A DNA stretch of 63,428 bases, the filler included, from Octopus bimaculoides (taxonomy: Eukaryota), in NCBI RefSeq assembly GCF_001194135.2. It is 6 parts of 6 records of this genome, joined end to end, with 100 filler letters (N's around TTAATTAATTAA, not from the genome) between each part and the next. Parts side by side here need not be neighbours in the genome. Positions count along the whole stretch, not along the records: positions 39,005 to 50,139 come from NC_068984.1; positions 50,240 to 52,399 come from NC_069007.1; positions 52,500 to 60,331 come from NC_068987.1; 3 more parts are not named here. The stretch is one strand, 5' to 3'. The notes beneath the pieces were generated by a model. The model saw only the letters and a program-made list of their open reading frames with translations. It did not search any database and was not told the DNA's origin. A program made the position numbers and the translations under genes. Positions 1 through 63,428 of the stretch are shown here, piece after piece. The first letter of the stretch is position 1. Each line of letters begins with the position of its first letter.

Positions 1-114
1 GAGAGTATACAAGTTGTTATACAACTTTGTATATAAAATAAACTTTACAAACAAACTTTTTAAAACATAAAAAGGCAAAACTTACGGAGCCGACACGTCT
101 ACCGTCCGTCCATA

Positions 115-398
<284 letters not shown>

Positions 399-789
399 AC
401 AAGACATAATAAAGAAGAATGGAGATTTATACATCTTCAAAACTTGTTTATTACATGAGTGTCATAATATCCGTTTATGTAGCATTTATGTGTATTTTGT
501 TTAATTTGCAGTATATATTCCTCCAGGGTAGACATTCCTATGGAACTTCACCAATCTACACGGGTACAAACTTAAATAAAGCTTCATAAGAATGTCTAAC
601 TTGAATCAATATGTACTTCAAATAAAATAACTAAATGGACATAAATAGTAAATCAACGGACATTAAAATACTACTGCAGCAGAAAAACGTGGCGGGCTAA
701 AATATTCAAATAATCAAGTTTTGAAAATGTATAATACTCCAGTCTTCTTTATGTCGTCTTTATACGGCATACTCTGTATGTGTATAAAA

Positions 790-1010
790 TCCAAGCTCCA
801 CTGCTTCCTAACAGGTCCATATCATCAGCAAAGTTCAGGTTGAAAATGGACCGTCCTCCAGTGGAGACAGAAGGGTGGAGAGTCTCTTGCATGATGTTCT
901 TCAGGAAGATGTTACAGAGCAATGGAGAGAGGAGACATCCTTATCCAGCATCCACTGTTGTTCTGAAGAAAACTGCGATGTTGGTGTTGAGGAGAAAATT
1001 GTTTGCGTTC
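790..1010 (-). mobile_element. Non-LTR (RTE-like) reverse transcriptase fragment, degenerate
   Basis: Minus strand reads FFRTTVDAG*GCLLSPLLCNIFLKNIMQETLHPSVSTGGRSIFNLNFADDMDLLGS, matching the QG..LSP.LF and FADD motifs of LINE RT. Confidence 0.75.
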
Positions 1011-1891
1011 CACATCTCAAAGACAGTATTTCCTTTGGGAAGATTGAAGGTTGTCAGTATAGGTGTTATTGTCACTGTTGTTGTCATCCCAGTTGCACAT
1101 CGGTCGCCTCCACCTTGGGGGGAAATATAAGTAGGGATGGCGGTCGTTCGTTTACCGGACCTCCGATGATCCGGCATGTTAAGTGTTGTTTTTGTGTCTA
1201 TTATGGTATTTCAGTGGACCTTAGAAATGCTCGGTAGTGCCAATCTCCTCTCCAAGTGTTCAGCTTAGCCTGCGAGCAGAACGAGTTACCAGGGTGTGGC
1301 TGAGAATGGTCTCGGTGAAAAAAGTGAGAGCCAGGAGAGAACCAGTTTACCTATTCGTCACTAACAACGCTGCCATTGGAAGCCAAGATATTCTCTCAAC
1401 TCGAACACCCAATGTGCAGTACAGCTACACCATAAACTCTGAAACTTACTTTAGTAAAGCTGTAAAATGGTAAGGCACCAGAGAGATACGTAATAATCGG
1501 ATTCGGGCGCATGTGCACTAATGTGTGTTTGTGTATAGCTACATATTTTCAAAACAAAAATGGAAAAATCGGTATTCGAATACCAAAGTTAAGCGTATAA
1601 GCTGTGTGAACTATTACTTCGAGTTTCACGTTAATGATATTCATAAAAATATTATATTATCTTATGTTTTATAAGCACGCGCGCGCGCGCTGGATAGTCA
1701 CTGAAGAGATCAAAGGTGCGTGATGGGAGACTTCCAGACAATGGACATAAAATAAGAACAATAATAAACAAGTGAAGAATGTATGTATAGTGCGTGTGTT
1801 TATTTGGCCCAAAAATGATCCTTCCGAAATATGACAATATCTGTTTCAACACGCGATTTCACATCAGGAGTTTCGCAAAGCAAATACATAA

Positions 1892-1964
<73 letters not shown>

Positions 1965-2187
1965 AACACACACACACACAAGCAAGCACATAAATACAAA
2001 ACAAGGTGGAAATAATAGTTCTCGAATACCAAAGGTAGAGTAATATGCCTTCTATTGAAGCCGTAAAACATCTTCACAAAATGTTACTCAGAGATATGAT
2101 CACAACTGACCGACGAATGCGAAACTCTGAGTAACAGTTTGTGAAGATTTTTTCTGGCTTTAATAAAAAGTCTATATATATATATAA

Positions 2188-2233
<46 letters not shown>

Positions 2234-3274
2234 ACACACACACATACTTATATATACATTTATAAATATGCGTACATGAATACTTACACACACATATACA
2301 TATATATATACACATATGTTATAAATTATATATATAATATAATGTATATATATATACATACATGCATACATCCATCCATCCATCCATTCATCCATCCATA
2401 CATACATACATACATACATACATACATACATACATACATGGTGTAGGTGTTAAACAGTTTTTCTGCATGAAAACCCCGAATATTTTTACTAAATTAACGA
2501 GGACACACTTTAACATTAAGTCTGCAGATTAGAGTGTAAATAGACCAAAGAAAAAGTCCAACACTTTTTTAATAAACAATATGTAACACTCTATAACTAA
2601 AATTCCATTTATGGAATTTGCTTCTTAGCTAGAAACCAGCAACTTCTTTATAGGAATATTCCAAAATACCAATGAAGATGCGTATATAAGCATCTATACT
2701 TTTCTGTAGATGCTACATCAAAGCTATTACTTTAGATTTATATCTAGGATTAATGAGGTTTTCTTTTACATAACAAACTGCCTCATTAGAAATTTTGAGA
2801 GACTAGGCCTCACAGTTCCAGAAATGACTAAGCTAAAAAAGAAAAATTACTATTGCAAAGTCATGAATGGAACTTAAAAAAAATATTTGAAACACTCAAG
2901 GTTAGTCTGTAGAATGTATGCGAGCACACATGGGCCAACAAATAGCATTTATATATATATATATATACATATACTTCTACATATGTAAGTCAAACATACG
3001 TATTCACAGATTTAGTAATATGTATACATGGAAACAAGTAGACACATACATACGTACATACACACATACAGTATTACCCACGCGCATGCACGAATAACTA
3101 ACTCATGTGGTCTAAATTCCAATAAAGGAGCCTTAATGCTAGGCTGGACACATTTCTGTCTCTGAGAGAGAATTTGAAAACTAAAACCAGAACATACAAA
3201 CAATGAACACACATACATACGTACATTCACACACAATGCATACATGAAAACCTATATGCGCATCACGCACGCAC

Positions 3275-3349
<75 letters not shown>

Positions 3350-4490
3350 TACATTCATACTTTAAGTGTCTGAATATTTTCTTGAGTTACGCTTTTCAAA
3401 AGACTTGAATCATAAATTACTTTCTACTTTACACCGAAATTTCTGTCATCAAGAGGTTTGCTGGCAACAAATGATCTTCTGTTTTCTGAATGTTTCTTCA
3501 AGACATTAATAATGACATGATGGAAGCAATTAGCTATCTGCAAAAGCCATCACTGACTCGATGTTTATTAATGAACCATCTCTAAATACAATAATCTAAT
3601 GTTACATGTGGTCAGATCAGAATGCCTGTATCAAATCTATAAAATAAAATATTAACGTGACTATAAATTTCAACCTAACCTTCATTTGATTATCAGGACT
3701 GAAAAATTCCTGCGGTATTTAGTTGTTCTTTACGAGTTGAGTCCGGGTTGCTGAGTTCAACATCATCGACTGCACCAACCAAGACCACAGAACAAAAAGT
3801 GTCGTCTTGTTCATTTGTTAAGAACAAATATTTATATGTTTTTTTTTAATAGATAGCAGAACCGACAGAGTGTAAAATAGCATTGGTCTTTTACAACGGA
3901 AAGACCAGTAGTATTTAATTGAGTTCCTTTTACATGGTCAATAAAGACATAAACGAAGCAACGAGTAATCGGACTAATCAATTATATCTCCCATAGGACC
4001 TCTGAACTTGTGCTTATGTAATAAATGACCATCATTATTATTGTTATTTAGGCTGAGACAGATCTAATATTTTGGGTTGAATGATATCTAGAATTACCTC
4101 TTACATATCACACGTGAAAAAACAAAAACTGGTTAAAAAAATAAAATGGTATCCTTTATTTATTTTCCCGTGTTGATTTACAGCAACAGTATGTATCTGT
4201 CTAAGACAGCATGCATTCATCTTCAGAATTTTCCTTCTTTCCATCTTTACTTTAAAAACAGTGCAGACTGTTTTGACACTTAAACATAGCAAATTGCGTG
4301 TATGTGTGCGTATGTGAGCGAGTCGGTGTGGGTATGACTATGTGCACACGCACACACTTGTGTGCAATGCCTAAATGTATATATAATTATGTGTATGAAT
4401 CAAGGTGCTTCTTTGTACATTTATATACACACAAATTCCAATGTATATACATGCATATATAGAGACTCACGTACACATATATATCAATAA

Positions 4491-4535
<45 letters not shown>

Positions 4536-5927
4536 TTATATACATANNNNNNNNNNNNNNNNNNNNNNNNNNNNNNNNNNNNNNNNNNNNNNNNNNNNNN
4601 NNNNNNNNNNNNNNNNNNNNNNNNNNNNNNNNNNNNNNNNNNNNNNNNNNNNNNNNNNNNNNNNNNNNNNNNNNNNNNNNNNNNNNNNNNNNNNNNNNNN
4701 NNNNNNNNNNNNNNNNNNNNNNNNNNNNNNNNNNNNNNNNNNNNNNNNNNNNNNNNNNNNNNNNNNNNNNNNNNNNNNNNNNNNNNNNNNNNNNNNNNNN
4801 NNNNNNNNNNNNNNNNNNNNNNNNNNNNNNNNNNNNNNNNNNNNNNNNNNNNNNNNNNNNNNNNNNNNNNNNNNNNNNNNNNNNNNNNNNNNNNNNNNNN
4901 NNNNNNNNNNNNNNNNNNNNNNNNNNNNNNNNNNNNNNNNNNNNNNNNNNNNNNNNNNNNNNNNNNNNNNNNNNNNNNNNNNNNNNNNNNNNNNNNNNNN
5001 NNNNNNNNNNNNNNNNNNNNNNNNNNNNNNNNNNNNNNNNNNNNNNNNNNNNNNNNNNNNNNNNNNNNNNNNNNNNNNNNNNNNNNNNNNNNNNNNNNNN
5101 NNNNNNNNNNTATATATATATATATATATATATATATTCTTTTATTCTTTTACATGTTTCAGTCATTTGACTGCGGCCATGCTAGAGCACCGCCTTTAAA
5201 ATGGTGTGTACAGGATGGCACCAGTGGTTTCAAGGTTAAGAACAGTCTAGCAGTAAAATTCAGATTACACGAGGATACAACAGAGGTAGAATAAACAAAA
5301 AAGTACTCCGTCCAGTGAGAGATAGCTTTCAGTTTAAATACACAGCTAAAAGAGCTACTAATATTATCATGCTTTTATTATACTTGAACAGGCAGATTTA
5401 TAAAATAAATGCCATGTACTTTGAAGCAATCTCTCAGGTTCTGTTTGTGCGTTATATATATTCTTAAAAGTAAGGATGTCGGACAGTAAAAAATAAGAAA
5501 AACACACGGAAAAGACGTAGAGAAGGCTGGTGCCAAAAAAAGACTGGTAAAAAGGGAAACGAAATCGAGAAAACTAAGATCTCTTAGACTTTGACATATT
5601 TTCTGTTAATTTGTTCAGAATCAGTTGTATTTAATGAGTTTTCTGCAATGAAGGAGGACGAGCATCTTAGTTTTAATGATTTCATTTATTTTTATTCCTT
5701 CCATTTTTGCCCCAAACTTCATGTTTTTCCTACGTTTTTCCATTTCTTTTTTACCGTCCTTGTTTTTAAAAGTTATATATATCGCATAAACAGAGCCTGA
5801 AGGATTGCCTTTAGATGCATGTCGTATTTTGTAAATATGCCTGTTCAAGTATCATAATCGCATGGAACTATTAGTTGCTCATTCGGTTGTGTATTTAATT
5901 TATCTCTCTCTCTCTCTCTTTCTCTCA

Positions 5928-5999
<72 letters not shown>

Positions 6000-6050
6000 C
6001 CCTCTCCCTCTCTCTCTCTCTCTTTCTCTTTCTCTTTATCTCTCTCTCTA

Positions 6051-6441
6051 TGTGGTAAGTAGCTTGCTTACCAACCACATGGTCCCGGGTTCAGTCCCAC
6101 TGCGTGGCATCTTGGGCAAGTGTCTTCTACTATAGCCTCGGGCCGACCAATGCCTTGTGAGTGGATTTGGTAGACGGAAACTGAAAGAAGCCTGTCGTAT
6201 ATATGTATATATATATGTATGTGTGTATGTGTTTGTATGTCTGTGTTTGTCCCCCCAACATCGCTTGACAACCGATGCTGGTGTGTTTATGTCCCTGTAA
6301 CTTAGCGGTTCGGCAAAAGAGACCGAAAGAATAAGTACTAGGCTTCCAAAGAATAAGTCCTGGGGTCGATTTGCTCGACTAAAGGCGGTGCTCCAGCATG
6401 GCCACAGTCAAAAGACTGAAACAAGTAAAAGAGTAAAAGAG
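6051..6441 (+). mobile_element. SINE family A (tRNA head, CORE-like CTTGGGCAAGT, internal microsatellite, GTAAAAGA tail), near full length
   Basis: Box A-like TGTGGTAAG and box B-like GGGTTCAGTCCC, then CTTGGGCAAGTG; homologous segments recur more than 10 times in the window. Confidence 0.85.
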
Positions 6442-7394
6442 TATATATATATACATATATATTCATTCATATGTGTGTGTATTCTTTGACAGTTTACATC
6501 GCGTTACTAAAATGTTCATGTAAAAACCACAGTACAGGCAACTGATACATCCCTGAAGGATAATAGATTTAGACAAAAATTAGTCGCATAAAAAACAAGT
6601 TTCCCGATTTATAGAACCCAAACTCCGAACCCTAACCTCAATACAATGTGCTTGTATTCTCTACATAGCTTTGATGTTGAAATTCAAATTTGCCAAGAAA
6701 TTTTAAACTCTGACCCGGAAATATCTGCTCGCATGACAAACAATATTGCATAATACTTAGCAGGTCTAACTCAATGGCTAACTATGGTCACATGCATAAC
6801 ATGGGAAACATCATCCTTGGTAGCTAGTCACTGAAACCACTTGTTTTAAGACTCGTGAAACCAGTTTCGTGGGCATTCATCCAAATAATCTTGTCATCTG
6901 AACAGGTATCTACAATTGTCAAAATTAATGTTAACCTCTTTGGAAAATTTATGCAACGCTGAATTGCTGATGTACGAACCCATAGTGTCAGTCTCTGTAG
7001 AGATAATTCCTGATTATATGTTTCGCACATATCAGAATGTGAGAGTTCAGCTTCAAAAGTTGGTAATTAAATAAAAGCATACCTTTAGACATAAAGACAA
7101 AAGGAACAACTACATATGGAATTCGAAAGATCACAATATTGACAATTCAAACAGCACTTCGTTAGCCTAATAGTCTACACTCCAGCAGCAAGTATATCAT
7201 TTATGCGAATTTTCTGGCCTCTACAAATACTTCATTATCACTAGACAACAGAAAATTTAACAGAAAATCAGAGCTAATTTCCAAGTGACATCAGGAAAAG
7301 AAGCTGTATTATTCAAAACCATCAGAGCTATTCAACCTCACTAAATGTTTAAGATCTTGACATAAAATCAACAGTTTTAAGGGAATAAGTAAGA

Positions 7395-7562
7395 CGATTA
7401 CAACGCCCCCTAGTGCTCAGCTGGTACATATTTTATCGGTGCCGAAAGAATGAAAAAGCAAAGTAGACCTCGTCTGTATTTGAACTCAGAACGTGACGAG
7501 TCGGAAGAAATATTACAAAGAATCGTTTCTGACCCTCAAACAATTCTGCCACTTTGCCGCCT
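7395..7562 (-). mobile_element. SINE family B, degenerate
   Basis: Reverse complement matches the copies at 40288-40720 (GGCGGCGAGCTGGCAG...GAGTTCAAAT...CGAGGTCGACTTTG). Confidence 0.7.
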
Positions 7563-8288
7563 TTTTCATCCAGACTTATTATAAATATCCGTAAAACCGA
7601 AAGTTTTTAAACCACTGTCCCTTACGAAAGGCAGTTATGTTTTAATCAAAACAATAAAATTCGATGTGAGATACCGATCGACAGTGTATACATTTCACTG
7701 TTAATTCTGAACGAGGAATTTTCAAGGGAGAGACAAGAAAATACTAAAAGTAGATACAATGTCATTACAAATTCAAATATGCTTGTGGTACATTCGAACT
7801 CGTAAGCAAACCATTCGCTGTATTTTATCATGAAGAACATTTCTCGCTGAGAAAAGCATCAACAAAAACATAAAATAAAATAAACGTATAAAAGAAATTA
7901 ACTCCAGAACTTGAATGAGAGAAGTACCTTCCTGAAAGAAAATTTTATCTACATATGTGTGTATAAGGATGGATATATGAAGAACTCGTACGAAAAAAAA
8001 AGGTAAAAAAAAGACTAAAACAGACAAGTAAAAATATGTCCAAGGAATAGAAATAGATTGAAAGAGACAAGATCCAAGTTAATGTGAGAACGAGAAAAGA
8101 TAAAGAGGGTGAAAATAGAATAAAAGGAGAAAGAGAAACTGTAAATCTTTTATGCGAGTTAATGAATAGTTTACTACGTAAGGATTTTACCCAGAATGAG
8201 CATTTTCAACTATCGAGCCTAAAGAGTTATGGGTTTTTAGTTGTCGCTATGCCTAAGCGAAACAAAAATATAGATAGATAGATAGATT

Positions 8289-8340
<52 letters not shown>

Positions 8341-8354
8341 NNNNNNNNNNNNNN

Positions 8355-8406
<52 letters not shown>

Positions 8407-8889
8407 AAATGGAGTTTTCGTCAGTTGACGTAATTTAGTAGGTATGTACTATGAGTGCGCCTTTTGGTTTACCACTAAAACTGCTAAGGATGCCTATCAA
8501 AGACGGCTAGGATTGGTTTCTCTTTGAACGGGTAGATATAAATTAAAATATAAATAAAAAGGCAAAACATTCGGCATTTCTCGAAAAGAAAAGAATAATT
8601 TAATTCAGATAGAAAATATAAACAGATGGAATCTCTTACAACTGTTTCTAGAATAGCCAAGCATGTGGATCATGATATTGAGTAAGGTTTTCATTGGCTG
8701 AGTATTCCATCATCAAAGAGGGAGAAGTCTGAAAAAAGTAAAAATGAATATCCCCAATCGAGGAAATTAGTATTTTCCAGTTTATCAACAATGAAGGAAG
8801 GATCACAGTAAAATGGATATGCGTTACGGAATTCCATGATCGAATAAATAATTAAGTTCCAATTAATGATAATCCATGGCAAGAAAAAG

Positions 8890-11490
8890 CGAAAGTTACC
8901 AGTTCCAGTTTTTGAAGAGAGAGTGAATTAGAGTCGAGTAGGAATTATATACTACAATGTAAAAGAAAGACAGAATGTTAGGTGCACTATAATAGATAAT
9001 ACTAGTCTGTATTGTGGGAGGTCTAAAACAGACTACACAAAAACAGACTAAGGAACCAAGTTGGAAAAGGAACATAGAAGGGGACATCAACATGCTTAGG
9101 CAAGATATTAATATTCTGGAATGAAGAAAATGAGATGAATTAAGAAAAAGGGGAAAAATTGAACAACTTACAGGGAAGTACAGTATGAGAAGAAAGAAGA
9201 TTACTACCGTATTTGAAGAGCTAAGACAAAGGGTACATGCCAAAGTTGCAAAGATCAAGAAGTATGAACAAAGGGTCACGCAGTATAAACAAAAAGCAAG
9301 TTTTCAACCAAATCAGAAGACGTTCTACAAGAAGATGAATGGTATGGTTAGGAATGGTATGGTTAGGAATGGTATGGTTAGGAACGGTATGGTTAGGAAT
9401 GGTATGGTTTGGAATGGTATGGTTAGTAATCCTTGATGCAAATGAAAGTCAGAAGTTTTAGAGGGATATCTGGAGTGTATGAAAAGGGCACAATAGAAGT
9501 GTGGAGTGGTTGATAATCCCATGTAGAAAGATGCCAAATTGAAAAGCTCCTGGCAAAGATGTGGTGCAAGGGTTCTGGTTGAAAAAAGCTGAGGGCCCTT
9601 CACGGGAGAATTGCTGAACAACTGAATAAGATCTTGAATGGAGAAGAGAGACTGCTATAATGACTAACCTTTGAGAGAAAGATATTGTGCTTGAATAACC
9701 CCAGCAAAGGAAATACAGTTGACAATTTTAGACCAGTCTCTTGCCTCCTCATGTGCTTGTCAGGTGGCATTGTACGAATATCTGGAGGAGCAGATGGGCT
9801 AAAGATCAGTTGTTGATTGATATGACGATACTTGAAGGTTGAAAAAGGAGGCGCACAAACATTGCCGTAGCTTGGATTGATTATTACAAGGTTTAGTGGA
9901 TAGTGGAATGTTTGGAAATGTGGCATTGAAGCAAACATTAGATAGTTTCTCGTATTGATAGATAGGAGACTGAGCTGATATAATGTAGACAGATATAGTG
10001 ATTTGTGAAGAATATTTCAGGGAGACCAGTCTTCCGCTTTTGTTATTTGTATTGTGAATGGTTCCACTTTCATTAGTATTGAGAAGGCCAAAGGTTGGTT
10101 ACGAGTAAGGAAGACGCATGAATTTAAGATAAACCATCTGCTGTTGATGAATGACCTAAAACTCTTAGGAAAATCCTATGAAAAGATTGTACCGCAGACA
10201 CTACATACATTCAGCATGGACATAGGGGTGGAATTTGGCATAAAAACTGTTGGGCATTACTACTGAAGATAGGTAGAATTGATAAGTTGAAAGGAATTAT
10301 ATTGCCAGATTGGCAAATTATGGAGGAAACGCGTATAATTATTTAGGCATCCTGGAAACAGACCAAATGAAAGAGCTGTTACCTAATGAATATAAATGGA
10401 GACTGAAATTGGTATTAAAGACAAAGTTGATTGGTAAGAATAAGATACTGGCTGTCAACACATGGGCCGTTGCAGCTCTAAGGTAAATGCAACTCTAACG
10501 ATAATGATGACACTACAACAGGCTCCAAACTCCAAAAGTGACGTGGACAGGTTGTATCTATCGCAACAGAGAGAATGAGAAAAAGGTCTCACGAGCTGTG
10601 AAATGTGTGTGAAGTCTGAGGAAAATAATTTGGCAAGGTAAGTAAAGAATTCAAAGTAGAGATTGGTGGCAAAAGTAAGAAAGATAAAAGTCTTGAGAGG
10701 TCATGAAGCAAAGAAAAAGGGCGAATTTAAACAAGATAGACAGAATGACACCTTGCATAGATACGAAAGAAATGTATGGTCAATTCCTACGGGACATGCC
10801 TGAAACAGTTTACAAAGATAAGATCTAGGAATGGTCTACGAAAAGTTGAAATTGAAGCCCTTATTTTCGTAGTCGAACATGCAGTGAGAAGGAACTATAA
10901 CAAATTCAATATTCCCTATTTTGTAAGTTGTGTAGTGAGAAACCCGAAACAATAAACCATATTATTAGTGAATGTAAGGTGCTACCACAGAAAGAGTACG
11001 AGAAGAGGCACGACAACATTACAAAATTGGTTCACTGGAAGATCTGTCTTAAGTAGAGTATGGGCAGAAGTGAGAAATGGTATGAGAATCAACCAGAAAG
11101 GACTGCTGGAAACGAACAGTATAAGATCTTGTGGGACTTGACCATCCAGTGTGGTCACCTTATATTGGCTAGAAAACCTGGCATTGTTGTCGCACAAAGG
11201 AAGAACAAAACAATTATTGTTTATGCGCTTCACTGTGGTACTATAGGGTGAATGAGAAACCAAGTGAGAAAGTTGGGAAATATCAGGAGCTGAAGAGGGA
11301 AATCGGGAAACAATGGAGAATCCGGCATAGAGAAATCATACCGATTGTGGTTGACGCACTGGAAGCAGTTATTAAAAGGTGAGATGCATGGTTTGAGAAG
11401 CTAGGAATTAACACCAGAACGGGGGGAGGCTGTTGCAGAAAACAATCTTCTTAGTAACAGCAAAAGATTCTGAGGAGGGTGTTAAAATGT
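8890..11490 (+). mobile_element. R4/Dong-like non-LTR retrotransposon (RT + CCHC finger + restriction-like endonuclease), heavily frameshifted
   Basis: Fragments [42 protein letters not shown] (YMDD position), CKLCSEKPETINHIISECK, KRHD, ILWDLTIQC..RKPGIVV, KYQEL..IPIVVDAL occur in canonical order. Confidence 0.85.
9338..9427 (+). repeat. 15-bp minisatellite AATGGTATGGTTAGG x6 inside the LINE ORF
   Basis: Six tandem units with three variant positions; translates as (NGMVR)n. Confidence 0.95.
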
Positions 11491-11744
11491 TGAAAGAGAA
11501 GGAATGACCAAAAGGTATTCTGGTCACTGGATATAGCCCGCTCTTTTGGTATAGTGTCAGTATAATATCCGCCAAAGGAAAAGCGTCACGGATAATAATA
11601 GTAATCATAATAATAATAATAACAACGACGACGACAATGACAACAGCAGCAGCAGCAGCAACAACAACAACAACAACAACAACAACGACGACGACAACAA
11701 CAACAACAACAATAATAATAATAATTATAATAATAAAGTGATTT

Positions 11745-12416
11745 AAAACCAGAAACGGAGGCTGTAATCTGTGCTGCCCAAGAGCAAGCACTAAGAACAA
11801 ACTACATAAAATACAGAATAGACAACACAGCAGAAAGTGGTAAGTGCAGAATCTGTGGACAAAACGGTGAGACCGTATGGCATATTACCAGCCAATGTAC
11901 GCCACGATCCCAGAAGGAATATCAAGAGACGCCACGACAATATAGCCAGGCTTGTCCATTGGACACTCTGCAACAGGTATGGACTTGACAGAGCAAAAAA
12001 TTGGTATGATCACAAACCTGAAGGCATCGTCGACAATAGAAATGCAAAGATCCTGTGAGATTTTATGATTCAGTGCGACCCTGAGATAGAGAATAGGAAG
12101 CCGGACATAGTCGTAAATGAGAAAGAAAACAAACGATGCTGGGTCATAGATATAGCATTCCCAGCTGACAACAAGGTATGCGATAAGTAAGGAAAGTCGA
12201 GAGATATGACAGGTTAGCTTGGGAGGTTAAGCAGTTGTGGTCGATGAAAAAGGTAGCAGTAGTACCAATAATTGTCGGAGCCCTGGGAACAGTAAGCAAA
12301 TATCTCGAATACTCCAGAAGGTACTCGAAAAATAAGAGGTGTTGCCTTAGTTCACTGATAGCAAACAGCTGACACTGTAATACATCTCCAGCGTTAGAAG
12401 CTGTGCAAAGGCAATC

Positions 12417-12470
<54 letters not shown>
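11745..12470 (+). mobile_element. Second, 5'-truncated R4/Dong-like element (CCHC + RLE + 3' UTR + (TAA)n tail)
   Basis: KPETEAVICAAQEQALRTNYIKYRID..KCRICGQNGETVWHITSQC..KRRHD..KIL*DFMIQCD..RKPDIVV..CWVIDIAFP..VPIIVGALG, ending in (TAA)n. Confidence 0.9.
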
Positions 12471-12471
<1 letters not shown>

Positions 12472-12474
<3 letters not shown>

Positions 12475-12630
12475 TTGAAAAATACCTTAGGAATGAGAAT
12501 CCAGGTTCGAAATTTCCCCCAAAACACCTGATGAAGGCTGGAGGGTATATCAGCTGAAATGTTGTGTTAACAATAAACAAGATGAGGATAAATATCTATC
12601 AAATGTAAATAATATAAATAATGTACATAA
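12472..12630 (+). mobile_element. Probable Penelope-like terminal-repeat fragment carrying a hammerhead-like motif
   Basis: Contains AACAC-CTGATGA-A-GGCTG..CAGCT-GAAA-TGT-T-GTGTT; attribution to PLEs is inference from known minimal hammerheads in PLE repeats. Confidence 0.5.
12523..12568 (+). ncRNA. Minimal type I hammerhead ribozyme-like motif (degenerate)
   Basis: Intact CTGATGA and GAAA cores, 5-bp stem I, 5-bp stem II, loopless stem III ATGT (probably from ACGT). Confidence 0.55.
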
Positions 12631-12937
12631 TGAAGAAGAAGAATCCTTTTTATAATATGAAGAAGGCCTGAAATTTTGGGGAGGGTGGTAGTCGTTTGCA
12701 TCGACTCAAGGGCTCAACTGGTGCTTATTTTATCGATCACCATAATGATTCCTGAATTTTCGGAATCACTATGGTGATTTAAAAATTGAAAAACAGCGAT
12801 TTATATCATGGCTAGGAGATAACGGTTTGCTCCCGTCGAGGTCTCAAGATGGTTCCATTTCTTTGTGCATGCATTCCTCACTTTGTCTCTGAGAAGAGGA
12901 CCTTCGAACATCTCCGAGTATTTAGATTTATCTTAGG

Positions 12938-12987
<50 letters not shown>

Positions 12988-13549
12988 GTTTTTGTCTCAG
13001 TTATTTGGCGGCGGTGCTCCCGCATGGCCGCACTATGCTGGAGCACCGCCTTTTTAGTTGAACAAATCGACACCAGGACTTATTCTTTGTATGTATATAT
13101 ATATATATANNNNNNNNNNNNNNNNNNNNNNNNNNNNNNNNNNNNNNNNNNNNNNNNNNNNNNNNNNNNNNNNNNNNNNNNNNNNNNNNNNNNNNNNNNN
13201 NNNNNNNNNNNNNNNNNNNNNNNNNNNNNNNNNNNNNNNNNNNNNNNNNNNNNNNNNNNNNNNNNNNNNNNNNNNNNNNNNNNNNNNNNNNNNNNNNNNN
13301 NNNNNNNNNNNNNNNNNNNNNNNNNNNNNNNNNNNNNNNNNNNNNNNNNNNNNNNNNNNNNNNNNNNNNNNNNNNNNNNNNNNNNNNNNNNNNNNNNNNN
13401 NNNNNNNNNNNNNNNNNNNNNNNNNNNNNNNNNNNNNNNNNNNNNNNNNNNNNNNNNNNNNNNNNNNNNNNNNNNNNNNNNNNNNNNNNNNNNNNNNNNN
13501 NNNNNNNNNNNNNNNNNNNNNNNNNNNNNNNNNNNNNNNNNNNNNNNNN

Positions 13550-13619
<70 letters not shown>

Positions 13620-13689
13620 CTCTACTGTGGCTATGTCGTTCCCTATTTCCATGAGTCTATCCCAGTCTTTGGAAACGTGCTAGACTATG

Positions 13690-13810
13690 ATCATCGCCCA
13701 CTAACCCTTCAAAAGAGCAACAGTTCTGACCCTGCCAGTTGCCTAACTATTGCCCCTCTTCCAACATATCAAAGATGTCAGAAAGTCTGTAAACAAGACT
13801 TTTTTCATCA
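13690..13810 (+). mobile_element. Possible CR1/L2-like RT N-terminal fragment
   Basis: Patchy translation resembling FKKSNSSDPA..PIAL.SNISKMSE, compared with KKG..SDP.NYRPIALTS..SK.ME. Confidence 0.35.
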
Positions 13811-14764
13811 CATTACTCAACACAGAGATGCCCCTCTGCCACCATACTAAACACTTTGGTACCGAATTATTCCGCACTGTCTGGAATTTCTAATCACCAC
13901 CACCACCACCACCACTCTCACTCGACAGAACTTTAAGCTGAACATCAGCCACATCGAATTTCACCAGTCTCAGTGAGTCTGCGGTTATCATGGGCAAGCT
14001 TCACCTACCTCCTCTTCTCTGTCTAAAACAATAATCTTAAGCCTAAAAACAGCACAAACATACACGCATAGTCACTCACGCACTCACATACACTAACATA
14101 CATTTTAAATGAGAGTTAGTGATGAAATTTGAGTGCGCATATACTCATACATAAACACAGAGAGACACATATGTGCACAAATGTATGTGTGCGTTTGTGT
14201 GTGTGTGTATTTGCATGTAAACTTAGATGTATATATGTATACATAGTCACAAATATATGCCTCCACTTACACTCGGTATCGGATTAACGCATACATTCAT
14301 GCATACATACTAAAATACATACATACATACAAAAAGAGGAAGAGAACATACATATACATGAATACATATACATACAAACATACAAAAGAAGAGAACATAC
14401 ACACACATATAGATATACATACAGAAATACATACTAACAAACATTGAGACATACATAAAATACCTACATACTAAAATACATGCAAACATTCAAAAAGAAG
14501 AGAAAATACATGCATACATACATACATACACACACATTCATACATACGTTTATACATACTTACATACATACATACATGCATGCATGCATACATACATACA
14601 TACATACATACATACATACATGCATACATGCATACGTGCATACATACATACTAACGTACAGACAAAATTGTAGGGATATTTGTCCCAAACTTGAATTCAC
14701 AATGCATGAACTTCCCACAAACAACATGGCTCGATTCCGCAACATGAGGAATATTGGAGAAGAA

Positions 14765-14803
<39 letters not shown>

Positions 14804-14854
14804 NNNNNNNNNNNNNNNNNNNNNNNNNNNNNNNNNNNNNNNNNNNNNNNNNNN

Positions 14855-14911
<57 letters not shown>

Positions 14912-15249
14912 ATATAATCTAAAAATGTAAACAGAATCTTATTACTTGTGCTGAGAAACGATACTGAATCTATAAAGTATATTTTTCTCTTTACGTTATG
15001 AACTCAGTAAGGACTTTTCTGCTATAATGGTATAATGTGACAAAAATGATCCCTCAGTTGGCTTTATATATAGTATTAAAAGTGTACTGAGACGAACTTT
15101 ACATACAACTAAATTGTTTCATGATAAACTAATTACACCAAGTAACATTTGTTAAACGCAAGAGATGCGTTGAGGACTGTAATTTTATTCGTGAGAGTGA
15201 TGAATGTATTTTGTTCACAAAAGTGTGAACACTGTGCAAATAACATTAT

Positions 15250-15530
15250 GCGAGTTTCCTTCTAAACATACATGTTTGAACAAGGCTGGCACCATCTGCC
15301 ACAACGGATCAAACTCCGACAACCACTAATGCTCTTCACAAAAGAACTGACCTTCAACACCGAGGTGTCAGAGATTGTAGTGGCAATGATAATCATAAGT
15401 GCATTCAAAAACTGAAGAGCAATGGGTACAAACAGTTGAAGGGAATTCTTTAGGAAGATTTCAAGAAAAGTTTATTTCGTTTTTACGAAGCCCATTGTGT
15501 AGTTGTTTATAATGATTAACGAAACTATGG
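15250..15530 (+). mobile_element. Possible Tc1/mariner-superfamily DDE C-terminal remnant
   Basis: Weak traces of QQDGAP and WPP.SP motifs through frameshifts. Confidence 0.25.
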
Positions 15531-15636
15531 TGAATATTTGCCGGAAAGTAATGACTCCTCACTTTGGTAAACTAACTCTTCTTTATAGCTCTTCTCAGCG
15601 ACTACAAATCAGTCCCAAGGAAACGCCAACAACCTG

Positions 15637-15958
15637 GCACTCCGTCACTTACGACGACAAGGGTTCCAGTTGATGCAATGTATGGAACAGCTTGCTCGCG
15701 AAATTAATGCGCATGTGGTTGAGCACTCCACAAGCATGTGTACCTTTGACATAGTTCTCAGGGAGGTTCAGTATGACACAGCACGTGACAAGGCCGGCTT
15801 TTAAATTACAAGTACATCGCATTTTTGCTAGCTGAGTGGACTGCAGTAACATGAAATAAAGCGCCTTGCTCAAGCACACAATGCGCCATCGAGAATCGAA
15901 CTCGCGTCCTTTAGATCACGAGCCGAATACTCTAAGCACCAAACCACGCGCCTTCCGC
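15637..15958 (-). mobile_element. SINE family C (tRNA head, TTGAGCAAG domain, GACGGAGTG end), full length
   Basis: Reverse complement is colinear with the copy at 46275-46598. Confidence 0.85.
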
Positions 15959-16139
15959 AAAGTAATACCAAAGAAGCATACAGAGGCAAAGCATAGATTG
16001 GAAAATAGAAAAGAGATTGTTGATCTGCTAAAGACAAGTAGTTATATGGTGATGTTTAAAACATGCAAACAACCAAATTCCTTATTAACAATAGATGAAA
16101 AATAAAGTCGAAGCAATATCTGGAAATAGCAAAAGAAGA

Positions 16140-16630
16140 ATCCATCATCATCTGGTCGTGCTTATTGCACAGATCGCTGTAACTCGTTCTCTCCAGTTTG
16201 TTCTGCCTGCCAATGCACGTGGTAGGTCTTTTCGGGTACACAGTTGCTTTATGTAGGTTCGTTGTTGTCTACCAACATTTACATACACACATTTCGATCC
16301 TCAAAGAATAACGTCGCTGATGATCTTAACCTTTACTATCCAGAAATGACTAGCGAATCTTGTTCTTTCTCTGATGACATGAGATATTGGTGGTAAACTA
16401 CCATAGAGAAGTTACTTCGTAGGGTGTTGTTTCCAGGATATTTCCAGAGCAGCTCGAAACATATTCTTGTATAATTTCCACCAATTTTCTTTTCAAGATA
16501 CTTTATTAATGTCCATACTGTACATCCATATATCAGAACTGACTGCATAACCGCCTGAAGGAAAGTACGTTTCAAATTTATGTTTGTTTCGGCGGAGAAA
16601 CTGCTATCTGCTAACGGCGAAATACACAAA
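16140..16630 (-). mobile_element. RTE-like LINE 3' end (post-RT region)
   Basis: LKRTFLQAVMQSVLIYGCTVWTLIKYLEKKIGGNYTRI matches the LINE consensus R..V.SVLLYGCETWTL...EKRLDG.YTRM. Confidence 0.75.
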
Positions 16631-17199
16631 GACGCTGGGCGACAAAACTTCCGAAGTGAGCGGTAATGGTTACCCAGTTCAGCAAGACAACTACTGCATC
16701 ATCTATAGGTGTGGCGTCCGTAGATGAAATATTCAGCAAACAAAAATAAACATGACTCTTTCTCTTATCAAAAGGAGGCTACTATAAATTTCAACCCACA
16801 AACGAGTTAGAAGTTGTTAATAAGAAACTTCTACATCATAAAGTAACAGACAAAAATAATGCACATTAAACTCAGTTAGCTCAATCAATAATTTATGAAG
16901 GGACAGTAAAGAAAATATCACACAGGTTCCTTCTTAGAAACATATGAATTCATTCTTGAGAAAAAATCTGGAATAAGAAACAAGCGTTCAACCAGAATAC
17001 AGTGTAGCTAACAGAAATTTAAAAGATATTTTGTCTTTATATTACACCAAAAGCATAAATTATCAATAGCGGTAATCTTGTGTCTAGGCTGTAATAGAAA
17101 ATTTTCAGGATAGGAAAGCACAAAAAATTCTTGATCGTCTGAAAATGGTACAAAAAATAAACCTTCTCACTGGGGCTATCTTATCGAAGTTGAAGATAT

Positions 17200-19110
17200 A
17201 CATATACGAAGCTTGCTGGCGTTGACAGAAATAAATATTACAGCAAAGAAAACCACTCATTTGAAAGGAAACTTACGTCCAATTACATGCCAGAATGTAA
17301 CGTGTCAATTGTGAGAGAATTTCTCAACTTACTCTTCTAGGATTACTGCAGTAGTAGTAGTAACATTATCACAACTGAATAATTAGTTTTGAAGAAGGGA
17401 GTTCGGAGATATGCTGAATAACTTCTGGTTAATAGAACTATAATGTCAAGAGTGTCGTGACAGTAGCGAAACTTGGTTACTGCCTAGCAGGATCACAAAA
17501 AAGCATTCGAGTCTAATCCTTATTCATAAATATTCGAGGCCCTTCGACTTGTTAAAGTTCTTTATACTATAAATGTGGTTATAAGCAATCTGACTTTATC
17601 CTGGGTCACAATTCCAAAGTTAAACGTCACAAATTATTGTATTATCACAGATAGGATATCGCAGCGGGTGCATTTCAAAGAGACAGTCTCTCTGTGATAC
17701 TGTTTATGCTTTCAGTAGACTAATTATTCGTTTAATCGAGAAAATCTGAAGGCTTACAGTAGGACTAATGCTCAACTTCTTTGTAGACAACTTGAAAATA
17801 TAGGGAAAAATATGAATGGTATGAATAAGAGCCAGAACCTGCTTGCGATGTTATCAAGGAAAATATGGTTGATATTTCACAAGGATAAATATTTTTACAT
17901 GACTGTAAGTCAAAGAAAGATTTTGCAAGAGCCAAGCAATGGCTTTATTAGGAATAACCAATATTGTTGGGAGAGATAAATATATGTATCGCAAAATGGA
18001 ACTCGCTATGAGAAGTGCGTAAGTAGGAAATATAACACACTGATGGGAAAATATGGTCTCAAGGACTTCTGCATGTGTTTGCTGACCAGGGCAGGCCAAT
18101 GACGTTAAATTAGCCATCACCATAACAGTGATATAAACCACATCTACCTAAAATGAATATAAAGCGACTGAAGCTTAACATCGATTCGAACGGCTTTTAA
18201 ATGTTACGTCATATTCTTTTCACAATATTTATTGACCATAAATGTTTAAATGTATCGATGGTTCAAATCTGCGTTCATAAGGTGTTGCTCAGAAAATATT
18301 CCCTAACTAAGGATACATAAGTAGCTTATCATATTTCGTATGTGTATTTGGTGTGCAAAAAAAAAAAAATACATAAGAACTTTTACAACTATATCGCAAC
18401 AGATCATCTGATGAAAGATTGCTTGTTTATCAACTAATAATGCGTAGATATGCTGTCAGAAAGCTTCAAAGTGACAGAAATACTGTTTGTTAAAGTAGTC
18501 TACATTAAACCAACAATCAGAATATTAGCTCTCTTTGAAGAGTATGCTTCTGCAATCCAAGAACAATAAACATTAACGAAATAGCTGGAGTACAAAAGGG
18601 ATAAAGATGCAGGTACAACATTAAAAATTCAACAACTGTTGCAGTCTCTGAAATTAGCACAGAAGATGTCACAAATAGCAGCTGCCCGAAATACTTTTTA
18701 TTTATGAAGCTTGATGTTGTGGTAAAAAAACATTATACCATGCAATCCGTAGAGGGATATAAGTGATTTGGGTGGTAATCTCATTTTTAATATGAGAACA
18801 TATTGGTGGAATTTTGCAGTCAAAAACTTAATGATCAACGGTAAAAAAAAAATTTGCAGAGTAATGAAAGTCAGTTGTATGTCAGGTATAAAAATAACGT
18901 TATTAGTGAAAAGAAAAATGTTTATGATAATTTAATGAGAAAGGTGCAGATACATCACCCGCGTTTGAAATTTGTACCTGTATTTATTGAGGCACACGGA
19001 TAAAAAAATAACTGGTTCGGTGCATATCTTTAAAAAGTGACAAAATCAGAATAAGAAATTTTCAATTAGAAGATATGAATGGAAGTATATAAAATATTTC
19101 AGAAGCTTAA
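17200..19110 (+). mobile_element. Third, older R4-like RLE retrotransposon remnant, interrupted around 17820-18200
   Basis: KGNLRPITCQN, GAFQRDSLSVILFMLS, FFVDNLKI (YMDD position), then an RLE-like region with ICRVMKVSC and KFVPVFIEAHG. Confidence 0.65.
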
Positions 19111-19489
19111 CCTGTAATAATTGCATATACTCTCTTATAGACATACGAACTTATGTACATATCCGTAAGTCAAACTACATAGATTCAGATATGTACTGAC
19201 CTCAATGATTATACATACTTACTTGTGTAGATACGTACATAATCATTTAGTTGGCATTGTTTAAATTGCAATGAAAGGGTCTCGTTTTGATGTCACAGAG
19301 TAGCATTTTCTCTATTAGTGACAAATTTGAAAGCTAAAATTAGGATATACATAAAACCTGGTATCGCATTGGAAGCCACTAATTTGAAGTAAATAAACCT
19401 TGCTACTGAGAGAAAACAACTAATGTATAGTAATTACATTTGCAATATATACAAGTGCTTATATTTCAACATTTTCTGAGCCACAGGCT

Positions 19490-20330
19490 GAAGACCTACG
19501 CATTTTATTGTGATGGAATAATTATCATAGTTAGGGATATAAAAACAGCAGTTGGTGTGTCATATATAATATCAGTTCATATGTTTTTATCATAGAAAGT
19601 TGTCAGTGCAAAATTACATTAGTCAGCAAAGCACAAGTTTTCGCAATGACACCAGTGAATAAAACTTTACATCTGGATATCAGTGCTAGGTCATTTGGAA
19701 TGTCACAAGGTTAGAGTGGATAGCTATGAAAATGAAATGAATATTTTACAGTGGAAAAATGAAAATGAACATACTTGCTGAAACTGGCAAAAAAAAAATC
19801 GTTTCGGATGATCATCCGGCTAAGCGTGTGTCTTGTTTTGAGAGTAGCTAGATAAATATTCCTTTTGTAGTTTAGATTATATCGTTAAAAAGGCATAGGG
19901 CATATAAATGTATGCAACAATAGCATGTAAATTGCAATGGATTGTACACTGTAAACTACAATGACTTGTAAATTTCAGCTGTGGTGGTGTGTGACAGTTG
20001 TTTATGCTGAACAATAACTTTGTTAATATTTTCAGCCTTTTATAAACTTGCCGAAGTTAGCTAATTATGTGCCTCATATTGAGATCGGCTAAATGAAAAC
20101 TTCGCTTCAGGTGTAGGTTCTGTTGTTGCAACAGCAAAGAAGGTTGGCACTTTGCTACAATGGTTTATAAGCTGAGTTAAAAATACGTTGCGGGAGCGTG
20201 TGACAAAATTTGAGCTGACTTGTAATAGAAAGCTGCAATATTTGTTAATATCAATGTTCATTAACGCTCACGAAACTTGTCTGCGCAAAGAAAACGAAAG
20301 ATGTACGACCAAATCAATTCAAAATAAACA
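19490..20330 (+). mobile_element. Probable hAT transposase remnant
   Basis: YCDG (catalytic D position), then about 23 codons later HCFYHR after a 1-nt frameshift (CxxH motif), then SARSF and ERVTKFEL, in hAT order. Confidence 0.35.
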
Positions 20331-21520
20331 ATATCTGGCCGATAAAACGACTTGCATAATTGTTGATTGCTAAAATAATTGCTGTAATGTACTTTGTATG
20401 CATAATTCTTCTATATCGCTGTTATATCATCTATATCGCTTCCGTGAGCTGAAGTAAAAAAATACCTGAATGAGCAGTCGATTGGTCACAAGAAAAGTCT
20501 GTGAAGAAATATTTAGATATATAATTTAACGATACGGAAACAAAATCAATGTGTTCACACGACGTATATCTCAAGACTACAAAACTCCCTCTCAATGACT
20601 CCTACCGACATCTTATCTCAACCAATACGCTACTCTTTAAAAGAGTTCGGCTAGTCCATTCTTTCATTCCCCCAGTGGGGGGGGGGAGTCAATGAAAGAA
20701 CAGATTTAGACTTTATATGCGTATGTGTATATGTATGTATGTATATATGTGCATATATATATATATATATATATATANNNNNNNNNNNNNNNNNNNNNNN
20801 NNNNNNNNNNNNNNNNNNNNNNNNNNNNNNNNNNNNNNNNNNNNNNNNNNNNNNNNNNNNNNNNNNNNNNNNNNNNNNNNNNNNNNNNNNNNNNNNNNNN
20901 NNNNNNNNNNNNNNNNNNNNNNNNNNNNNNNNNNNNNNNNNNNNNNNNNNNNNNNNNNNNNNNNNNNNNNNNNNNNNNNNNNNNNNNNNNNNNNNNNNNN
21001 NNNNNNNNNNNNNNNNNNNNNNNNNNNNNNNNNNNNNNNNNNNNNNNNNNNNNNNNNNNNNNNNNNNNNNNNNNNNNNNNNNNNNNNNNNNNNNNNNNNN
21101 NNNNNNNNNNNNNNNNNNNNNNNNNNNNNNNNNNNNNNNNNNNNNNNNNNNNNNNNNNNNNNNNNNNNNNNNNNNNNNNNNNNNNNNNNNNNNNNNNNNN
21201 NNNNNNNNNNNNNNNNNNNNNNNNNNNNNNNNNNNNNNNNNNNNNNNNNNNNNNNNNNNNNNNNNNNNNNNNNNNNNNNNNNNNNNNNNNNNNNNNNNNN
21301 NNNNNNNNNNNNNNNNNNNNNNNNNNNNNNNNNNNNNNNNNNNNNNNNNNNNNNNNNNNNNNNNNNNNNNNNNNNNNNNNNNNNNNNNNNNNNNNNNNNN
21401 NNNNNNNNNNNNNNNNNNNNNNNNNNNNNNNNNNNNNNNNNNNNNNNNNNNNNNNNNNNNNNNNNNNNNNNNNNNNNNNNNNNNNNNNNNNNNNNNNNNN
21501 NNNNNNNNNNNNNNNNNNNN

Positions 21521-21555
<35 letters not shown>

Positions 21556-22598
21556 AACAATAGTAAAGCATAAAACAAATTTTGACTTTTCAAAATGAAA
21601 CAAAAATAACTAACATGGAAAATAACGTTTATTTTTGTATACTTCCACTATATATTTGGAAAGTTTGCCCTTACATCTTTAATTTCAGTCTTGAACCAGA
21701 TCTTCAAAATTAAATTTACTTAATACACTTGTTTCTATACTTTGCAGAGATAAAATGCCCAAACTGCCTTGTTGCATAGTTGTTCTGATGAGGATCTTAA
21801 TATACTTCAACTGAAAAAACGAACGCTCATCTGAACAATTTTCACGATTCTCACATTTCATAAGCACAACCAGTCCAGAAAATTATGAAATATTAACTAC
21901 ATTATTTGTTGTGAATATCCCGAAAATTGGAAGAGGTAGAAAAAGTAAGAGGAATCAACTAACTTAAAAAGTTGTAACGTTATCACAGATGTTGTTGCCA
22001 TGCAGGACCTTGAGTAAGTTAATGAGGGCCGCTACAATCACCTCTCAGTAGACCACTGAACGGGACAGCTAACATAACTAAGATATGAATGACCACGCGA
22101 ACCTCTATGGACCATGAGGCAGTTACCAGATTCTAATTTTATTGCATTCCGAAGATAAATTTAATGCAATTTTTAAAAGGGGGAATATTAATAAATCGCA
22201 GGGCAATATAAATAATCATTGTGAATTTACAACACACACAAACACACGCGCGCATACATACATACATGCATACATACATACATACATACATACATACATA
22301 CATACATACATACATACATACATGCATTCATACATACATACATGCATACATACATACATACATACATACATACATGGATACATACATACATACATACATA
22401 CATAAATAAATACATACATACATACATACATACATACATAAATAAATACATACATAAATACATACATACATACATACATACACTGGGTAGAGACCTGATC
22501 GTTGGATACTGGTACAAGAAGCTTACCTGTTACCAACCGTACCTTATTAAACTGNNNNNNNNNNNNNNNNNNNNNNNNNNNNNNNNNNNNNNNNNNNN

Positions 22599-22610
22599 TT
22601 AATTAATTAA
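22599..22610. other. Artificial assembly spacer TTAATTAATTAA within an N gap (also 38949, 50184, 52444, 60376)
   Basis: Identical 12-mer with stops in all six frames, centred in gaps of about 100 bp, five times. Confidence 0.9.
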
Positions 22611-22653
22611 NNNNNNNNNNNNNNNNNNNNNNNNNNNNNNNNNNNNNNNNNNN

Positions 22654-22932
22654 NGAGTTGGTTTGGTAGACGGAAACTGAAAGAAGCCTGTCGTATATAT
22701 ATATATGTGTGTGTTTGTGTGTCTGTGTTTGTCCCCCCAACATCGTTTGACAACCTGTGCTGGTGTGTTTACGCCCCCGTAGTCTAGCGGTTCGGCAAAA
22801 GAGACCGATAGAATAAGTACTAGGCTTACAAAGAATAAGTCCTAGTGTCGATTTGATTCGACTAAAGGCGGTGCTCCAGCATGGCCACAGTCAAATGACT
22901 GAAACAAATAAGAGAATAAAAGAATAAAAGAA
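22654..22932 (+). mobile_element. SINE family A, 3' half
   Basis: High similarity to 6165-6441. Confidence 0.85.
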
Positions 22933-22945
22933 TATATAGATATTA

Positions 22946-23042
22946 ATAGTTATCGCCAAGCTAACATGGTTGTCCATGGACTCTTGGAGCTAATCAACGG
23001 CAGCATTCGTTCATGTTAGCATGTTAGCTTGGCGATAACTAT
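22946..23042. repeat. Inverted repeat with perfect 23-bp arms and 51-nt spacer
   Basis: ATAGTTATCGCCAAGCTAACATG at 22946-22968 and its exact reverse complement at 23020-23042. Confidence 0.9.
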
Positions 23043-23206
23043 CAATGTCCAGTACCGCTGTCGTAATCTCCTTTAGAGAGATCTAGAAATATTAATATTT
23101 CTATAACACACACACACACACACACATACACACACACACACACACATACATATATATATATGTATGTATGTATGTATGTGTGTATGTATGTATGTGTGTA
23201 TGTATG

Positions 23207-23291
<85 letters not shown>

Positions 23292-26200
23292 GTATATCTG
23301 TATGTATATGTGTATATAAAGCAACTTTTCACTGAAATTCATAATTCTGTAGTTTGTTTACTGATTTACGGTTTAGACACACACCTGTATCTTTTTGGGC
23401 GCGATTCCATATGTACGCAGTTATCTCTCTTCTCAGCAGGTTCTTGGCTAAACGTATTTATTGTGCATAGAGCATATATATTTTCTCCCCGCATGTTTTC
23501 ATGTCTGTTTTTCTGTGTTAGTTCGCTGTTTTCTTTGTTGTTTACACCTCAGTATAAACTCCATTGAGATATACATATGTTCAGAGACAACCCAGCTGTG
23601 ACCATCCTGTATCTTCAGTTATGAAGTATATCTAGGACATGGATGGGCCTTCATAAAAGTCTGCAATACCAATTTTAAAAGGATTAACTATAAGCATTCA
23701 CCAAAAATTAAACTACATGTATCTATATAATCGTCACTCCAATAACAAATAATGAAAAGAAATTCGACACATGTTATCTAAAAAGATACTTCATCTATGA
23801 TTACATTATCCAAGTAATCTTTGCGCTTTAAATGGGAAAAATAGCATGATGTTATTTAACAGAGATTTGGTTGATATTTCTAGTAATTAAATGTTCATGT
23901 AGGGACTCATTTATTAGCCAATTCACTGCAATAACAAATGTATTGTAATAGCAAATACCTCAGAACTTTTGACAACGTCTTGATTTTAACATTTTCTTTT
24001 ACCTCCATATATATCGCTGACATCCTTTATCCATACAGCGATTAAATTTCTTGCATGCTATGATCAGTAGGAAGGGGAGAAACGAGTGAGTCGGTTGTCC
24101 CTAAGTGAGGGTAGCAAGAGAACGGCTAAATCCGAGAAGCAGAGACTAAAATAGTTACTATAGAAATAGCAAGGAGAAAAGTTGGAGGATGTAGAACGAT
24201 TTCGTGTCCATTCGTCTTCCAATATATCTGATTATCTTCTATCACCACAAATGTAGACTTTTGCTACAAGAGCAGCATAGTCAAATGGACTCTGCTTAGT
24301 CTATAACTGACTCCTATTTAATCAAGCCCTGGTGGATATAAATTCAAGGACGATATTAATAGGACTTAAAATTAGAATGAAACAGAAGAAAAATAATGCC
24401 GTATCGTATTTACTATGGCGCTACATTGTATCTAACAAATGGCAGCGCTTATTTGCTCAAGATATAGCACAGACATTTAGTTTATTGAACTTAAAGAGGC
24501 ATAAGTTAAAGTACATTACGAGGTAGTTTGCAATCACATAAGTGAGACACTCGATATAAAGATATATTCCTGTGTGATACTTTTGTGGCTGATTCATTAG
24601 ATTAGATTGGGCTACATTTAAAGCAGGCTTATCTACTCAGATTGAAACGAAGAGATACCGATTGTGCCATTACTTAATCTATTGGTCTACTTGTAAAAAT
24701 AGCTAAACTTCTAAACCTCACTCTATAAAACGAAAATTGAAAGGTCAGACTGGCTAATGTAGTCCTACACATAGAAAATGACAGGATGATCGTGGTTGAA
24801 ATCAATTTCATCATAACTTTGCTCGCTCGGGTCGGGACTAATCTGGAGCTAAGCAGTAACACTAAGAGAGGTATTACTAAGTCAATGGCTGAACTGCTAA
24901 CGTTAATGTCATTCAAGCAAGGAGTCATAAATGCAACATATTCAACCGCTTTTTATCCCTCACCCTCGTGCTGAAAAGGTGGGCGGGGTGTAATTGCGCA
25001 TATATGGAATTCTTTTCATTTAGACACACGTATCAATGTTGGTTTGTGTATATTGTTTATGCTAAGAAAGAATATGAGAAAATAATATTTAAGTTTGTAG
25101 ACGTTGTTTTGTCCTAGATTAAAAGGAAGTTATTAAACTTGCAGTTTGAATTTTTAACTGGAACTATATTATTTTAATTACAAGTGCCTCTGGAATGAAA
25201 CACATTTCATCACTCATTTCGCCTTCTATTAAACACTGGTCCTTGTACCTAGCCAACTTCCTTACCGTATTTCTGTGGAAAAATTCACACAAATAACCGT
25301 TATTATTAAACAGATGTTTGGAACATAAATTAACCTGAAATTTTGGTGACAGATTTTAACTTAGATTACATCAAACCTAGAAGTTTGTATCAGAGAACAA
25401 AGGGTGGCTTCGGGCGCGTTGGTATCAAAAAGATTAGAATGATGAGGGTATTCATTATCTGTGTGAAGTGACCAGGCCAACTGTTCATAAATGGGTAATT
25501 GCTGAACTACGTATAAGAAATGCTCTGGGCATCACGTTCAAATATTTAACAATATAAATTCCTTTTGCAATATGCAATAAAACGAATGCCGTGGAAAACA
25601 CGTTAGCTATTTAAAAACACACAAAATCTGTTAACTTCACTTAAACATTTATTATTTGGTGCGAAATTTTCGCCGCACCAACTGCGACCTGGTAAACTGA
25701 CAACGTTATTTTGTGATTAAGTCGCAACATCCATATATTAGGTCGCATTTTCTAGCAACATAAAGTTTGGAACCATATCACAAACAATACATATTTAAGT
25801 AAAGTTAACAACCTTTGTGTGTTTCTAAATGGCTAAGACGTGCCTCCCACGCTGCAATCGTTTTCGCTTCAACACACGGTTTCAGATGAGAACACTTGCT
25901 ATTCCAATACATCTCGTTATGCGACATGTTACTCGAAAAACCAATATTTAATAATATAAAACCAAATCTTATGCAAAGTTTTGGAAAAATCATTATCTAA
26001 ACATAATATTAAAAAGACTTGAACTATAATATTGAAGTTGAAGACCATAATTATTATTCATAATTAAAAATCAGTGAAACATTTACGAGAACAATATGAA
26101 ATAATAATTTTGGATGTAAAAAGGATATCAGATACAGGTTTTACGCAAAGAGCATTTAGAAATTATGGAAAGCAAATAATTGGAATCGTTGATAAAAGAG

Positions 26201-26563
26201 AACCAAAGAGAAAAATAAACACAAAATCAGTTTGGATATAATTAATTTCTATAGTATCTCAATCTCTCTCTTCTACTCCCCTTCTCTCCCGTTTTCTCTT
26301 ACTCTTCATCTGTCTCTCTCCTCTTCCTCTTTCTCTTGCGAAGTTGGATCCCCAGTTCATCATGAACTTGAATTCACTTATGTCTTTAGAGATTTGTAGT
26401 TTTATAGCATTTAAATTTCTAATATATGTATATGTATGTATACACCCCGCACCATACATGCATAAATACATAAGTATATGCATAAATACATACGCATATG
26501 CATAAATACATACGCATATGCATAAATACATACATATTTATATACATACATACATACATACAA

Positions 26564-26611
<48 letters not shown>

Positions 26612-26612
26612 C

Positions 26613-26670
<58 letters not shown>

Positions 26671-26689
26671 GACTAAAGCACATAAATTA

Positions 26690-27024
26690 AAGCATAGGCA
26701 CCGACATGATCCTGGGTTCGGTCCCACTGTGTGACACCTTGGGAAAGTGGCTGCTACTATAGCATTGGGCCGACCAAATCCTTGTCAGTAGATTTAATAG
26801 GCGGAAACCAATGTGTGTGTCTTTGTATCTGTGTTTGTACCCTACCACCACTTGATGTGTTTACGTCCTCGTAAACTGGCTGCTCGGTAAAAGATACCGA
26901 TTGAATAAGTACCAGGCTTTAAAAAAAAGTGCTGGTGTGGATTCATTTCACTAAAATTTCAAGGCGGTATCCCAGCATAGCCGTAGTCGAATGGCTGAAA
27001 CAAATATAAGATAAAAGATAAAAG
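26690..27024 (+). mobile_element. SINE family A, degenerate
   Basis: GGGTTCGGTCCCACTG..CACCTTGGGAAAGTG..AAGGCGGTATCCCAGCATAGCC colinear with 6051-6441. Confidence 0.75.
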
Positions 27025-27188
27025 GTGCACAAATATATCACATGTATCCTTTCTACGGCGCATAACACTAGCCTGTTGTTTGGTCAATTTCTTCTGATAA
27101 TCATCCTTTAACTATTTTCTTAAAAACTCTGTTCTTAATTCCTCCTGCTATTATATATATTGCCAGTGATATAATTTTTGAAAGCATT

Positions 27189-27927
27189 GGATCTAGTTCA
27201 AAACGGGGGCGCCAGTATTTTCTTAACGAAACACTTTGAAACTTGGGACACTGGTAGAATGTGTCATATAAAACATCTTTTTCTCTTAGTCTTCTTAAGA
27301 AAAATTATTATATTGCAATTTATTTCATGTTAAAGTTGTCGTATTTCTGTAATTTCAACCAATGACTGACGTCCATTCAGCCGAATACATTAAGTGCTGA
27401 CTACGTAAACAAACGATTCTCAAACGATTCTGGCGGTGATAAAATTATTATTTCCTTGTCAAAAAATGGCTGAAGCATATTGGCAGTAGCTAATAAACCT
27501 TTCTATTATAGGCACAAGGCCTGGTTTTTGAGGGAAGGGTTAGGGTTAGGGTTAGGGTTAGGGTTAGGGCAAATGTTGTACACATACAGTTCAGGCAGAT
27601 GTTAACGAAATTATATTAAAAATAAAACAAAGGAAAACGAACACACGTGTGTTGCCTCTCTGCAAAATGTCAGATGTAATGAAGATTAATTACGCTTTAC
27701 ACCGCTTAAACTGCCAAAGGAGTAACTGTAAACAGTTACTTGTCAGTGATTGGTTGAAATTATCGAAATAAGACAATTTTTTACATGAAATAACTTCGAA
27801 TACAAAATTTTTTTTCAGTTCTATAACACAAAATAGATAAGTATACGAAGTTTGAAAGTCTTTCGGTACCAAAAAACACTACATAAAACATAAATGAAAA
27901 CTGGTGCCCCCGTTTTGAACTAGATCC
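27189..27927. mobile_element. Non-autonomous DNA transposon, 28-bp TIRs beginning GG, 8-bp TSD AAAGCATT (Merlin-like or hAT/P-like)
   Basis: TIR GGATCTAGTTCAAAACGGGGGC(G/A)CCAGT at 27189-27216 and 27900-27927 (1 mismatch); identical AAAGCATT at 27181-27188 and 27928-27935; extra internal inverted segment about 27322-27370 / 27742-27793. Confidence 0.85.
27540..27569 (+). repeat. Interstitial telomere-type repeat (TTAGGG)5
   Basis: Five perfect units preceded by AGGG. Confidence 0.9.
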
Positions 27928-28616
27928 AAAGCATTAATATGCATGTGCATACGAGTGCGTATGTGTCTGCCTGCCTGTCTGTCTGTCTGTCTGTCTGTTT
28001 CTCTCTCTCTCCTCTCGTTCCCTCTCTCTCTCTCTTTCTCTATGTTCGTGTGTGAATATTTTTACATAAATGCAACTACGGGTCGGGATATGTTTGAAAG
28101 AGAAAGAGATTATTAAAAAGAAACGCTCAGAGAGTGGTGCTAGGTTGAGAAACTAATAAACAAAAATATTATTTAGATTAAGGCAGAGAAAAATGCTGAA
28201 AATATAAAGAAAAAAGTTGCTGCTTTGTGAAGAAGGAAGCCAAACGGAACAAAATGCAATACTCGTAAACATTACAGCAGTGAGGTCCAACAATATATTC
28301 TGTCGGTGTCATCGAGGAAGAACGGCGTAACTCTTATCGCCATCTAAGGAATTCCAGATGGTGATAAACTGAAGCTGTTGACTTTCTCATTAACGCCATC
28401 AAAAGATTAGAATGTGAATCCAAGCGTAAGTTGACTGCTGAAGACGATCGCAAAAGTAACGGGCAAGAGATCGCACCCCCAACAACATACATGTATATAT
28501 GTGTGTGTATGTGTATGTGTGTGTATATGCGTGTATGTGTGTGTATGTGACGCGAGTGAGATAGAAAAAAATCGATAAATAGACAGATACATAGGTTCAT
28601 GGATATATATATATAT

Positions 28617-29149
<533 letters not shown>

Positions 29150-30139
29150 GTGAGTTATAGATTGCTCAAAGAAGAATCTTAAAATTAGAAGGAACAGGTG
29201 ACTGAACAAGATGAAAAGATCTTGTGGTCTTCCTTTCCATCTTCCTTTCATCTTTCACCACCCGCTTTGTTCTCCTCCCTTCTCCCTCTTCCTTCATCAA
29301 AACCCTCATCTCCTCTTCTTCCCTCAAACTTCTCCATTTTCCCTTCCGCCCTACCTTCTTCTTCCTCCTCCTCGTCACCAGCACTACCAGCACAAGCATC
29401 AGTAGCAGCCAGCAGCAGCAGCATCTCGACCATCATCCTCATCATCATCATTTATGCACTAAGCACCAATATGGAAGGATCTCTCAAGGCTAATAACGCA
29501 GTATTCGGTGTTCTAACAAGACATCCACGTTAAGTTGGATATAGAGATTATTTTTTCGGTATTGGACCTGTTTCCGTCGCTATTAATTAATTAATTACCT
29601 ACTAAATCGATGACCTTAAGTTTGAACCCATGTGAATGGCACTGCATAGTTTAAAAATAACAGCCACACCTCCCTAAGGTTAATACGGCTAATATGGGAT
29701 GGAATACACTATTCAAGAAGTGACATTACGAAATGTTTACGTCTAGTATGTATCAGTCTGTTTGATAAAGTCAGCTCTGGAGCCAGCAGCGGCAAGTGGA
29801 AGAAGAAGAAGAAGAAGAAGAAGAAGAAGAAGAAGAAGAAGAAGAAGAAGAAGAAGAGCAGCAACAACAACAACAACGTTAATGGTTTCTAATTTAAGTT
29901 ACGAGCTAACAATTTAGAAAGAAGGTGGTTAGTTGATCCCCACCTCTTGTCATTAGTTGACTGGCATTTTATTTTATCAACTGTAGAGAAAGGCAAAGCT
30001 GATTTCGGCAGGATTTAAACTCAGAACGTAACGACGCTCTAACGAATTTACTAATCCATCGTCAAGGCAATGCTTTCAATGTATTTAAAAGTTGCTTCAG
30101 CAACTTGCAATGTCTTATAGGGATAAGCTGTTAGCGACT

Positions 30140-30420
30140 TGAGTTAATAAGCTGGATTGTCGACTATAGATTGTACTCTCTGAGCATCAGTGAACTCATC
30201 GACTTAATGCGATTCAAAGAAGCAGACGCCTTACAGTCTGTTCCATGTGGATTTCTCGGTTGGAAATAGAACCATTTTTGTATCGATTTATTAAGTGTGA
30301 TGAGAAATGGATACTCTTTGATAACAGCAGAAGAACAGGACAGTGATTAGATGCAGGAGAATCACCAAAACACTACTCAAAACTACCATTTCAGAACTAC
30401 TCTATTTATGGTTCTGCGTC
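30140..30420 (+). mobile_element. Mariner (DD34D) transposase fragment
   Basis: EPFLYRFIKCDEKWILFDNSRRTGQ*LDAGESPKHYSK matches mariner-type FLDRIVTCDEKWILYDN..QWLD..E.PK. Confidence 0.8.
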
Positions 30421-31334
30421 AGATCTCGGTTATGATAGATATATAAAACTACAGTGGCGCATAACTAACCACGACGACTAGGGTTCAATTCTCACCTCTT
30501 TAGACAAAGGAATGTAAAGAAAATTTGCTAGACTGAAATTGTAATTAAGCCCATGAAAGGATAGTTTGTTTCTATAAAATTTATAGACAAGTTTTATCAC
30601 TCTAGTCCTACTAGAATAAAGGGTTTTTTGCCGAACTTAATTTTCGTGCTGTGTTTAATTTCATTTCGTTTTCTTCCCTCTTTATGTCTATAATATTTCT
30701 AGTAAAAGAAATAAATCTCTCCGTTTTAAAATTTAGAGATTTATTTATAGATTACTTTGTATTTCTTATTCGTAAATAGGTTTCTCGCTAGATTTAGCTG
30801 GAATAGAAAAATATGGTCGGAAACTCTTTAGATGAAATAAATAGAGACAATCACATAATATCACCCAAAAACAAAAGTTATTTGGTATCTAAATTTAATA
30901 AGCTAAGCACATATAAATTTAGAATCATATAGTGTTTTTTATCTTTTAAAAAATATCTAACACTAGCTAATCACGTAATACTTGGCCACAAATTGCACCG
31001 GGGAAGATAATTCTCTTAACACAAGACTAGACAATTTTGAAATATAACTACCAAAATTCTTAAAAAATCTCTTTTCTCATATTTAGTTAACATTCATCTG
31101 AACAGAAAAAAATGAATAAAACACTGAGTGGGTAAAAAAACAATAACAACACGTACTATTTGAAACGATAATAGAAAATGTCACATTTTCTATTTTTAAA
31201 AATATAAAAATCTGATTTCACTTAAAATATAATGAATACAAAAGAATAACAGTACAAAAATATTCAATTTTATTTTGTACATATTTTTTCCATACAGTGA
31301 ATGGTGGCCATGATCTTTTACAGAACCTACAATA

Positions 31335-31548
31335 TCAATTTCAAATTTTGGTACAAGGTCACCAATTTTGGGGAAGGGTTAAGTCGATTACATCGACCCA
31401 AGTATTCAGGTGGAACTTATATGATCGTCTGAAAGGATAAAATGTAAAATTTACATGGGCGCGTTTTGAACTTAGAACTTAAAGACGAACGAAATACCGC
31501 TGTGTATTTTGTCCGAAGTGGTAATGATTGTGCTATCTCGCCGCCTTA
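31335..31548 (-). mobile_element. SINE family B, degenerate
   Basis: AGTCGATTACATCGACCC..TTTGAACTTAGAAC..CTCGCCGCCTT matches family B in reverse. Confidence 0.7.
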
Positions 31549-33785
31549 AAAAAAAGAACGTACTATATCAATTGAAGTAAAAGAAGACTAATTTATTTAC
31601 AACTCATGGAAGCAGTGTATCAAGGTATCGAGCTGCACCCGAGCTGGAAATCTAGTCTGAATACTTACATTTGAATGGATACAGCTGAAAGCCCACAAGG
31701 ATCAGCTGGGAGTATCCTAGTGCCTGGAAGATTTAAGTGCATCACTCAAGAATACACACGTACGCATTGTGATTTCTCCTTTCTAATTTTCTTCCACTCT
31801 ATTTCACTTACAAAGCCTGAATGAATCCGAGGCTATAGTAGACAACATCCAACCAAAATGTTGGTGGCAGTGAACGATGATCAAACATTCCTTAGCAAAT
31901 AATGTAAGGCCATTTGACAGAGGTTTTTATCAGGGGGCTTAGAGATTCTTTCGGACCCACTTCTCTTCTGTGATTTTTCGTCATCAAAATATGTAATGAT
32001 ATTTTGAGCTTCCAGGAAATACTCGAAACCAGGTTCTCTTATCACCCTACTACTCACATAGAACCTATGTTTAGCAAACACATTACATTGTCGAAGAGCT
32101 GTCGTAGTTATTTACAGACACCTGGCCATTGAAAAAAATTTACTGCAGCTCAGGTGAAAGTCTAAGACGTTTTTAATACTTGTAGAAAGTTTGATACTTC
32201 AATAAATATACTAAATGTGTATACCGTATTTTACAGTATGCAAGTCGAATTTTTCAAACCTAACTTTATACTTTATAGTAAAAAAAAAGATATGGTGAAT
32301 TTAGAGAACCAAAGCTTCCATGTGAAATTCAGTGGAATTTGGAGAGATACTGACGATGCTTGACTATTTACCCTATATACTACGTCGAGTTGTACGGTGG
32401 AAAATATGATATTACAAATTCTGTGAACCTTCATATGACTAAAATATCTCTTCCAAGACGTGATTATTTTAGTTTCAACTCTGAAACTGAGCAAATAAAT
32501 GAGTTCTGAAATATGTTATTGTTATTTTAATATTTCGATCTTAAAATACCAAATCGAGATTTTTAAAGAAAAAAATCTGAGCGGTGCAGTAAATTACGAT
32601 ATATAAACTTGAAAGCGGGCCTACTAAGAAAATAAAATACTGAAAGATGCACAAGGATTTTTTTTTTCTTCTTTTTCTTTAAGATTAACATAAAATATAA
32701 ATACTTCATCTCAAGATGTTTTGTGACGCACCTAGATACCAATCCTTTGCAACTGATGTTTTATAAATTTCATGAAATTGATAGGAAAAAAAAACAAAAA
32801 CAAAAACAAAACAAAAAACAAACGAAAGAAAGAAAAATGTTTTTAGTGTTCACATCCTGTGCGTTGAGAGCTGTTTGTATTATTCACATTGCAATAAAGC
32901 TGGTCAACCGTAAATAATTGTAATCGATTGTCTCTTCACAGTCACCGTTATATTATGTTCAAAAGTTAACATTTTATGTTATATCCTTATACATTTATTT
33001 TTAGCAGTTTCTGGTTTTCCTCATCATCGTTGTCGTCATCATCTCCACTATGACCACAGTCATCATAATCAGCTCCACTACTATTATCACAACGACAACA
33101 ACGACCACCACCACTGCCACCTTCCTTCCTTCCTTCCTTCCTCTCTTCCTCTTCCATACTTTCCTATATCATCATCATCATCACCATCACCTTTACAAGT
33201 ACCACCACCACCACCACCACTACCACCACCACCGTCATCATCATCATTATCGTCATCATCGTCGTTGTCATCGTCATCGCCGTCGTCGTCGTCGTCGTCG
33301 TCGACATCATCATCATCATCATCATGACCATTGTCAACATCGTCGCTTCACCATCGTCACCAGCGAATCCAAGACAATGCTTTTACTTGTTCCTTCTAAT
33401 CGGTAACATCTGCAGATACAATTCATTTCCAGTCCATTGCTATGGCGTTCAGGAACGAAAACCGTCTTTAGAATCCTGACACAGGGGAGAGAGGTAGGGG
33501 AGAAGACAACATTTTAGAAATAGCCAAGACGAACGAAGAAATCGTGAAAGATAGCGTGGATGGAAGTGGGTGAGTGGAGAATAGATTTGTTAGAGAATAA
33601 CTAATATGTATTGACATAGAGAGAGAAACTAATGGTTTGAAAGAATAGGGAATATCATATACATATGTGTGTGTGTGTGTGTACGTACATATATGTGTGT
33701 GTATGTATGTGAATGTGTTTGTGTGTGTGCATATGCACATATATACATATGTACATATATACATGTATGCATAAATACATATATA

Positions 33786-33834
<49 letters not shown>

Positions 33835-33906
33835 ATGTGTGTGTGTGCGTGTGTGTGTGTTTGTGTGTGTGTGTGTATATATATATATATACATACACCC
33901 ACACAC

Positions 33907-33991
<85 letters not shown>

Positions 33992-34329
33992 ATATTCCCC
34001 ATTCTTTCAAATCCATATACATACAAGCACACATGCCTAAATGAATGAAACATACTTCGGAAGTTTCCGCTAAAAATTTCCGTAGAGAGCCGGGCAGCGC
34101 AGTTGTAACTTTCATTCCGTTTTCCTACGAGTTCCCATGATTCTGCTGCCGTTAAATTCTAGGGACGCTCTTTCACTGTTACTGGAATCAGGTCTCCTTG
34201 TCACATGTATAATATACACCTATACAGCTATATGAAGGAAAAGTAAAGCTTGGAAGTAGAATTGATGCTAAGTTGAAGAATTTAGCAGACACATAACATA
34301 CATAATAGCGGCGACTCGATTTCGAATAA

Positions 34330-34880
34330 TGCTGCTGCTTGATTGCTCTCTTAACCATGGGCAGCATGGAAGTGGATTTTCAGTCCTGCTTGAGACCTAC
34401 AGTCTTTTGCATAAATTGTAGTAGGTGTTCATAAGGTTTTCATCCATGCTGACGCATATTTTAATTCCATATCATGGGAGTTTTCATTGAATGTTTTACG
34501 TTTTTCGATTACGGACAAACATATTTTGCAACACAGGATAAAGATATTAATAGAGGTGATTTTTATCACCTGCGTTTGAAACTTTTTTAAAGCAAGGAAA
34601 GGCCTTGTACACTCACTCTCTAAACAATATCTACATGACTGAATGCAAACGAAGTCGCAGTACAGTATTCCTTCTTGAGAAATGTCTAAACAAAGAGTAG
34701 GGGCCTCTTACTTCCAGTTGTTTGAAGGTCGTTGACTCTACTTGAGTACATTTGCTGACTGGAAGGGTTTAGGGTTTGTTTTTACGTCCTAGAGGTTATT
34801 TAACGGAAACCTGCCTCCTTACCAAGTGGGCTAGGTATGATTGGCGATTTAGTCAGCGACGGTCCGACCATACGAAAGTT
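34330..34880 (-). mobile_element. Possible RTE (BovB-like) C-terminal remnant with zinc-finger tail
   Basis: Minus strand LCKR..RSQAGLKIHFHAAH resembles the C..C.R.C.S..GL.SH.R tail of RTE ORFs. Confidence 0.4.
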
Positions 34881-35159
34881 TCTTCTGGGTTACATCTTAT
34901 CCAACAACTGAGAGCGGGAGGCAAACGAGCCTTTATTTAGACATACACACATAAATACACAAATGAAAATGTATTGGCGCCAGCGATGATATTTGCACAT
35001 ATATATGCATATGTATATTATGATTATATATATATATATATATNNNNNNNNNNNNNNNNNNNNNNNNNNNNNNNNNNNNNNNNNNNNNNNNNNNNNNNNN
35101 NNNNNNNNNNNNNNNNNNNNNNNNNNNNNNNNNNNNNNNNNNNTATATATATCGCATTA

Positions 35160-35605
35160 CCTTTTATCTTTTTCTTGTTTCAGTCATTAGATTGCAGCCA
35201 TGCCAGGGTACTGCCCTGAATTTTTAGTCGAATGAATCGACCCGAGTATTTATTTTTTAAACCAGGTATATATTTAATCGTTTATTTTGCCGAACCCTGG
35301 GTTTACGGGAACGCAAACACACCAACACCGGTTGTCAAGTGGCAATGGGAGGACAAACACAGACACAAAGACACACACACAGATAGATATTTATACATAC
35401 ATACATATACATATACATACATACATACATACACATATCTATATATATATACACGACGTTCTTTTTTCAGTTTCTCTCAACCAAATCCACTCACAAGGCT
35501 TTGGTCGGCCCGAATTTATAGTAGAAGACACTTCACTTGCGCAAGGTGCTACCCAGTAGGACTGAACCCGGAACCTTGTGGTTGGGAAGCAATCACTCCT
35601 GCGCC
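35160..35605 (-). mobile_element. SINE family A, near full length
   Basis: Reverse complement colinear with 6051-6441. Confidence 0.85.
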
Positions 35606-37071
35606 TCCCGAGCGTCCAGTAACATAATCTGTATCACGTCCTCGCGTTGTTTTTTGTTGTTGTTTTTTGTCGTTTTTCTTTTTTGAACCTATATATATAT
35701 ATATCTATATATATACGTAATTAGGATAAAGTCATTATTTAATGAGTTATCAGTCGCCGGCATGCTAAACTACCATAATAGTTAATTCATATTAAAATCA
35801 TAATAAGCGTTTTGAATGATTACAATACCCCAAATAGTCTAGGAACCACTTAGATTATTACTCCACTACACGAGATTTTAAGCGAGGAAAATAGACAGCG
35901 AGGATTTATAAAATAATTTGGATAATATCATATCTATAGATTTCATGTCTTGAGTAATTTAAAACCCCTTCCGATCATTTGCGGCAAGATATTGAACGTA
36001 AGTAAATGAAACATACATTATACATACAGTCATAAGCGCAAATAACGTACATGTATTTCGCACGCATGTATTTCCGAATTGAAATCCAAGCACCTATTTC
36101 AACCATGCGCTTATTTACTCAGAATATTTCTTAAGTAAATATGTTATAGTAGTGAATAACTCAAACCTTCAAATCTATAGATATGGTATTATCCAAATTA
36201 TTTCATAATTCTCTGTGTTTGTAAACTACTACCATCACTGTTCCTGTAACTTAAGGCTTTGGCAAAAGAGACCAATAATATAACAGGCTTACAGATGTAC
36301 TGGGTTCGATTCATTCGACTAAAAACTTTTCGAGGTGGTGCCCCAGCATGGTCACACTCTAATGATTGAAACAAGTAAAGCTGTGTGTGTGTGTGCGTGC
36401 GCACGTGTGGCTGTGTGAGTGTATGTGTGTGTCTGTGTGTGTGCATACACATGATAGAAAATATTTCTTTTCCTATATGTATATATCCGTGCAACGTTCA
36501 CAATACATTCCAATAGCACATGAAATTAATGTTGTTATGGTCACAAGACAGATAAGCTGCAGAAATCTGGAACTTTTTGGTTTCTTATATCGAACTGGTA
36601 CGCGATTAGGGAAGATTACACGCCGGAATTGATAGTAATGGACGTGAGAATTAATGGTGGCGTTGAATAAGACTTTCTAGCTGACGGTCGATATTCACAG
36701 ATGTGGAGATATACTTAGAATTTAAGAAGACAGAGCTAGTAGGATTAAGATAACAAATCCAGCGCGAATATATTATGTAAGGTTTATTTGAGGCTTAAAG
36801 CTGTGGATAAAGTTTATATGTGTTCCTGTATGTATGTATGTATGTATGTATATATGTATGTATGCATGTATGTATGTATGTAGAAAGATTCATCTATTAA
36901 TAAATGATTATGCACACACTCACTCTCTCCCCCTCTCTATCTTACAAAAACATGCTTATATATAGATGTATGCACATACCTTTCTTTCTTTCTTTCTGTC
37001 TGTCTCTCACTCTGTTTCTGTCTGTCTGTCTGTCTGTCAGTCTGTCTCTCTTGATATATATATATAATGCC

Positions 37072-37113
<42 letters not shown>

Positions 37114-38149
37114 NNNNNNNNNNNNNNNNNNNNNNNNNNNNNNNNNNNNNNNNNNNNNNNNNNNNNNNNNNNNNNNNNNNNNNNNNNNNNNNNNNNNNNN
37201 NNNNNNNNNNNNNNNNNNNNNNNNNNNNNNNNNNNNNNNNNNNNNNNNNNNNNNNNNNNNNNNNNNNNNNNNNNNNNNNNNNNNNNNNNNNNNNNNNNNN
37301 NNNNNNNNNNNNNNNNNNNNNNNNNNNNNNNNNNNNNNNNNNNNNNNNNNNNNNNNNNNNNNNNNNNNNNNNNNNNNNNNNNNNNNNNNNNNNNNNNNNN
37401 NNNNNNNNNNNNNNNNNNNNNNNNNNNNNNNNNNNNNNNNNNNNNNNNNNNNNNNNNNNNNNNNNNNNNNNNNNNNNNNNNNNNNNNNNNNNNNNNNNNN
37501 NNNNNNNNNNNNNNNNNNNNNNNNNNNNNNNNNNNNNNNNNNNNNNNNNNNNNNNNNNNNNNNNNNNNNNNNNNNNNNNNNNNNNNNNNNNNNNNNNNNN
37601 NNNNNNNNNNNNNNNNNNNNNNNNNNNNNNNNNNNNNNNNNNNNNNNNNNNNNNNNNNNNNNNNNNNNNNNNNNNNNNNNNNNNNNNNNNNNNNNNNNNN
37701 NNNNNNNNNNNNNNNNNNNNNNNNNNNNNNNNNNNNNNNNNNNNNNNNNNNNNNNNNNNNNNNNNNNNNNNNNNNNNNNNNNNNNNNNNNNNNNNNNNNN
37801 NNNNNNNNNNNNNNNNNNNNNNNNNNNNNNNNNNNNNNNNNNNNNNNNNNNNNNNNNNNNNNNNNNNNNNNNNNNNNNNNNNNNNNNNNNNNNNNNNNNN
37901 NNNNNNNNNNNNNNNNNNNCTAAGAAGAAGAAGAAGAAGAAGTGGGAGTGCTATGATAGTTGCAGGGTGTTAATTGGTTAGGTGTCCTGACATTGACCTG
38001 CTGACGGTCGTAGTGATCTGTATTGTTTATAATGTTTGCGTAGGTGTTATTCTAAACAGCAGTAGTTGTAATAAAGTAAGGGAGGAGGTGGTGAAAAGGA
38101 AGAAGAAGATGACGGAGAAGATGAGGGATGGGGAGANNNNNNNNNNGAT

Positions 38150-38905
38150 GCGTTCAGAAGGGGTCTGTATTTTGTGATGAAGAGAGACTCTTTACTAATC
38201 CTTTGGCTGTAGGTTGTATCGTGTCTGAATTGATAGAGGGGAAAAATTCTGAAACTTGGATTTTATTATTGGCGCAAATATCGATGTTGGCTGAATGCTA
38301 TTTTTCTGTTTCGGGGAATTTTGATTTGGGATTTGTGCAGAGCCATCCGTTGACGCCGGCTGTTTTTGTTTAGCCTACGTACTGCTCTTAACACCCAGAG
38401 CAGGTTAGTGCGTATATCAGGTTCTCCGAAGTACATGTGAAGTTACTTTTCACTTTGAAATTTTGCCCCTGTTTGAATGTGAACTCTGATCCCTCAATTA
38501 GATTGACGCATATTCCGCAGTTGGGCCTACCACATTTTTTTACTGACGGCTTCAGTGCTTTTGTTGAGGGTATTCGAGTTTGTGTTAGGAGACTTTTCAT
38601 AGATTTGGGCTGTCTCTTGCTTTTTATAATGTTGCGTGTTTGGAGGATTAAGTTCATTCTGTGGTCCTATTTTAGCAGGGGAATGTTTTGAAGTATGGTG
38701 TCGAAGGCTTCGTTGTTAAGAGGGTTGTATGTGGAAATGTATGGTAGGGCTTTTGGTTGTAAGACCTTCTTTAATTTGGGATGTCTGAGTTCGTGGATGC
38801 TGAGTTGAAGAGCTCGTTGAAAGCATGTGTCAATTAGTGTAGATGGGTAGTTCCTGGTGGTGAGAGTATCCTTTAGCTCATGTAGTCGAGTGTCCCTGGT
38901 GGTTN
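38150..38905 (-). mobile_element. Penelope-like element: RT C-terminus plus GIY-YIG endonuclease, with stops
   Basis: RLHELKDTLTTRNYPSTLID..LPYISTYNP..KCGRPNCGIC..FTCTSENLIYALTCSGC*EQYVG*T..RQRMALHKSQI..KESLFITKYRPLLN. Confidence 0.9.
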
Positions 38906-39004
38906 NNNNNNNNNNNNNNNNNNNNNNNNNNNNNNNNNNNNNNNNNNNTTAATTAATTAANNNNNNNNNNNNNNNNNNNNNNNNNNNNNNNNNNNNNNNN
39001 NNNN

Positions 39005-39038
<34 letters not shown>

Positions 39039-40287
39039 GCATCTAGATAACACACACGCGTTCATACACACTTGCGTTCCTGATTCGTGTGTAATCACCG
39101 TAATTGAAAGCAATGTTTATAAAATGTCAATAGAAATGTCGATGAATATGTATGTATGTCAGTCGTATTAAATAAATATGTTAAGTAAAATTAATATATA
39201 TCACATTATATATGCCCAAGTCATATAATTAATGCTAATTATAACTTATTTGGTTTTTAAAATGTTAATTAATCCTTGGAAATTTCCCCGGTGCTACTTA
39301 CTACATGTAAATATTTTATGCAAAAAACAAAATCGAGATAAATATATAAGATCGGACGACTTACCTCCTTTGTAACTTCTCGTTACGTTTTTATATGTAT
39401 ATATACATATGTATCATGTCGATATTTCTCTTTGCTTGTGGTGGTGTTTAGTTTTATCACAGAAATTTAGCATTTCATGCCAAATGGTGTAAAAGTTTAA
39501 AAATTACTTTCTTATTTTGTAAAATCAAACAAAACAAGCAGAGTGACTCTGATTCATACTATTTTATATAATAAATATTGGTAGAGTATAAAAAACGGGT
39601 GAGATAGTCCTTTTTAGTTTTTAAAATAAAAAAAGGATTTAAAATGTTTTTATGTTCAGAATAGTTTATAAATACGAATAATAATCAACTAAGCGTGTCA
39701 TAAAAAGCAGAAATTTATCAACCTGTGAACTAAAAACTTAGGTTTCCAATGACTATAAACTATTCGTTTGTGAATAAATCTGCCGTCTACATTCTCAGAA
39801 TGTTATTGATGTTTGTTCACTCTCTAGATAAAATGTTGTTTATATAGAGTAATTTCTATACAAGGAAGAGAAAAAGCCTTGATATGGCTGTGACCAGGTC
39901 AACTTCCATATTAGCTCTGCTCATACAGGTGTGTACCGGTGTGCGCGTGAGTGACTACCTGTGAGGAAGAGAGAGAGAAGGGGGAGAGAGAAAGAGTGAG
40001 AGAGAATTTGAGTTTTTCTTTTATATTAGCCGCCCGAAGCTATGAATGTGACATTTTATTTTTCTTATCCTCGGGTTAAAAAGTCAAGAAGGTCACCTGG
40101 AGTGTCTGTTAGTACTGACAAGTTATTCAGGTTATACGTGCTTTTTAAATATAATATACATAAAAACATGCACCTACATATGCAACACGTTGCAAAAGTC
40201 TGGGACTGTTTTAAGCATAAACATCGTAGAACCATACGTCAAGGCAACAACAACGCAAGTGAATATTATCATTATTGCTGTCAGAAA

Positions 40288-40720
40288 CGTTAGCACGCCG
40301 GGCGGCATGCTTAGCGGTATTTCGTCTGTCTGTATTTCGGTATTTCGAAATGCTTAGCGGTATTTTGAGTTCAAATTCCGCCGAGGTCGACTTTGCCTTT
40401 CATCCTTTCGGGGTCAATAAATTAAGTACCAGTTGCGTACTGGGGTCGATCTAATCGACTGCCCCCCCACCCCTCCAAAATTTCGGGCCTTGTGCCTAGA
40501 GTAGAAGAAAAAAATTATTATATCGAAGGCGGCGAGCTGGCAGAGTCGTTAGCACGCTGGACGAAATGCTAAGCCGTACTTCTCCCGTCGCTACGTTCTG
40601 GGCGCAAATCCGCCGAGGTCGACTTTGTCTTTCATCCTTTCGGAGTCGATAAAATAAGTACCAGTCCCCTCTCCCCAAAATTTCAAGCCTTGTGCCTATA
40701 ATAGAGAGGATTATTATTAT
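40288..40720 (+). mobile_element. Two tandem SINE family B copies followed by (ATT)n
   Basis: The repeated block GAGGTCGACTTTG.CTTTCATCCTTTCGG occurs twice; tRNA-like head GGCGAGCTGGCAGAGTCGTTAGC. Confidence 0.85.
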
Positions 40721-40731
40721 TATTATTATTA

Positions 40732-40767
<36 letters not shown>

Positions 40768-40778
<11 letters not shown>

Positions 40779-40987
40779 GAGTGAGAGAGCAGTGCATACC
40801 ATCAAAGTGACACTGGGGTAAAATATACGAAGCCCCTTATACCCATCATAACTACCCGTCTGATAAGGGTACACCAGGCACATGCATCACAATCATATGT
40901 GCGCGACATGGTGATCTTATATCAAGATAAACAGCGCATGACCTCGCAGGTGGGGCCCAGTTAGAATTTTCTTCAGATCGAGTAGCC
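40768..40987 (-). mobile_element. Probable SINE family D 3' part abutting (ATT)n
   Basis: Recalled as an abundant repeat; single copy in this window, truncated by a gap. Confidence 0.4.
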
Positions 40988-41744
40988 NNNNNNNNNNNNN
41001 NNNNNNNNNNNNNNNNNNNNNNNNNNNNNNNNNNNNNNNNNNNNNNNNNNNNNNNNNNNNNNNNNNNNNNNNNNNNNNNNNNNNNNNNNNNNNNNNNNNN
41101 NNNNNNNNNNNNNNNNNNNNNNNNNNNNNNNNNNNNNNNNNNNNNNNNNNNNNNNNNNNNNNNNNNNNNNNNNNNNNNNNNNNNNNNNNNNNNNNNNNNN
41201 NNNNNNNNNNNNNNNNNNNNNNNNNNNNNNNNNNNNNNNNNNNNNNNNNNNNNNNNNNNNNNNNNNNNNNNNNNNNNNNNNNNNNNNNNNNNNNNNNNNN
41301 NNNNNNNNNNNNNNNNNNNNNNNNNNNNNNNNNNNNNNNNNNNNNNNNNNNNNNNNNNNNNNNNNNNNNNNNNNNNNNNNNNNNNNNNNNNNNNNNNNNN
41401 NNNNNNNNNNNNNNNNNNNNNNNNNNNNNNNNNNNNNNNNNNNNNNNNNNNNNNNNNNNNNNNNNNNNNNNNNNNNNNNNNNNNNNNNNNNNNNNNNNNN
41501 NATATAAAAACCGTTTAATAAAACAAAAAGAAGAAAACTTACTAAACATGAGAACTGAAAAAATTTAAACGTCTTGAATCTGATAAAATTTTTATAGCAG
41601 ATCATAGCATGCCTATTGAGAAGGTCAAAGGTCAACAATATGTTGAAATATTGAATCAAAATTATTTCTTTTAATTCAATCTCTTGTCGCCATATTAACT
41701 CGAGTTTTTAATGGCAATTTTTTAATGAGTGTGAGGTAACCAAA

Positions 41745-42220
41745 AAGCGCCAAAATAAGTACAGGGATCGATTCATTTGACTAAAAATTCAAGGCAGTGT
41801 CCCAGCATGGCCGCAGTCTAATGACTGAAACAAGTAAAAGAACGTGCTGGGTTCAAATTCTTATTTCTTTATTGCCAACAAGGGGCTGAACATAGAAGGG
41901 ACAGACAAACGGATTAAGTCGATTACATCGACCCCAGTGCGTAACTGGTACTTAATATATCGATCCCGAAAGGATGAAAGGCAAAGTCGACCTCGGCGGA
42001 ATTTGAACTCAGAACGTAACAGCATACGAAATACCGATAAGTATTTCGCCCGGCGTGCTAACGTTTCTGCCAGCTCGCCGCCGCTGGGTTCAAATTCTGC
42101 CAAGGTTGACCTTTCATCCTGTCGGGAATCATAAAGTAAATTCCAGTTGAGCACTTGTGGGCGGTGGGGTGGGGGGTCAATGTAATCGATTATCATCCTC
42201 CCCCACAAATTTCAGGCCTT
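41745..42220. mobile_element. Cluster of nested SINE A and B fragments in both orientations
   Basis: Family A tail at 41745-41840, family B minus at 41866-42075, family B plus at 42075-42220. Confidence 0.75.
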
Positions 42221-42484
42221 AACATTCAATATTTGTATTTGTAAACACTACTATTCATGGCACTGCGCACGGGTACGCGAATATGTATGGATATTTACTG
42301 TGAAGTAGTCAACGACTAACTTGTAACTATGACTAAACGACAACCTTCAACTTCTTCCTTCCTCCCTTTCTTCCCAAACAACTCCACCCAATTCTCACTT
42401 CTGAACCTTTGATTTCCTTTTCTTTTTCTTACGTTTGTTCTCATAGTCATGTGTTGATCTGTATCGGAAAAGAAAAAAAGAAAA

Positions 42485-44665
42485 ACAAATCCGTGTTATG
42501 GGTGCGGAGGCTTATATTTTAAAAAATCTAAAATATTTTTGAATGTGGAAAAATCTAACACAAAAGCTCACATTGTAGAACGAAACAAAAGAAAAAAATA
42601 GGTTGAACCAAAAATTTGTCAGCAAAAATTTTAAACGAGGCTCAGAAAAGAAAATTTGTTTCCATAAAAATGAATAATGTGAATATCAAGTTAAAATTGG
42701 ACAGTGATGTCACGATAATTACAATTGGGTAGTGATATCACGATAATTAACATGGAGAAAAATCGGGAAACCGAGATTAAAAGAATCTTCGAAAATTGCA
42801 TGTGGTGTTTCAGGAAAAAAAATTACATTTTAAGGGTGAAATGATAAGTGATGTTACATTTCGTGGGAAAACTTTGAAAACCAAAGCTTTTATGCTGAAT
42901 AATAAGACCGATTTATTTGGAACAGATGGGATAGAATTATTCAACTGATGAGACCTCATCATAATTTGTTTTTTTTTTTTTTGTAAGAATGTGAATGGTT
43001 CTTCCGCCAGTACAAATAAGGCGTTGGAGGAATTAAAAAAAAAAAAAGAAATTAAAAAAGATTTTTCCTGGAGTTCTTTTTCTGATGAATTAGGTCTTTG
43101 CACCAAAATAAAAGCGGAGTTTCAAGTAAAAGCAAGTGCTATACCGGTATTTAAACCGAAAGGAACCGTACTTTTCGCAGGGTTGAAACAAGTCAACGAA
43201 GANNNNNNNNNNNNNNNNNNNNNNNNNNNNNNNNNNNNNNNNNNNNNNNNNNNNNNNNNNNNNNNNNNNNNNNNNNNNNNNNNNNNNNNNNNNNNNNNNN
43301 NNNNNNNNNNNNNNNNNNNNNNNNNNNNNNNNNNNNNNNNNNNNNNNNNNNNNNNNNNNNNNNNNNNNNNNNNNNNNNNNNNNNNNNNNNNNNNNNNNNN
43401 NNNNNNNNNNNNNNNNNNNNNNNNNNNNNNNNNNNNNNNNNNNNNNNNNNNNNNNNNNNNNNNNNNNNNNNNNNNNNNNNNNNNNNNNNNNNNNNNNNNN
43501 NNNNNNNNNNNNNNNNNNNNNNNNNNNNNNNNNNNNNNNNNNNNNNNNNNNNNNNNNNNNNNNNNNNNNNNNNNNNNNNNNNNNNNNNNNNNNNNNNNNN
43601 NNNNNNNNNNNNNNNNNNNNNNNNNNNNNNNNNNNNNNNNNNNNNNNNNNNNNNNNNNNNNNNNNNNNNNNNNNNNNNNNNNNNNNNNNNNNNNNNNGGG
43701 ACGTAAACACACCAGCACCAGTTGTCAAGCGATGTTGGGGGGGGGGGCAAACACAGACACACAAACATATATATATATATATATATATATAGGTTCAAAA
43801 AAACAATAACAAAAAACAACAAAGTGAGGACGTGATATGGATAGTGTTATTGGACGCTCAGGAAAGGAAAGGGGCTTCTTTCAGTTTCCGTCTACCAAAT
43901 CCACTCACAAGGCTTTGGTCAGTGGGACTGAACCCGGAACCATGTGGTTGGTAAGCAAGCTACTTACCACACAGCTACTCCTACGCCTGTCGAAGATTGT
44001 TCAGAATTATTAACGATAAATACCCATAAAGGACTGTATAAATTTAATGGACTTCCTTTTGGTAAAAAGGTATCACCAGGCATTTTCCAACAAGTTATGG
44101 ACACTATGCTCTCAAGTTCGGATTATCTTTATCTTATTTTTGATTTCGTTATAGCCTACCTTGACGATATACTCATAAAAAGTAAATCTCGTTGTCAGCT
44201 TGCTGAGCACATTAAAAAGTTCTTCATAAAAAAAAGAAGGATTATGGTTTTAAGCTCAGCGAGGAAAGGTGCGAACTCTTTCATGTCAAGAATAAAATAT
44301 CTAGGGCAGATGAAAATGGACGCAGACCAGGCCTGTCAGAAGCGTGTGCAATAAAAATATGCCTCCCCCGACAAACATCACAACGTTACAAGCATTTTGG
44401 GGGCTCGCAAATTACTACCAGTCATACCAAATATGCATAATTTAAGAGCATCGCTGAATAACTTGTTAAAAAAAGACGTTAAGTGGAACTGGTCGGACAA
44501 ATACCTAAAAACCTTTTGAAGAAATTAAAAACATCTTAACGTCGGAATTGTCGCTAAGACGTTTTGATCCAAATTTAGAGATAGTCGTAGAATCAAACAC
44601 TAGTGAAAGTGGTATTGCAAAAATATGAAGATGGTTGCTTAAAAGCTGTAGCTCATGGTTCGCGT
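42485..44665 (+). mobile_element. Ty3/Gypsy LTR retrotransposon gag-pol remnant (Zn knuckle, protease, RT, start of RNase H), interrupted by a gap and a SINE
   Basis: PCYGCGG..HKSSHC, LD/GSDVTII protease motif (locally duplicated), FSDELGLCTKIKA..PVFKPK, LTINTHKGLYKFNGLPFG..SPGIFQQVMD, AYLDDILI, YLG, LANYY, FDPNLEIVVESNTSESGI. Confidence 0.9.
43699..43987 (-). mobile_element. SINE family A inserted into the Gypsy RT
   Basis: Matches family A; Gypsy RT resumes at about 43990. Confidence 0.85.
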
Positions 44666-44732
44666 TAGAGAGAGGGAGAGAGATACAGAGACAGAGACAG
44701 AGAGAGAGGAGGAAACTGTCTCTGTTTCTCCC

Positions 44733-44810
<78 letters not shown>

Positions 44811-45752
44811 NNNNNNNNNNNNNNNNNNNNNNNNNNNNNNNNNNNNNNNNNNNNNNNNNNNNNNNNNNNNNNNNNNNNNNNNNNNNNNNNNNNNNNNNNN
44901 NNNNNNNNNNNNNNNNNNNNNNNNNNNNNNNNNNNNNNNNNNNNNNNNNNNNNNNNNNNNNNNNNNNNNNNNNNNNNNNNNNNNNNNNNNNNNNNNNNNN
45001 NNNNNNNNNNNNNNNNNNNNNNNNNNNNNNNNNNNNNNNNNNNNNNNNNNNNNNNNNNNNNNNNNNNNNNNNNNNNNNNNNNNNNNNNNNNNNNNNNNNN
45101 NNNNNNNNNNNNNNNNNNNNNNNNNNNNNNNNNNNNNNNNNNNNNNNNNNNNNNNNNNNNNNNNNNNNNNNNNNNNNNNNNNNNNNNNNNNNNNNNNNNN
45201 NNNNNNNNNNNNNNNNNNNNNNNNNNNNNNNNNNNNNNNNNNNNNNNNNNNNNNNNNNNNNNNNNNNNNNNNNNNNNNNNNNNNNNNNNNNNNNNNNNNN
45301 NNNNNNNNNNNNNNNNNNNNNNNNNNNNNNNNNNNNNNNNNNNNNNNNNNNNNNNNNNNNNNNNNNNNNNNNNNNNNNNNNNNNNNNNNNNNNNNNNNNN
45401 NNNNNNNNNNNNNNNNNNNNNNNNNNNNNNNNNNNNNNNNNNNNNNNNNNNNNNNNNNNNNNNNNNNNNNNNNNNNNNNNNNNNNNNNNNNTATATATAT
45501 ATATATATATATATTTTTAAATAATGTTGACCACTAACGTGGACAATTAATGTGCTAGAAATAGATCACATCTTGTGTCTATTAAGACCTAAATTGTTCT
45601 CAACATGAAATATAGCAGCATACCAAAACGTAAGCGGGCAAGACATTTAAAATCACCTAAAAAAAAAAACACTATTAAACAGGTACCGGTTTCGGATTTA
45701 ACGAATCGTTCTTCACTCGTTTATTATTGTTCTTATTTTATCTTATGTCTAC

Positions 45753-45798
45753 TGTCCGGAAATCTTTCGTCACACATCTGTGACCTCTTCAGCGACAT
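45753..45798 (-). ncRNA. Minimal type I hammerhead ribozyme-like motif
   Basis: TGTCG-CTGAAGA-G-GTCACA(gatg)TGTGAC-GAAA-GATTT-C-CGGACA: intact cores, perfect 6-bp stem II, near-palindromic stem III. Confidence 0.6.
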
Positions 45799-46274
45799 TT
45801 TCTGTCCTCGTGTACCTTCGTGCTCCGCTTATTCCATTCTGTCCTTCTGTGACGTGTATCCTTACCTGTGCCTGCGTTTTCATCTGTGTCTCTGTGTGTG
45901 CGCATGTGTGTGTGTATGTGTGTGTGTATGTGTGTGTGTATGTGCGTACGTGTTTCGCGTACGTGCTTATATGTGTATATATGGGCTTACCACTACGCTG
46001 TTTATACCCGTGCCCTTTATCGTTATCTTTGTCGTTCTTAGTGGTACTTTGACCCTCCCCTCACGTTTTCTCTTCTGCTGCTGCTGCTGTTGTTCTAGAC
46101 CCTCACTTTTCATATTGTTCTTGTATTTTTTTGTGTTTGTGAGTTCGTTCATGTAATTTTTGTCGTCGTTATGGTTGTTGTTTATGCTATTGTTATTATT
46201 ACGGCCGTTTGTGAAGTTGGTGTATGTGTGTTTGTGTGTATATTTGGGTTTGCTTACTATGTTGTTTGTAACGT

Positions 46275-46598
46275 GAAGGCGCGTGGCTTAGTGGTTTGGG
46301 CATTCGACTCACGATTGTAAGGTCGTTAATTCAATTCCCGGCGACGCGTTGTATCCTTGAGCAAGACACTTTATTTCACGTTACTCCACTCCACTCAGTT
46401 GGCAAAAATGAGTAGTACCTGTATTTCAAAGGGCCAGCCCTCTTACACTCTGTGTCACGCTGAATCTCCCTGAGAACTACGTTAAGTGTGCACGTGGCTG
46501 TGGAGTGCTCAGCCACTTGCATATTAATTTCACGAGCAAGCTGTTCCGTTGATCGGATCAGCTGGAACGCTCGTCGTCGTAATCGACGGAGTGCTCCT
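46275..46598 (+). mobile_element. SINE family C, full length, inserted in the PLE 3' UTR
   Basis: GGCGCGTGGCTTAGTGG head, TTGAGCAAGACAC domain; matches 15637-15958. Confidence 0.85.
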
Positions 46599-47043
46599 TT
46601 TTTTTTTTATTTCAGTGCCTTTTATATAGTTTTATTTTTTGTTTACTTGTTTATCTCGATTTCTTATATTTTTCATAGGTTTGTGCATATTTATCTCTTG
46701 TGTGTGGTTTAGATTGAACCTGTGTCTTTTTGTCTCCCTTCTGTCTTTAGTCGTTGTGTTGCGTGGTGTGGTGTTGATGGGTGTTATTGCTCTATTCGTG
46801 TTTTCAGTTGAGGTTCGGTCTGTCTATTACTATGTGTGTGGTCTCTGTAATCTAAGTGCTGGGTTAGTTCTATGCGTTGATAATACCTTAACCCCTATAT
46901 TATTAATCGAGTCTCTAAGTTCTGCTTGAGCATGTTGGTAGAACCCTGACGAACCTTTCGACTCTTTGAGCTCCCTTCAATGTTCACCTATTCGCTCTCC
47001 TATGCTGCGTGGCGTCTCTTCAATGTACGTGGTTGTCGTGTTT

Positions 47044-47119
<76 letters not shown>

Positions 47120-47989
47120 NNNNNNNNNNNNNNNNNNNNNNNNNNNNNNNNNNNNNNNNNNNNNNNNNNNNNNNNNNNNNNNNNNNNNNNNNNNNNNNNN
47201 NNNNNNNNNNNNNNNNNNNNNNNNNNNNNNNNNNNNNNNNNNNNNNNNNNNNNNNNNNNNNNNNNNNNNNNNNNNNNNNNNNNNNNNNNNNNNNNNNNNN
47301 NNNNNNNNNNNNNNNNNNNNNNNNNNNNNNNNNNNNNNNNNNNNNNNNNNNNNNNNNNNNNNNNNNNNNNNNNNNNNNNNNNNNNNNNNNNNNNNNNNNN
47401 NNNNNNNNNNNNNNNNNNNNNNNNNNNNNNNNNNNNNNNNNNNNNNNNNNNNNNNNNNNNNNNNNNNNNNNNNNNNNNNNNNNNNNNNNNNNNNNNNNNN
47501 NNNNNNNNNNNNNNNNNNNNNNNNNNNNNNNNNNNNNNNNNNNNNNNNNNNNNNNNNNNNNNNNNNNNNNNNNNNNNNNNNNNNNNNNNNNNNNNNNNNN
47601 NNNNNNNNNNNNNNNNNNNNNNNNNNNNNNNNNNNNNNNNNNNNNNNNNNNNNNNNNNNNNNNNNNNNNNNNNNNNNNNNNNNNNNNNNNNNNNNNNNNN
47701 NNNNNNNNNNNNNNNNNNNNNNNNNNNNNNNNNNNNNNNNNNNNNNNNNNNNNNNNNNNNNNNNNNNNNNNNNNNNNNNNNNNNNNNNNNNNNNNNNNNN
47801 NNNNNNNNNNNNNNNNNNNNNNNNNNNNNNNNNNNNNNNNNNNNNNNNNNNNNNNNNNNNNNNNNNNNNNNNNNNNNNNNNNNNNNNNNNNNNNNNNNNN
47901 NNNNNNNNNNNNNNNNNNNNNNNNNNNNNNNNNNNNNNNNNNNNNNNNNNNNNNNNNNNNNNNNNNNNNNNNNNNNNNNNNNNNNNNNN

Positions 47990-48024
<35 letters not shown>

Positions 48025-48490
48025 AGTTGTAATAACCATACGTAACCATAAGTACCATTCTTTCTTTAACAGACCCACTCTGAAATTATCCTATTCATCT
48101 ACACCAAATATAGAATCTGGTCCAACCACTTTAAACAACTTAAACATACATAATATAATCCCCACCTCAGAGGGTAATGGGCGCGCACCTGAAACGGACG
48201 CAAACACTAATAGGCACACTGATATTAACAACACTAATTATGTTATAACCGCTACAACTAATAATACATGTACTTCAAGTATTAATAGGACTAGTAATAA
48301 TATTATTACTAACACCAACAGCAATATTGCCATTACTGAAAACCGTACTATCATTAACACTCCTACTACAAACGCAACTATTAATAGGCGTAATAGTAAC
48401 GTCACTAATACCACTTCCTCTACCACCGCTAATATTAATGCTACTACTAATGATATGACTACTGCCGCTGCTACTACTACTACTACCACA

Positions 48491-48607
<117 letters not shown>

Positions 48608-48696
48608 TAATTCAAATTACGACAAACGTAAATAAACGAACGAAGTTTGCTTTTAGAAGCGTTGAGATGTCTTGGAAAGTTAAAGAAGTGATTTTA

Positions 48697-48932
48697 AATT
48701 CTCAATCGCAGAATAATGCTAATAATATAGTCTGAACAGGATAAACTACCCCTATTTTGCAGAGAGGAATTTGTAGTGGGTAGTTTAGCTTAATCGGTCA
48801 AAGCATCGTGACATGTAATCACGGGGATGTGAGTTCGTGTCCACAGCTAGCCACCTACACTTTTCTCTGCAAAATAGGGATAGTTTATCCTGTTCAGGCT
48901 ATATTATTAGCATTTTTCTGCGATTGAGAATT
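48697..48932. mobile_element. Foldback element 1: long inverted arms with a tRNA-like apex
   Basis: 48697-48765 versus the reverse complement of 48864-48932 has 3 mismatches in 69 bp; looser pairing continues into the tRNA acceptor stem. Confidence 0.8.
48779..48852 (+). pseudogene. Degenerate tRNA-like sequence (Thr-UGU-like anticodon loop CATGTAA)
   Basis: Box A TAGCTTAATCGG, D stem GCTT/AAGC, anticodon stem CGTGA/TCACG, T loop TTCGTGT, acceptor GGTAGTT/AGCTAGC, TTTT at 48861. Confidence 0.65.
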
Positions 48933-49714
48933 ATAATTATAATTACAACACCGATGCCGATAACGAAAATGACGATATTAATAATAATAATGATAATGGT
49001 AACGCTGGCGTTGATATCGATACTAGAAACGACAGCAATAATAACAACAATATCACGATCGATTCACCAAATACCACCCTAGCGACTACCAGCACGACCT
49101 CATGTCTCTCTCCAGTTAACCATGATAGAACCTATAACTGTAACTTGAGATCTAGGGCAGAATGCCCAATGCAAGCCCAATGCAGAAGATTGAATGTCGT
49201 ATACCGATGCACTGTTCACAACATGGTAAATAACTCCTGTAACTACTACATTTGATCCAGCACCGATTTTAAACAAAAAAGTATTACGCACATTTAAATT
49301 GGTTTAAATATAAGGAGAATAGCAATTTCACAACACTAGACAGCCATATACACCATCTAATTAATACAAAAATACAGTATAAGCTTCCCTAGACTCGGGT
49401 ACCCCATATCAGGGCCAACACTCTTCAGTTGCGGACTTTGCTTAAAAGAAGCTCTCAAAATTCTAGCCACAATTCTCACCACAATTATTTAATAAATGCA
49501 ACTAGGCCTTCACTACGTGTAAGCACAAAATCTTCCGCTCTTTTAAATTCTTTCCTGAATCTAAATGTAAGCTCACCCTCCACGAATAGCACTCACATAC
49601 ACACCCCTATGATCATTAACACATACCCCATTCTATATCTCTATAACTATTATTTCTACATTATGTCTTACCACTCTTGTATCTACCTTAACTCATCACA
49701 CTATACTCATACTC

Positions 49715-49885
49715 TTTACTCTTTTGCTTGTTTCAGTCATTTGACTGCGGCCATGCTGGAGCAAAGCTTTTAGACGAGCAAATCGACCCCAGGGCTTATT
49801 CTTTGTAAGCCTAGTACTTATTCTATTGGACTCTTTTGCCGAACCGCTATGTTACGGGGACGTAAACACACCAGCATCGGTTGTA
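49715..49885 (-). mobile_element. SINE family A, 3' half
   Basis: GTTTCAGTCATTTGACTGCGGCCATGCTGGAGCA.. matches family A. Confidence 0.85.
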
Positions 49886-50388
49886 TGGTCTGACTAAGTG
49901 AAAATGTTTTTTTGTATTCTTCTTTCCCACTTGGAGTGTTTAAATGTAATTTCAATAATATATCCTTCTACTGAAATGAAATTTCAGTAAATTTTCTGTA
50001 TCCTGGTGCAGCTGAAGATTGCTCTGCATTTTACATTTAATGTATTTTGGAATTGTTTGGATAATACCATACTTCTTAATTCTGGTGCCTAAACTTAAGT
50101 ACCATATTCACCTTGAATCTAAATATATATATATATATANNNNNNNNNNNNNNNNNNNNNNNNNNNNNNNNNNNNNNNNNNNNTTAATTAATTAANNNNN
50201 NNNNNNNNNNNNNNNNNNNNNNNNNNNNNNNNNNNNNNNAACGAGAGAGAGAGAGCGATTGAAAGAAAGAACAATTATGTAGAGGTATGGATTTATGGTT
50301 AAGAGTTCAATCCTTCTGCATATTAAAAAAAAACAATAACGAACTTATTGCATGCAGTGTTCAGGTGCACTACAACTCATCGGAAGAA

Positions 50389-50424
50389 GTTGTCAAAGTG
50401 GTGGCAGGCGACAAACACAAAAAG

Positions 50425-50455
<31 letters not shown>

Positions 50456-50778
50456 CATGACAGGCTTCTTTCAGTCTCTGTCGATCGGATCCACTCCCAA
50501 AGCTTTGGTTGGCACAGGGCTATAGTAAAAGACACTTGTGCAAGGTGTCACATAGTATGACTGAACCCACAACCATGCTTGACAACTAGTGTTGGTGTGT
50601 TTATGGCCCCACAACTTAGTGGTTCAGCAAAACAAAACAACAGAAAAAGTACCAGGATTTAAAATAAAAATAAAAAAAAACAAATATGTGGGTCAATTCG
50701 TTCAAAACTAAAACTTCTTCAAGGCAGTGCCCCAGCATGGGCTGTAGTCTAATAACTGAAACAGATAAACGATAAAAC
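50389..50778. mobile_element. SINE family A copy with inverted 5' half
   Basis: 50389-50577 is the minus-strand head half, joined directly to the plus-strand tail half at 50578-50778. Confidence 0.65.
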
Positions 50779-51069
50779 ACACACACACACACACAGCTAT
50801 CATGGGTTGTTCATGTGTATTTGTGTTGTGCCGAAAAACAAAATATGCCATGAAAACCATTTAAGGTAATTTCTAGAGAGAACCAAACTAAGCAGTTTCA
50901 CTGATGTTCCAGTTGATCAGGACCTGCTTACCTCCCCTTCCCAATATGCTGGCAACCACTCCATAAAGAGTACTGGATGCTTTTTATGTGGCACCATAAC
51001 AAGTGCACTTTTCCTGTGGCAACAATAAATTAGTCAATGAGGGGGTCTCTCAATTTATTATTGTGAGGA

Positions 51070-51440
51070 AGACAGGTGCTTGGAGACCAGTGGAATGTGG
51101 TTTGTAATTAGAATATTGAGGATAGCATGGACAATGTGTCTGATGAAGAAGTGATGACCCGGGTTGCAGTAAATAGGAAACTGCTTCATGAGATTAAGGG
51201 TCAAGCAACTGAAACTTTTTTTGGTCAAGCGATTGGAAAAGAGGGCCTGGAGAACCTATTGGTGACCAGAAAGATTGAATGGAAAAAGCAGTAGAGGAAG
51301 AAGGACAATATGGCTGTCACGCTTCATGAACTGGTTGGAAGAAAAAAGGCAGTAAACATTGGGAAGTGGAACTGTTACAGAAAACAAAGAACAGAGAATT
51401 GTGACAAGACATGGTTGCTCATGAGAGATGAGGATTCGAG
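51070..51440 (+). mobile_element. RTE-like LINE C-terminal fragment
   Basis: RCLETSGMWFVIRILRIAWT..VSDEEVMTRV..RKLLHEI..QLK.FG..EGLENLLVT.KIE..SRGRR pattern. Confidence 0.75.
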
Positions 51441-51540
51441 TCTCTACATCTACACAGGAAAGTTAGATGGTTTGAAAAACGAGCTAGTTTTTTTATGGAG
51501 TTTCTCTATATGCCTCCATTGAAGTCTAATGTTGGCTCCG

Positions 51541-51609
51541 TACCGATTAGATAATACAGTCCTGCATTTAAGAGATGAGGAAATACAGAACTGTATTATC
51601 AAATCGGTA
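51541..51609. other. 69-nt imperfect hairpin (29-bp stem, 3 mismatches, 11-nt loop)
   Basis: TACCGATTAGATAATACAGTCCTGCATTT pairs with AAATACAGAACTGTATTATCAAATCGGTA. Confidence 0.75.
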
Positions 51610-51943
51610 TGGTTGCTCATGTCCGACATTCTTGACCATGGCACCTAAAAAAAACAAAAAAACGAAGACAACTTACCTGCAATGGTCATATCAATATTCT
51701 CTGCTTTAACCCTGGAAGTAACAAAAATAGAACACCATTAAAATAAAAACCAAAAACAAAACATGCATGAATACAAATAAACAAAAGTATATAAACACAC
51801 ACACACGTTTGTGTGTGTGTGTGTGTGTATATATATATCTGTAAAAATATGTGACACTTATTTGGTGTCATACTTTTACAGATAAATTCCTCTATTTACA
51901 TAATATCGAGGTCTCTTTCTTTCTTTTGTTGTCCTTTCTATCA

Positions 51944-51978
<35 letters not shown>

Positions 51979-51987
51979 TAGAGATAA

Positions 51988-52176
51988 AAAAGGATAAAGA
52001 GAACAATGGCAAAGTTAGAAATATATTTTATGGATAAAGTCTTACAGCTGTTTCAGGCAAAATCCAATGTATCCCTTCATTGGAGACAGAAATAATAGAG
52101 GAATGGATTATTATAGCTGTAAGACTTTATCCATAAAATATACTGCTAACTTTGCCATTGTTCTCTTTATCCTTTT
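51988..52176. mobile_element. Foldback element 3: 62-bp inverted arms with a hammerhead-like apex
   Basis: 51988-52049 versus the reverse complement of 52115-52176 has 2 mismatches; the minus strand reads GTCT-CCAATGA-AGG..CCT-GAAA-CAGCTGT-A-AGAC. Confidence 0.7.
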
Positions 52177-52326
52177 CTCTCTTTATACATACACACGCTA
52201 ATACACGACCTATGTTATAATCCCCACTCTTGTTTATACAACGAATGGGGCAAAACTAGCCGGTATACAGCACTTACTCGGTATTACCTGTATCTTTGGG
52301 TTTGGTTGGATCCAATACCCTTCTTA

Positions 52327-52363
<37 letters not shown>

Positions 52364-52610
52364 TCATCATTATTTATGGTCTATTTTCCATGCTAGCATN
52401 NNNNNNNNNNNNNNNNNNNNNNNNNNNNNNNNNNNNNNNNNNNTTAATTAATTAANNNNNNNNNNNNNNNNNNNNNNNNNNNNNNNNNNNNNNNNNNNNA
52501 TATATATATATATATATATATATATAATCATCATCATCATCATTTAGTGTCTGTTTTTCATGCTGGCATGGTTTTTACGGCAGGATGCCAACCACTTCAT
52601 AGAGTGTACT

Positions 52611-52745
52611 GGGTGTCTTTCACATGTCACCAGCATGGGTACCTTCAAGGTGTCACCAGCATGAGTGTCTTCAACGTGTCACTGGCACAGGTGACTCTTA
52701 CATGTCACTGGCATGGGTGTTTTCACGTATCACCAACACTGGCGA
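52611..52745. repeat. 26-bp degenerate minisatellite, about 5 units
   Basis: TGTCAC recurs at 52625, 52651, 52677 and 52703. Confidence 0.8.
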
Positions 52746-52788
52746 CAAATATGATTTTGTATAAGGAAATATATAACATATATACATG

Positions 52789-52819
<31 letters not shown>

Positions 52820-55019
52820 GGGGGCGAGAGAGAGACAGATAGACAGACAGACAGATAGAAACAGAAAAATATAAATATATGTCTATGTGTTTGGTAATGA
52901 AGTTAATTCATTGCAGATGTCCATTACCATATTAATTAAAATATACATATATTGTTTTTTTACAATTATTCATCCCAAAATCTCAGCCAAATCTAAGAGT
53001 CTTCACCCAATGCTTGCTCTAGAGGTTAATTAACAAAAATTATCAATAAAGAAAAGATGAATACATTGTAAAAAGCTAATAATTATACAATAAGATAAGT
53101 TACAAGAGTAAATAAACAGAAAAGAAAAATTAACAAAAGAATATATTACAAATCCTTGAAAAGATCTTTCTTCCTGATAATATAAGCCAATGATACAAGA
53201 GCTAACAGAATTATAAAGAAACATAAAAACAATTATTATCATATGGCGAATATCATTAATAACATGTAAAATGAACAAAAAAGTAATTAATTAAATTTTT
53301 AAAATTAATCATTTAATTAAACAAATGGTCAGCTTCAATCCTTGTGGTATATTGTTTTATTTGTTTTGGGTTTTGATATATAATATGTGTGTGTTTCTAC
53401 ACATATACATTGTCAGATTTGATCAATTTTAAAAGAAGTATACTAAATAGTTTTGAAGAAGGAAATATTTAAAATGAGGAATTTTTCATTTGAATTTGGC
53501 AGAGTTCAGTCAAAGAAATGGGCAGTAAGATGATGGAAAGGAAGAGAAGTTTTAAAAAGAACAAGAAAAGTTTAAGAAGTACCATTTTCTTCTGCAGCAG
53601 AATCATCTGGATTTTCTCTTCTTAAAGAAGAAGCAGCAGACATTGAAAATTTTGCATTATTTTCTTTTTAAATAAATTACATAGAGTGTTTTGTCATTGG
53701 CTATTTTTCTGGACAGTCTACAAGGGATGTGTTACTTCATTAGAAAATTAATTCACACCTCTCTTAACATTCTCTGATCTAGATTGAATCATTCTTCCAA
53801 TGTCTGTGAGCTCACGCCAGATATATTCTCTTGGTATATTCCCTTCTTCCTCAGCATTCAGTCATTGCAGCATCTTTCCAATAAAGTTCTTTCAGCTTCG
53901 CTGATGGACAGTTTCTCATATCCTTCTCAATCAAGTTATTTATATCCTCTTCAATTGCCTGAACAGAATTTCTTCAAATATAGGCTCTGCCTCAAGTATA
54001 ATATTTCAAAGACAATGCCATAGTGTTCATCAAGAAAAGTTCAATTAGAAAATCTCTTCTTGTCAAGTCATCAGAAGAAGTTACTTAAAGCTACTTAAGA
54101 ACAGGTTCAAGATGTTTTGTACACACTTTAAAAAAAAAATTGCTATTACTTGCTAATCTATGGGTTATAGCAGAAAAGTGGTATTAGGAGGCATGAAATG
54201 ATTTAATGAAATTATCTTCCCTTTAAAAGGAAATTAAATAATATTCTTGATATTAAAACACTGTAAACTTACATATTGTATTTCCCAAACCCTATACCTT
54301 GATTAACTAATCCTACCCAGAACTGCAATGCAACCCATTCTAATGTTTTAAAACCCTATAAATTATCACAATAACAAATTGTCAACTCTACTTTGACCCT
54401 GCAAAGTAAATGGTAGGTGAGGTGCCTCCTGGGATAGTGTGCAAGTCTATCACAGAGACTCTTTCATAGAGATTTTAGTAAACTTAACCATGTAGAATTG
54501 CCTTATAAATTTGTCCAATAACATTGTCATATAGAATTGTCTTATAGTATTGGCCATATGAAATCACTCAATAGAATTTTCCAATAAATTTGTCCTACAA
54601 AGCTGCAGTTAAAATTAATCTTTTGGCTCATCCCTATAGAATTGTCCTCCAAAAATGCCCTGTAGAATGCTTTATAATATTGCCCCAAAATATTATCCAT
54701 ACAGAATTACCCTATAGAATTTCTCCATAAGAGAACAACAATATATATTCGAATTTGAGCTGAACTCATTTCCAGTGATTTGGGAGTCAAACATCACAAC
54801 TATTAAACGCACTACCACTGTATATCACAGATGCACCAAATTTTAAATGTGTATACATTCAACAAACACATGAGCATACATTCAATATGTACTACATAAA
54901 GATCATTCAATATATATTACAAATGCATACCTTTAACATTTACTACATGAGCATACATTCAACATATACTTCATGGGAATTATTCAACACGTACTTAATG
55001 TTCATACATTCAACAAATA

Positions 55020-55247
55020 CTATTCTTTTACTTGTTTCAGTCATTTGACTGCAGCCACGCTGAAGCACTGCCTTGAAGGAGTTTAGTCAAAGAAATCAAT
55101 CCCAGGTCTTATTCTTTATAAGCCTAGTACTTATTCTATCAGTCTCTTTTGCCAAAGTGCTAAGTTACATGGACATAAACTCACCCGCATCGTTTGTCAA
55201 ATGATGGCAGGGGGACAAACACAGATACACACACATACACATATACA

Positions 55248-55344
<97 letters not shown>

Positions 55345-55629
55345 AAGAAAAGAAATGGAGCTAGAATTAACAATTAGAAGTTGATCATTGGTATTAAAAG
55401 GTCACAGTTTAATTAAACTATGACCTTTTAATACCAATGATCAACTTCCAATTGTTAATTGTTGCTCGATTTTTTTACTGATCTGAATATATTAAACCAC
55501 GGTTTACCATTATTTAAATTACCAACTACTGTTAACCTTATAGCAAGGCCTATACATAGTGAGGTAATACATCAGTAGTGCCTATGGATACATTTATCCC
55601 TTAGATGGTTGCATAACCTCTAACTCATA

Positions 55630-55665
<36 letters not shown>

Positions 55666-55990
55666 TCTTCTAGTCAGGTGTCGCACTTTGCAATGCTGTG
55701 GTCATCACGATGTCTTGCCATCTTCTCCTATCCTCTACCCCATGGACAGCTGAGAATAAAGACAATCCTGTGGCTGCAATGTCTTTCAGACAAGAAGTGG
55801 GTGGTCTACTGCATATATATATATATATATTACAGGTTTCTTTCACTTTCCATCAACCAAATCCACTCACAAAACTTTGGTCAGCCTGAGGCTATAATAG
55901 AAGACACTTGCCCAAGGTTCCGCACAGTGAGACTGAACCAGGAACCATATGGCTGGGAAGCAAGCTTCTTACCATGCAACCACACCTTCA
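55020..55990 (-). mobile_element. SINE family A split by an insertion of about 470 bp in its internal microsatellite
   Basis: Tail half at 55020-55230, head half at 55830-55990, same orientation, with (ATCT)n/(AT)n on both sides of the insert. Confidence 0.65.
55365..55460. repeat. Spacerless 96-bp palindrome (2 mismatched pairs), degenerate extension to about 55340-55485; probable MITE
   Basis: AATTAACAATTAGAAGTTGATCATTGGTATTAAAAGGTCACAGTTTAA is followed immediately by its near reverse complement. Confidence 0.9.
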
Positions 55991-56629
55991 CCTATATTTA
56001 CATACATTTAACATATACTACATGACCGTCCATAAATGCAATATAAATATCATTTGTACATATTCACAAACCCTTGTTGCATGAATATATGAACCAAACA
56101 TTGACATGAAGTTCTATGCACCAAATAATGCAGCTGTGCATATGCACCAGTCCTTAACATACATGCTTTACCCAATTATTAGAGCATGCAAATATGGTTT
56201 AAACATTGTATTTACTTGCATGGATGAACCAAACATGACATGCTCATGCATAGATTAATTTTTGCATGTGCACATATACTCCAAAGACTATGTGTGCATG
56301 CATGTATCAATGAACCTTGGTATATGTCTACATGTAGGAAACAGTAACACTGGTTCATATGCCTCAAACATTGACATGGATACATCTACACTGATCATTG
56401 CTACACAATTTGTCCTTTTTGAACTTCTTCACCATAATATAGCCCTCTAAACCCCTCCCTCCTATTTGTGTTCACTCACTACCTTCCTTCCCTCTAGCTC
56501 CCCTCCCCCTCCCCTTTCACCATCTTAAGAACTTTCTCATCCACTCACACTATACAATCCTTGCTTCCACTTCAATTTTATATACTTCCCTGTAACTTGA
56601 GCTTAACTCACACCCCAGCCCACTAACCA

Positions 56630-56955
56630 CTGGTCACATCTTCTGTCTTCTCTTTCCTCATCTCTCTTTCCTCTCTCTCTTCTCTCTGTCTCCTCTCTCT
56701 CTTCTCTCTGTCTCCTCTCTCTCTTCTCTCTGTCTCCTCTCTCTCTCTTCTCCCCTTCTCTCTCTCTCTTCTCCCCTTCTCTCTCTCTCTCTCTTCTCCC
56801 ATTTTTCTCTCTCTCTTCTCCCCTTCTATCTCTCTCTTCTCCCCTTCTCTCTCTCTCTTCTCCCCTTCTCTCTCACTCTCTCCTTTCTCTCTCTCTCTCT
56901 CTCCCCTTTCTTCTCTCTCACTCTCTCTCTCATTTCTCTTCTCTGTCTCTCTCTC
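56630..56955. repeat. Polypyrimidine (CT-rich) tract with TCTCTTCTCCCC-type subunits
   Basis: Seen directly; explains the RE-rich ORF at 56623-56997. Confidence 0.9.
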
Positions 56956-57131
56956 TGAAATATTGACTACATTATGTATTAATATAAAAATATGCATACA
57001 TAATTATGCACACACAGACACATATGCATTGAAATTGATGCACATAGACAGATGTGTAGGAAATGTCAGAGCAGATGTAAATACATATTGACATGCACAC
57101 ACACACACATGGTATTTTTGTATAAGCTTAA

Positions 57132-57467
57132 AGCTTATGGCGATCACTGCAATGACTAAGGAAAATAGTCTAATAAAGGGGCATATAAGCCCCCAAGCTT
57201 GAACATGGCATTATATAAAAAAAACCATTTGCACTGAAAGCATATAAAAAGTTTGTTTATTTAAAAGCAAATACGAACTAATATAGTTCTTAAATTTGAC
57301 AGAAAGAGGGAGGCTAATTCGCTGGTGTAAAGGTAACACACTTAGTTGCATTAACAAAGAGATGTGGATTCGTGTCCCACGCGAATAGGAAAGCCTTCTT
57401 TTCTCTGTTGAGGGTTTATATGCCCCTAAATTAGACTATTTTCCTTAGTCATTGCACAGTGATCGCT
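57132..57467. mobile_element. Foldback element 2: TTAA-flanked, AG...CT termini, tRNA-like apex, about 103-bp insertion in the left arm
   Basis: TTAA at 57128-57131 and 57468-57471; 26-bp perfect arm core GCAATGACTAAGGAAAATAGTCTAAT; inner arms 57300-57315 / 57392-57407 (12/16). Confidence 0.8.
57316..57388 (+). pseudogene. Degenerate tRNA-like cloverleaf (anticodon ambiguous, possibly GCA)
   Basis: Acceptor ATTCGC/GCGAAT, box A TGGTGTAAAGG, D stem GTGT/ACAC, anticodon stem CTTAG/CAAAG, T arm GTGGA-TTCGTGT-CCCAC, TTTT at 57399. Confidence 0.65.
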
Positions 57468-57552
57468 TTAAGCATATATAAAAATACCATTATTATTATT
57501 TACAGGATTGTAAAACACAGCACCGTATAAAAAAACCCCATTCAAACCGAAA

Positions 57553-57599
<47 letters not shown>

Positions 57600-58039
57600 T
57601 ATGCAATTCCAGCATAGAAGGTGTTTATCAGCCATTTCAAAATATACTAAAACCGTTAGATTCACTTCAACATTTAATTTGTCAAAATATTTTCGTCGCT
57701 TTGAAGCCGCGACCTGTTCACTGACAAAATTCTGTGCTGCATCTGAGAAAGTAACGGTTAGTTCACGATGTGTGTGTGTATGCACGTATGCATATGTGTA
57801 CATGTGTATGCATGCGTGCATGCTTATACAAATAATGTGCATATGCATGTTTATGAGTTTTTAGTTATGTAAGCTTGTTGACGTGTGTGTGTGTGTGGGT
57901 AGGTGGGTGGGTGTGTGTATGTACATGTGAGCATATGTTTATCTACTGATATGTTTGTCTGTTCAAGTTGTAAATATGACTGTTACTCTGTCGAAGGTTG
58001 TATATATATATATATAGAGAGAGAGAATGGGGGGGGGGA

Positions 58040-58200
58040 GAATTCACGGAAAAACAAAAGACGAAGACATGTAGTATAGACAACAAACAGATGTATTAGT
58101 TTAACGCTCAGGAAGTGAAAAAAGTCGTTAATGTTTCGAGCCTATGCTCTTCCACAGAAAGAAAAACAGAAAGAAACAAGGAGAGAAAATAAAGATATGT
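58040..58200 (-). mobile_element. Probable PLE terminal-repeat fragment with a variant hammerhead-like motif at 58125-58162
   Basis: Minus strand TCTTT-CTGTGGA-A-GAGC(atag)GCTC-GAAA-CAT-T-AACGA. Confidence 0.45.
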
Positions 58201-58204
58201 ATAT

Positions 58205-60331
58205 ATATATATGACGAAATAGAAGGAGATGTAGCTTCACACGATGTAGAAGACAACTGGAAATTTCTACGGGACAACCTGCTGAGGGCCACTGAGCAGA
58301 TCTGTGGATGGTGCAAAGTCCCCTCTCGACCCAAAATAACGTCGTGGTGGAACAATGTTGTTGATAGGGCTATTAGACAAAAAAAAAAAAAAAAGAAACA
58401 GGCTTGGAAGGACTGGAAGAACGGTGGTAGCAGGGAATTGTATCAGACTGCCAGAAGGGAAGCTAGGCGACAGGTTTACTTAGCCAGAGGGGAACCAGAT
58501 AAGAAAAAAATTGCCAAAATTCTACGCCATGAGGGCCAAAGATTTGAGGTATTTTGTGTTGCAAGACAGTGTATGAGACAGAATCGTGATGTCGTGGGAG
58601 AGAAATGTGTTCGCATGGATGATAGTACACTTGCACTAAACNNNNNNNNNNNNNNNNNNNNNNNNNNNNNNNNNNNNNNNNNNNNNNNNNNNNNNNNNNN
58701 NNNNNNNNNNNNNNNNNNNNNNNNNNNNNNNNNNNNNNNNNNNNNNNNNNNNNNNNNNNNNNNNNNNNNNNNNNNNNNNNNNNNNNNNNNNNNNNNNNNN
58801 NNNNNNNNNNNNNNNNNNNNNNNNNNNNNNNNNNNNNNNNNNNNNNNNNNNNNNNNNNNNNNNNNNNNNNNNNNNNNNNNNNNNNNNNNNNNNNNNNNNN
58901 NNNNNNNNNNNNNNNNNNNNNNNNNNNNNNNNNNNNNNNNNNNNNNNNNNNNNNNNNNNNNNNNNNNNNNNNNNNNNNNNNNNNNNNNNNNNNNNNNNNN
59001 NNNNNNNNNNNNNNNNNNNNNNNNNNNNNNNNNNNNNNNNNNNNNNNNNNNNNNNNNNNNNNNNNNNNNNNNNNNNNNNNNNNNNNNNNNNNNNNNNNNN
59101 NNNNNNNNNNNNNNNNNNNNNNNNNNNNNNNNNNNNNNNNNNNNNNNNNNNNNNNNNNNNNNNNNNNNNNNNNNNNNNNNNNNNNNNNNNNNNNNNNNNN
59201 NNNNNNNNNNNNNNNNNNNNNNNNNNNNNNNNNNNNNNNNNNNNNNNNNNNNNNNNNNNNNNNNNNNNNNNNNNNNNNNNNNNNNNNNNNNNNNNNNNNN
59301 NNNNNNNNNNNNNNNNNNNNNNNNNNNNNNNNNNNNNNNNNNNNNNNNNNNNNNNNNNNNNNNNNNNNNNNNNNNNNNNNNNNNNNNNNNNNNNNNNNNN
59401 NNNNNNNNNNNNNNNNNNNNNNNNNNNNNNNNNNNNNNNNNNNNNNNNNNNNNNNNNNNNNNNNNNNNNNNNNNNNNNNNNNNNNNNNNNNNNNNNNNNN
59501 NNNNNNNNNNNNNNNNNNNNNNNNNNNNNNNNNNNNNNNNNNNNNNNNNNNNNNNNNNNNNNNNNNNNGAACTAGAGGAGAAGTTTCAGGTGTGGAAGCA
59601 GAGACTAGAATCGAAGGGCCTTAGAGTCAACCTAGCTAAAACCAAAGTCCTAATAAGTAGGAAGGTAGACAAAACACAAACCCCTTCAGGTAGATGGCCC
59701 TGCTCGATCTGTAGAAAAGGCGTAGGTAGAAACTCTATAAGATGTACCCAGTGAAAGCTATGGATACATAAGAGGTGCAGCAATATCAAAGGAAGGTTAA
59801 CTAAGAAGTTAGTTTTTGTATGTGGCAGATGTTCAGGAGCAATAAACACTGAAAATGTGCAGAAAACAACTTTGGCCACATTCTAGGGAAAAAAACTAAA
59901 CTTAGTTGATAGCTTCCACTATCTAGGTGACCAAGTTAGTAGTGGGGGAGGGTGCGCTGAAAGTGTAGCTGCTAGAATATGAATAGCCTGGACACAGTTC
60001 AGAGAGCTCTTATCTCTGCTGGTGACAAGGGGCCTCTCACTCAGAGTAAAAGGCAGACTGTACGACGCATGTGTACGAACAGCCATGCTACATGGCAGTG
60101 AAACACGGGCCGTGACTGCTGAGGACATGCGTAGGCCCGCAAGGAATGAAGCCAGTATACTTCGATGGATGTGTAATGTCAGTGTGCATACTAGACAGAG
60201 TGTAAGTACCTTGAGAGAAAAGTTGAACCTAAGATGCATCAGTTGTGGTGTGCAAGAGAGACAATTGCGCTGGTATGGTCATGTGGCGAGAATGGATGAG
60301 GATAGCTGTGTGAAAAAGTGTCACACCCTAG
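58205..60331 (+). mobile_element. RTE-clade LINE, relatively young, with a PHD-like finger after the RT core; central RT lost in a gap; in-frame stops
   Basis: VEDNWKFLRDNLLRATEQICGW..WWNNVVDRAI..; LESKGLRVNLAKTKVL; CSICRKGVGRNSIRCTQ*KLWIHKRC..CGRC; FHYLGDQV; KGRLYDACVRTAMLHGSET; RQLRWYGHVARM. Confidence 0.92.
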
Positions 60332-60431
60332 NNNNNNNNNNNNNNNNNNNNNNNNNNNNNNNNNNNNNNNNNNNNTTAATTAATTAANNNNNNNNNNNNN
60401 NNNNNNNNNNNNNNNNNNNNNNNNNNNNNNN

Positions 60432-63428
60432 CGTACGTACGTTCGTTTGTTCGTTCGTTCGTTCTTTCGTTCGTACCTACGTACATACTTACATTCTTTC
60501 GTTCCTTCAATCGTTCTTTCTTTTGTTTGTTCGATCGTTCGTTCTTACGTACGTTCGTTCGTTCGTTGGATCTTTCGTTCATTCGTACGTACGTAGGTAC
60601 GTTCGTTCTTTCGTTCGTACGAAAGTACGTTCGTTCGTTCGTACTTACGTATGTTCATTCGTACGTACATACGTACGTATATACGTTGGTCCGTTTGAAC
60701 GTACGTTCGTTTGTTGGATCGTTCGTTTGTTCTGTTGTGCATTCGTACGTACGTTCCTACGTTCGTTCGATCGTTACATACGTAATTTCATTCATTAGTT
60801 CGTTCGCACGTACGTTCGTTTGCTTGCTCCTTCATTTCGTTTTTCATTCGAACGTACGTACTATCGTTCGTTTGTACATACGTTCATTCGCTCGTTCGTT
60901 CGTTCGTAGATGCTTTCGTTCGTTTATTCTTTCGTCCGTCCGTACGTACGTACTTTCGTTCGTTCTTTCGTTGGATCGTTCGTTCATTCGTACATACGTA
61001 CGTATATACGTTGGTTCGTTTGTACGTACGTAAGTTCATTCGTTAGTTCGGTCGTACGTTCGTTCGTACGGTCGCTTGCTGCTTCATTTCGTTCGTTCGT
61101 TCGAGGAAACGTACGTACGAAAGAACGAACGATCGTACGGACGGACGCCAGAATAAACGAACGAAAGCATCTACGTACCTCCGTACGTACGAACGAGAGA
61201 ATGAACGTATGTACGAACGAACGATAGTACGTACCAACGAAATGAAGGAGCAAGCGAACGTAAGAACGAACGTACGAACGAACTAAAGAATGAACTTACG
61301 TATGTACGTCCGAACGAACAAAATATCGTACGTACGTAATTACGTATTTACGAGCGAACGAACGAACGCAAGAGCGACTGTAGGATCGTACGTTCGTACG
61401 AATGAAATAACGAACGAACGTACGTACGTGCGGACGGACGAACGAACGTACGTGCGTAAGAACGAACGAACGATCGAAACAAACGAACGTAGGAACGTAC
61501 GTACCTACGAACGTACGAACTAATAAAGGAACGTACGTACGTACGAATGCGGAAAAGAACAAACGAACGATCTAACGAACGAACGTACGCACGTATGTAA
61601 TTACGTAAGTACAATCGAACCAACGCATATACGTACGTACGTACGTCTGTTCGAACGAACGTACTTTCGTACGAACGAAAGAACGAACGTACGTACATAC
61701 GTACGAATGAACGTACGATCCAACGAACGAACGTACGTACGAACGGACCAATGAACGATCGATCGAACAAACAAAGGAAAGGACGATTGAAGGAACGAAC
61801 GAATGTAAGTATATACGTAGGTACGAACGAAAGAACGAACGTACGTACGAAAGAACGAACGAACGTACGTACGAACGAACGTACGTACGAACGACCGAAC
61901 GAAAGGACGGACGTACGAACAAAAGAACGAACGTACGTACGTAAGCACGAACGAACGAACGTACGTACCTACGGATGCACAAAAGAACAAAAGACCGATC
62001 CAACGAACGAACGTACGTACGTAAGCACGTACGTAAGTGCGTACGTACAAACGAACCAACGTATATACGTACGCATGTAGATACCAATGAACGAGTGATC
62101 CAACGAACGAACGTACGTACGTACGTACGAACGGTCCAATGAATGAATAATCGTACAAACAAAAGAAAGAACGATTGAAGGAACGAACGAATGTATGTAC
62201 CTAGGTACGAACGAACAAACGAGAAATGAACGTACGTAAGTACATACGTACGAAAGAACGAACGATCGCACAAATGAACGAACGTGCGTACGAACGTACG
62301 TACGAACGAACGAAGTAAAGAACGAAGGAAATGAAGGAGCAAGCGAACGTACGAACGAACGAACTAACAAATGAAATTACGTATGTACGTACGAACGAAC
62401 GAAATATCGTAGTACGTAACTAGGTATTTACGATCGAACGAACGAACGATAGTACGTAGGAACGAACAAACGAGCGATCGAACGAACGAACGCAAGAGCG
62501 ACCGTAGGAACGTACGTTCGTACGAATGAAATAACGAACGAACGACCGAACGGACGGACGAACGAACGAAAGAACGAATGAACGATGGAACGAACGAACG
62601 TAGGAACGTACGTACTACCATTAAACGTACGAACGAACTAACGAACGAATGTACGTACGCACGAATTCACAAAAAAACAAACGAACGTAAGTACGAACAA
62701 ACGAAGTAACGAAAGAACGAGATGAAGGATCAAGCGAACGTACGAACGAACTAACGAATGAACTTATATACGTACGAACGAACGAAATATCGTACGTACG
62801 TAATTACGTATTTACGATCGAACGAAAGAGCGACCGTAGGAACGTACGTTCGTACGAATGAAATAACGCACGAACGTACGTACATACGTACGAAAGACCG
62901 AACGGACGGACGAACGAACGTACGTACGAAAGAATGAACGTACGTACGCAAGCACGAACGAAAGCATCTACGTACGAGCAAATGAACGTATGTACGAACG
63001 AACGAACAAACGAAATGAAGGAGCAAGCAAACGAACGTACGTACGAACGATCGTACGTACGTAATTAAGTATTTACGATCGAACGAACGAACGCAAGAGC
63101 GACCGTAGGAACGTACGAATGAAATAACGAACGAACGTACGAACGAACGAACGAAAGAACGAACGTACGTACGTAAGCACGCACGAACGAACGAACGTAG
63201 GAACGTACGTACGTACTTAAGATCGTACGAACGAACGATTCAATGAACGCATGTACGTACGAGCGCATGAACAAACGAACGTACATACGTACATACGAAA
63301 GAACGTACGTACTTAGGCACGAAAGAACGAGCTAACATACGAACGTACGTATATACGTTGAGAAGGACGTACGTAAGAAAGAGCGAACGAACTTACGTAA
63401 TAACGAATAAACAAACGTGTATATATAA
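60432..63428. repeat. CpG-rich degenerate tetranucleotide satellite (TACG/AACG/TTCG) with higher-order landmarks and a strand inversion near 61105
   Basis: Dominant tetramer switches from TTCG to AACG at about 61103-61108; landmark GAAATGAAGGAGCAAGC recurs on both strands. Confidence 0.92.

What the first reader, a model, noticed from the sequence alone, without database searches (positions are those of the whole stretch)
48697..57467. Candidate undescribed family: foldback elements with a tRNA cassette at the symmetry axis (compare 48697-48932 and 57132-57467)
Seen in both elements, 8.4 kb apart: arm - cloverleaf - arm architecture; the same non-canonical T loop TTCGTGT (T in place of the invariant A58) preceded by RGAT-GTG; TTTTCTCTG 9-11 nt after the tRNA, with its complement-like CAGA(G/A)A upstream; arm motifs AATG(A)CTAA-n4/5-ATAGTCT, AGG and ATAAAC in the same order. 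The acceptor, D and anticodon arms differ but each remains base-paired, which suggests compensatory change. Inference: an old, diversified family in which the tRNA fold was maintained. Possible models: (a) TTAA-type DNA transposons carrying Pol III cassettes, (b) PLE- or LINE-mobilised tRNA-like RNAs that acquired inverted arms by template switching, (c) a source of tRNA-like or hairpin small RNAs. I do not recall a described equivalent but could not search Dfam or Repbase.
Basis: partly seen in the sequence, partly recalled or inferred. Interest (0 to 1): 0.85.

Follow-up and report, generated by a model that had tools for sequence, protein, structure and literature searches.

The report
Hairpin transposons carrying a tRNA mimic
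Two long hairpin-shaped repeats each carry a tRNA-shaped sequence at their tip, and one belongs to a very abundant repeat family; they are likely non-coding DNA transposons carrying a small gene for a tRNA look-alike that is predicted not to work in translation, an apparently undescribed pairing.

Summary
Both elements are real. E1 (48697-48932) and E2 (57109-57490) are strong foldbacks (z -20 and -14), and they hold the only two cloverleaves that a relaxed descriptor finds in the window (0 in 30 shuffles). Public runs show that E1 belongs to a very abundant family, roughly 10^3-10^4 copies, held by four coded organism labels. "Only two copies" is therefore refuted for E1; E2's copy number is untested.

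T58 and ATAGTCT are minority states in E1's family (86-91% A58; 99% C at 48731). Arm similarity is marginal (z about 2), and TTAA lies inside the arms.

Better links between E1 and E2 exist: a 6-bp anticodon stem, a purine at position 33, an RGAT variable loop, a T4 run 8-10 nt downstream, and a shared upstream motif after a TATA-like box. Of 22 stem pairs, 9 differ on both sides and stay paired.

Best reading (0.5): a non-autonomous long-inverted-repeat DNA transposon family carrying a whole Pol III gene for a non-translating tRNA mimic. The mobilising enzyme, the true ends and the expression are unknown. The closest known kind is Helenus, a TRIM whose direct LTRs carry a tRNA-like sequence. 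New variant; interest 0.6.

The parts
48612..48696 (.). E1 family outer segment, unpaired in this copy; probably the outer part of a longer inverted repeat. The true terminus is at or left of 48615, next to an (AAT)n array
   Evidence: summed depth 0.26-0.98M in X1, with 117 contigs running over the ends of the stretch; AAT array 48541-48611
48697..48768 (.). E1 left arm
48769..48778 (+). E1 predicted 5' leader, which pairs with the trailer
   Evidence: fold; role inferred
48779..48852 (+). E1 tRNA-like cloverleaf: 6-bp anticodon stem, A at 33, TGT in the anticodon position (CGT-type variants in about a third of X1 depth), T58 in this copy, one base missing from the T stem
   Evidence: variants
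48853..48864 (+). E1 trailer and T4 run (48861-48864), predicted Pol III terminator; 48865 reads T in 36% of X1 depth, lengthening the run
48861..48932 (.). E1 right arm; this copy ends near 48931
   Evidence: depth drop and loose ends at 48931
57109..57195 (.). E2 outer left arm (begins ATGG; TTAA at 57128-57131 is internal); abuts (CA)n
57196..57298 (+). E2 unpaired 103-nt segment with TATA-like words (TAATATA at 57279-57285, -37 to -31 from the core), ending in CTTAAATTTG
57299..57315 (+). E2 inner stem, 5' side, including the predicted leader
57316..57388 (+). E2 tRNA-like cloverleaf: 6-bp anticodon stem with one mismatch, G at 33, CAT in the anticodon position, T58
57389..57408 (+). E2 trailer, T4 run (57399-57402) and inner stem 3' side
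57409..57490 (.). E2 outer right arm (TTAA at 57468-57471 is internal; ends CCAT); abuts (ATT)n

Best explanation
E1 and E2 are foldback repeats with a tRNA-shaped core, E1 belongs to a very abundant family, and both are likely non-autonomous long-inverted-repeat DNA transposons that carry a whole predicted Pol III gene for a tRNA mimic predicted not to translate. Step 1 (shown for E1, untested for E2): an abundant family whose majority letters make the arms pair better than they do in this copy. Step 2 (layout shown, function inferred): a TATA-like word about 30 nt upstream, a short leader that pairs with the trailer, A/B-box-bearing cloverleaf, and a T4 run 8-10 nt downstream. Step 3 (inferred): such a transcript (about 90-100 nt) would contain neither arm, so it cannot be the template that copies the element. 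The unit most likely moves as DNA, recognised at its ends by an enzyme supplied in trans. That enzyme was not identified; microsatellite adjacency and the lack of a clear duplication at E2 would fit a CryptonV-type tyrosine recombinase. Step 4 (inferred from two sequences): the cloverleaf was kept by selection on its shape while acceptor, D and anticodon stems diverged. The 6-bp anticodon stem and purine 33 argue against decoding. The likeliest role is a selfish one: Pol III/TFIIIC occupancy or a stable tRNA-like RNA helps copies stay accessible or evade the silencing that long hairpins provoke.
For: Foldbacks. Cloverleaves. Abundance: 18 of 24 listed runs hold half or more of 21 words, 13 studies hold the stretch or part of it, four coded organism labels. 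X1 and X13 laid 3,679 and 2,516 contigs. Summed depth over an identical flank contig (62.7) is about 9,000-10,600-fold for the arms and 1,200-1,800-fold for the core; the tool warns that this is no true copy number. Majority letters at 48731 (99%) and 48880 (74% X1, 44% X13) pair where this copy mismatches. Internally deleted forms join the left part to the right arm (15 of 31 joints shown), as expected of TIR derivatives. Shared derived geometry: (controls: U33 in 39 of 40; 8-nt D-stem-to-anticodon spacing in 33 of 40, versus 9 in E1 and E2). T-arm block 16 of 19 identical, reached by 10 of 574 control pairs. Loose ends before 48763 in X1 and X13 end in a TATA-like word and CTTAA(A)TTTGC, matching E2's segment end. 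9 double changes, 1 single, 7 identical, 5 broken of 22 pairs. Foldbacks abut microsatellites in 6 of 10 cases versus a null mean of 2.2.
Against: No transposase partner, terminus or target duplication was found. Arm homology between E1 and E2 is only z about 2. Any two real tRNAs show double changes, so covariation counts only if common descent holds; whole-core similarity is unremarkable. The isolated cores do not take the cloverleaf as their minimum-energy fold (z -1.2 and -1.1); in E1 the T loop pairs with the anticodon arm. 5 of 22 stem pairs are broken in one copy. Core depth is only about 0.11 (X1) to 0.31 (X13) of per-arm depth, so many copies lack or have diverged the core. No expression was shown: X16 is only guessed to be RNA, and its contigs run through the T4 site. 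The microsatellite test used boundaries partly set after inspection.
Confidence: 0.5

Rival explanations
1. Ordinary MITE-like foldbacks that picked up tRNA or SINE heads as passengers, possibly twice independently (Thr/Lys-like in E1, Asp-like in E2); the fold is inherited from real tRNAs and is now decaying.
For: Core similarity matches unrelated tRNA pairs (20% of 574). The best phage-tRNA matches differ: E1 Lys then His, E2 Asp. 8 other foldbacks in the window have no cloverleaf. Core depth is far below arm depth.
Against: Two independent captures would not be expected to share the extra anticodon pair, purine 33, the RGAT loop, the upstream motif and TTTTCTCTG. There is no SINE body or tail, and no BLAST match of either element to other repeats in the window.
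Confidence: 0.2
2. Non-autonomous Penelope/Naiad-type retroelement: a Pol II read-through RNA with a tRNA-like tip is reverse-transcribed at microsatellites, and the arms arise from inverted pseudo-LTRs.
For: Naiads occur in Octopus spp., favour microsatellites, form flanking inverted repeats and lack hammerheads (PMC8557442, passages). Selection on RNA shape fits an RNA intermediate. Microsatellite adjacency.
Against: Retention of upstream TATA-like sequence and an internal T4 run fits a DNA-borne gene. Long, nearly perfect arms recur across the family, and no tandem pLTR copy lies nearby. No RT link was found.
Confidence: 0.13
3. Helentron/HINE-type rolling-circle element on the minus strand: the inverted arm ends near one terminus and about 60 bp from the other, with a small hairpin (48633-48651) in that extension.
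For: HINE layout: subTIR 38-60 bp from the 3' end, palindrome 8-35 bp from it, T-rich flanks, no target change (PMC4067079, passages). 12 and 23 contigs have loose ends at 48675 whose consensus ends in TTTTA.
Against: Arms are 72 bp or more, against 12-15 bp subTIRs. One X19 contig (depth 3.2) runs from the outer segment into a near mirror image of it, which suggests that the segment exists at both ends. E2 shows no such extension. DINE-1 lacks tRNA-like parts (PMC2374699, passages).
Confidence: 0.1
4. Solo LTRs of a Helenus-type TRIM.
For: Helenus LTRs carry tRNA-like, non-functional sequence, Thr-type in some bivalves (PMC10886601). E2 ends TG...CA if cut at 57110-57489 (TG...CA as an LTR mark is recalled).
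Against: No 4-bp duplication at E2 (flanks). No second direct copy. The paper's main text has no occurrence of 'inverted', 'palindrom' or 'cephalopod'.
Confidence: 0.05
5. Chance folds or assembly artefact.
For: The window is AT-rich, gap-ridden and full of hairpins; default ARAGORN and whole-window Rfam find nothing.
Against: z -20 and -14; descriptor 0 of 30 shuffles; thousands of independent contigs carry E1.
Confidence: 0.02

Closest known systems
Helenus / TRIMp3 (Kojima 2024, PMC10886601; read parts 1-4 of 6)
   Same: Short non-autonomous multicopy element with a tRNA-like, probably non-functional Pol III sequence inside it; molluscan (bivalve) families, some Thr-type.
   Different: Helenus has two direct LTRs with PBS and PPT and 4-bp duplications in animals, and its conservation centres on boxes A and B. 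Here there is one core between long inverted arms, no duplication at E2, and stems apparently kept paired.
MITEs / foldback non-autonomous TIR transposons (general class, recalled)
   Same: Long inverted arms, no coding capacity, very high copy number, internally deleted derivatives.
   Different: A complete tRNA-type gene layout sits in the loop; target duplication and superfamily are not established.
tRNA-derived SINEs (SINE2), including the octopus tRNA-derived retroposons cited in PMC10886601's reference list (title only)
   Same: tRNA-like A/B-box sequence in a high-copy repeat.
   Different: The tRNA part is internal, preceded by upstream promoter-like DNA and followed at once by a T4 run; no body or tail.
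CryptonV (microsatellite-targeting YR transposons; one sentence in PMC8869645)
   Same: Adjacency to microsatellites; no clear duplication at E2.
   Different: No YR partner was found; no tRNA cassette appears in the passages seen; other animal Cryptons lack terminal repeats (PMC3212892, passages).
Helentron HINE / DINE-1 (PMC4067079, PMC2374699, passages)
   Same: Possible asymmetric inverted repeat with a subterminal hairpin and T-rich flank.
   Different: subTIRs are 12-15 bp and DINE-1 has no tRNA-related part.
Viral Pol III tRNA-derived RNAs such as adenovirus VA RNA and gammaherpesvirus TMERs (recalled, no call)
   Same: A parasite-borne Pol III unit with tRNA-type promoter and a terminal stem.
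   Different: Analogy only; no viral sequence was found in or near the elements.

Membership tests
Functional tRNA gene | Cloverleaf reaching the Rfam RF00005 cut-off | tested here: inconclusive
   E2 32.8 bits in a short scan, E1 28.1 versus 29; none in the whole-window scan; default ARAGORN 0
Functional tRNA gene | 5-bp anticodon stem and U33 | tested here: not met
   6-bp stem and purine 33 in both; controls U33 in 39 of 40
Functional tRNA gene | A58 in the T loop / B box | tested here: inconclusive
   T in both copies; A in 86-91% of E1-family depth; A in 35 of 35 controls
tRNA-derived SINE | tRNA head at the 5' end followed by body and LINE-like or simple-repeat tail | tested here: not met
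   the core is internal, with the T4 run and inverted arm directly after it
Helenus TRIM | tRNA-like sequence inside a short multicopy repeat | tested here: met
Helenus TRIM | Two direct LTRs with PBS and PPT | tested here: not met
   no second direct copy of either element in the window; solo LTRs are not excluded by this
Helenus TRIM | 4-bp target duplication (animals) | tested here: not met
   E2 flanks are CA-repeat and ATT-repeat; E1's ends are not defined
Non-autonomous TIR transposon (MITE/foldback) | Inverted repeats at the ends, no ORF | tested here: met
   no ORF of 110 aa or more spans either core
Non-autonomous TIR transposon (MITE/foldback) | High copy number, interspersed | tested here: met
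   E1 only; E2 not tested
Non-autonomous TIR transposon (MITE/foldback) | Fixed-length target duplication | tested here: inconclusive
   E2 could have AT/AT, which cannot be told from arm extension; E1's termini lie outside the laid stretch or are lost
Non-autonomous TIR transposon (MITE/foldback) | Autonomous partner sharing the termini | not testable with these tools
   no genome held; collection scans gave only chance hits or none
TTAA-type transposons (piggyBac, Kolobok; features recalled) | TTAA duplication at the termini | tested here: inconclusive
E1 has no TTAA on the right and no break there among the 19 loose-end rows shown of 493
Helentron/HINE | 12-15 bp subTIRs | tested here: not met
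   arms of 72 bp or more
Helentron/HINE | Asymmetric ends with a 3' palindrome, T-rich flanks | tested here: inconclusive
   loose ends at 48675 favour it; the X19 mirror contig argues against it
CryptonV | Insertion in microsatellites | tested here: inconclusive
   E1 and E2 both abut AAT/ATT arrays; 6 of 10 foldbacks versus null 2.2, P 0.007, boundaries partly post hoc
CryptonV | Tyrosine recombinase partner | not testable with these tools
   no genome held
Penelope-like elements | Tandem pseudo-LTRs, 5' truncation, hammerhead (absent in Naiads) | tested here: inconclusive
   no hammerhead among 57 Rfam matches at E<=10 in 47900-58700; no tandem copy; truncation pattern not resolvable from contigs

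The most novel reading that the evidence does not exclude
An old class of long-inverted-repeat mobile elements that encode their own Pol III tRNA mimic (6-bp anticodon stem, purine 33, leader-trailer duplex) under structural selection. The RNA would act in trans as a decoy against the host's dsRNA defences or as a cofactor of the transposition enzyme: a transposon counterpart of viral VA/TMER RNAs, present in thousands of copies in an animal known for heavy RNA editing.
Probability: 0.15. Interest if true: 0.85.

Novelty: new variant of a known kind. Interest (0 to 1): 0.6.

Why it matters
In the papers I read, small-RNA-derived Pol III units are described in SINEs and in TRIMs (Cassandra, Helenus, Ajax). 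A high-copy inverted-repeat element carrying a complete tRNA-type gene would extend this to DNA-level transposons. It would also give a testable case of selection on tRNA shape without decoding. In practice such a family would inflate tRNA gene counts in this genome and be a large source of long dsRNA in transcripts. If the fold is only a decaying passenger, it is one more unclassified MITE.

Tried and rejected
I built no covariance model, because the two-sequence alignments were out of register; a structure descriptor was used instead.

Collection scans:
- Viral contigs, 6 patterns: 1 hit, L001, with no tRNA and no flanking similarity; judged chance.
- Metagenome contigs: 1 hit, L003, with no repeat, tRNA or Rfam match; judged chance.
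- Genome contigs: 0 hits.
- Phage blastn: E1 none; E2 only E >= 0.3, best a 26-nt match to a phage tRNA-Asp D arm. No evidence of viral origin.

Candidate third members:
- 24110-24320 has TTCGTGTCC, but fold z -1.6 and similarity z 0.0/0.7; rejected.
- 51427-51450 has a T-arm-like word, but no cloverleaf or matching arms; rejected.
- Relaxed ARAGORN lists E1 and E2 among 35 mostly spurious calls; not used as evidence.
- A weak Rfam skipping-rope match on E2 (18.5 versus 36.7 bits) was disregarded.

The insect metatranscriptome runs held 0.19 of the words, but X19 laid no contig on 48690-48940. I draw no conclusion on horizontal transfer or distribution; contamination is possible. X16 contig ends at 48763/48868 coincide with where the arms start to mirror each other, so they are not RNA ends.

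Six look-ups of earlier findings returned nothing on this family. Ten literature searches listed no paper describing a foldback element with a tRNA core; I judged this from titles and abstract starts except for the papers cited. The 2026 O. vulgaris repeat paper (PMC13282606, parts 1-2 of 3, plus a term search of its supplement) does not describe one, but its Zenodo consensus library, Dfam and Repbase could not be searched, so the family may exist there unnamed. PMC5753468, PMC4455052 and the retrozyme preprint 10.64898/2026.07.22.740005 (passages only) added nothing.

Full report
Setting. The window is AT-rich, gap-ridden animal DNA with many microsatellites. No genome was held, so family-level evidence comes from one run search and one read-laying run on 48615-49214, which covers E1 only.

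Observation. E1 is a near-perfect foldback (z -20.2), with arms 48697-48768 and 48861-48932. A 103-nt unpaired segment and a short inner stem lie before its core. The cores score 28.1 and 32.8 bits as Rfam tRNA in short scans; E2 is missed in larger scans and default ARAGORN finds neither. A relaxed descriptor allowing 5- or 6-bp anticodon stems finds exactly these two sites in the window, both only with 6 bp, and none in 30 shuffles. Against this, the isolated cores do not fold as cloverleaves at minimum energy.

E1 is one of a large family. Of 24 listed runs, 18 hold half or more of 21 sampled words; holders span 13 studies and four coded organism labels plus an insect metagenome at a small share. 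X1 and X13 laid 3,679 and 2,516 contigs. Relative to an identical flank contig at depth 62.7, summed X1 depth is about 9,000-10,600-fold per arm, 14,000-fold for the outer left segment and 1,200-1,800-fold for the core. The tool warns that this is not a copy number, so I take only the order of magnitude. Depth continues left to 48615 and collapses after 48931. Joints show internally deleted forms (15 of 31 shown). Only 40 of 128 variant rows and 19 of 493 loose-end rows were shown.

Position 48838 (T58) reads A in 86% and 91% of depth, and 48731 (the T of ATAGTCT) reads C in 99%. Both markers are minority states in E1's family, although T58 also occurs in an X16 contig and so is not private to E1. 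The majority letters at 48731 and 48880 pair where this copy mismatches. Positions 48813 and 48814 vary in about a third of X1 depth (6% in X13), changing TGT to CGT if the two are linked; both would be Thr anticodons. E1-E2 arm similarity is z 2.0-2.3, and 0.6 for the outer arms. Whole-core similarity is reached by 20% of 574 different-isotype phage tRNA pairs (35 of the 40 tRNAs in L004 were used; five long-armed Ser/Leu/Tyr were left out). A TTAA-bounded core nested inside longer arms is not excluded.

What does link E1 and E2. Both have a 6-bp anticodon stem around a 7-nt loop, a purine at 33 and a 4-nt RGAT variable loop. In 40 control tRNAs U33 occurs in 39, and the usual 8-nt spacing in 33. 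The T-arm block is 16 of 19 identical, reached by 10 of 574 control pairs. Both have CTTTTCTCTG just after the core. Other E1-family copies carry, before 48763, a TATA-like word and CTTAA(A)TTTGC, matching the end of E2's unpaired segment. The fuller family form therefore probably has such a segment, and E1 lacks it. I put common descent at about 0.75. If it holds, 9 double and 1 single change with pairing kept, against 5 broken, among 22 pairs indicate selection on shape. With two sequences this is suggestive only.

Mechanism. The layout (TATA-like word at about -37 to -28, leader pairing with trailer, T4 at +8 to +10) matches a eukaryotic tRNA-type Pol III gene (established knowledge, recalled). 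Such a transcript would hold neither arm, so unlike a SINE it cannot copy the element. Movement as DNA by an enzyme in trans is therefore the simplest reading (inferred). Both elements abut AAT/ATT arrays, and 6 of 10 foldbacks in the window end at microsatellites versus 2.2 expected (boundaries partly post hoc). This would fit CryptonV (PMC8869645, one passage) or Naiad PLEs (PMC8557442, passages). Whether the E1 family is symmetric is open: loose ends at 48675 suggest a HINE-like asymmetry (PMC4067079, passages), while one low-depth X19 contig mirrors the outer segment. In X16, guessed to be RNA, core-to-arm depth is 1.1-4.5 against 0.11-0.31 in DNA runs. This is a weak hint from 9 contigs, not evidence of expression.

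Comparison. Helenus (PMC10886601, parts 1-4 of 6) is the closest described kind, but its direct LTRs and 4-bp duplication were not found here. SINE anatomy is not met. MITE anatomy is met, but the superfamily is unassigned. Ten paper searches and the 2026 O. vulgaris annotation showed no description of this architecture. Dfam, Repbase and that paper's consensus library were not searchable, and subscription papers are largely missing from the library.

Verdict. Best filed as a new variant of non-autonomous inverted-repeat element with a tRNA-mimic Pol III cassette (0.5). Interest 0.6; a 0.15 chance of a functionally new class worth 0.85.

Noticed in passing
window 2050-2168, 5334-5898, 25579-25864, 35903-36211, 51538-51612, 51978-52186, 55340-55485: Seven further unrelated foldback elements without a cloverleaf; several abut microsatellites, and two (5334, 51978) have inverted GA/TC-rich ends. 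The genome seems rich in hairpin elements.
   Followed up: partly
window 27181-27935: A 755-bp element with terminal and internal inverted repeats that contains (TTAGGG)-type telomere repeats at 27536-27569.
   Followed up: no
window 57606-57727: Second, truncated copy of the 25579-25864 foldback family (71% over 101 nt), just right of E2 after a (TA)n array.
   Followed up: no
window 51050-51450: Broken reading frames resembling the C-terminus of a LINE reverse-transcriptase protein (resemblance recalled), followed at 51427-51450 by a T-arm-like word similar to E2's, with A58; no cloverleaf.
   Followed up: partly
window 24110-24320: Weak hairpin with an exact TTCGTGTCC and an ACTAA-ATAGT word like the arm motif; not significant.
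   Followed up: yes
window 43932-44351: Reverse transcriptase fragment, Pfam RVT_1 E 8e-14.
   Followed up: no
window 58132-60330: LINE-like coding remnant across a gap (resemblance recalled; no Pfam hit).
   Followed up: no
window 60432-63349: Large degenerate (CGTT)n array followed by its inverse (ACGA)n array, forming a kilobase-scale imperfect inverted repeat.
   Followed up: no
window 20736-21559; paired 44-nt N runs, e.g. 50140-50239: The top inverted repeat is an artefact of an N gap between (TA)n arrays. Five pairs of 44-N runs 12 nt apart; the one read, at 50184-50195, holds a TTAA-type word, probably a scaffolding mark.
   Followed up: partly
run X19 against window 48639-48674: An insect metatranscriptome contig (depth 3.2) matches E1's outer segment and continues as its near mirror image: a short derivative, a related insect element, or contamination.
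   Followed up: partly
window 48813-48815 with 48836-48838: With T at position 58, E1's T loop can pair with its anticodon loop in the minimum-energy fold, so T58 may switch the fold as well as weaken the B box.
   Followed up: no

What the first reader, a model, noticed from the sequence alone, without database searches (positions are those of the whole stretch)
57128..57471. tRNA-like gene at the apex of a TTAA-flanked foldback (element 2)
Seen: TTAA|AG...CT|TTAA boundaries in a palindromic GCTTAAGC site, arms of about 80 bp once a 103-bp left-arm insertion is removed, and a cloverleaf with a perfect D arm, 4/5 T stem and 6-bp acceptor pairing at the axis. Established: a TTAA TSD with RR...YY termini is the Kolobok signature (piggyBac uses TTAA with CC..GG). 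Inference: a Kolobok-like non-autonomous element carrying a Pol III cassette.
Basis: partly seen in the sequence, partly recalled or inferred. Interest (0 to 1): 0.78.

Follow-up and report, generated by a model that had tools for sequence, protein, structure and literature searches.

The report
Octopus foldback repeat holding tRNA relic
This is a 382-base hairpin-forming repeat in an octopus genome with a decayed tRNA-like sequence inside it, most likely transposon debris; the TTAA "insertion scars" that pointed to the Kolobok transposon family lie inside the repeat arms and do not mark its ends.

Summary
The piece is octopus DNA: its LINE remnants match Octopus vulgaris and O. bimaculoides proteins.

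- **Foldback:** real, and far beyond chance. blastn finds an inverted repeat 57109-57196 vs 57490-57408 (E 1.5e-23). The DNA fold is -77 kcal/mol, z = -11.
- **tRNA-like sequence:** real but decayed. Rfam tRNA scores 32.8 bits (cut-off 29) at 57316-57388, but only when that stretch is scanned alone. ARAGORN finds it only at relaxed thresholds. The anticodon arm is irregular and three stem pairs are mismatched.
- **Boundaries:** The inverted repeat runs through both TTAAs and 19 nt beyond them, with 17/19 complementary. Across 390 TTAA sites in 48 kb of octopus DNA the maximum is 12/19. TTAA occurs 8 times per kb and, being a palindrome, is mirrored automatically in any inverted repeat.
- **Apex:** the tRNA-like part sits at the axis only if 103 nt are removed. 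That block begins with another copy of the arm-end motif, and the motif links by a chain of similarities to the terminal repeats of a different octopus MITE, which is flanked by a direct repeat of 5-7 nt and not by TTAA.
- **Not found:** no second copy, no empty site and no Kolobok transposase could be reached.

Best reading: a MITE-like foldback of undetermined superfamily carrying a tRNA-derived relic. The Kolobok assignment is unproven. Interest is low to moderate.

The parts
57109..57196 (.). Left arm of the inverted repeat.
   Evidence: blastn self-match to 57490-57408, E 1.5e-23. Block alignment gives 22/24, 8/8 and 45/49 identities.
57408..57490 (.). Right arm of the inverted repeat.
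   Evidence: The outer motif GCATATATAAAAATACCAT (57472-57490) has its only other match within 3 mismatches at 57109-57127 on the minus strand; 0 matches expected by chance.
57128..57131 (.). It lies inside the arm.
   Evidence: Sequence. The inverted repeat continues 19 nt further out.
57468..57471 (.). Right TTAA. It lies inside the arm.
   Evidence: Sequence.
57133..57139 (.). 7-nt indel in the left arm just inside the TTAA (GCTTATG). It resembles a duplication of the preceding GCTTAAA.
   Evidence: Alignment of the arms.
57197..57299 (+). 103-nt block with no partner in the right half. Its first 50 nt (57197-57246, motif b) are a further copy of the arm-end motif, plus a terminal extension.
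   Evidence: No similarity to 57300-57407 on either strand. b vs d: 0/1000 shuffles reach the score; a vs b: 1/1000; b vs c: 5/1000.
57316..57388 (+). tRNA-derived sequence (pseudogene-like). ARAGORN reads the anticodon as CAT (57349-57351), but the anticodon arm is irregular.
   Evidence: Rfam RF00005 32.8 bits vs cut-off 29. ARAGORN finds it only at -ps95 and not at default.
57323..57333 (+). A-box-like segment TGGTGTAAAGG.
   Evidence: Read from the sequence against the Pol III type-2 consensus TRGCNNAGTGG (established knowledge). Not tested functionally.
57367..57377 (+). B-box-like segment GATTCGTGTCC.
   Evidence: Read from the sequence against the consensus GGTTCGANNCC. Not tested functionally.
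57399..57402 (+). TTTT run 11 nt after the tRNA-like 3' end, a possible Pol III terminator.
   Evidence: Sequence.
57503..57559 (+). Motif d: a MITE terminal-repeat-like sequence just right of the foldback, abutting (TA)n.
   Evidence: Matches both terminal repeats of the O. vulgaris MITE at L001:466-890 (82% over 33 nt, E 3e-4; 0/1000 shuffles). In 48 kb the motif occurs only at these sites.
57096..57109 (.). (CA)7 microsatellite abutting the left end of the inverted repeat. No target-site duplication is recognisable at 57109/57490.
   Evidence: Sequence.

Best explanation
**What it is.** A single, decayed, non-coding foldback element of the MITE type, 57109-57490 (382 bp), in an octopus genome.
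- It has two arms of 83-88 nt, about 92% alike apart from two small indels.
- The arms enclose 211 nt that include a tRNA-derived relic (57316-57388) with A- and B-box-like segments and a T-run.

**How it would work (inferred).**
- Such an element would be moved in trans by a transposase that binds its terminal repeats.
- The superfamily cannot be determined from this copy. TTAA is internal to the arms, and no target-site duplication is visible at the true ends of the repeat.
- The tRNA-like part would be a tRNA (pseudo)gene or SINE-head fragment picked up in the element's interior. A precedent is the human MITE MER6, which carries a SINE-derived V domain.
- It is too degenerate to be a working tRNA. 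At most it could still bind TFIIIC/Pol III.

**Shown:** the inverted repeat and its extent, the tRNA-model match, the absence of coding capacity, and the relation of the end motif to another octopus MITE's terminal repeat.

**Inferred:** mobility, capture of the tRNA-like part, and any Pol III activity.
For: - **Repeat and fold:** inverted repeat 57109-57196 vs 57490-57408, E 1.5e-23. The fold has z = -11.
- **TTAA is internal:** identity is continuous across the TTAAs, 17/19 outside them, against a maximum of 12/19 at 390 TTAA sites in 48 kb of octopus DNA.
- **tRNA-like part:** Rfam tRNA 32.8 bits, above the 29-bit cut-off. Three other octopus foldbacks scanned the same way as controls gave no tRNA hit.
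- **No coding capacity:** no ORF of 50 aa or more lies within the element.
- **Foldbacks are common here:** long-armed foldbacks of 150-480 bp occur about once per 10 kb in octopus DNA, at L001:13523-13885, L001:14009-14338, L001:466-890, L003:15896-16377 and window 55340-55485.
- **End motif recurs:** the arm-end motif appears again at 57197-57246 and 57503-57559. The latter matches the terminal repeats of the MITE at L001:466-890, whose ends are flanked by a direct CAAAAAT.
- **Precedent:** MER6 is a MITE carrying SINE-derived sequence (PMC6887750).
Against: - Only one copy is known. None was found in 41 kb of O. vulgaris DNA, in IMG/VR, in JGI metagenomes or in prokaryote genomes (one chance 20-mer).
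- No target-site duplication is visible at 57109/57490. The flanks are (CA)n on the left and (TTA)n on the right.
- The internal copy of the end motif (b) carries a terminal extension that the actual ends (a, c) lack. That is awkward for a simple one-element model.
- The similarity of a and c to b and d rests on short A/T-rich stretches (p about 0.001-0.005 by mononucleotide shuffles).
Confidence: 0.42

Rival explanations
1. Two copies of one small MITE family sit head to head around a tRNA pseudogene that is ordinary host DNA. The unit is end motif, 60-nt core, end motif, about 140 bp. One copy is complete at 57109-57246 (+). The other, at 57408-57490 (-), is truncated on its inner side.
For: - The left arm core is flanked on both sides by the end motif in inverted orientation: a at 57109-57135 and b at 57197-57246 (a vs b 1/1000 shuffles).
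- This explains why the "103-nt insertion" starts exactly at the end of the arm.
- b carries the terminal extension shared with d and with the terminal repeats of the L001 MITE.
- The tRNA-like part has gene-like surroundings, with an AT-rich 5' flank and TTTT 11 nt downstream.
Against: - The right copy lacks its second end; there is no similarity between 57300-57407 and 57197-57299.
- Two copies of one family within 160 bp is improbable unless the family is very abundant, yet no copy was seen in 41 kb of octopus DNA.
- The left end (a) lacks the terminal extension.
Confidence: 0.2
2. One reading: a Kolobok-type non-autonomous element, 57132-57467, with a TTAA target-site duplication and AG..CT termini. 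It would have inserted into the central TTAA of a pre-existing 42-nt palindrome.
For: - TTAA lies on both sides with AG...CT termini.
- The terminal AGCGAT equals the first 6 nt of the Xenopus XKol-A1 terminal repeat, which is flanked by TTAA (PMC6004289).
- Kolobok T2-MITEs are defined by a TTAA target and an AGGRR/RR terminus (same paper).
Against: - The putative target would be 17/19 self-complementary on each side. No such site exists among 390 TTAA sites (maximum 12/19).
- There is no drop in arm identity at the supposed boundary.
- TTAA occurs 8.1 times per kb and is mirrored automatically in an inverted repeat.
- A 7-nt indel sits 3 nt inside the left "terminus".
- A 6-nt match among about 10 listed terminal-repeat types is weak.
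- The other foldback in this piece (55340-55485) also has mirrored TTAAs well inside its arms.
- No transposase or second copy was found.
Confidence: 0.12
3. It is not a mobile element. A local inverted duplication (palindrome) arose around a tRNA pseudogene, for example by fold-back repair or replication template switching, and later decayed.
For: - It is a single copy as far as could be searched.
- There is no target-site duplication.
- Microsatellites lie at both ends.
Against: - The arm-end motif recurs at b and d and resembles a bona fide MITE terminal repeat.
- MITE-like foldbacks are common in this genome.
- The search space for other copies was tiny: 41 kb of a genome of roughly 2.7 Gb (genome size from general knowledge, not from a tool result).
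Confidence: 0.13
4. A tRNA-derived SINE inserted into the middle of an older foldback element.
For: Octopus genomes are rich in tRNA-derived SINEs (Ohshima & Okada 1994, cited in PMC10886601; about 4% of the O. bimaculoides genome, PMC12988792).
Against: - Only about 75 nt of tRNA-like sequence is present.
- There is no SINE body, no LINE-derived or A-rich tail, and no flanking duplication.
- The right arm starts 19 nt after the tRNA-like end.
Confidence: 0.05

Closest known systems
Kolobok T2-MITEs of Xenopus (Xmix, XKol families); zebrafish Angel is a further example recalled from memory
   Same: Short, non-coding and hairpin-forming. TTAA lies next to an AG... terminus here too, and AGCGAT is shared with the XKol-A1 terminal repeat (PMC6004289).
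   Different: Here the inverted repeat continues 19 nt beyond the TTAA. No duplication or empty site is shown, no transposase partner is known, and no tRNA-like insert is described for T2-MITEs in the paper read.
MER6/MER6A, a Tc1/mariner MITE carrying a V-SINE domain (PMC6887750)
   Same: A MITE whose interior holds a piece of a Pol III-type retroposon, showing that DNA transposons can pick up and spread such modules.
   Different: MER6 carries the SINE's conserved central domain, not a tRNA-like head. It is a proven multi-copy family with TA duplications.
Octopus MITE at O. vulgaris OX597824.1 (L001:466-890)
   Same: Its 32-nt terminal repeats (97% complementary) match motif d next to the foldback, and, through d, motif b inside it.
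   Different: The interior is unrelated and includes (TTAGGG)3. It has no tRNA-like part. Its ends are flanked by a 5-7 nt direct repeat (CAAAAAT), not by TTAA.
tRNA-derived SINEs of octopus (OK, OR1, OR2)
   Same: A tRNA-related sequence with A- and B-box-like segments.
   Different: No SINE body or tail and no flanking duplication. Here the sequence is flanked by inverted arms instead.
Foldback (FB) elements of Drosophila (from general knowledge)
   Same: Long inverted arms with a short unique centre.
   Different: FB arms are kilobase-scale arrays of subrepeats, whereas these arms are about 85 nt of unique sequence.

Membership tests
Kolobok superfamily (non-autonomous member) | TTAA target-site duplication, i.e. 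similarity between the ends stops at the TTAA and the flanks are unrelated. | tested here: not met
   The inverted repeat continues 19 nt beyond both TTAAs (17/19), against a maximum of 12/19 at 390 TTAA sites. A palindromic target cannot be excluded without an empty site.
Kolobok superfamily (non-autonomous member) | Termini 5'-RR...YY-3' (AG in Xenopus families). | tested here: met
   TTAA|AGC...GCT|TTAA. AGCGAT is shared with the XKol-A1 terminal repeat (PMC6004289). Specificity is low.
Kolobok superfamily (non-autonomous member) | An autonomous partner in the same genome with the same ends, encoding a Kolobok DDE transposase (with or without THAP). | not testable with these tools
   No tool searches eukaryote genome DNA. 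The three protein searches went on identifying the host and on trying to find copies.
MITE (generic) | Terminal inverted repeats, small size and no coding capacity. | tested here: met
   Arms of 83-88 nt in 382 bp, with no ORF of 50 aa or more inside.
MITE (generic) | Target-site duplication at the ends. | tested here: not met
   The flanks at 57109/57490 are (CA)n and TATTATT. No direct repeat is seen beyond an ambiguous AT.
MITE (generic) | Multiple dispersed copies. | tested here: inconclusive
   No copy in 41 kb of O. vulgaris DNA or in the viral, metagenome and prokaryote collections. The octopus genome itself could not be searched.
tRNA (Rfam RF00005) | Covariance-model score at or above the gathering score. 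| tested here: met
   32.8 bits vs 29 when scanned alone. The hit was lost to filters in the 7.8-kb scan.
tRNA (functional gene) | Canonical cloverleaf: 7-nt anticodon loop with U33 and a purine at 37, G53-C61, intact stems, and detection by standard finders. | tested here: not met
   ARAGORN at default finds nothing. Its relaxed parse has G33/T37 and an extra nucleotide before the anticodon stem, while the Rfam parse has a 9-nt loop. Mismatches are A.A at 1:72, A.A in the anticodon stem and A53.C61. The minimum-energy fold is not a cloverleaf.
tRNA-derived SINE | tRNA-related head, then a body, then a LINE-derived or A-rich tail, flanked by duplications. | tested here: not met
   Only the head-like 73-75 nt is present, and the right arm begins 19 nt downstream.
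piggyBac | TTAA duplication with CCY...RGG termini. | tested here: not met
   The termini next to the TTAA are AGC...GCT.

The most novel reading that the evidence does not exclude
Octopus genomes might hold a family of cut-and-paste foldback elements that carry a Pol III-competent tRNA-like module at the tip of a ~90-bp hairpin. Read-through transcripts would then be tRNA-capped hairpins. RNase P and RNase Z could cut these to release a long duplex as a small-RNA precursor, or the copies could act as mobile TFIIIC-binding/insulator sites. None of this was tested. It requires first that other copies with the same architecture exist.
Probability: 0.05. Interest if true: 0.6.

Novelty: new member of a known kind. 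Interest (0 to 1): 0.27.

Why it matters
If the same arms-plus-tRNA-like architecture recurs across the octopus genome, it would be a DNA transposon spreading a Pol III promoter module. My literature searches found a precedent only for SINE central domains (MER6). Such a family could seed Pol III/TFIIIC sites or hairpin RNAs in a genome noted for transposon-rich neural transcription.

As it stands it is one decayed copy. Its main value is cautionary: a palindromic tetramer such as TTAA inside an inverted repeat mimics a target-site duplication.

Tried and rejected
**Searches for other copies**
1. A 24-mer from the arms in IMG/VR gave 0 hits.
2. A 22-mer and a gapped terminal pattern in JGI metagenomes both gave 0 hits.
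3. A 20-mer in prokaryote genomes gave one hit in Lactiplantibacillus. It matches over only those 20 nt; by my estimate from the collection size, about one chance hit was expected.
4. Six-frame pseudo-proteins of the element searched against 5.8 billion proteins, hoping for ORFs called on octopus contigs, gave nothing at E <= 10.
5. An exact look-up of ten window ORFs, including one whose stop codon lies in the right TTAA and would be unchanged in an empty allele, found none in the collection.
6. Two O. vulgaris loci were fetched through LINE proteins (L001, L003; 41 kb). Neither holds a copy of the element or of the joined-flank "empty site".
7. O. bimaculoides proteins are not on record, so no loci could be fetched.

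**Other tests that led nowhere**
- Three other octopus foldbacks were scanned for tRNA-like centres; none has one.
- The 103-nt block has no counterpart in the right half.
- The SINE-insertion, piggyBac and functional-tRNA readings were rejected on anatomy.
- The Rfam hits to miRNA families in the piece all score far below their gathering cut-offs and fall on simple repeats or generic hairpins.

Full report
**Source of the DNA**

The piece (52500-60331, with an N gap at 58642-59568) is AT-rich (32% G+C counting the 927 N, about 36% without them) and full of microsatellites. Its 3' part holds remnants of a LINE.
- These remnants match "hypothetical" and reverse-transcriptase proteins of Octopus vulgaris and O. 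bimaculoides.
- Two O. vulgaris loci fetched through those proteins share the LINE at 88-91% identity but are different places (L001, L003).
- The host is therefore an octopus, and the finding must be read as eukaryotic repeat biology.

**Check of the observation**

The foldback is real.
- The repeat finder gives 57148-57196 vs 57408-57456 at 92%.
- blastn of the region against itself gives 57109-57196 vs 57490-57408, E 1.5e-23.
- As single-stranded DNA, 57124-57475 folds at -77.2 kcal/mol against -31.7 +/- 4.1 for shuffles.
- TTAA is indeed present at 57128-57131 and 57468-57471, next to AGC/GCT.

The tRNA-like sequence is also real, but weak.
- ARAGORN at default finds nothing, and the Rfam scan of the whole piece missed it.
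- When 57295-57405 is scanned alone, the Rfam tRNA model scores 32.8 bits against a gathering score of 29, at 57316-57388.
- ARAGORN at 95% thresholds draws a 75-nt tRNA-Met(CAT).
- The two programs parse the anticodon arm differently: a 9-nt loop in one, an extra base plus G33/T37 in the other.
- Three stem pairs are mismatched, and the RNA does not fold into a cloverleaf on its own (z = -1.4).
- It is a tRNA-derived relic, not a working tRNA gene.
- A-box-like (57323-57333) and B-box-like (57367-57377) segments and a TTTT run (57399-57402) can be read from the sequence. Their function is untested.
- Three other octopus foldbacks scanned in the same lax way as controls gave no tRNA hit.

An alignment of the left half with the reverse complement of the right half shows that the inverted repeat does not stop at the TTAAs.
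- The 19 nt outside them, ATGGTATTTTTGTATAAGC and GCATATATAAAAATACCAT, are 17/19 complementary.
- The 19-mer has no other match within 3 mismatches, with 0 expected by chance.
- At all 390 TTAA sites in the 48 kb of octopus DNA in hand, the best flank complementarity is 12/19 and the typical value is 5-6.
- Identity is about the same outside the TTAA (89%) as inside (about 92%). The only irregularities are a 7-nt indel just inside the left TTAA and a 2-nt indel.
- TTAA occurs 8.1 times per kb here, so about 0.7 per arm is expected.
- Because TTAA is its own reverse complement, it necessarily appears at the mirror position in the other arm.
- The paired TTAAs therefore carry no independent weight as a target-site duplication.
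- The second foldback of the piece (55340-55485, arms about 75 nt, about 90% alike) shows the same trap: mirrored TTAAs about 26 nt inside its arms.

**The "apex" and the 103-nt block**

- The solid arms end at 57196 and 57408. The 211 nt between them hold the 103-nt block (57197-57299), a weakly complementary pair of about 14-18 nt (21/1000 shuffles do as well), and the tRNA-like part.
- The tRNA-like part is at the axis only after the 103 nt are removed.
- That block has no counterpart in the right half.
- It begins with a further copy (b, 57197-57246) of the arm-end motif GCWT(T)ATATAAAAA..ACCAT.
- A fourth copy (d, 57503-57559) lies just right of the foldback.
- b and d share an extra terminal stretch, (T)TGCACTGAAAG / TTCAAACCGAAAG (0/1000 shuffles).
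- d matches both 32-nt terminal repeats of a 425-bp MITE in O. vulgaris, L001:466-890 (82% over 33 nt, E 3e-4; 0/1000).
- The terminal-repeat motif taken from d, searched with mismatches, matches only d, b and the two L001 terminal repeats in 48 kb.
- The ends of that MITE are flanked by a direct CAAAAAT (5-7 nt), not by TTAA.
- The similarity of the actual arm ends (a, c) to b is weaker (1/1000 and 5/1000) and rests on A/T-rich sequence, so I treat it as probable and not proven.

**What it most likely is**

Long-armed foldbacks of 150-480 bp occur about once per 10 kb in the octopus DNA examined, so this is the common local form of non-autonomous DNA element.
- **Best explanation (about 0.4):** one decayed MITE-like foldback, 57109-57490, of undetermined superfamily. 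Its interior holds a tRNA-derived fragment.
- The precedent is MER6, a MITE that acquired and spread a SINE domain (PMC6887750).
- Mobility, capture and any Pol III or TFIIIC binding are inferences.

Rivals:
- **Two inverted copies (about 0.2).** Two copies of a small MITE (end motif, 60-nt core, end motif) flank a tRNA pseudogene that is host DNA. This neatly explains motif b but needs a truncated right copy.
- **A non-mobile local palindrome (about 0.13).**
It needs an extraordinary 42-nt palindromic target.
- **A SINE insertion (about 0.05).** There is no body, tail or duplication.

**Comparison with known families**

Kolobok T2-MITEs are defined by a TTAA target and an AGGRR/RR terminus. 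Xenopus XKol-A1 has the terminal repeat AGCGATTCTGACATGG (PMC6004289), and the element here reads TTAA|AGCGATCACTG.
- That 6-nt identity is the only positive lead for Kolobok, and it is weak.
- The defining feature, a duplication beyond which the flanks are unrelated, is not met in this copy.
- The transposase partner could not be sought.
- The element is not a piggyBac (wrong termini), not a SINE and not a functional tRNA gene.
- My literature searches found no description of a MITE with a tRNA-like centre. That absence is not proof of novelty.

**Limits**

None of the tools searches eukaryotic genome DNA.
- All attempts to reach further copies failed: viral contigs, metagenomes, prokaryote genomes, a pseudo-protein search, exact ORF look-ups and two fetched octopus loci.
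- With 41 kb sampled from a genome of roughly 2.7 Gb (genome size from general knowledge, not from a tool result), this says only that the family, if it exists, is not extremely abundant.
- The decisive test is a BLASTN of the element against octopus assemblies, with inspection of where the copies end.

**Verdict**

- The Kolobok/TTAA interpretation is not supported by this copy, but the broader idea of a non-autonomous foldback element with a tRNA-derived insert stands as the best reading.
- It is ordinary transposon debris with one unusual passenger. Interest is low to moderate.

Noticed in passing
window 55340-55485: A second foldback: a 146-bp near-perfect palindrome (arms 73-78 nt, about 90% alike, no spacer), with mirrored TTAAs about 26 nt inside the arms. 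Like the studied element, it is immediately preceded by a (CA)n microsatellite. Its sequence is unrelated to the studied arms.
   Followed up: partly
window 58144-58641 and 59569-60331 (+), split by the N gap 58642-59568: Remnants of a LINE (the region around the reverse transcriptase, plus a C-terminal Cys-rich part). They are 60-95% identical to O. bimaculoides and O. vulgaris RT or PHD-finger "proteins". The fragments themselves give no Pfam hit, but the relative P0015 has RVT_1 and a weak PHD.
   Followed up: partly
L001:466-890 (O. vulgaris OX597824.1): A 425-bp MITE with 32-nt terminal repeats (97% complementary), flanked by a direct CAAAAAT. Its interior holds three telomere-like TTAGGG units followed by a G-run. 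Its terminal repeat is the relative of motifs b and d in the window.
   Followed up: partly
window 55024-55192 vs L003:1362-1522: A 170-nt interspersed repeat shared at 81% identity (E 3e-31) between the piece and an unrelated O. vulgaris locus. Its family was not identified.
   Followed up: no
window 57295-57405 vs the whole piece: The Rfam tRNA hit (32.8 bits, above the gathering score) is reported only when the short stretch is scanned alone. The scan of the 7.8-kb piece at E <= 10 did not list it, so speed filters can hide weak tRNA-like sequences in AT-rich DNA.
   Followed up: yes
window 52612-52725, 54493-54730, 54868-55021: Short tandem arrays: 26-nt units x4, 13-nt periodic units, and a 77-nt unit x2 at 73%. 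They lie among dense microsatellites: (ATCT)n 55249-55310, a CT-rich tract 56650-56960, and (TA)n 57560-57593.
   Followed up: no
L001:13523-13885, L001:14009-14338, L003:15896-16377: Three more long-armed foldbacks (arms 45-89 nt) in 41 kb of O. vulgaris DNA. None has a tRNA-like centre. They show that such structures are common in octopus genomes.
   Followed up: partly
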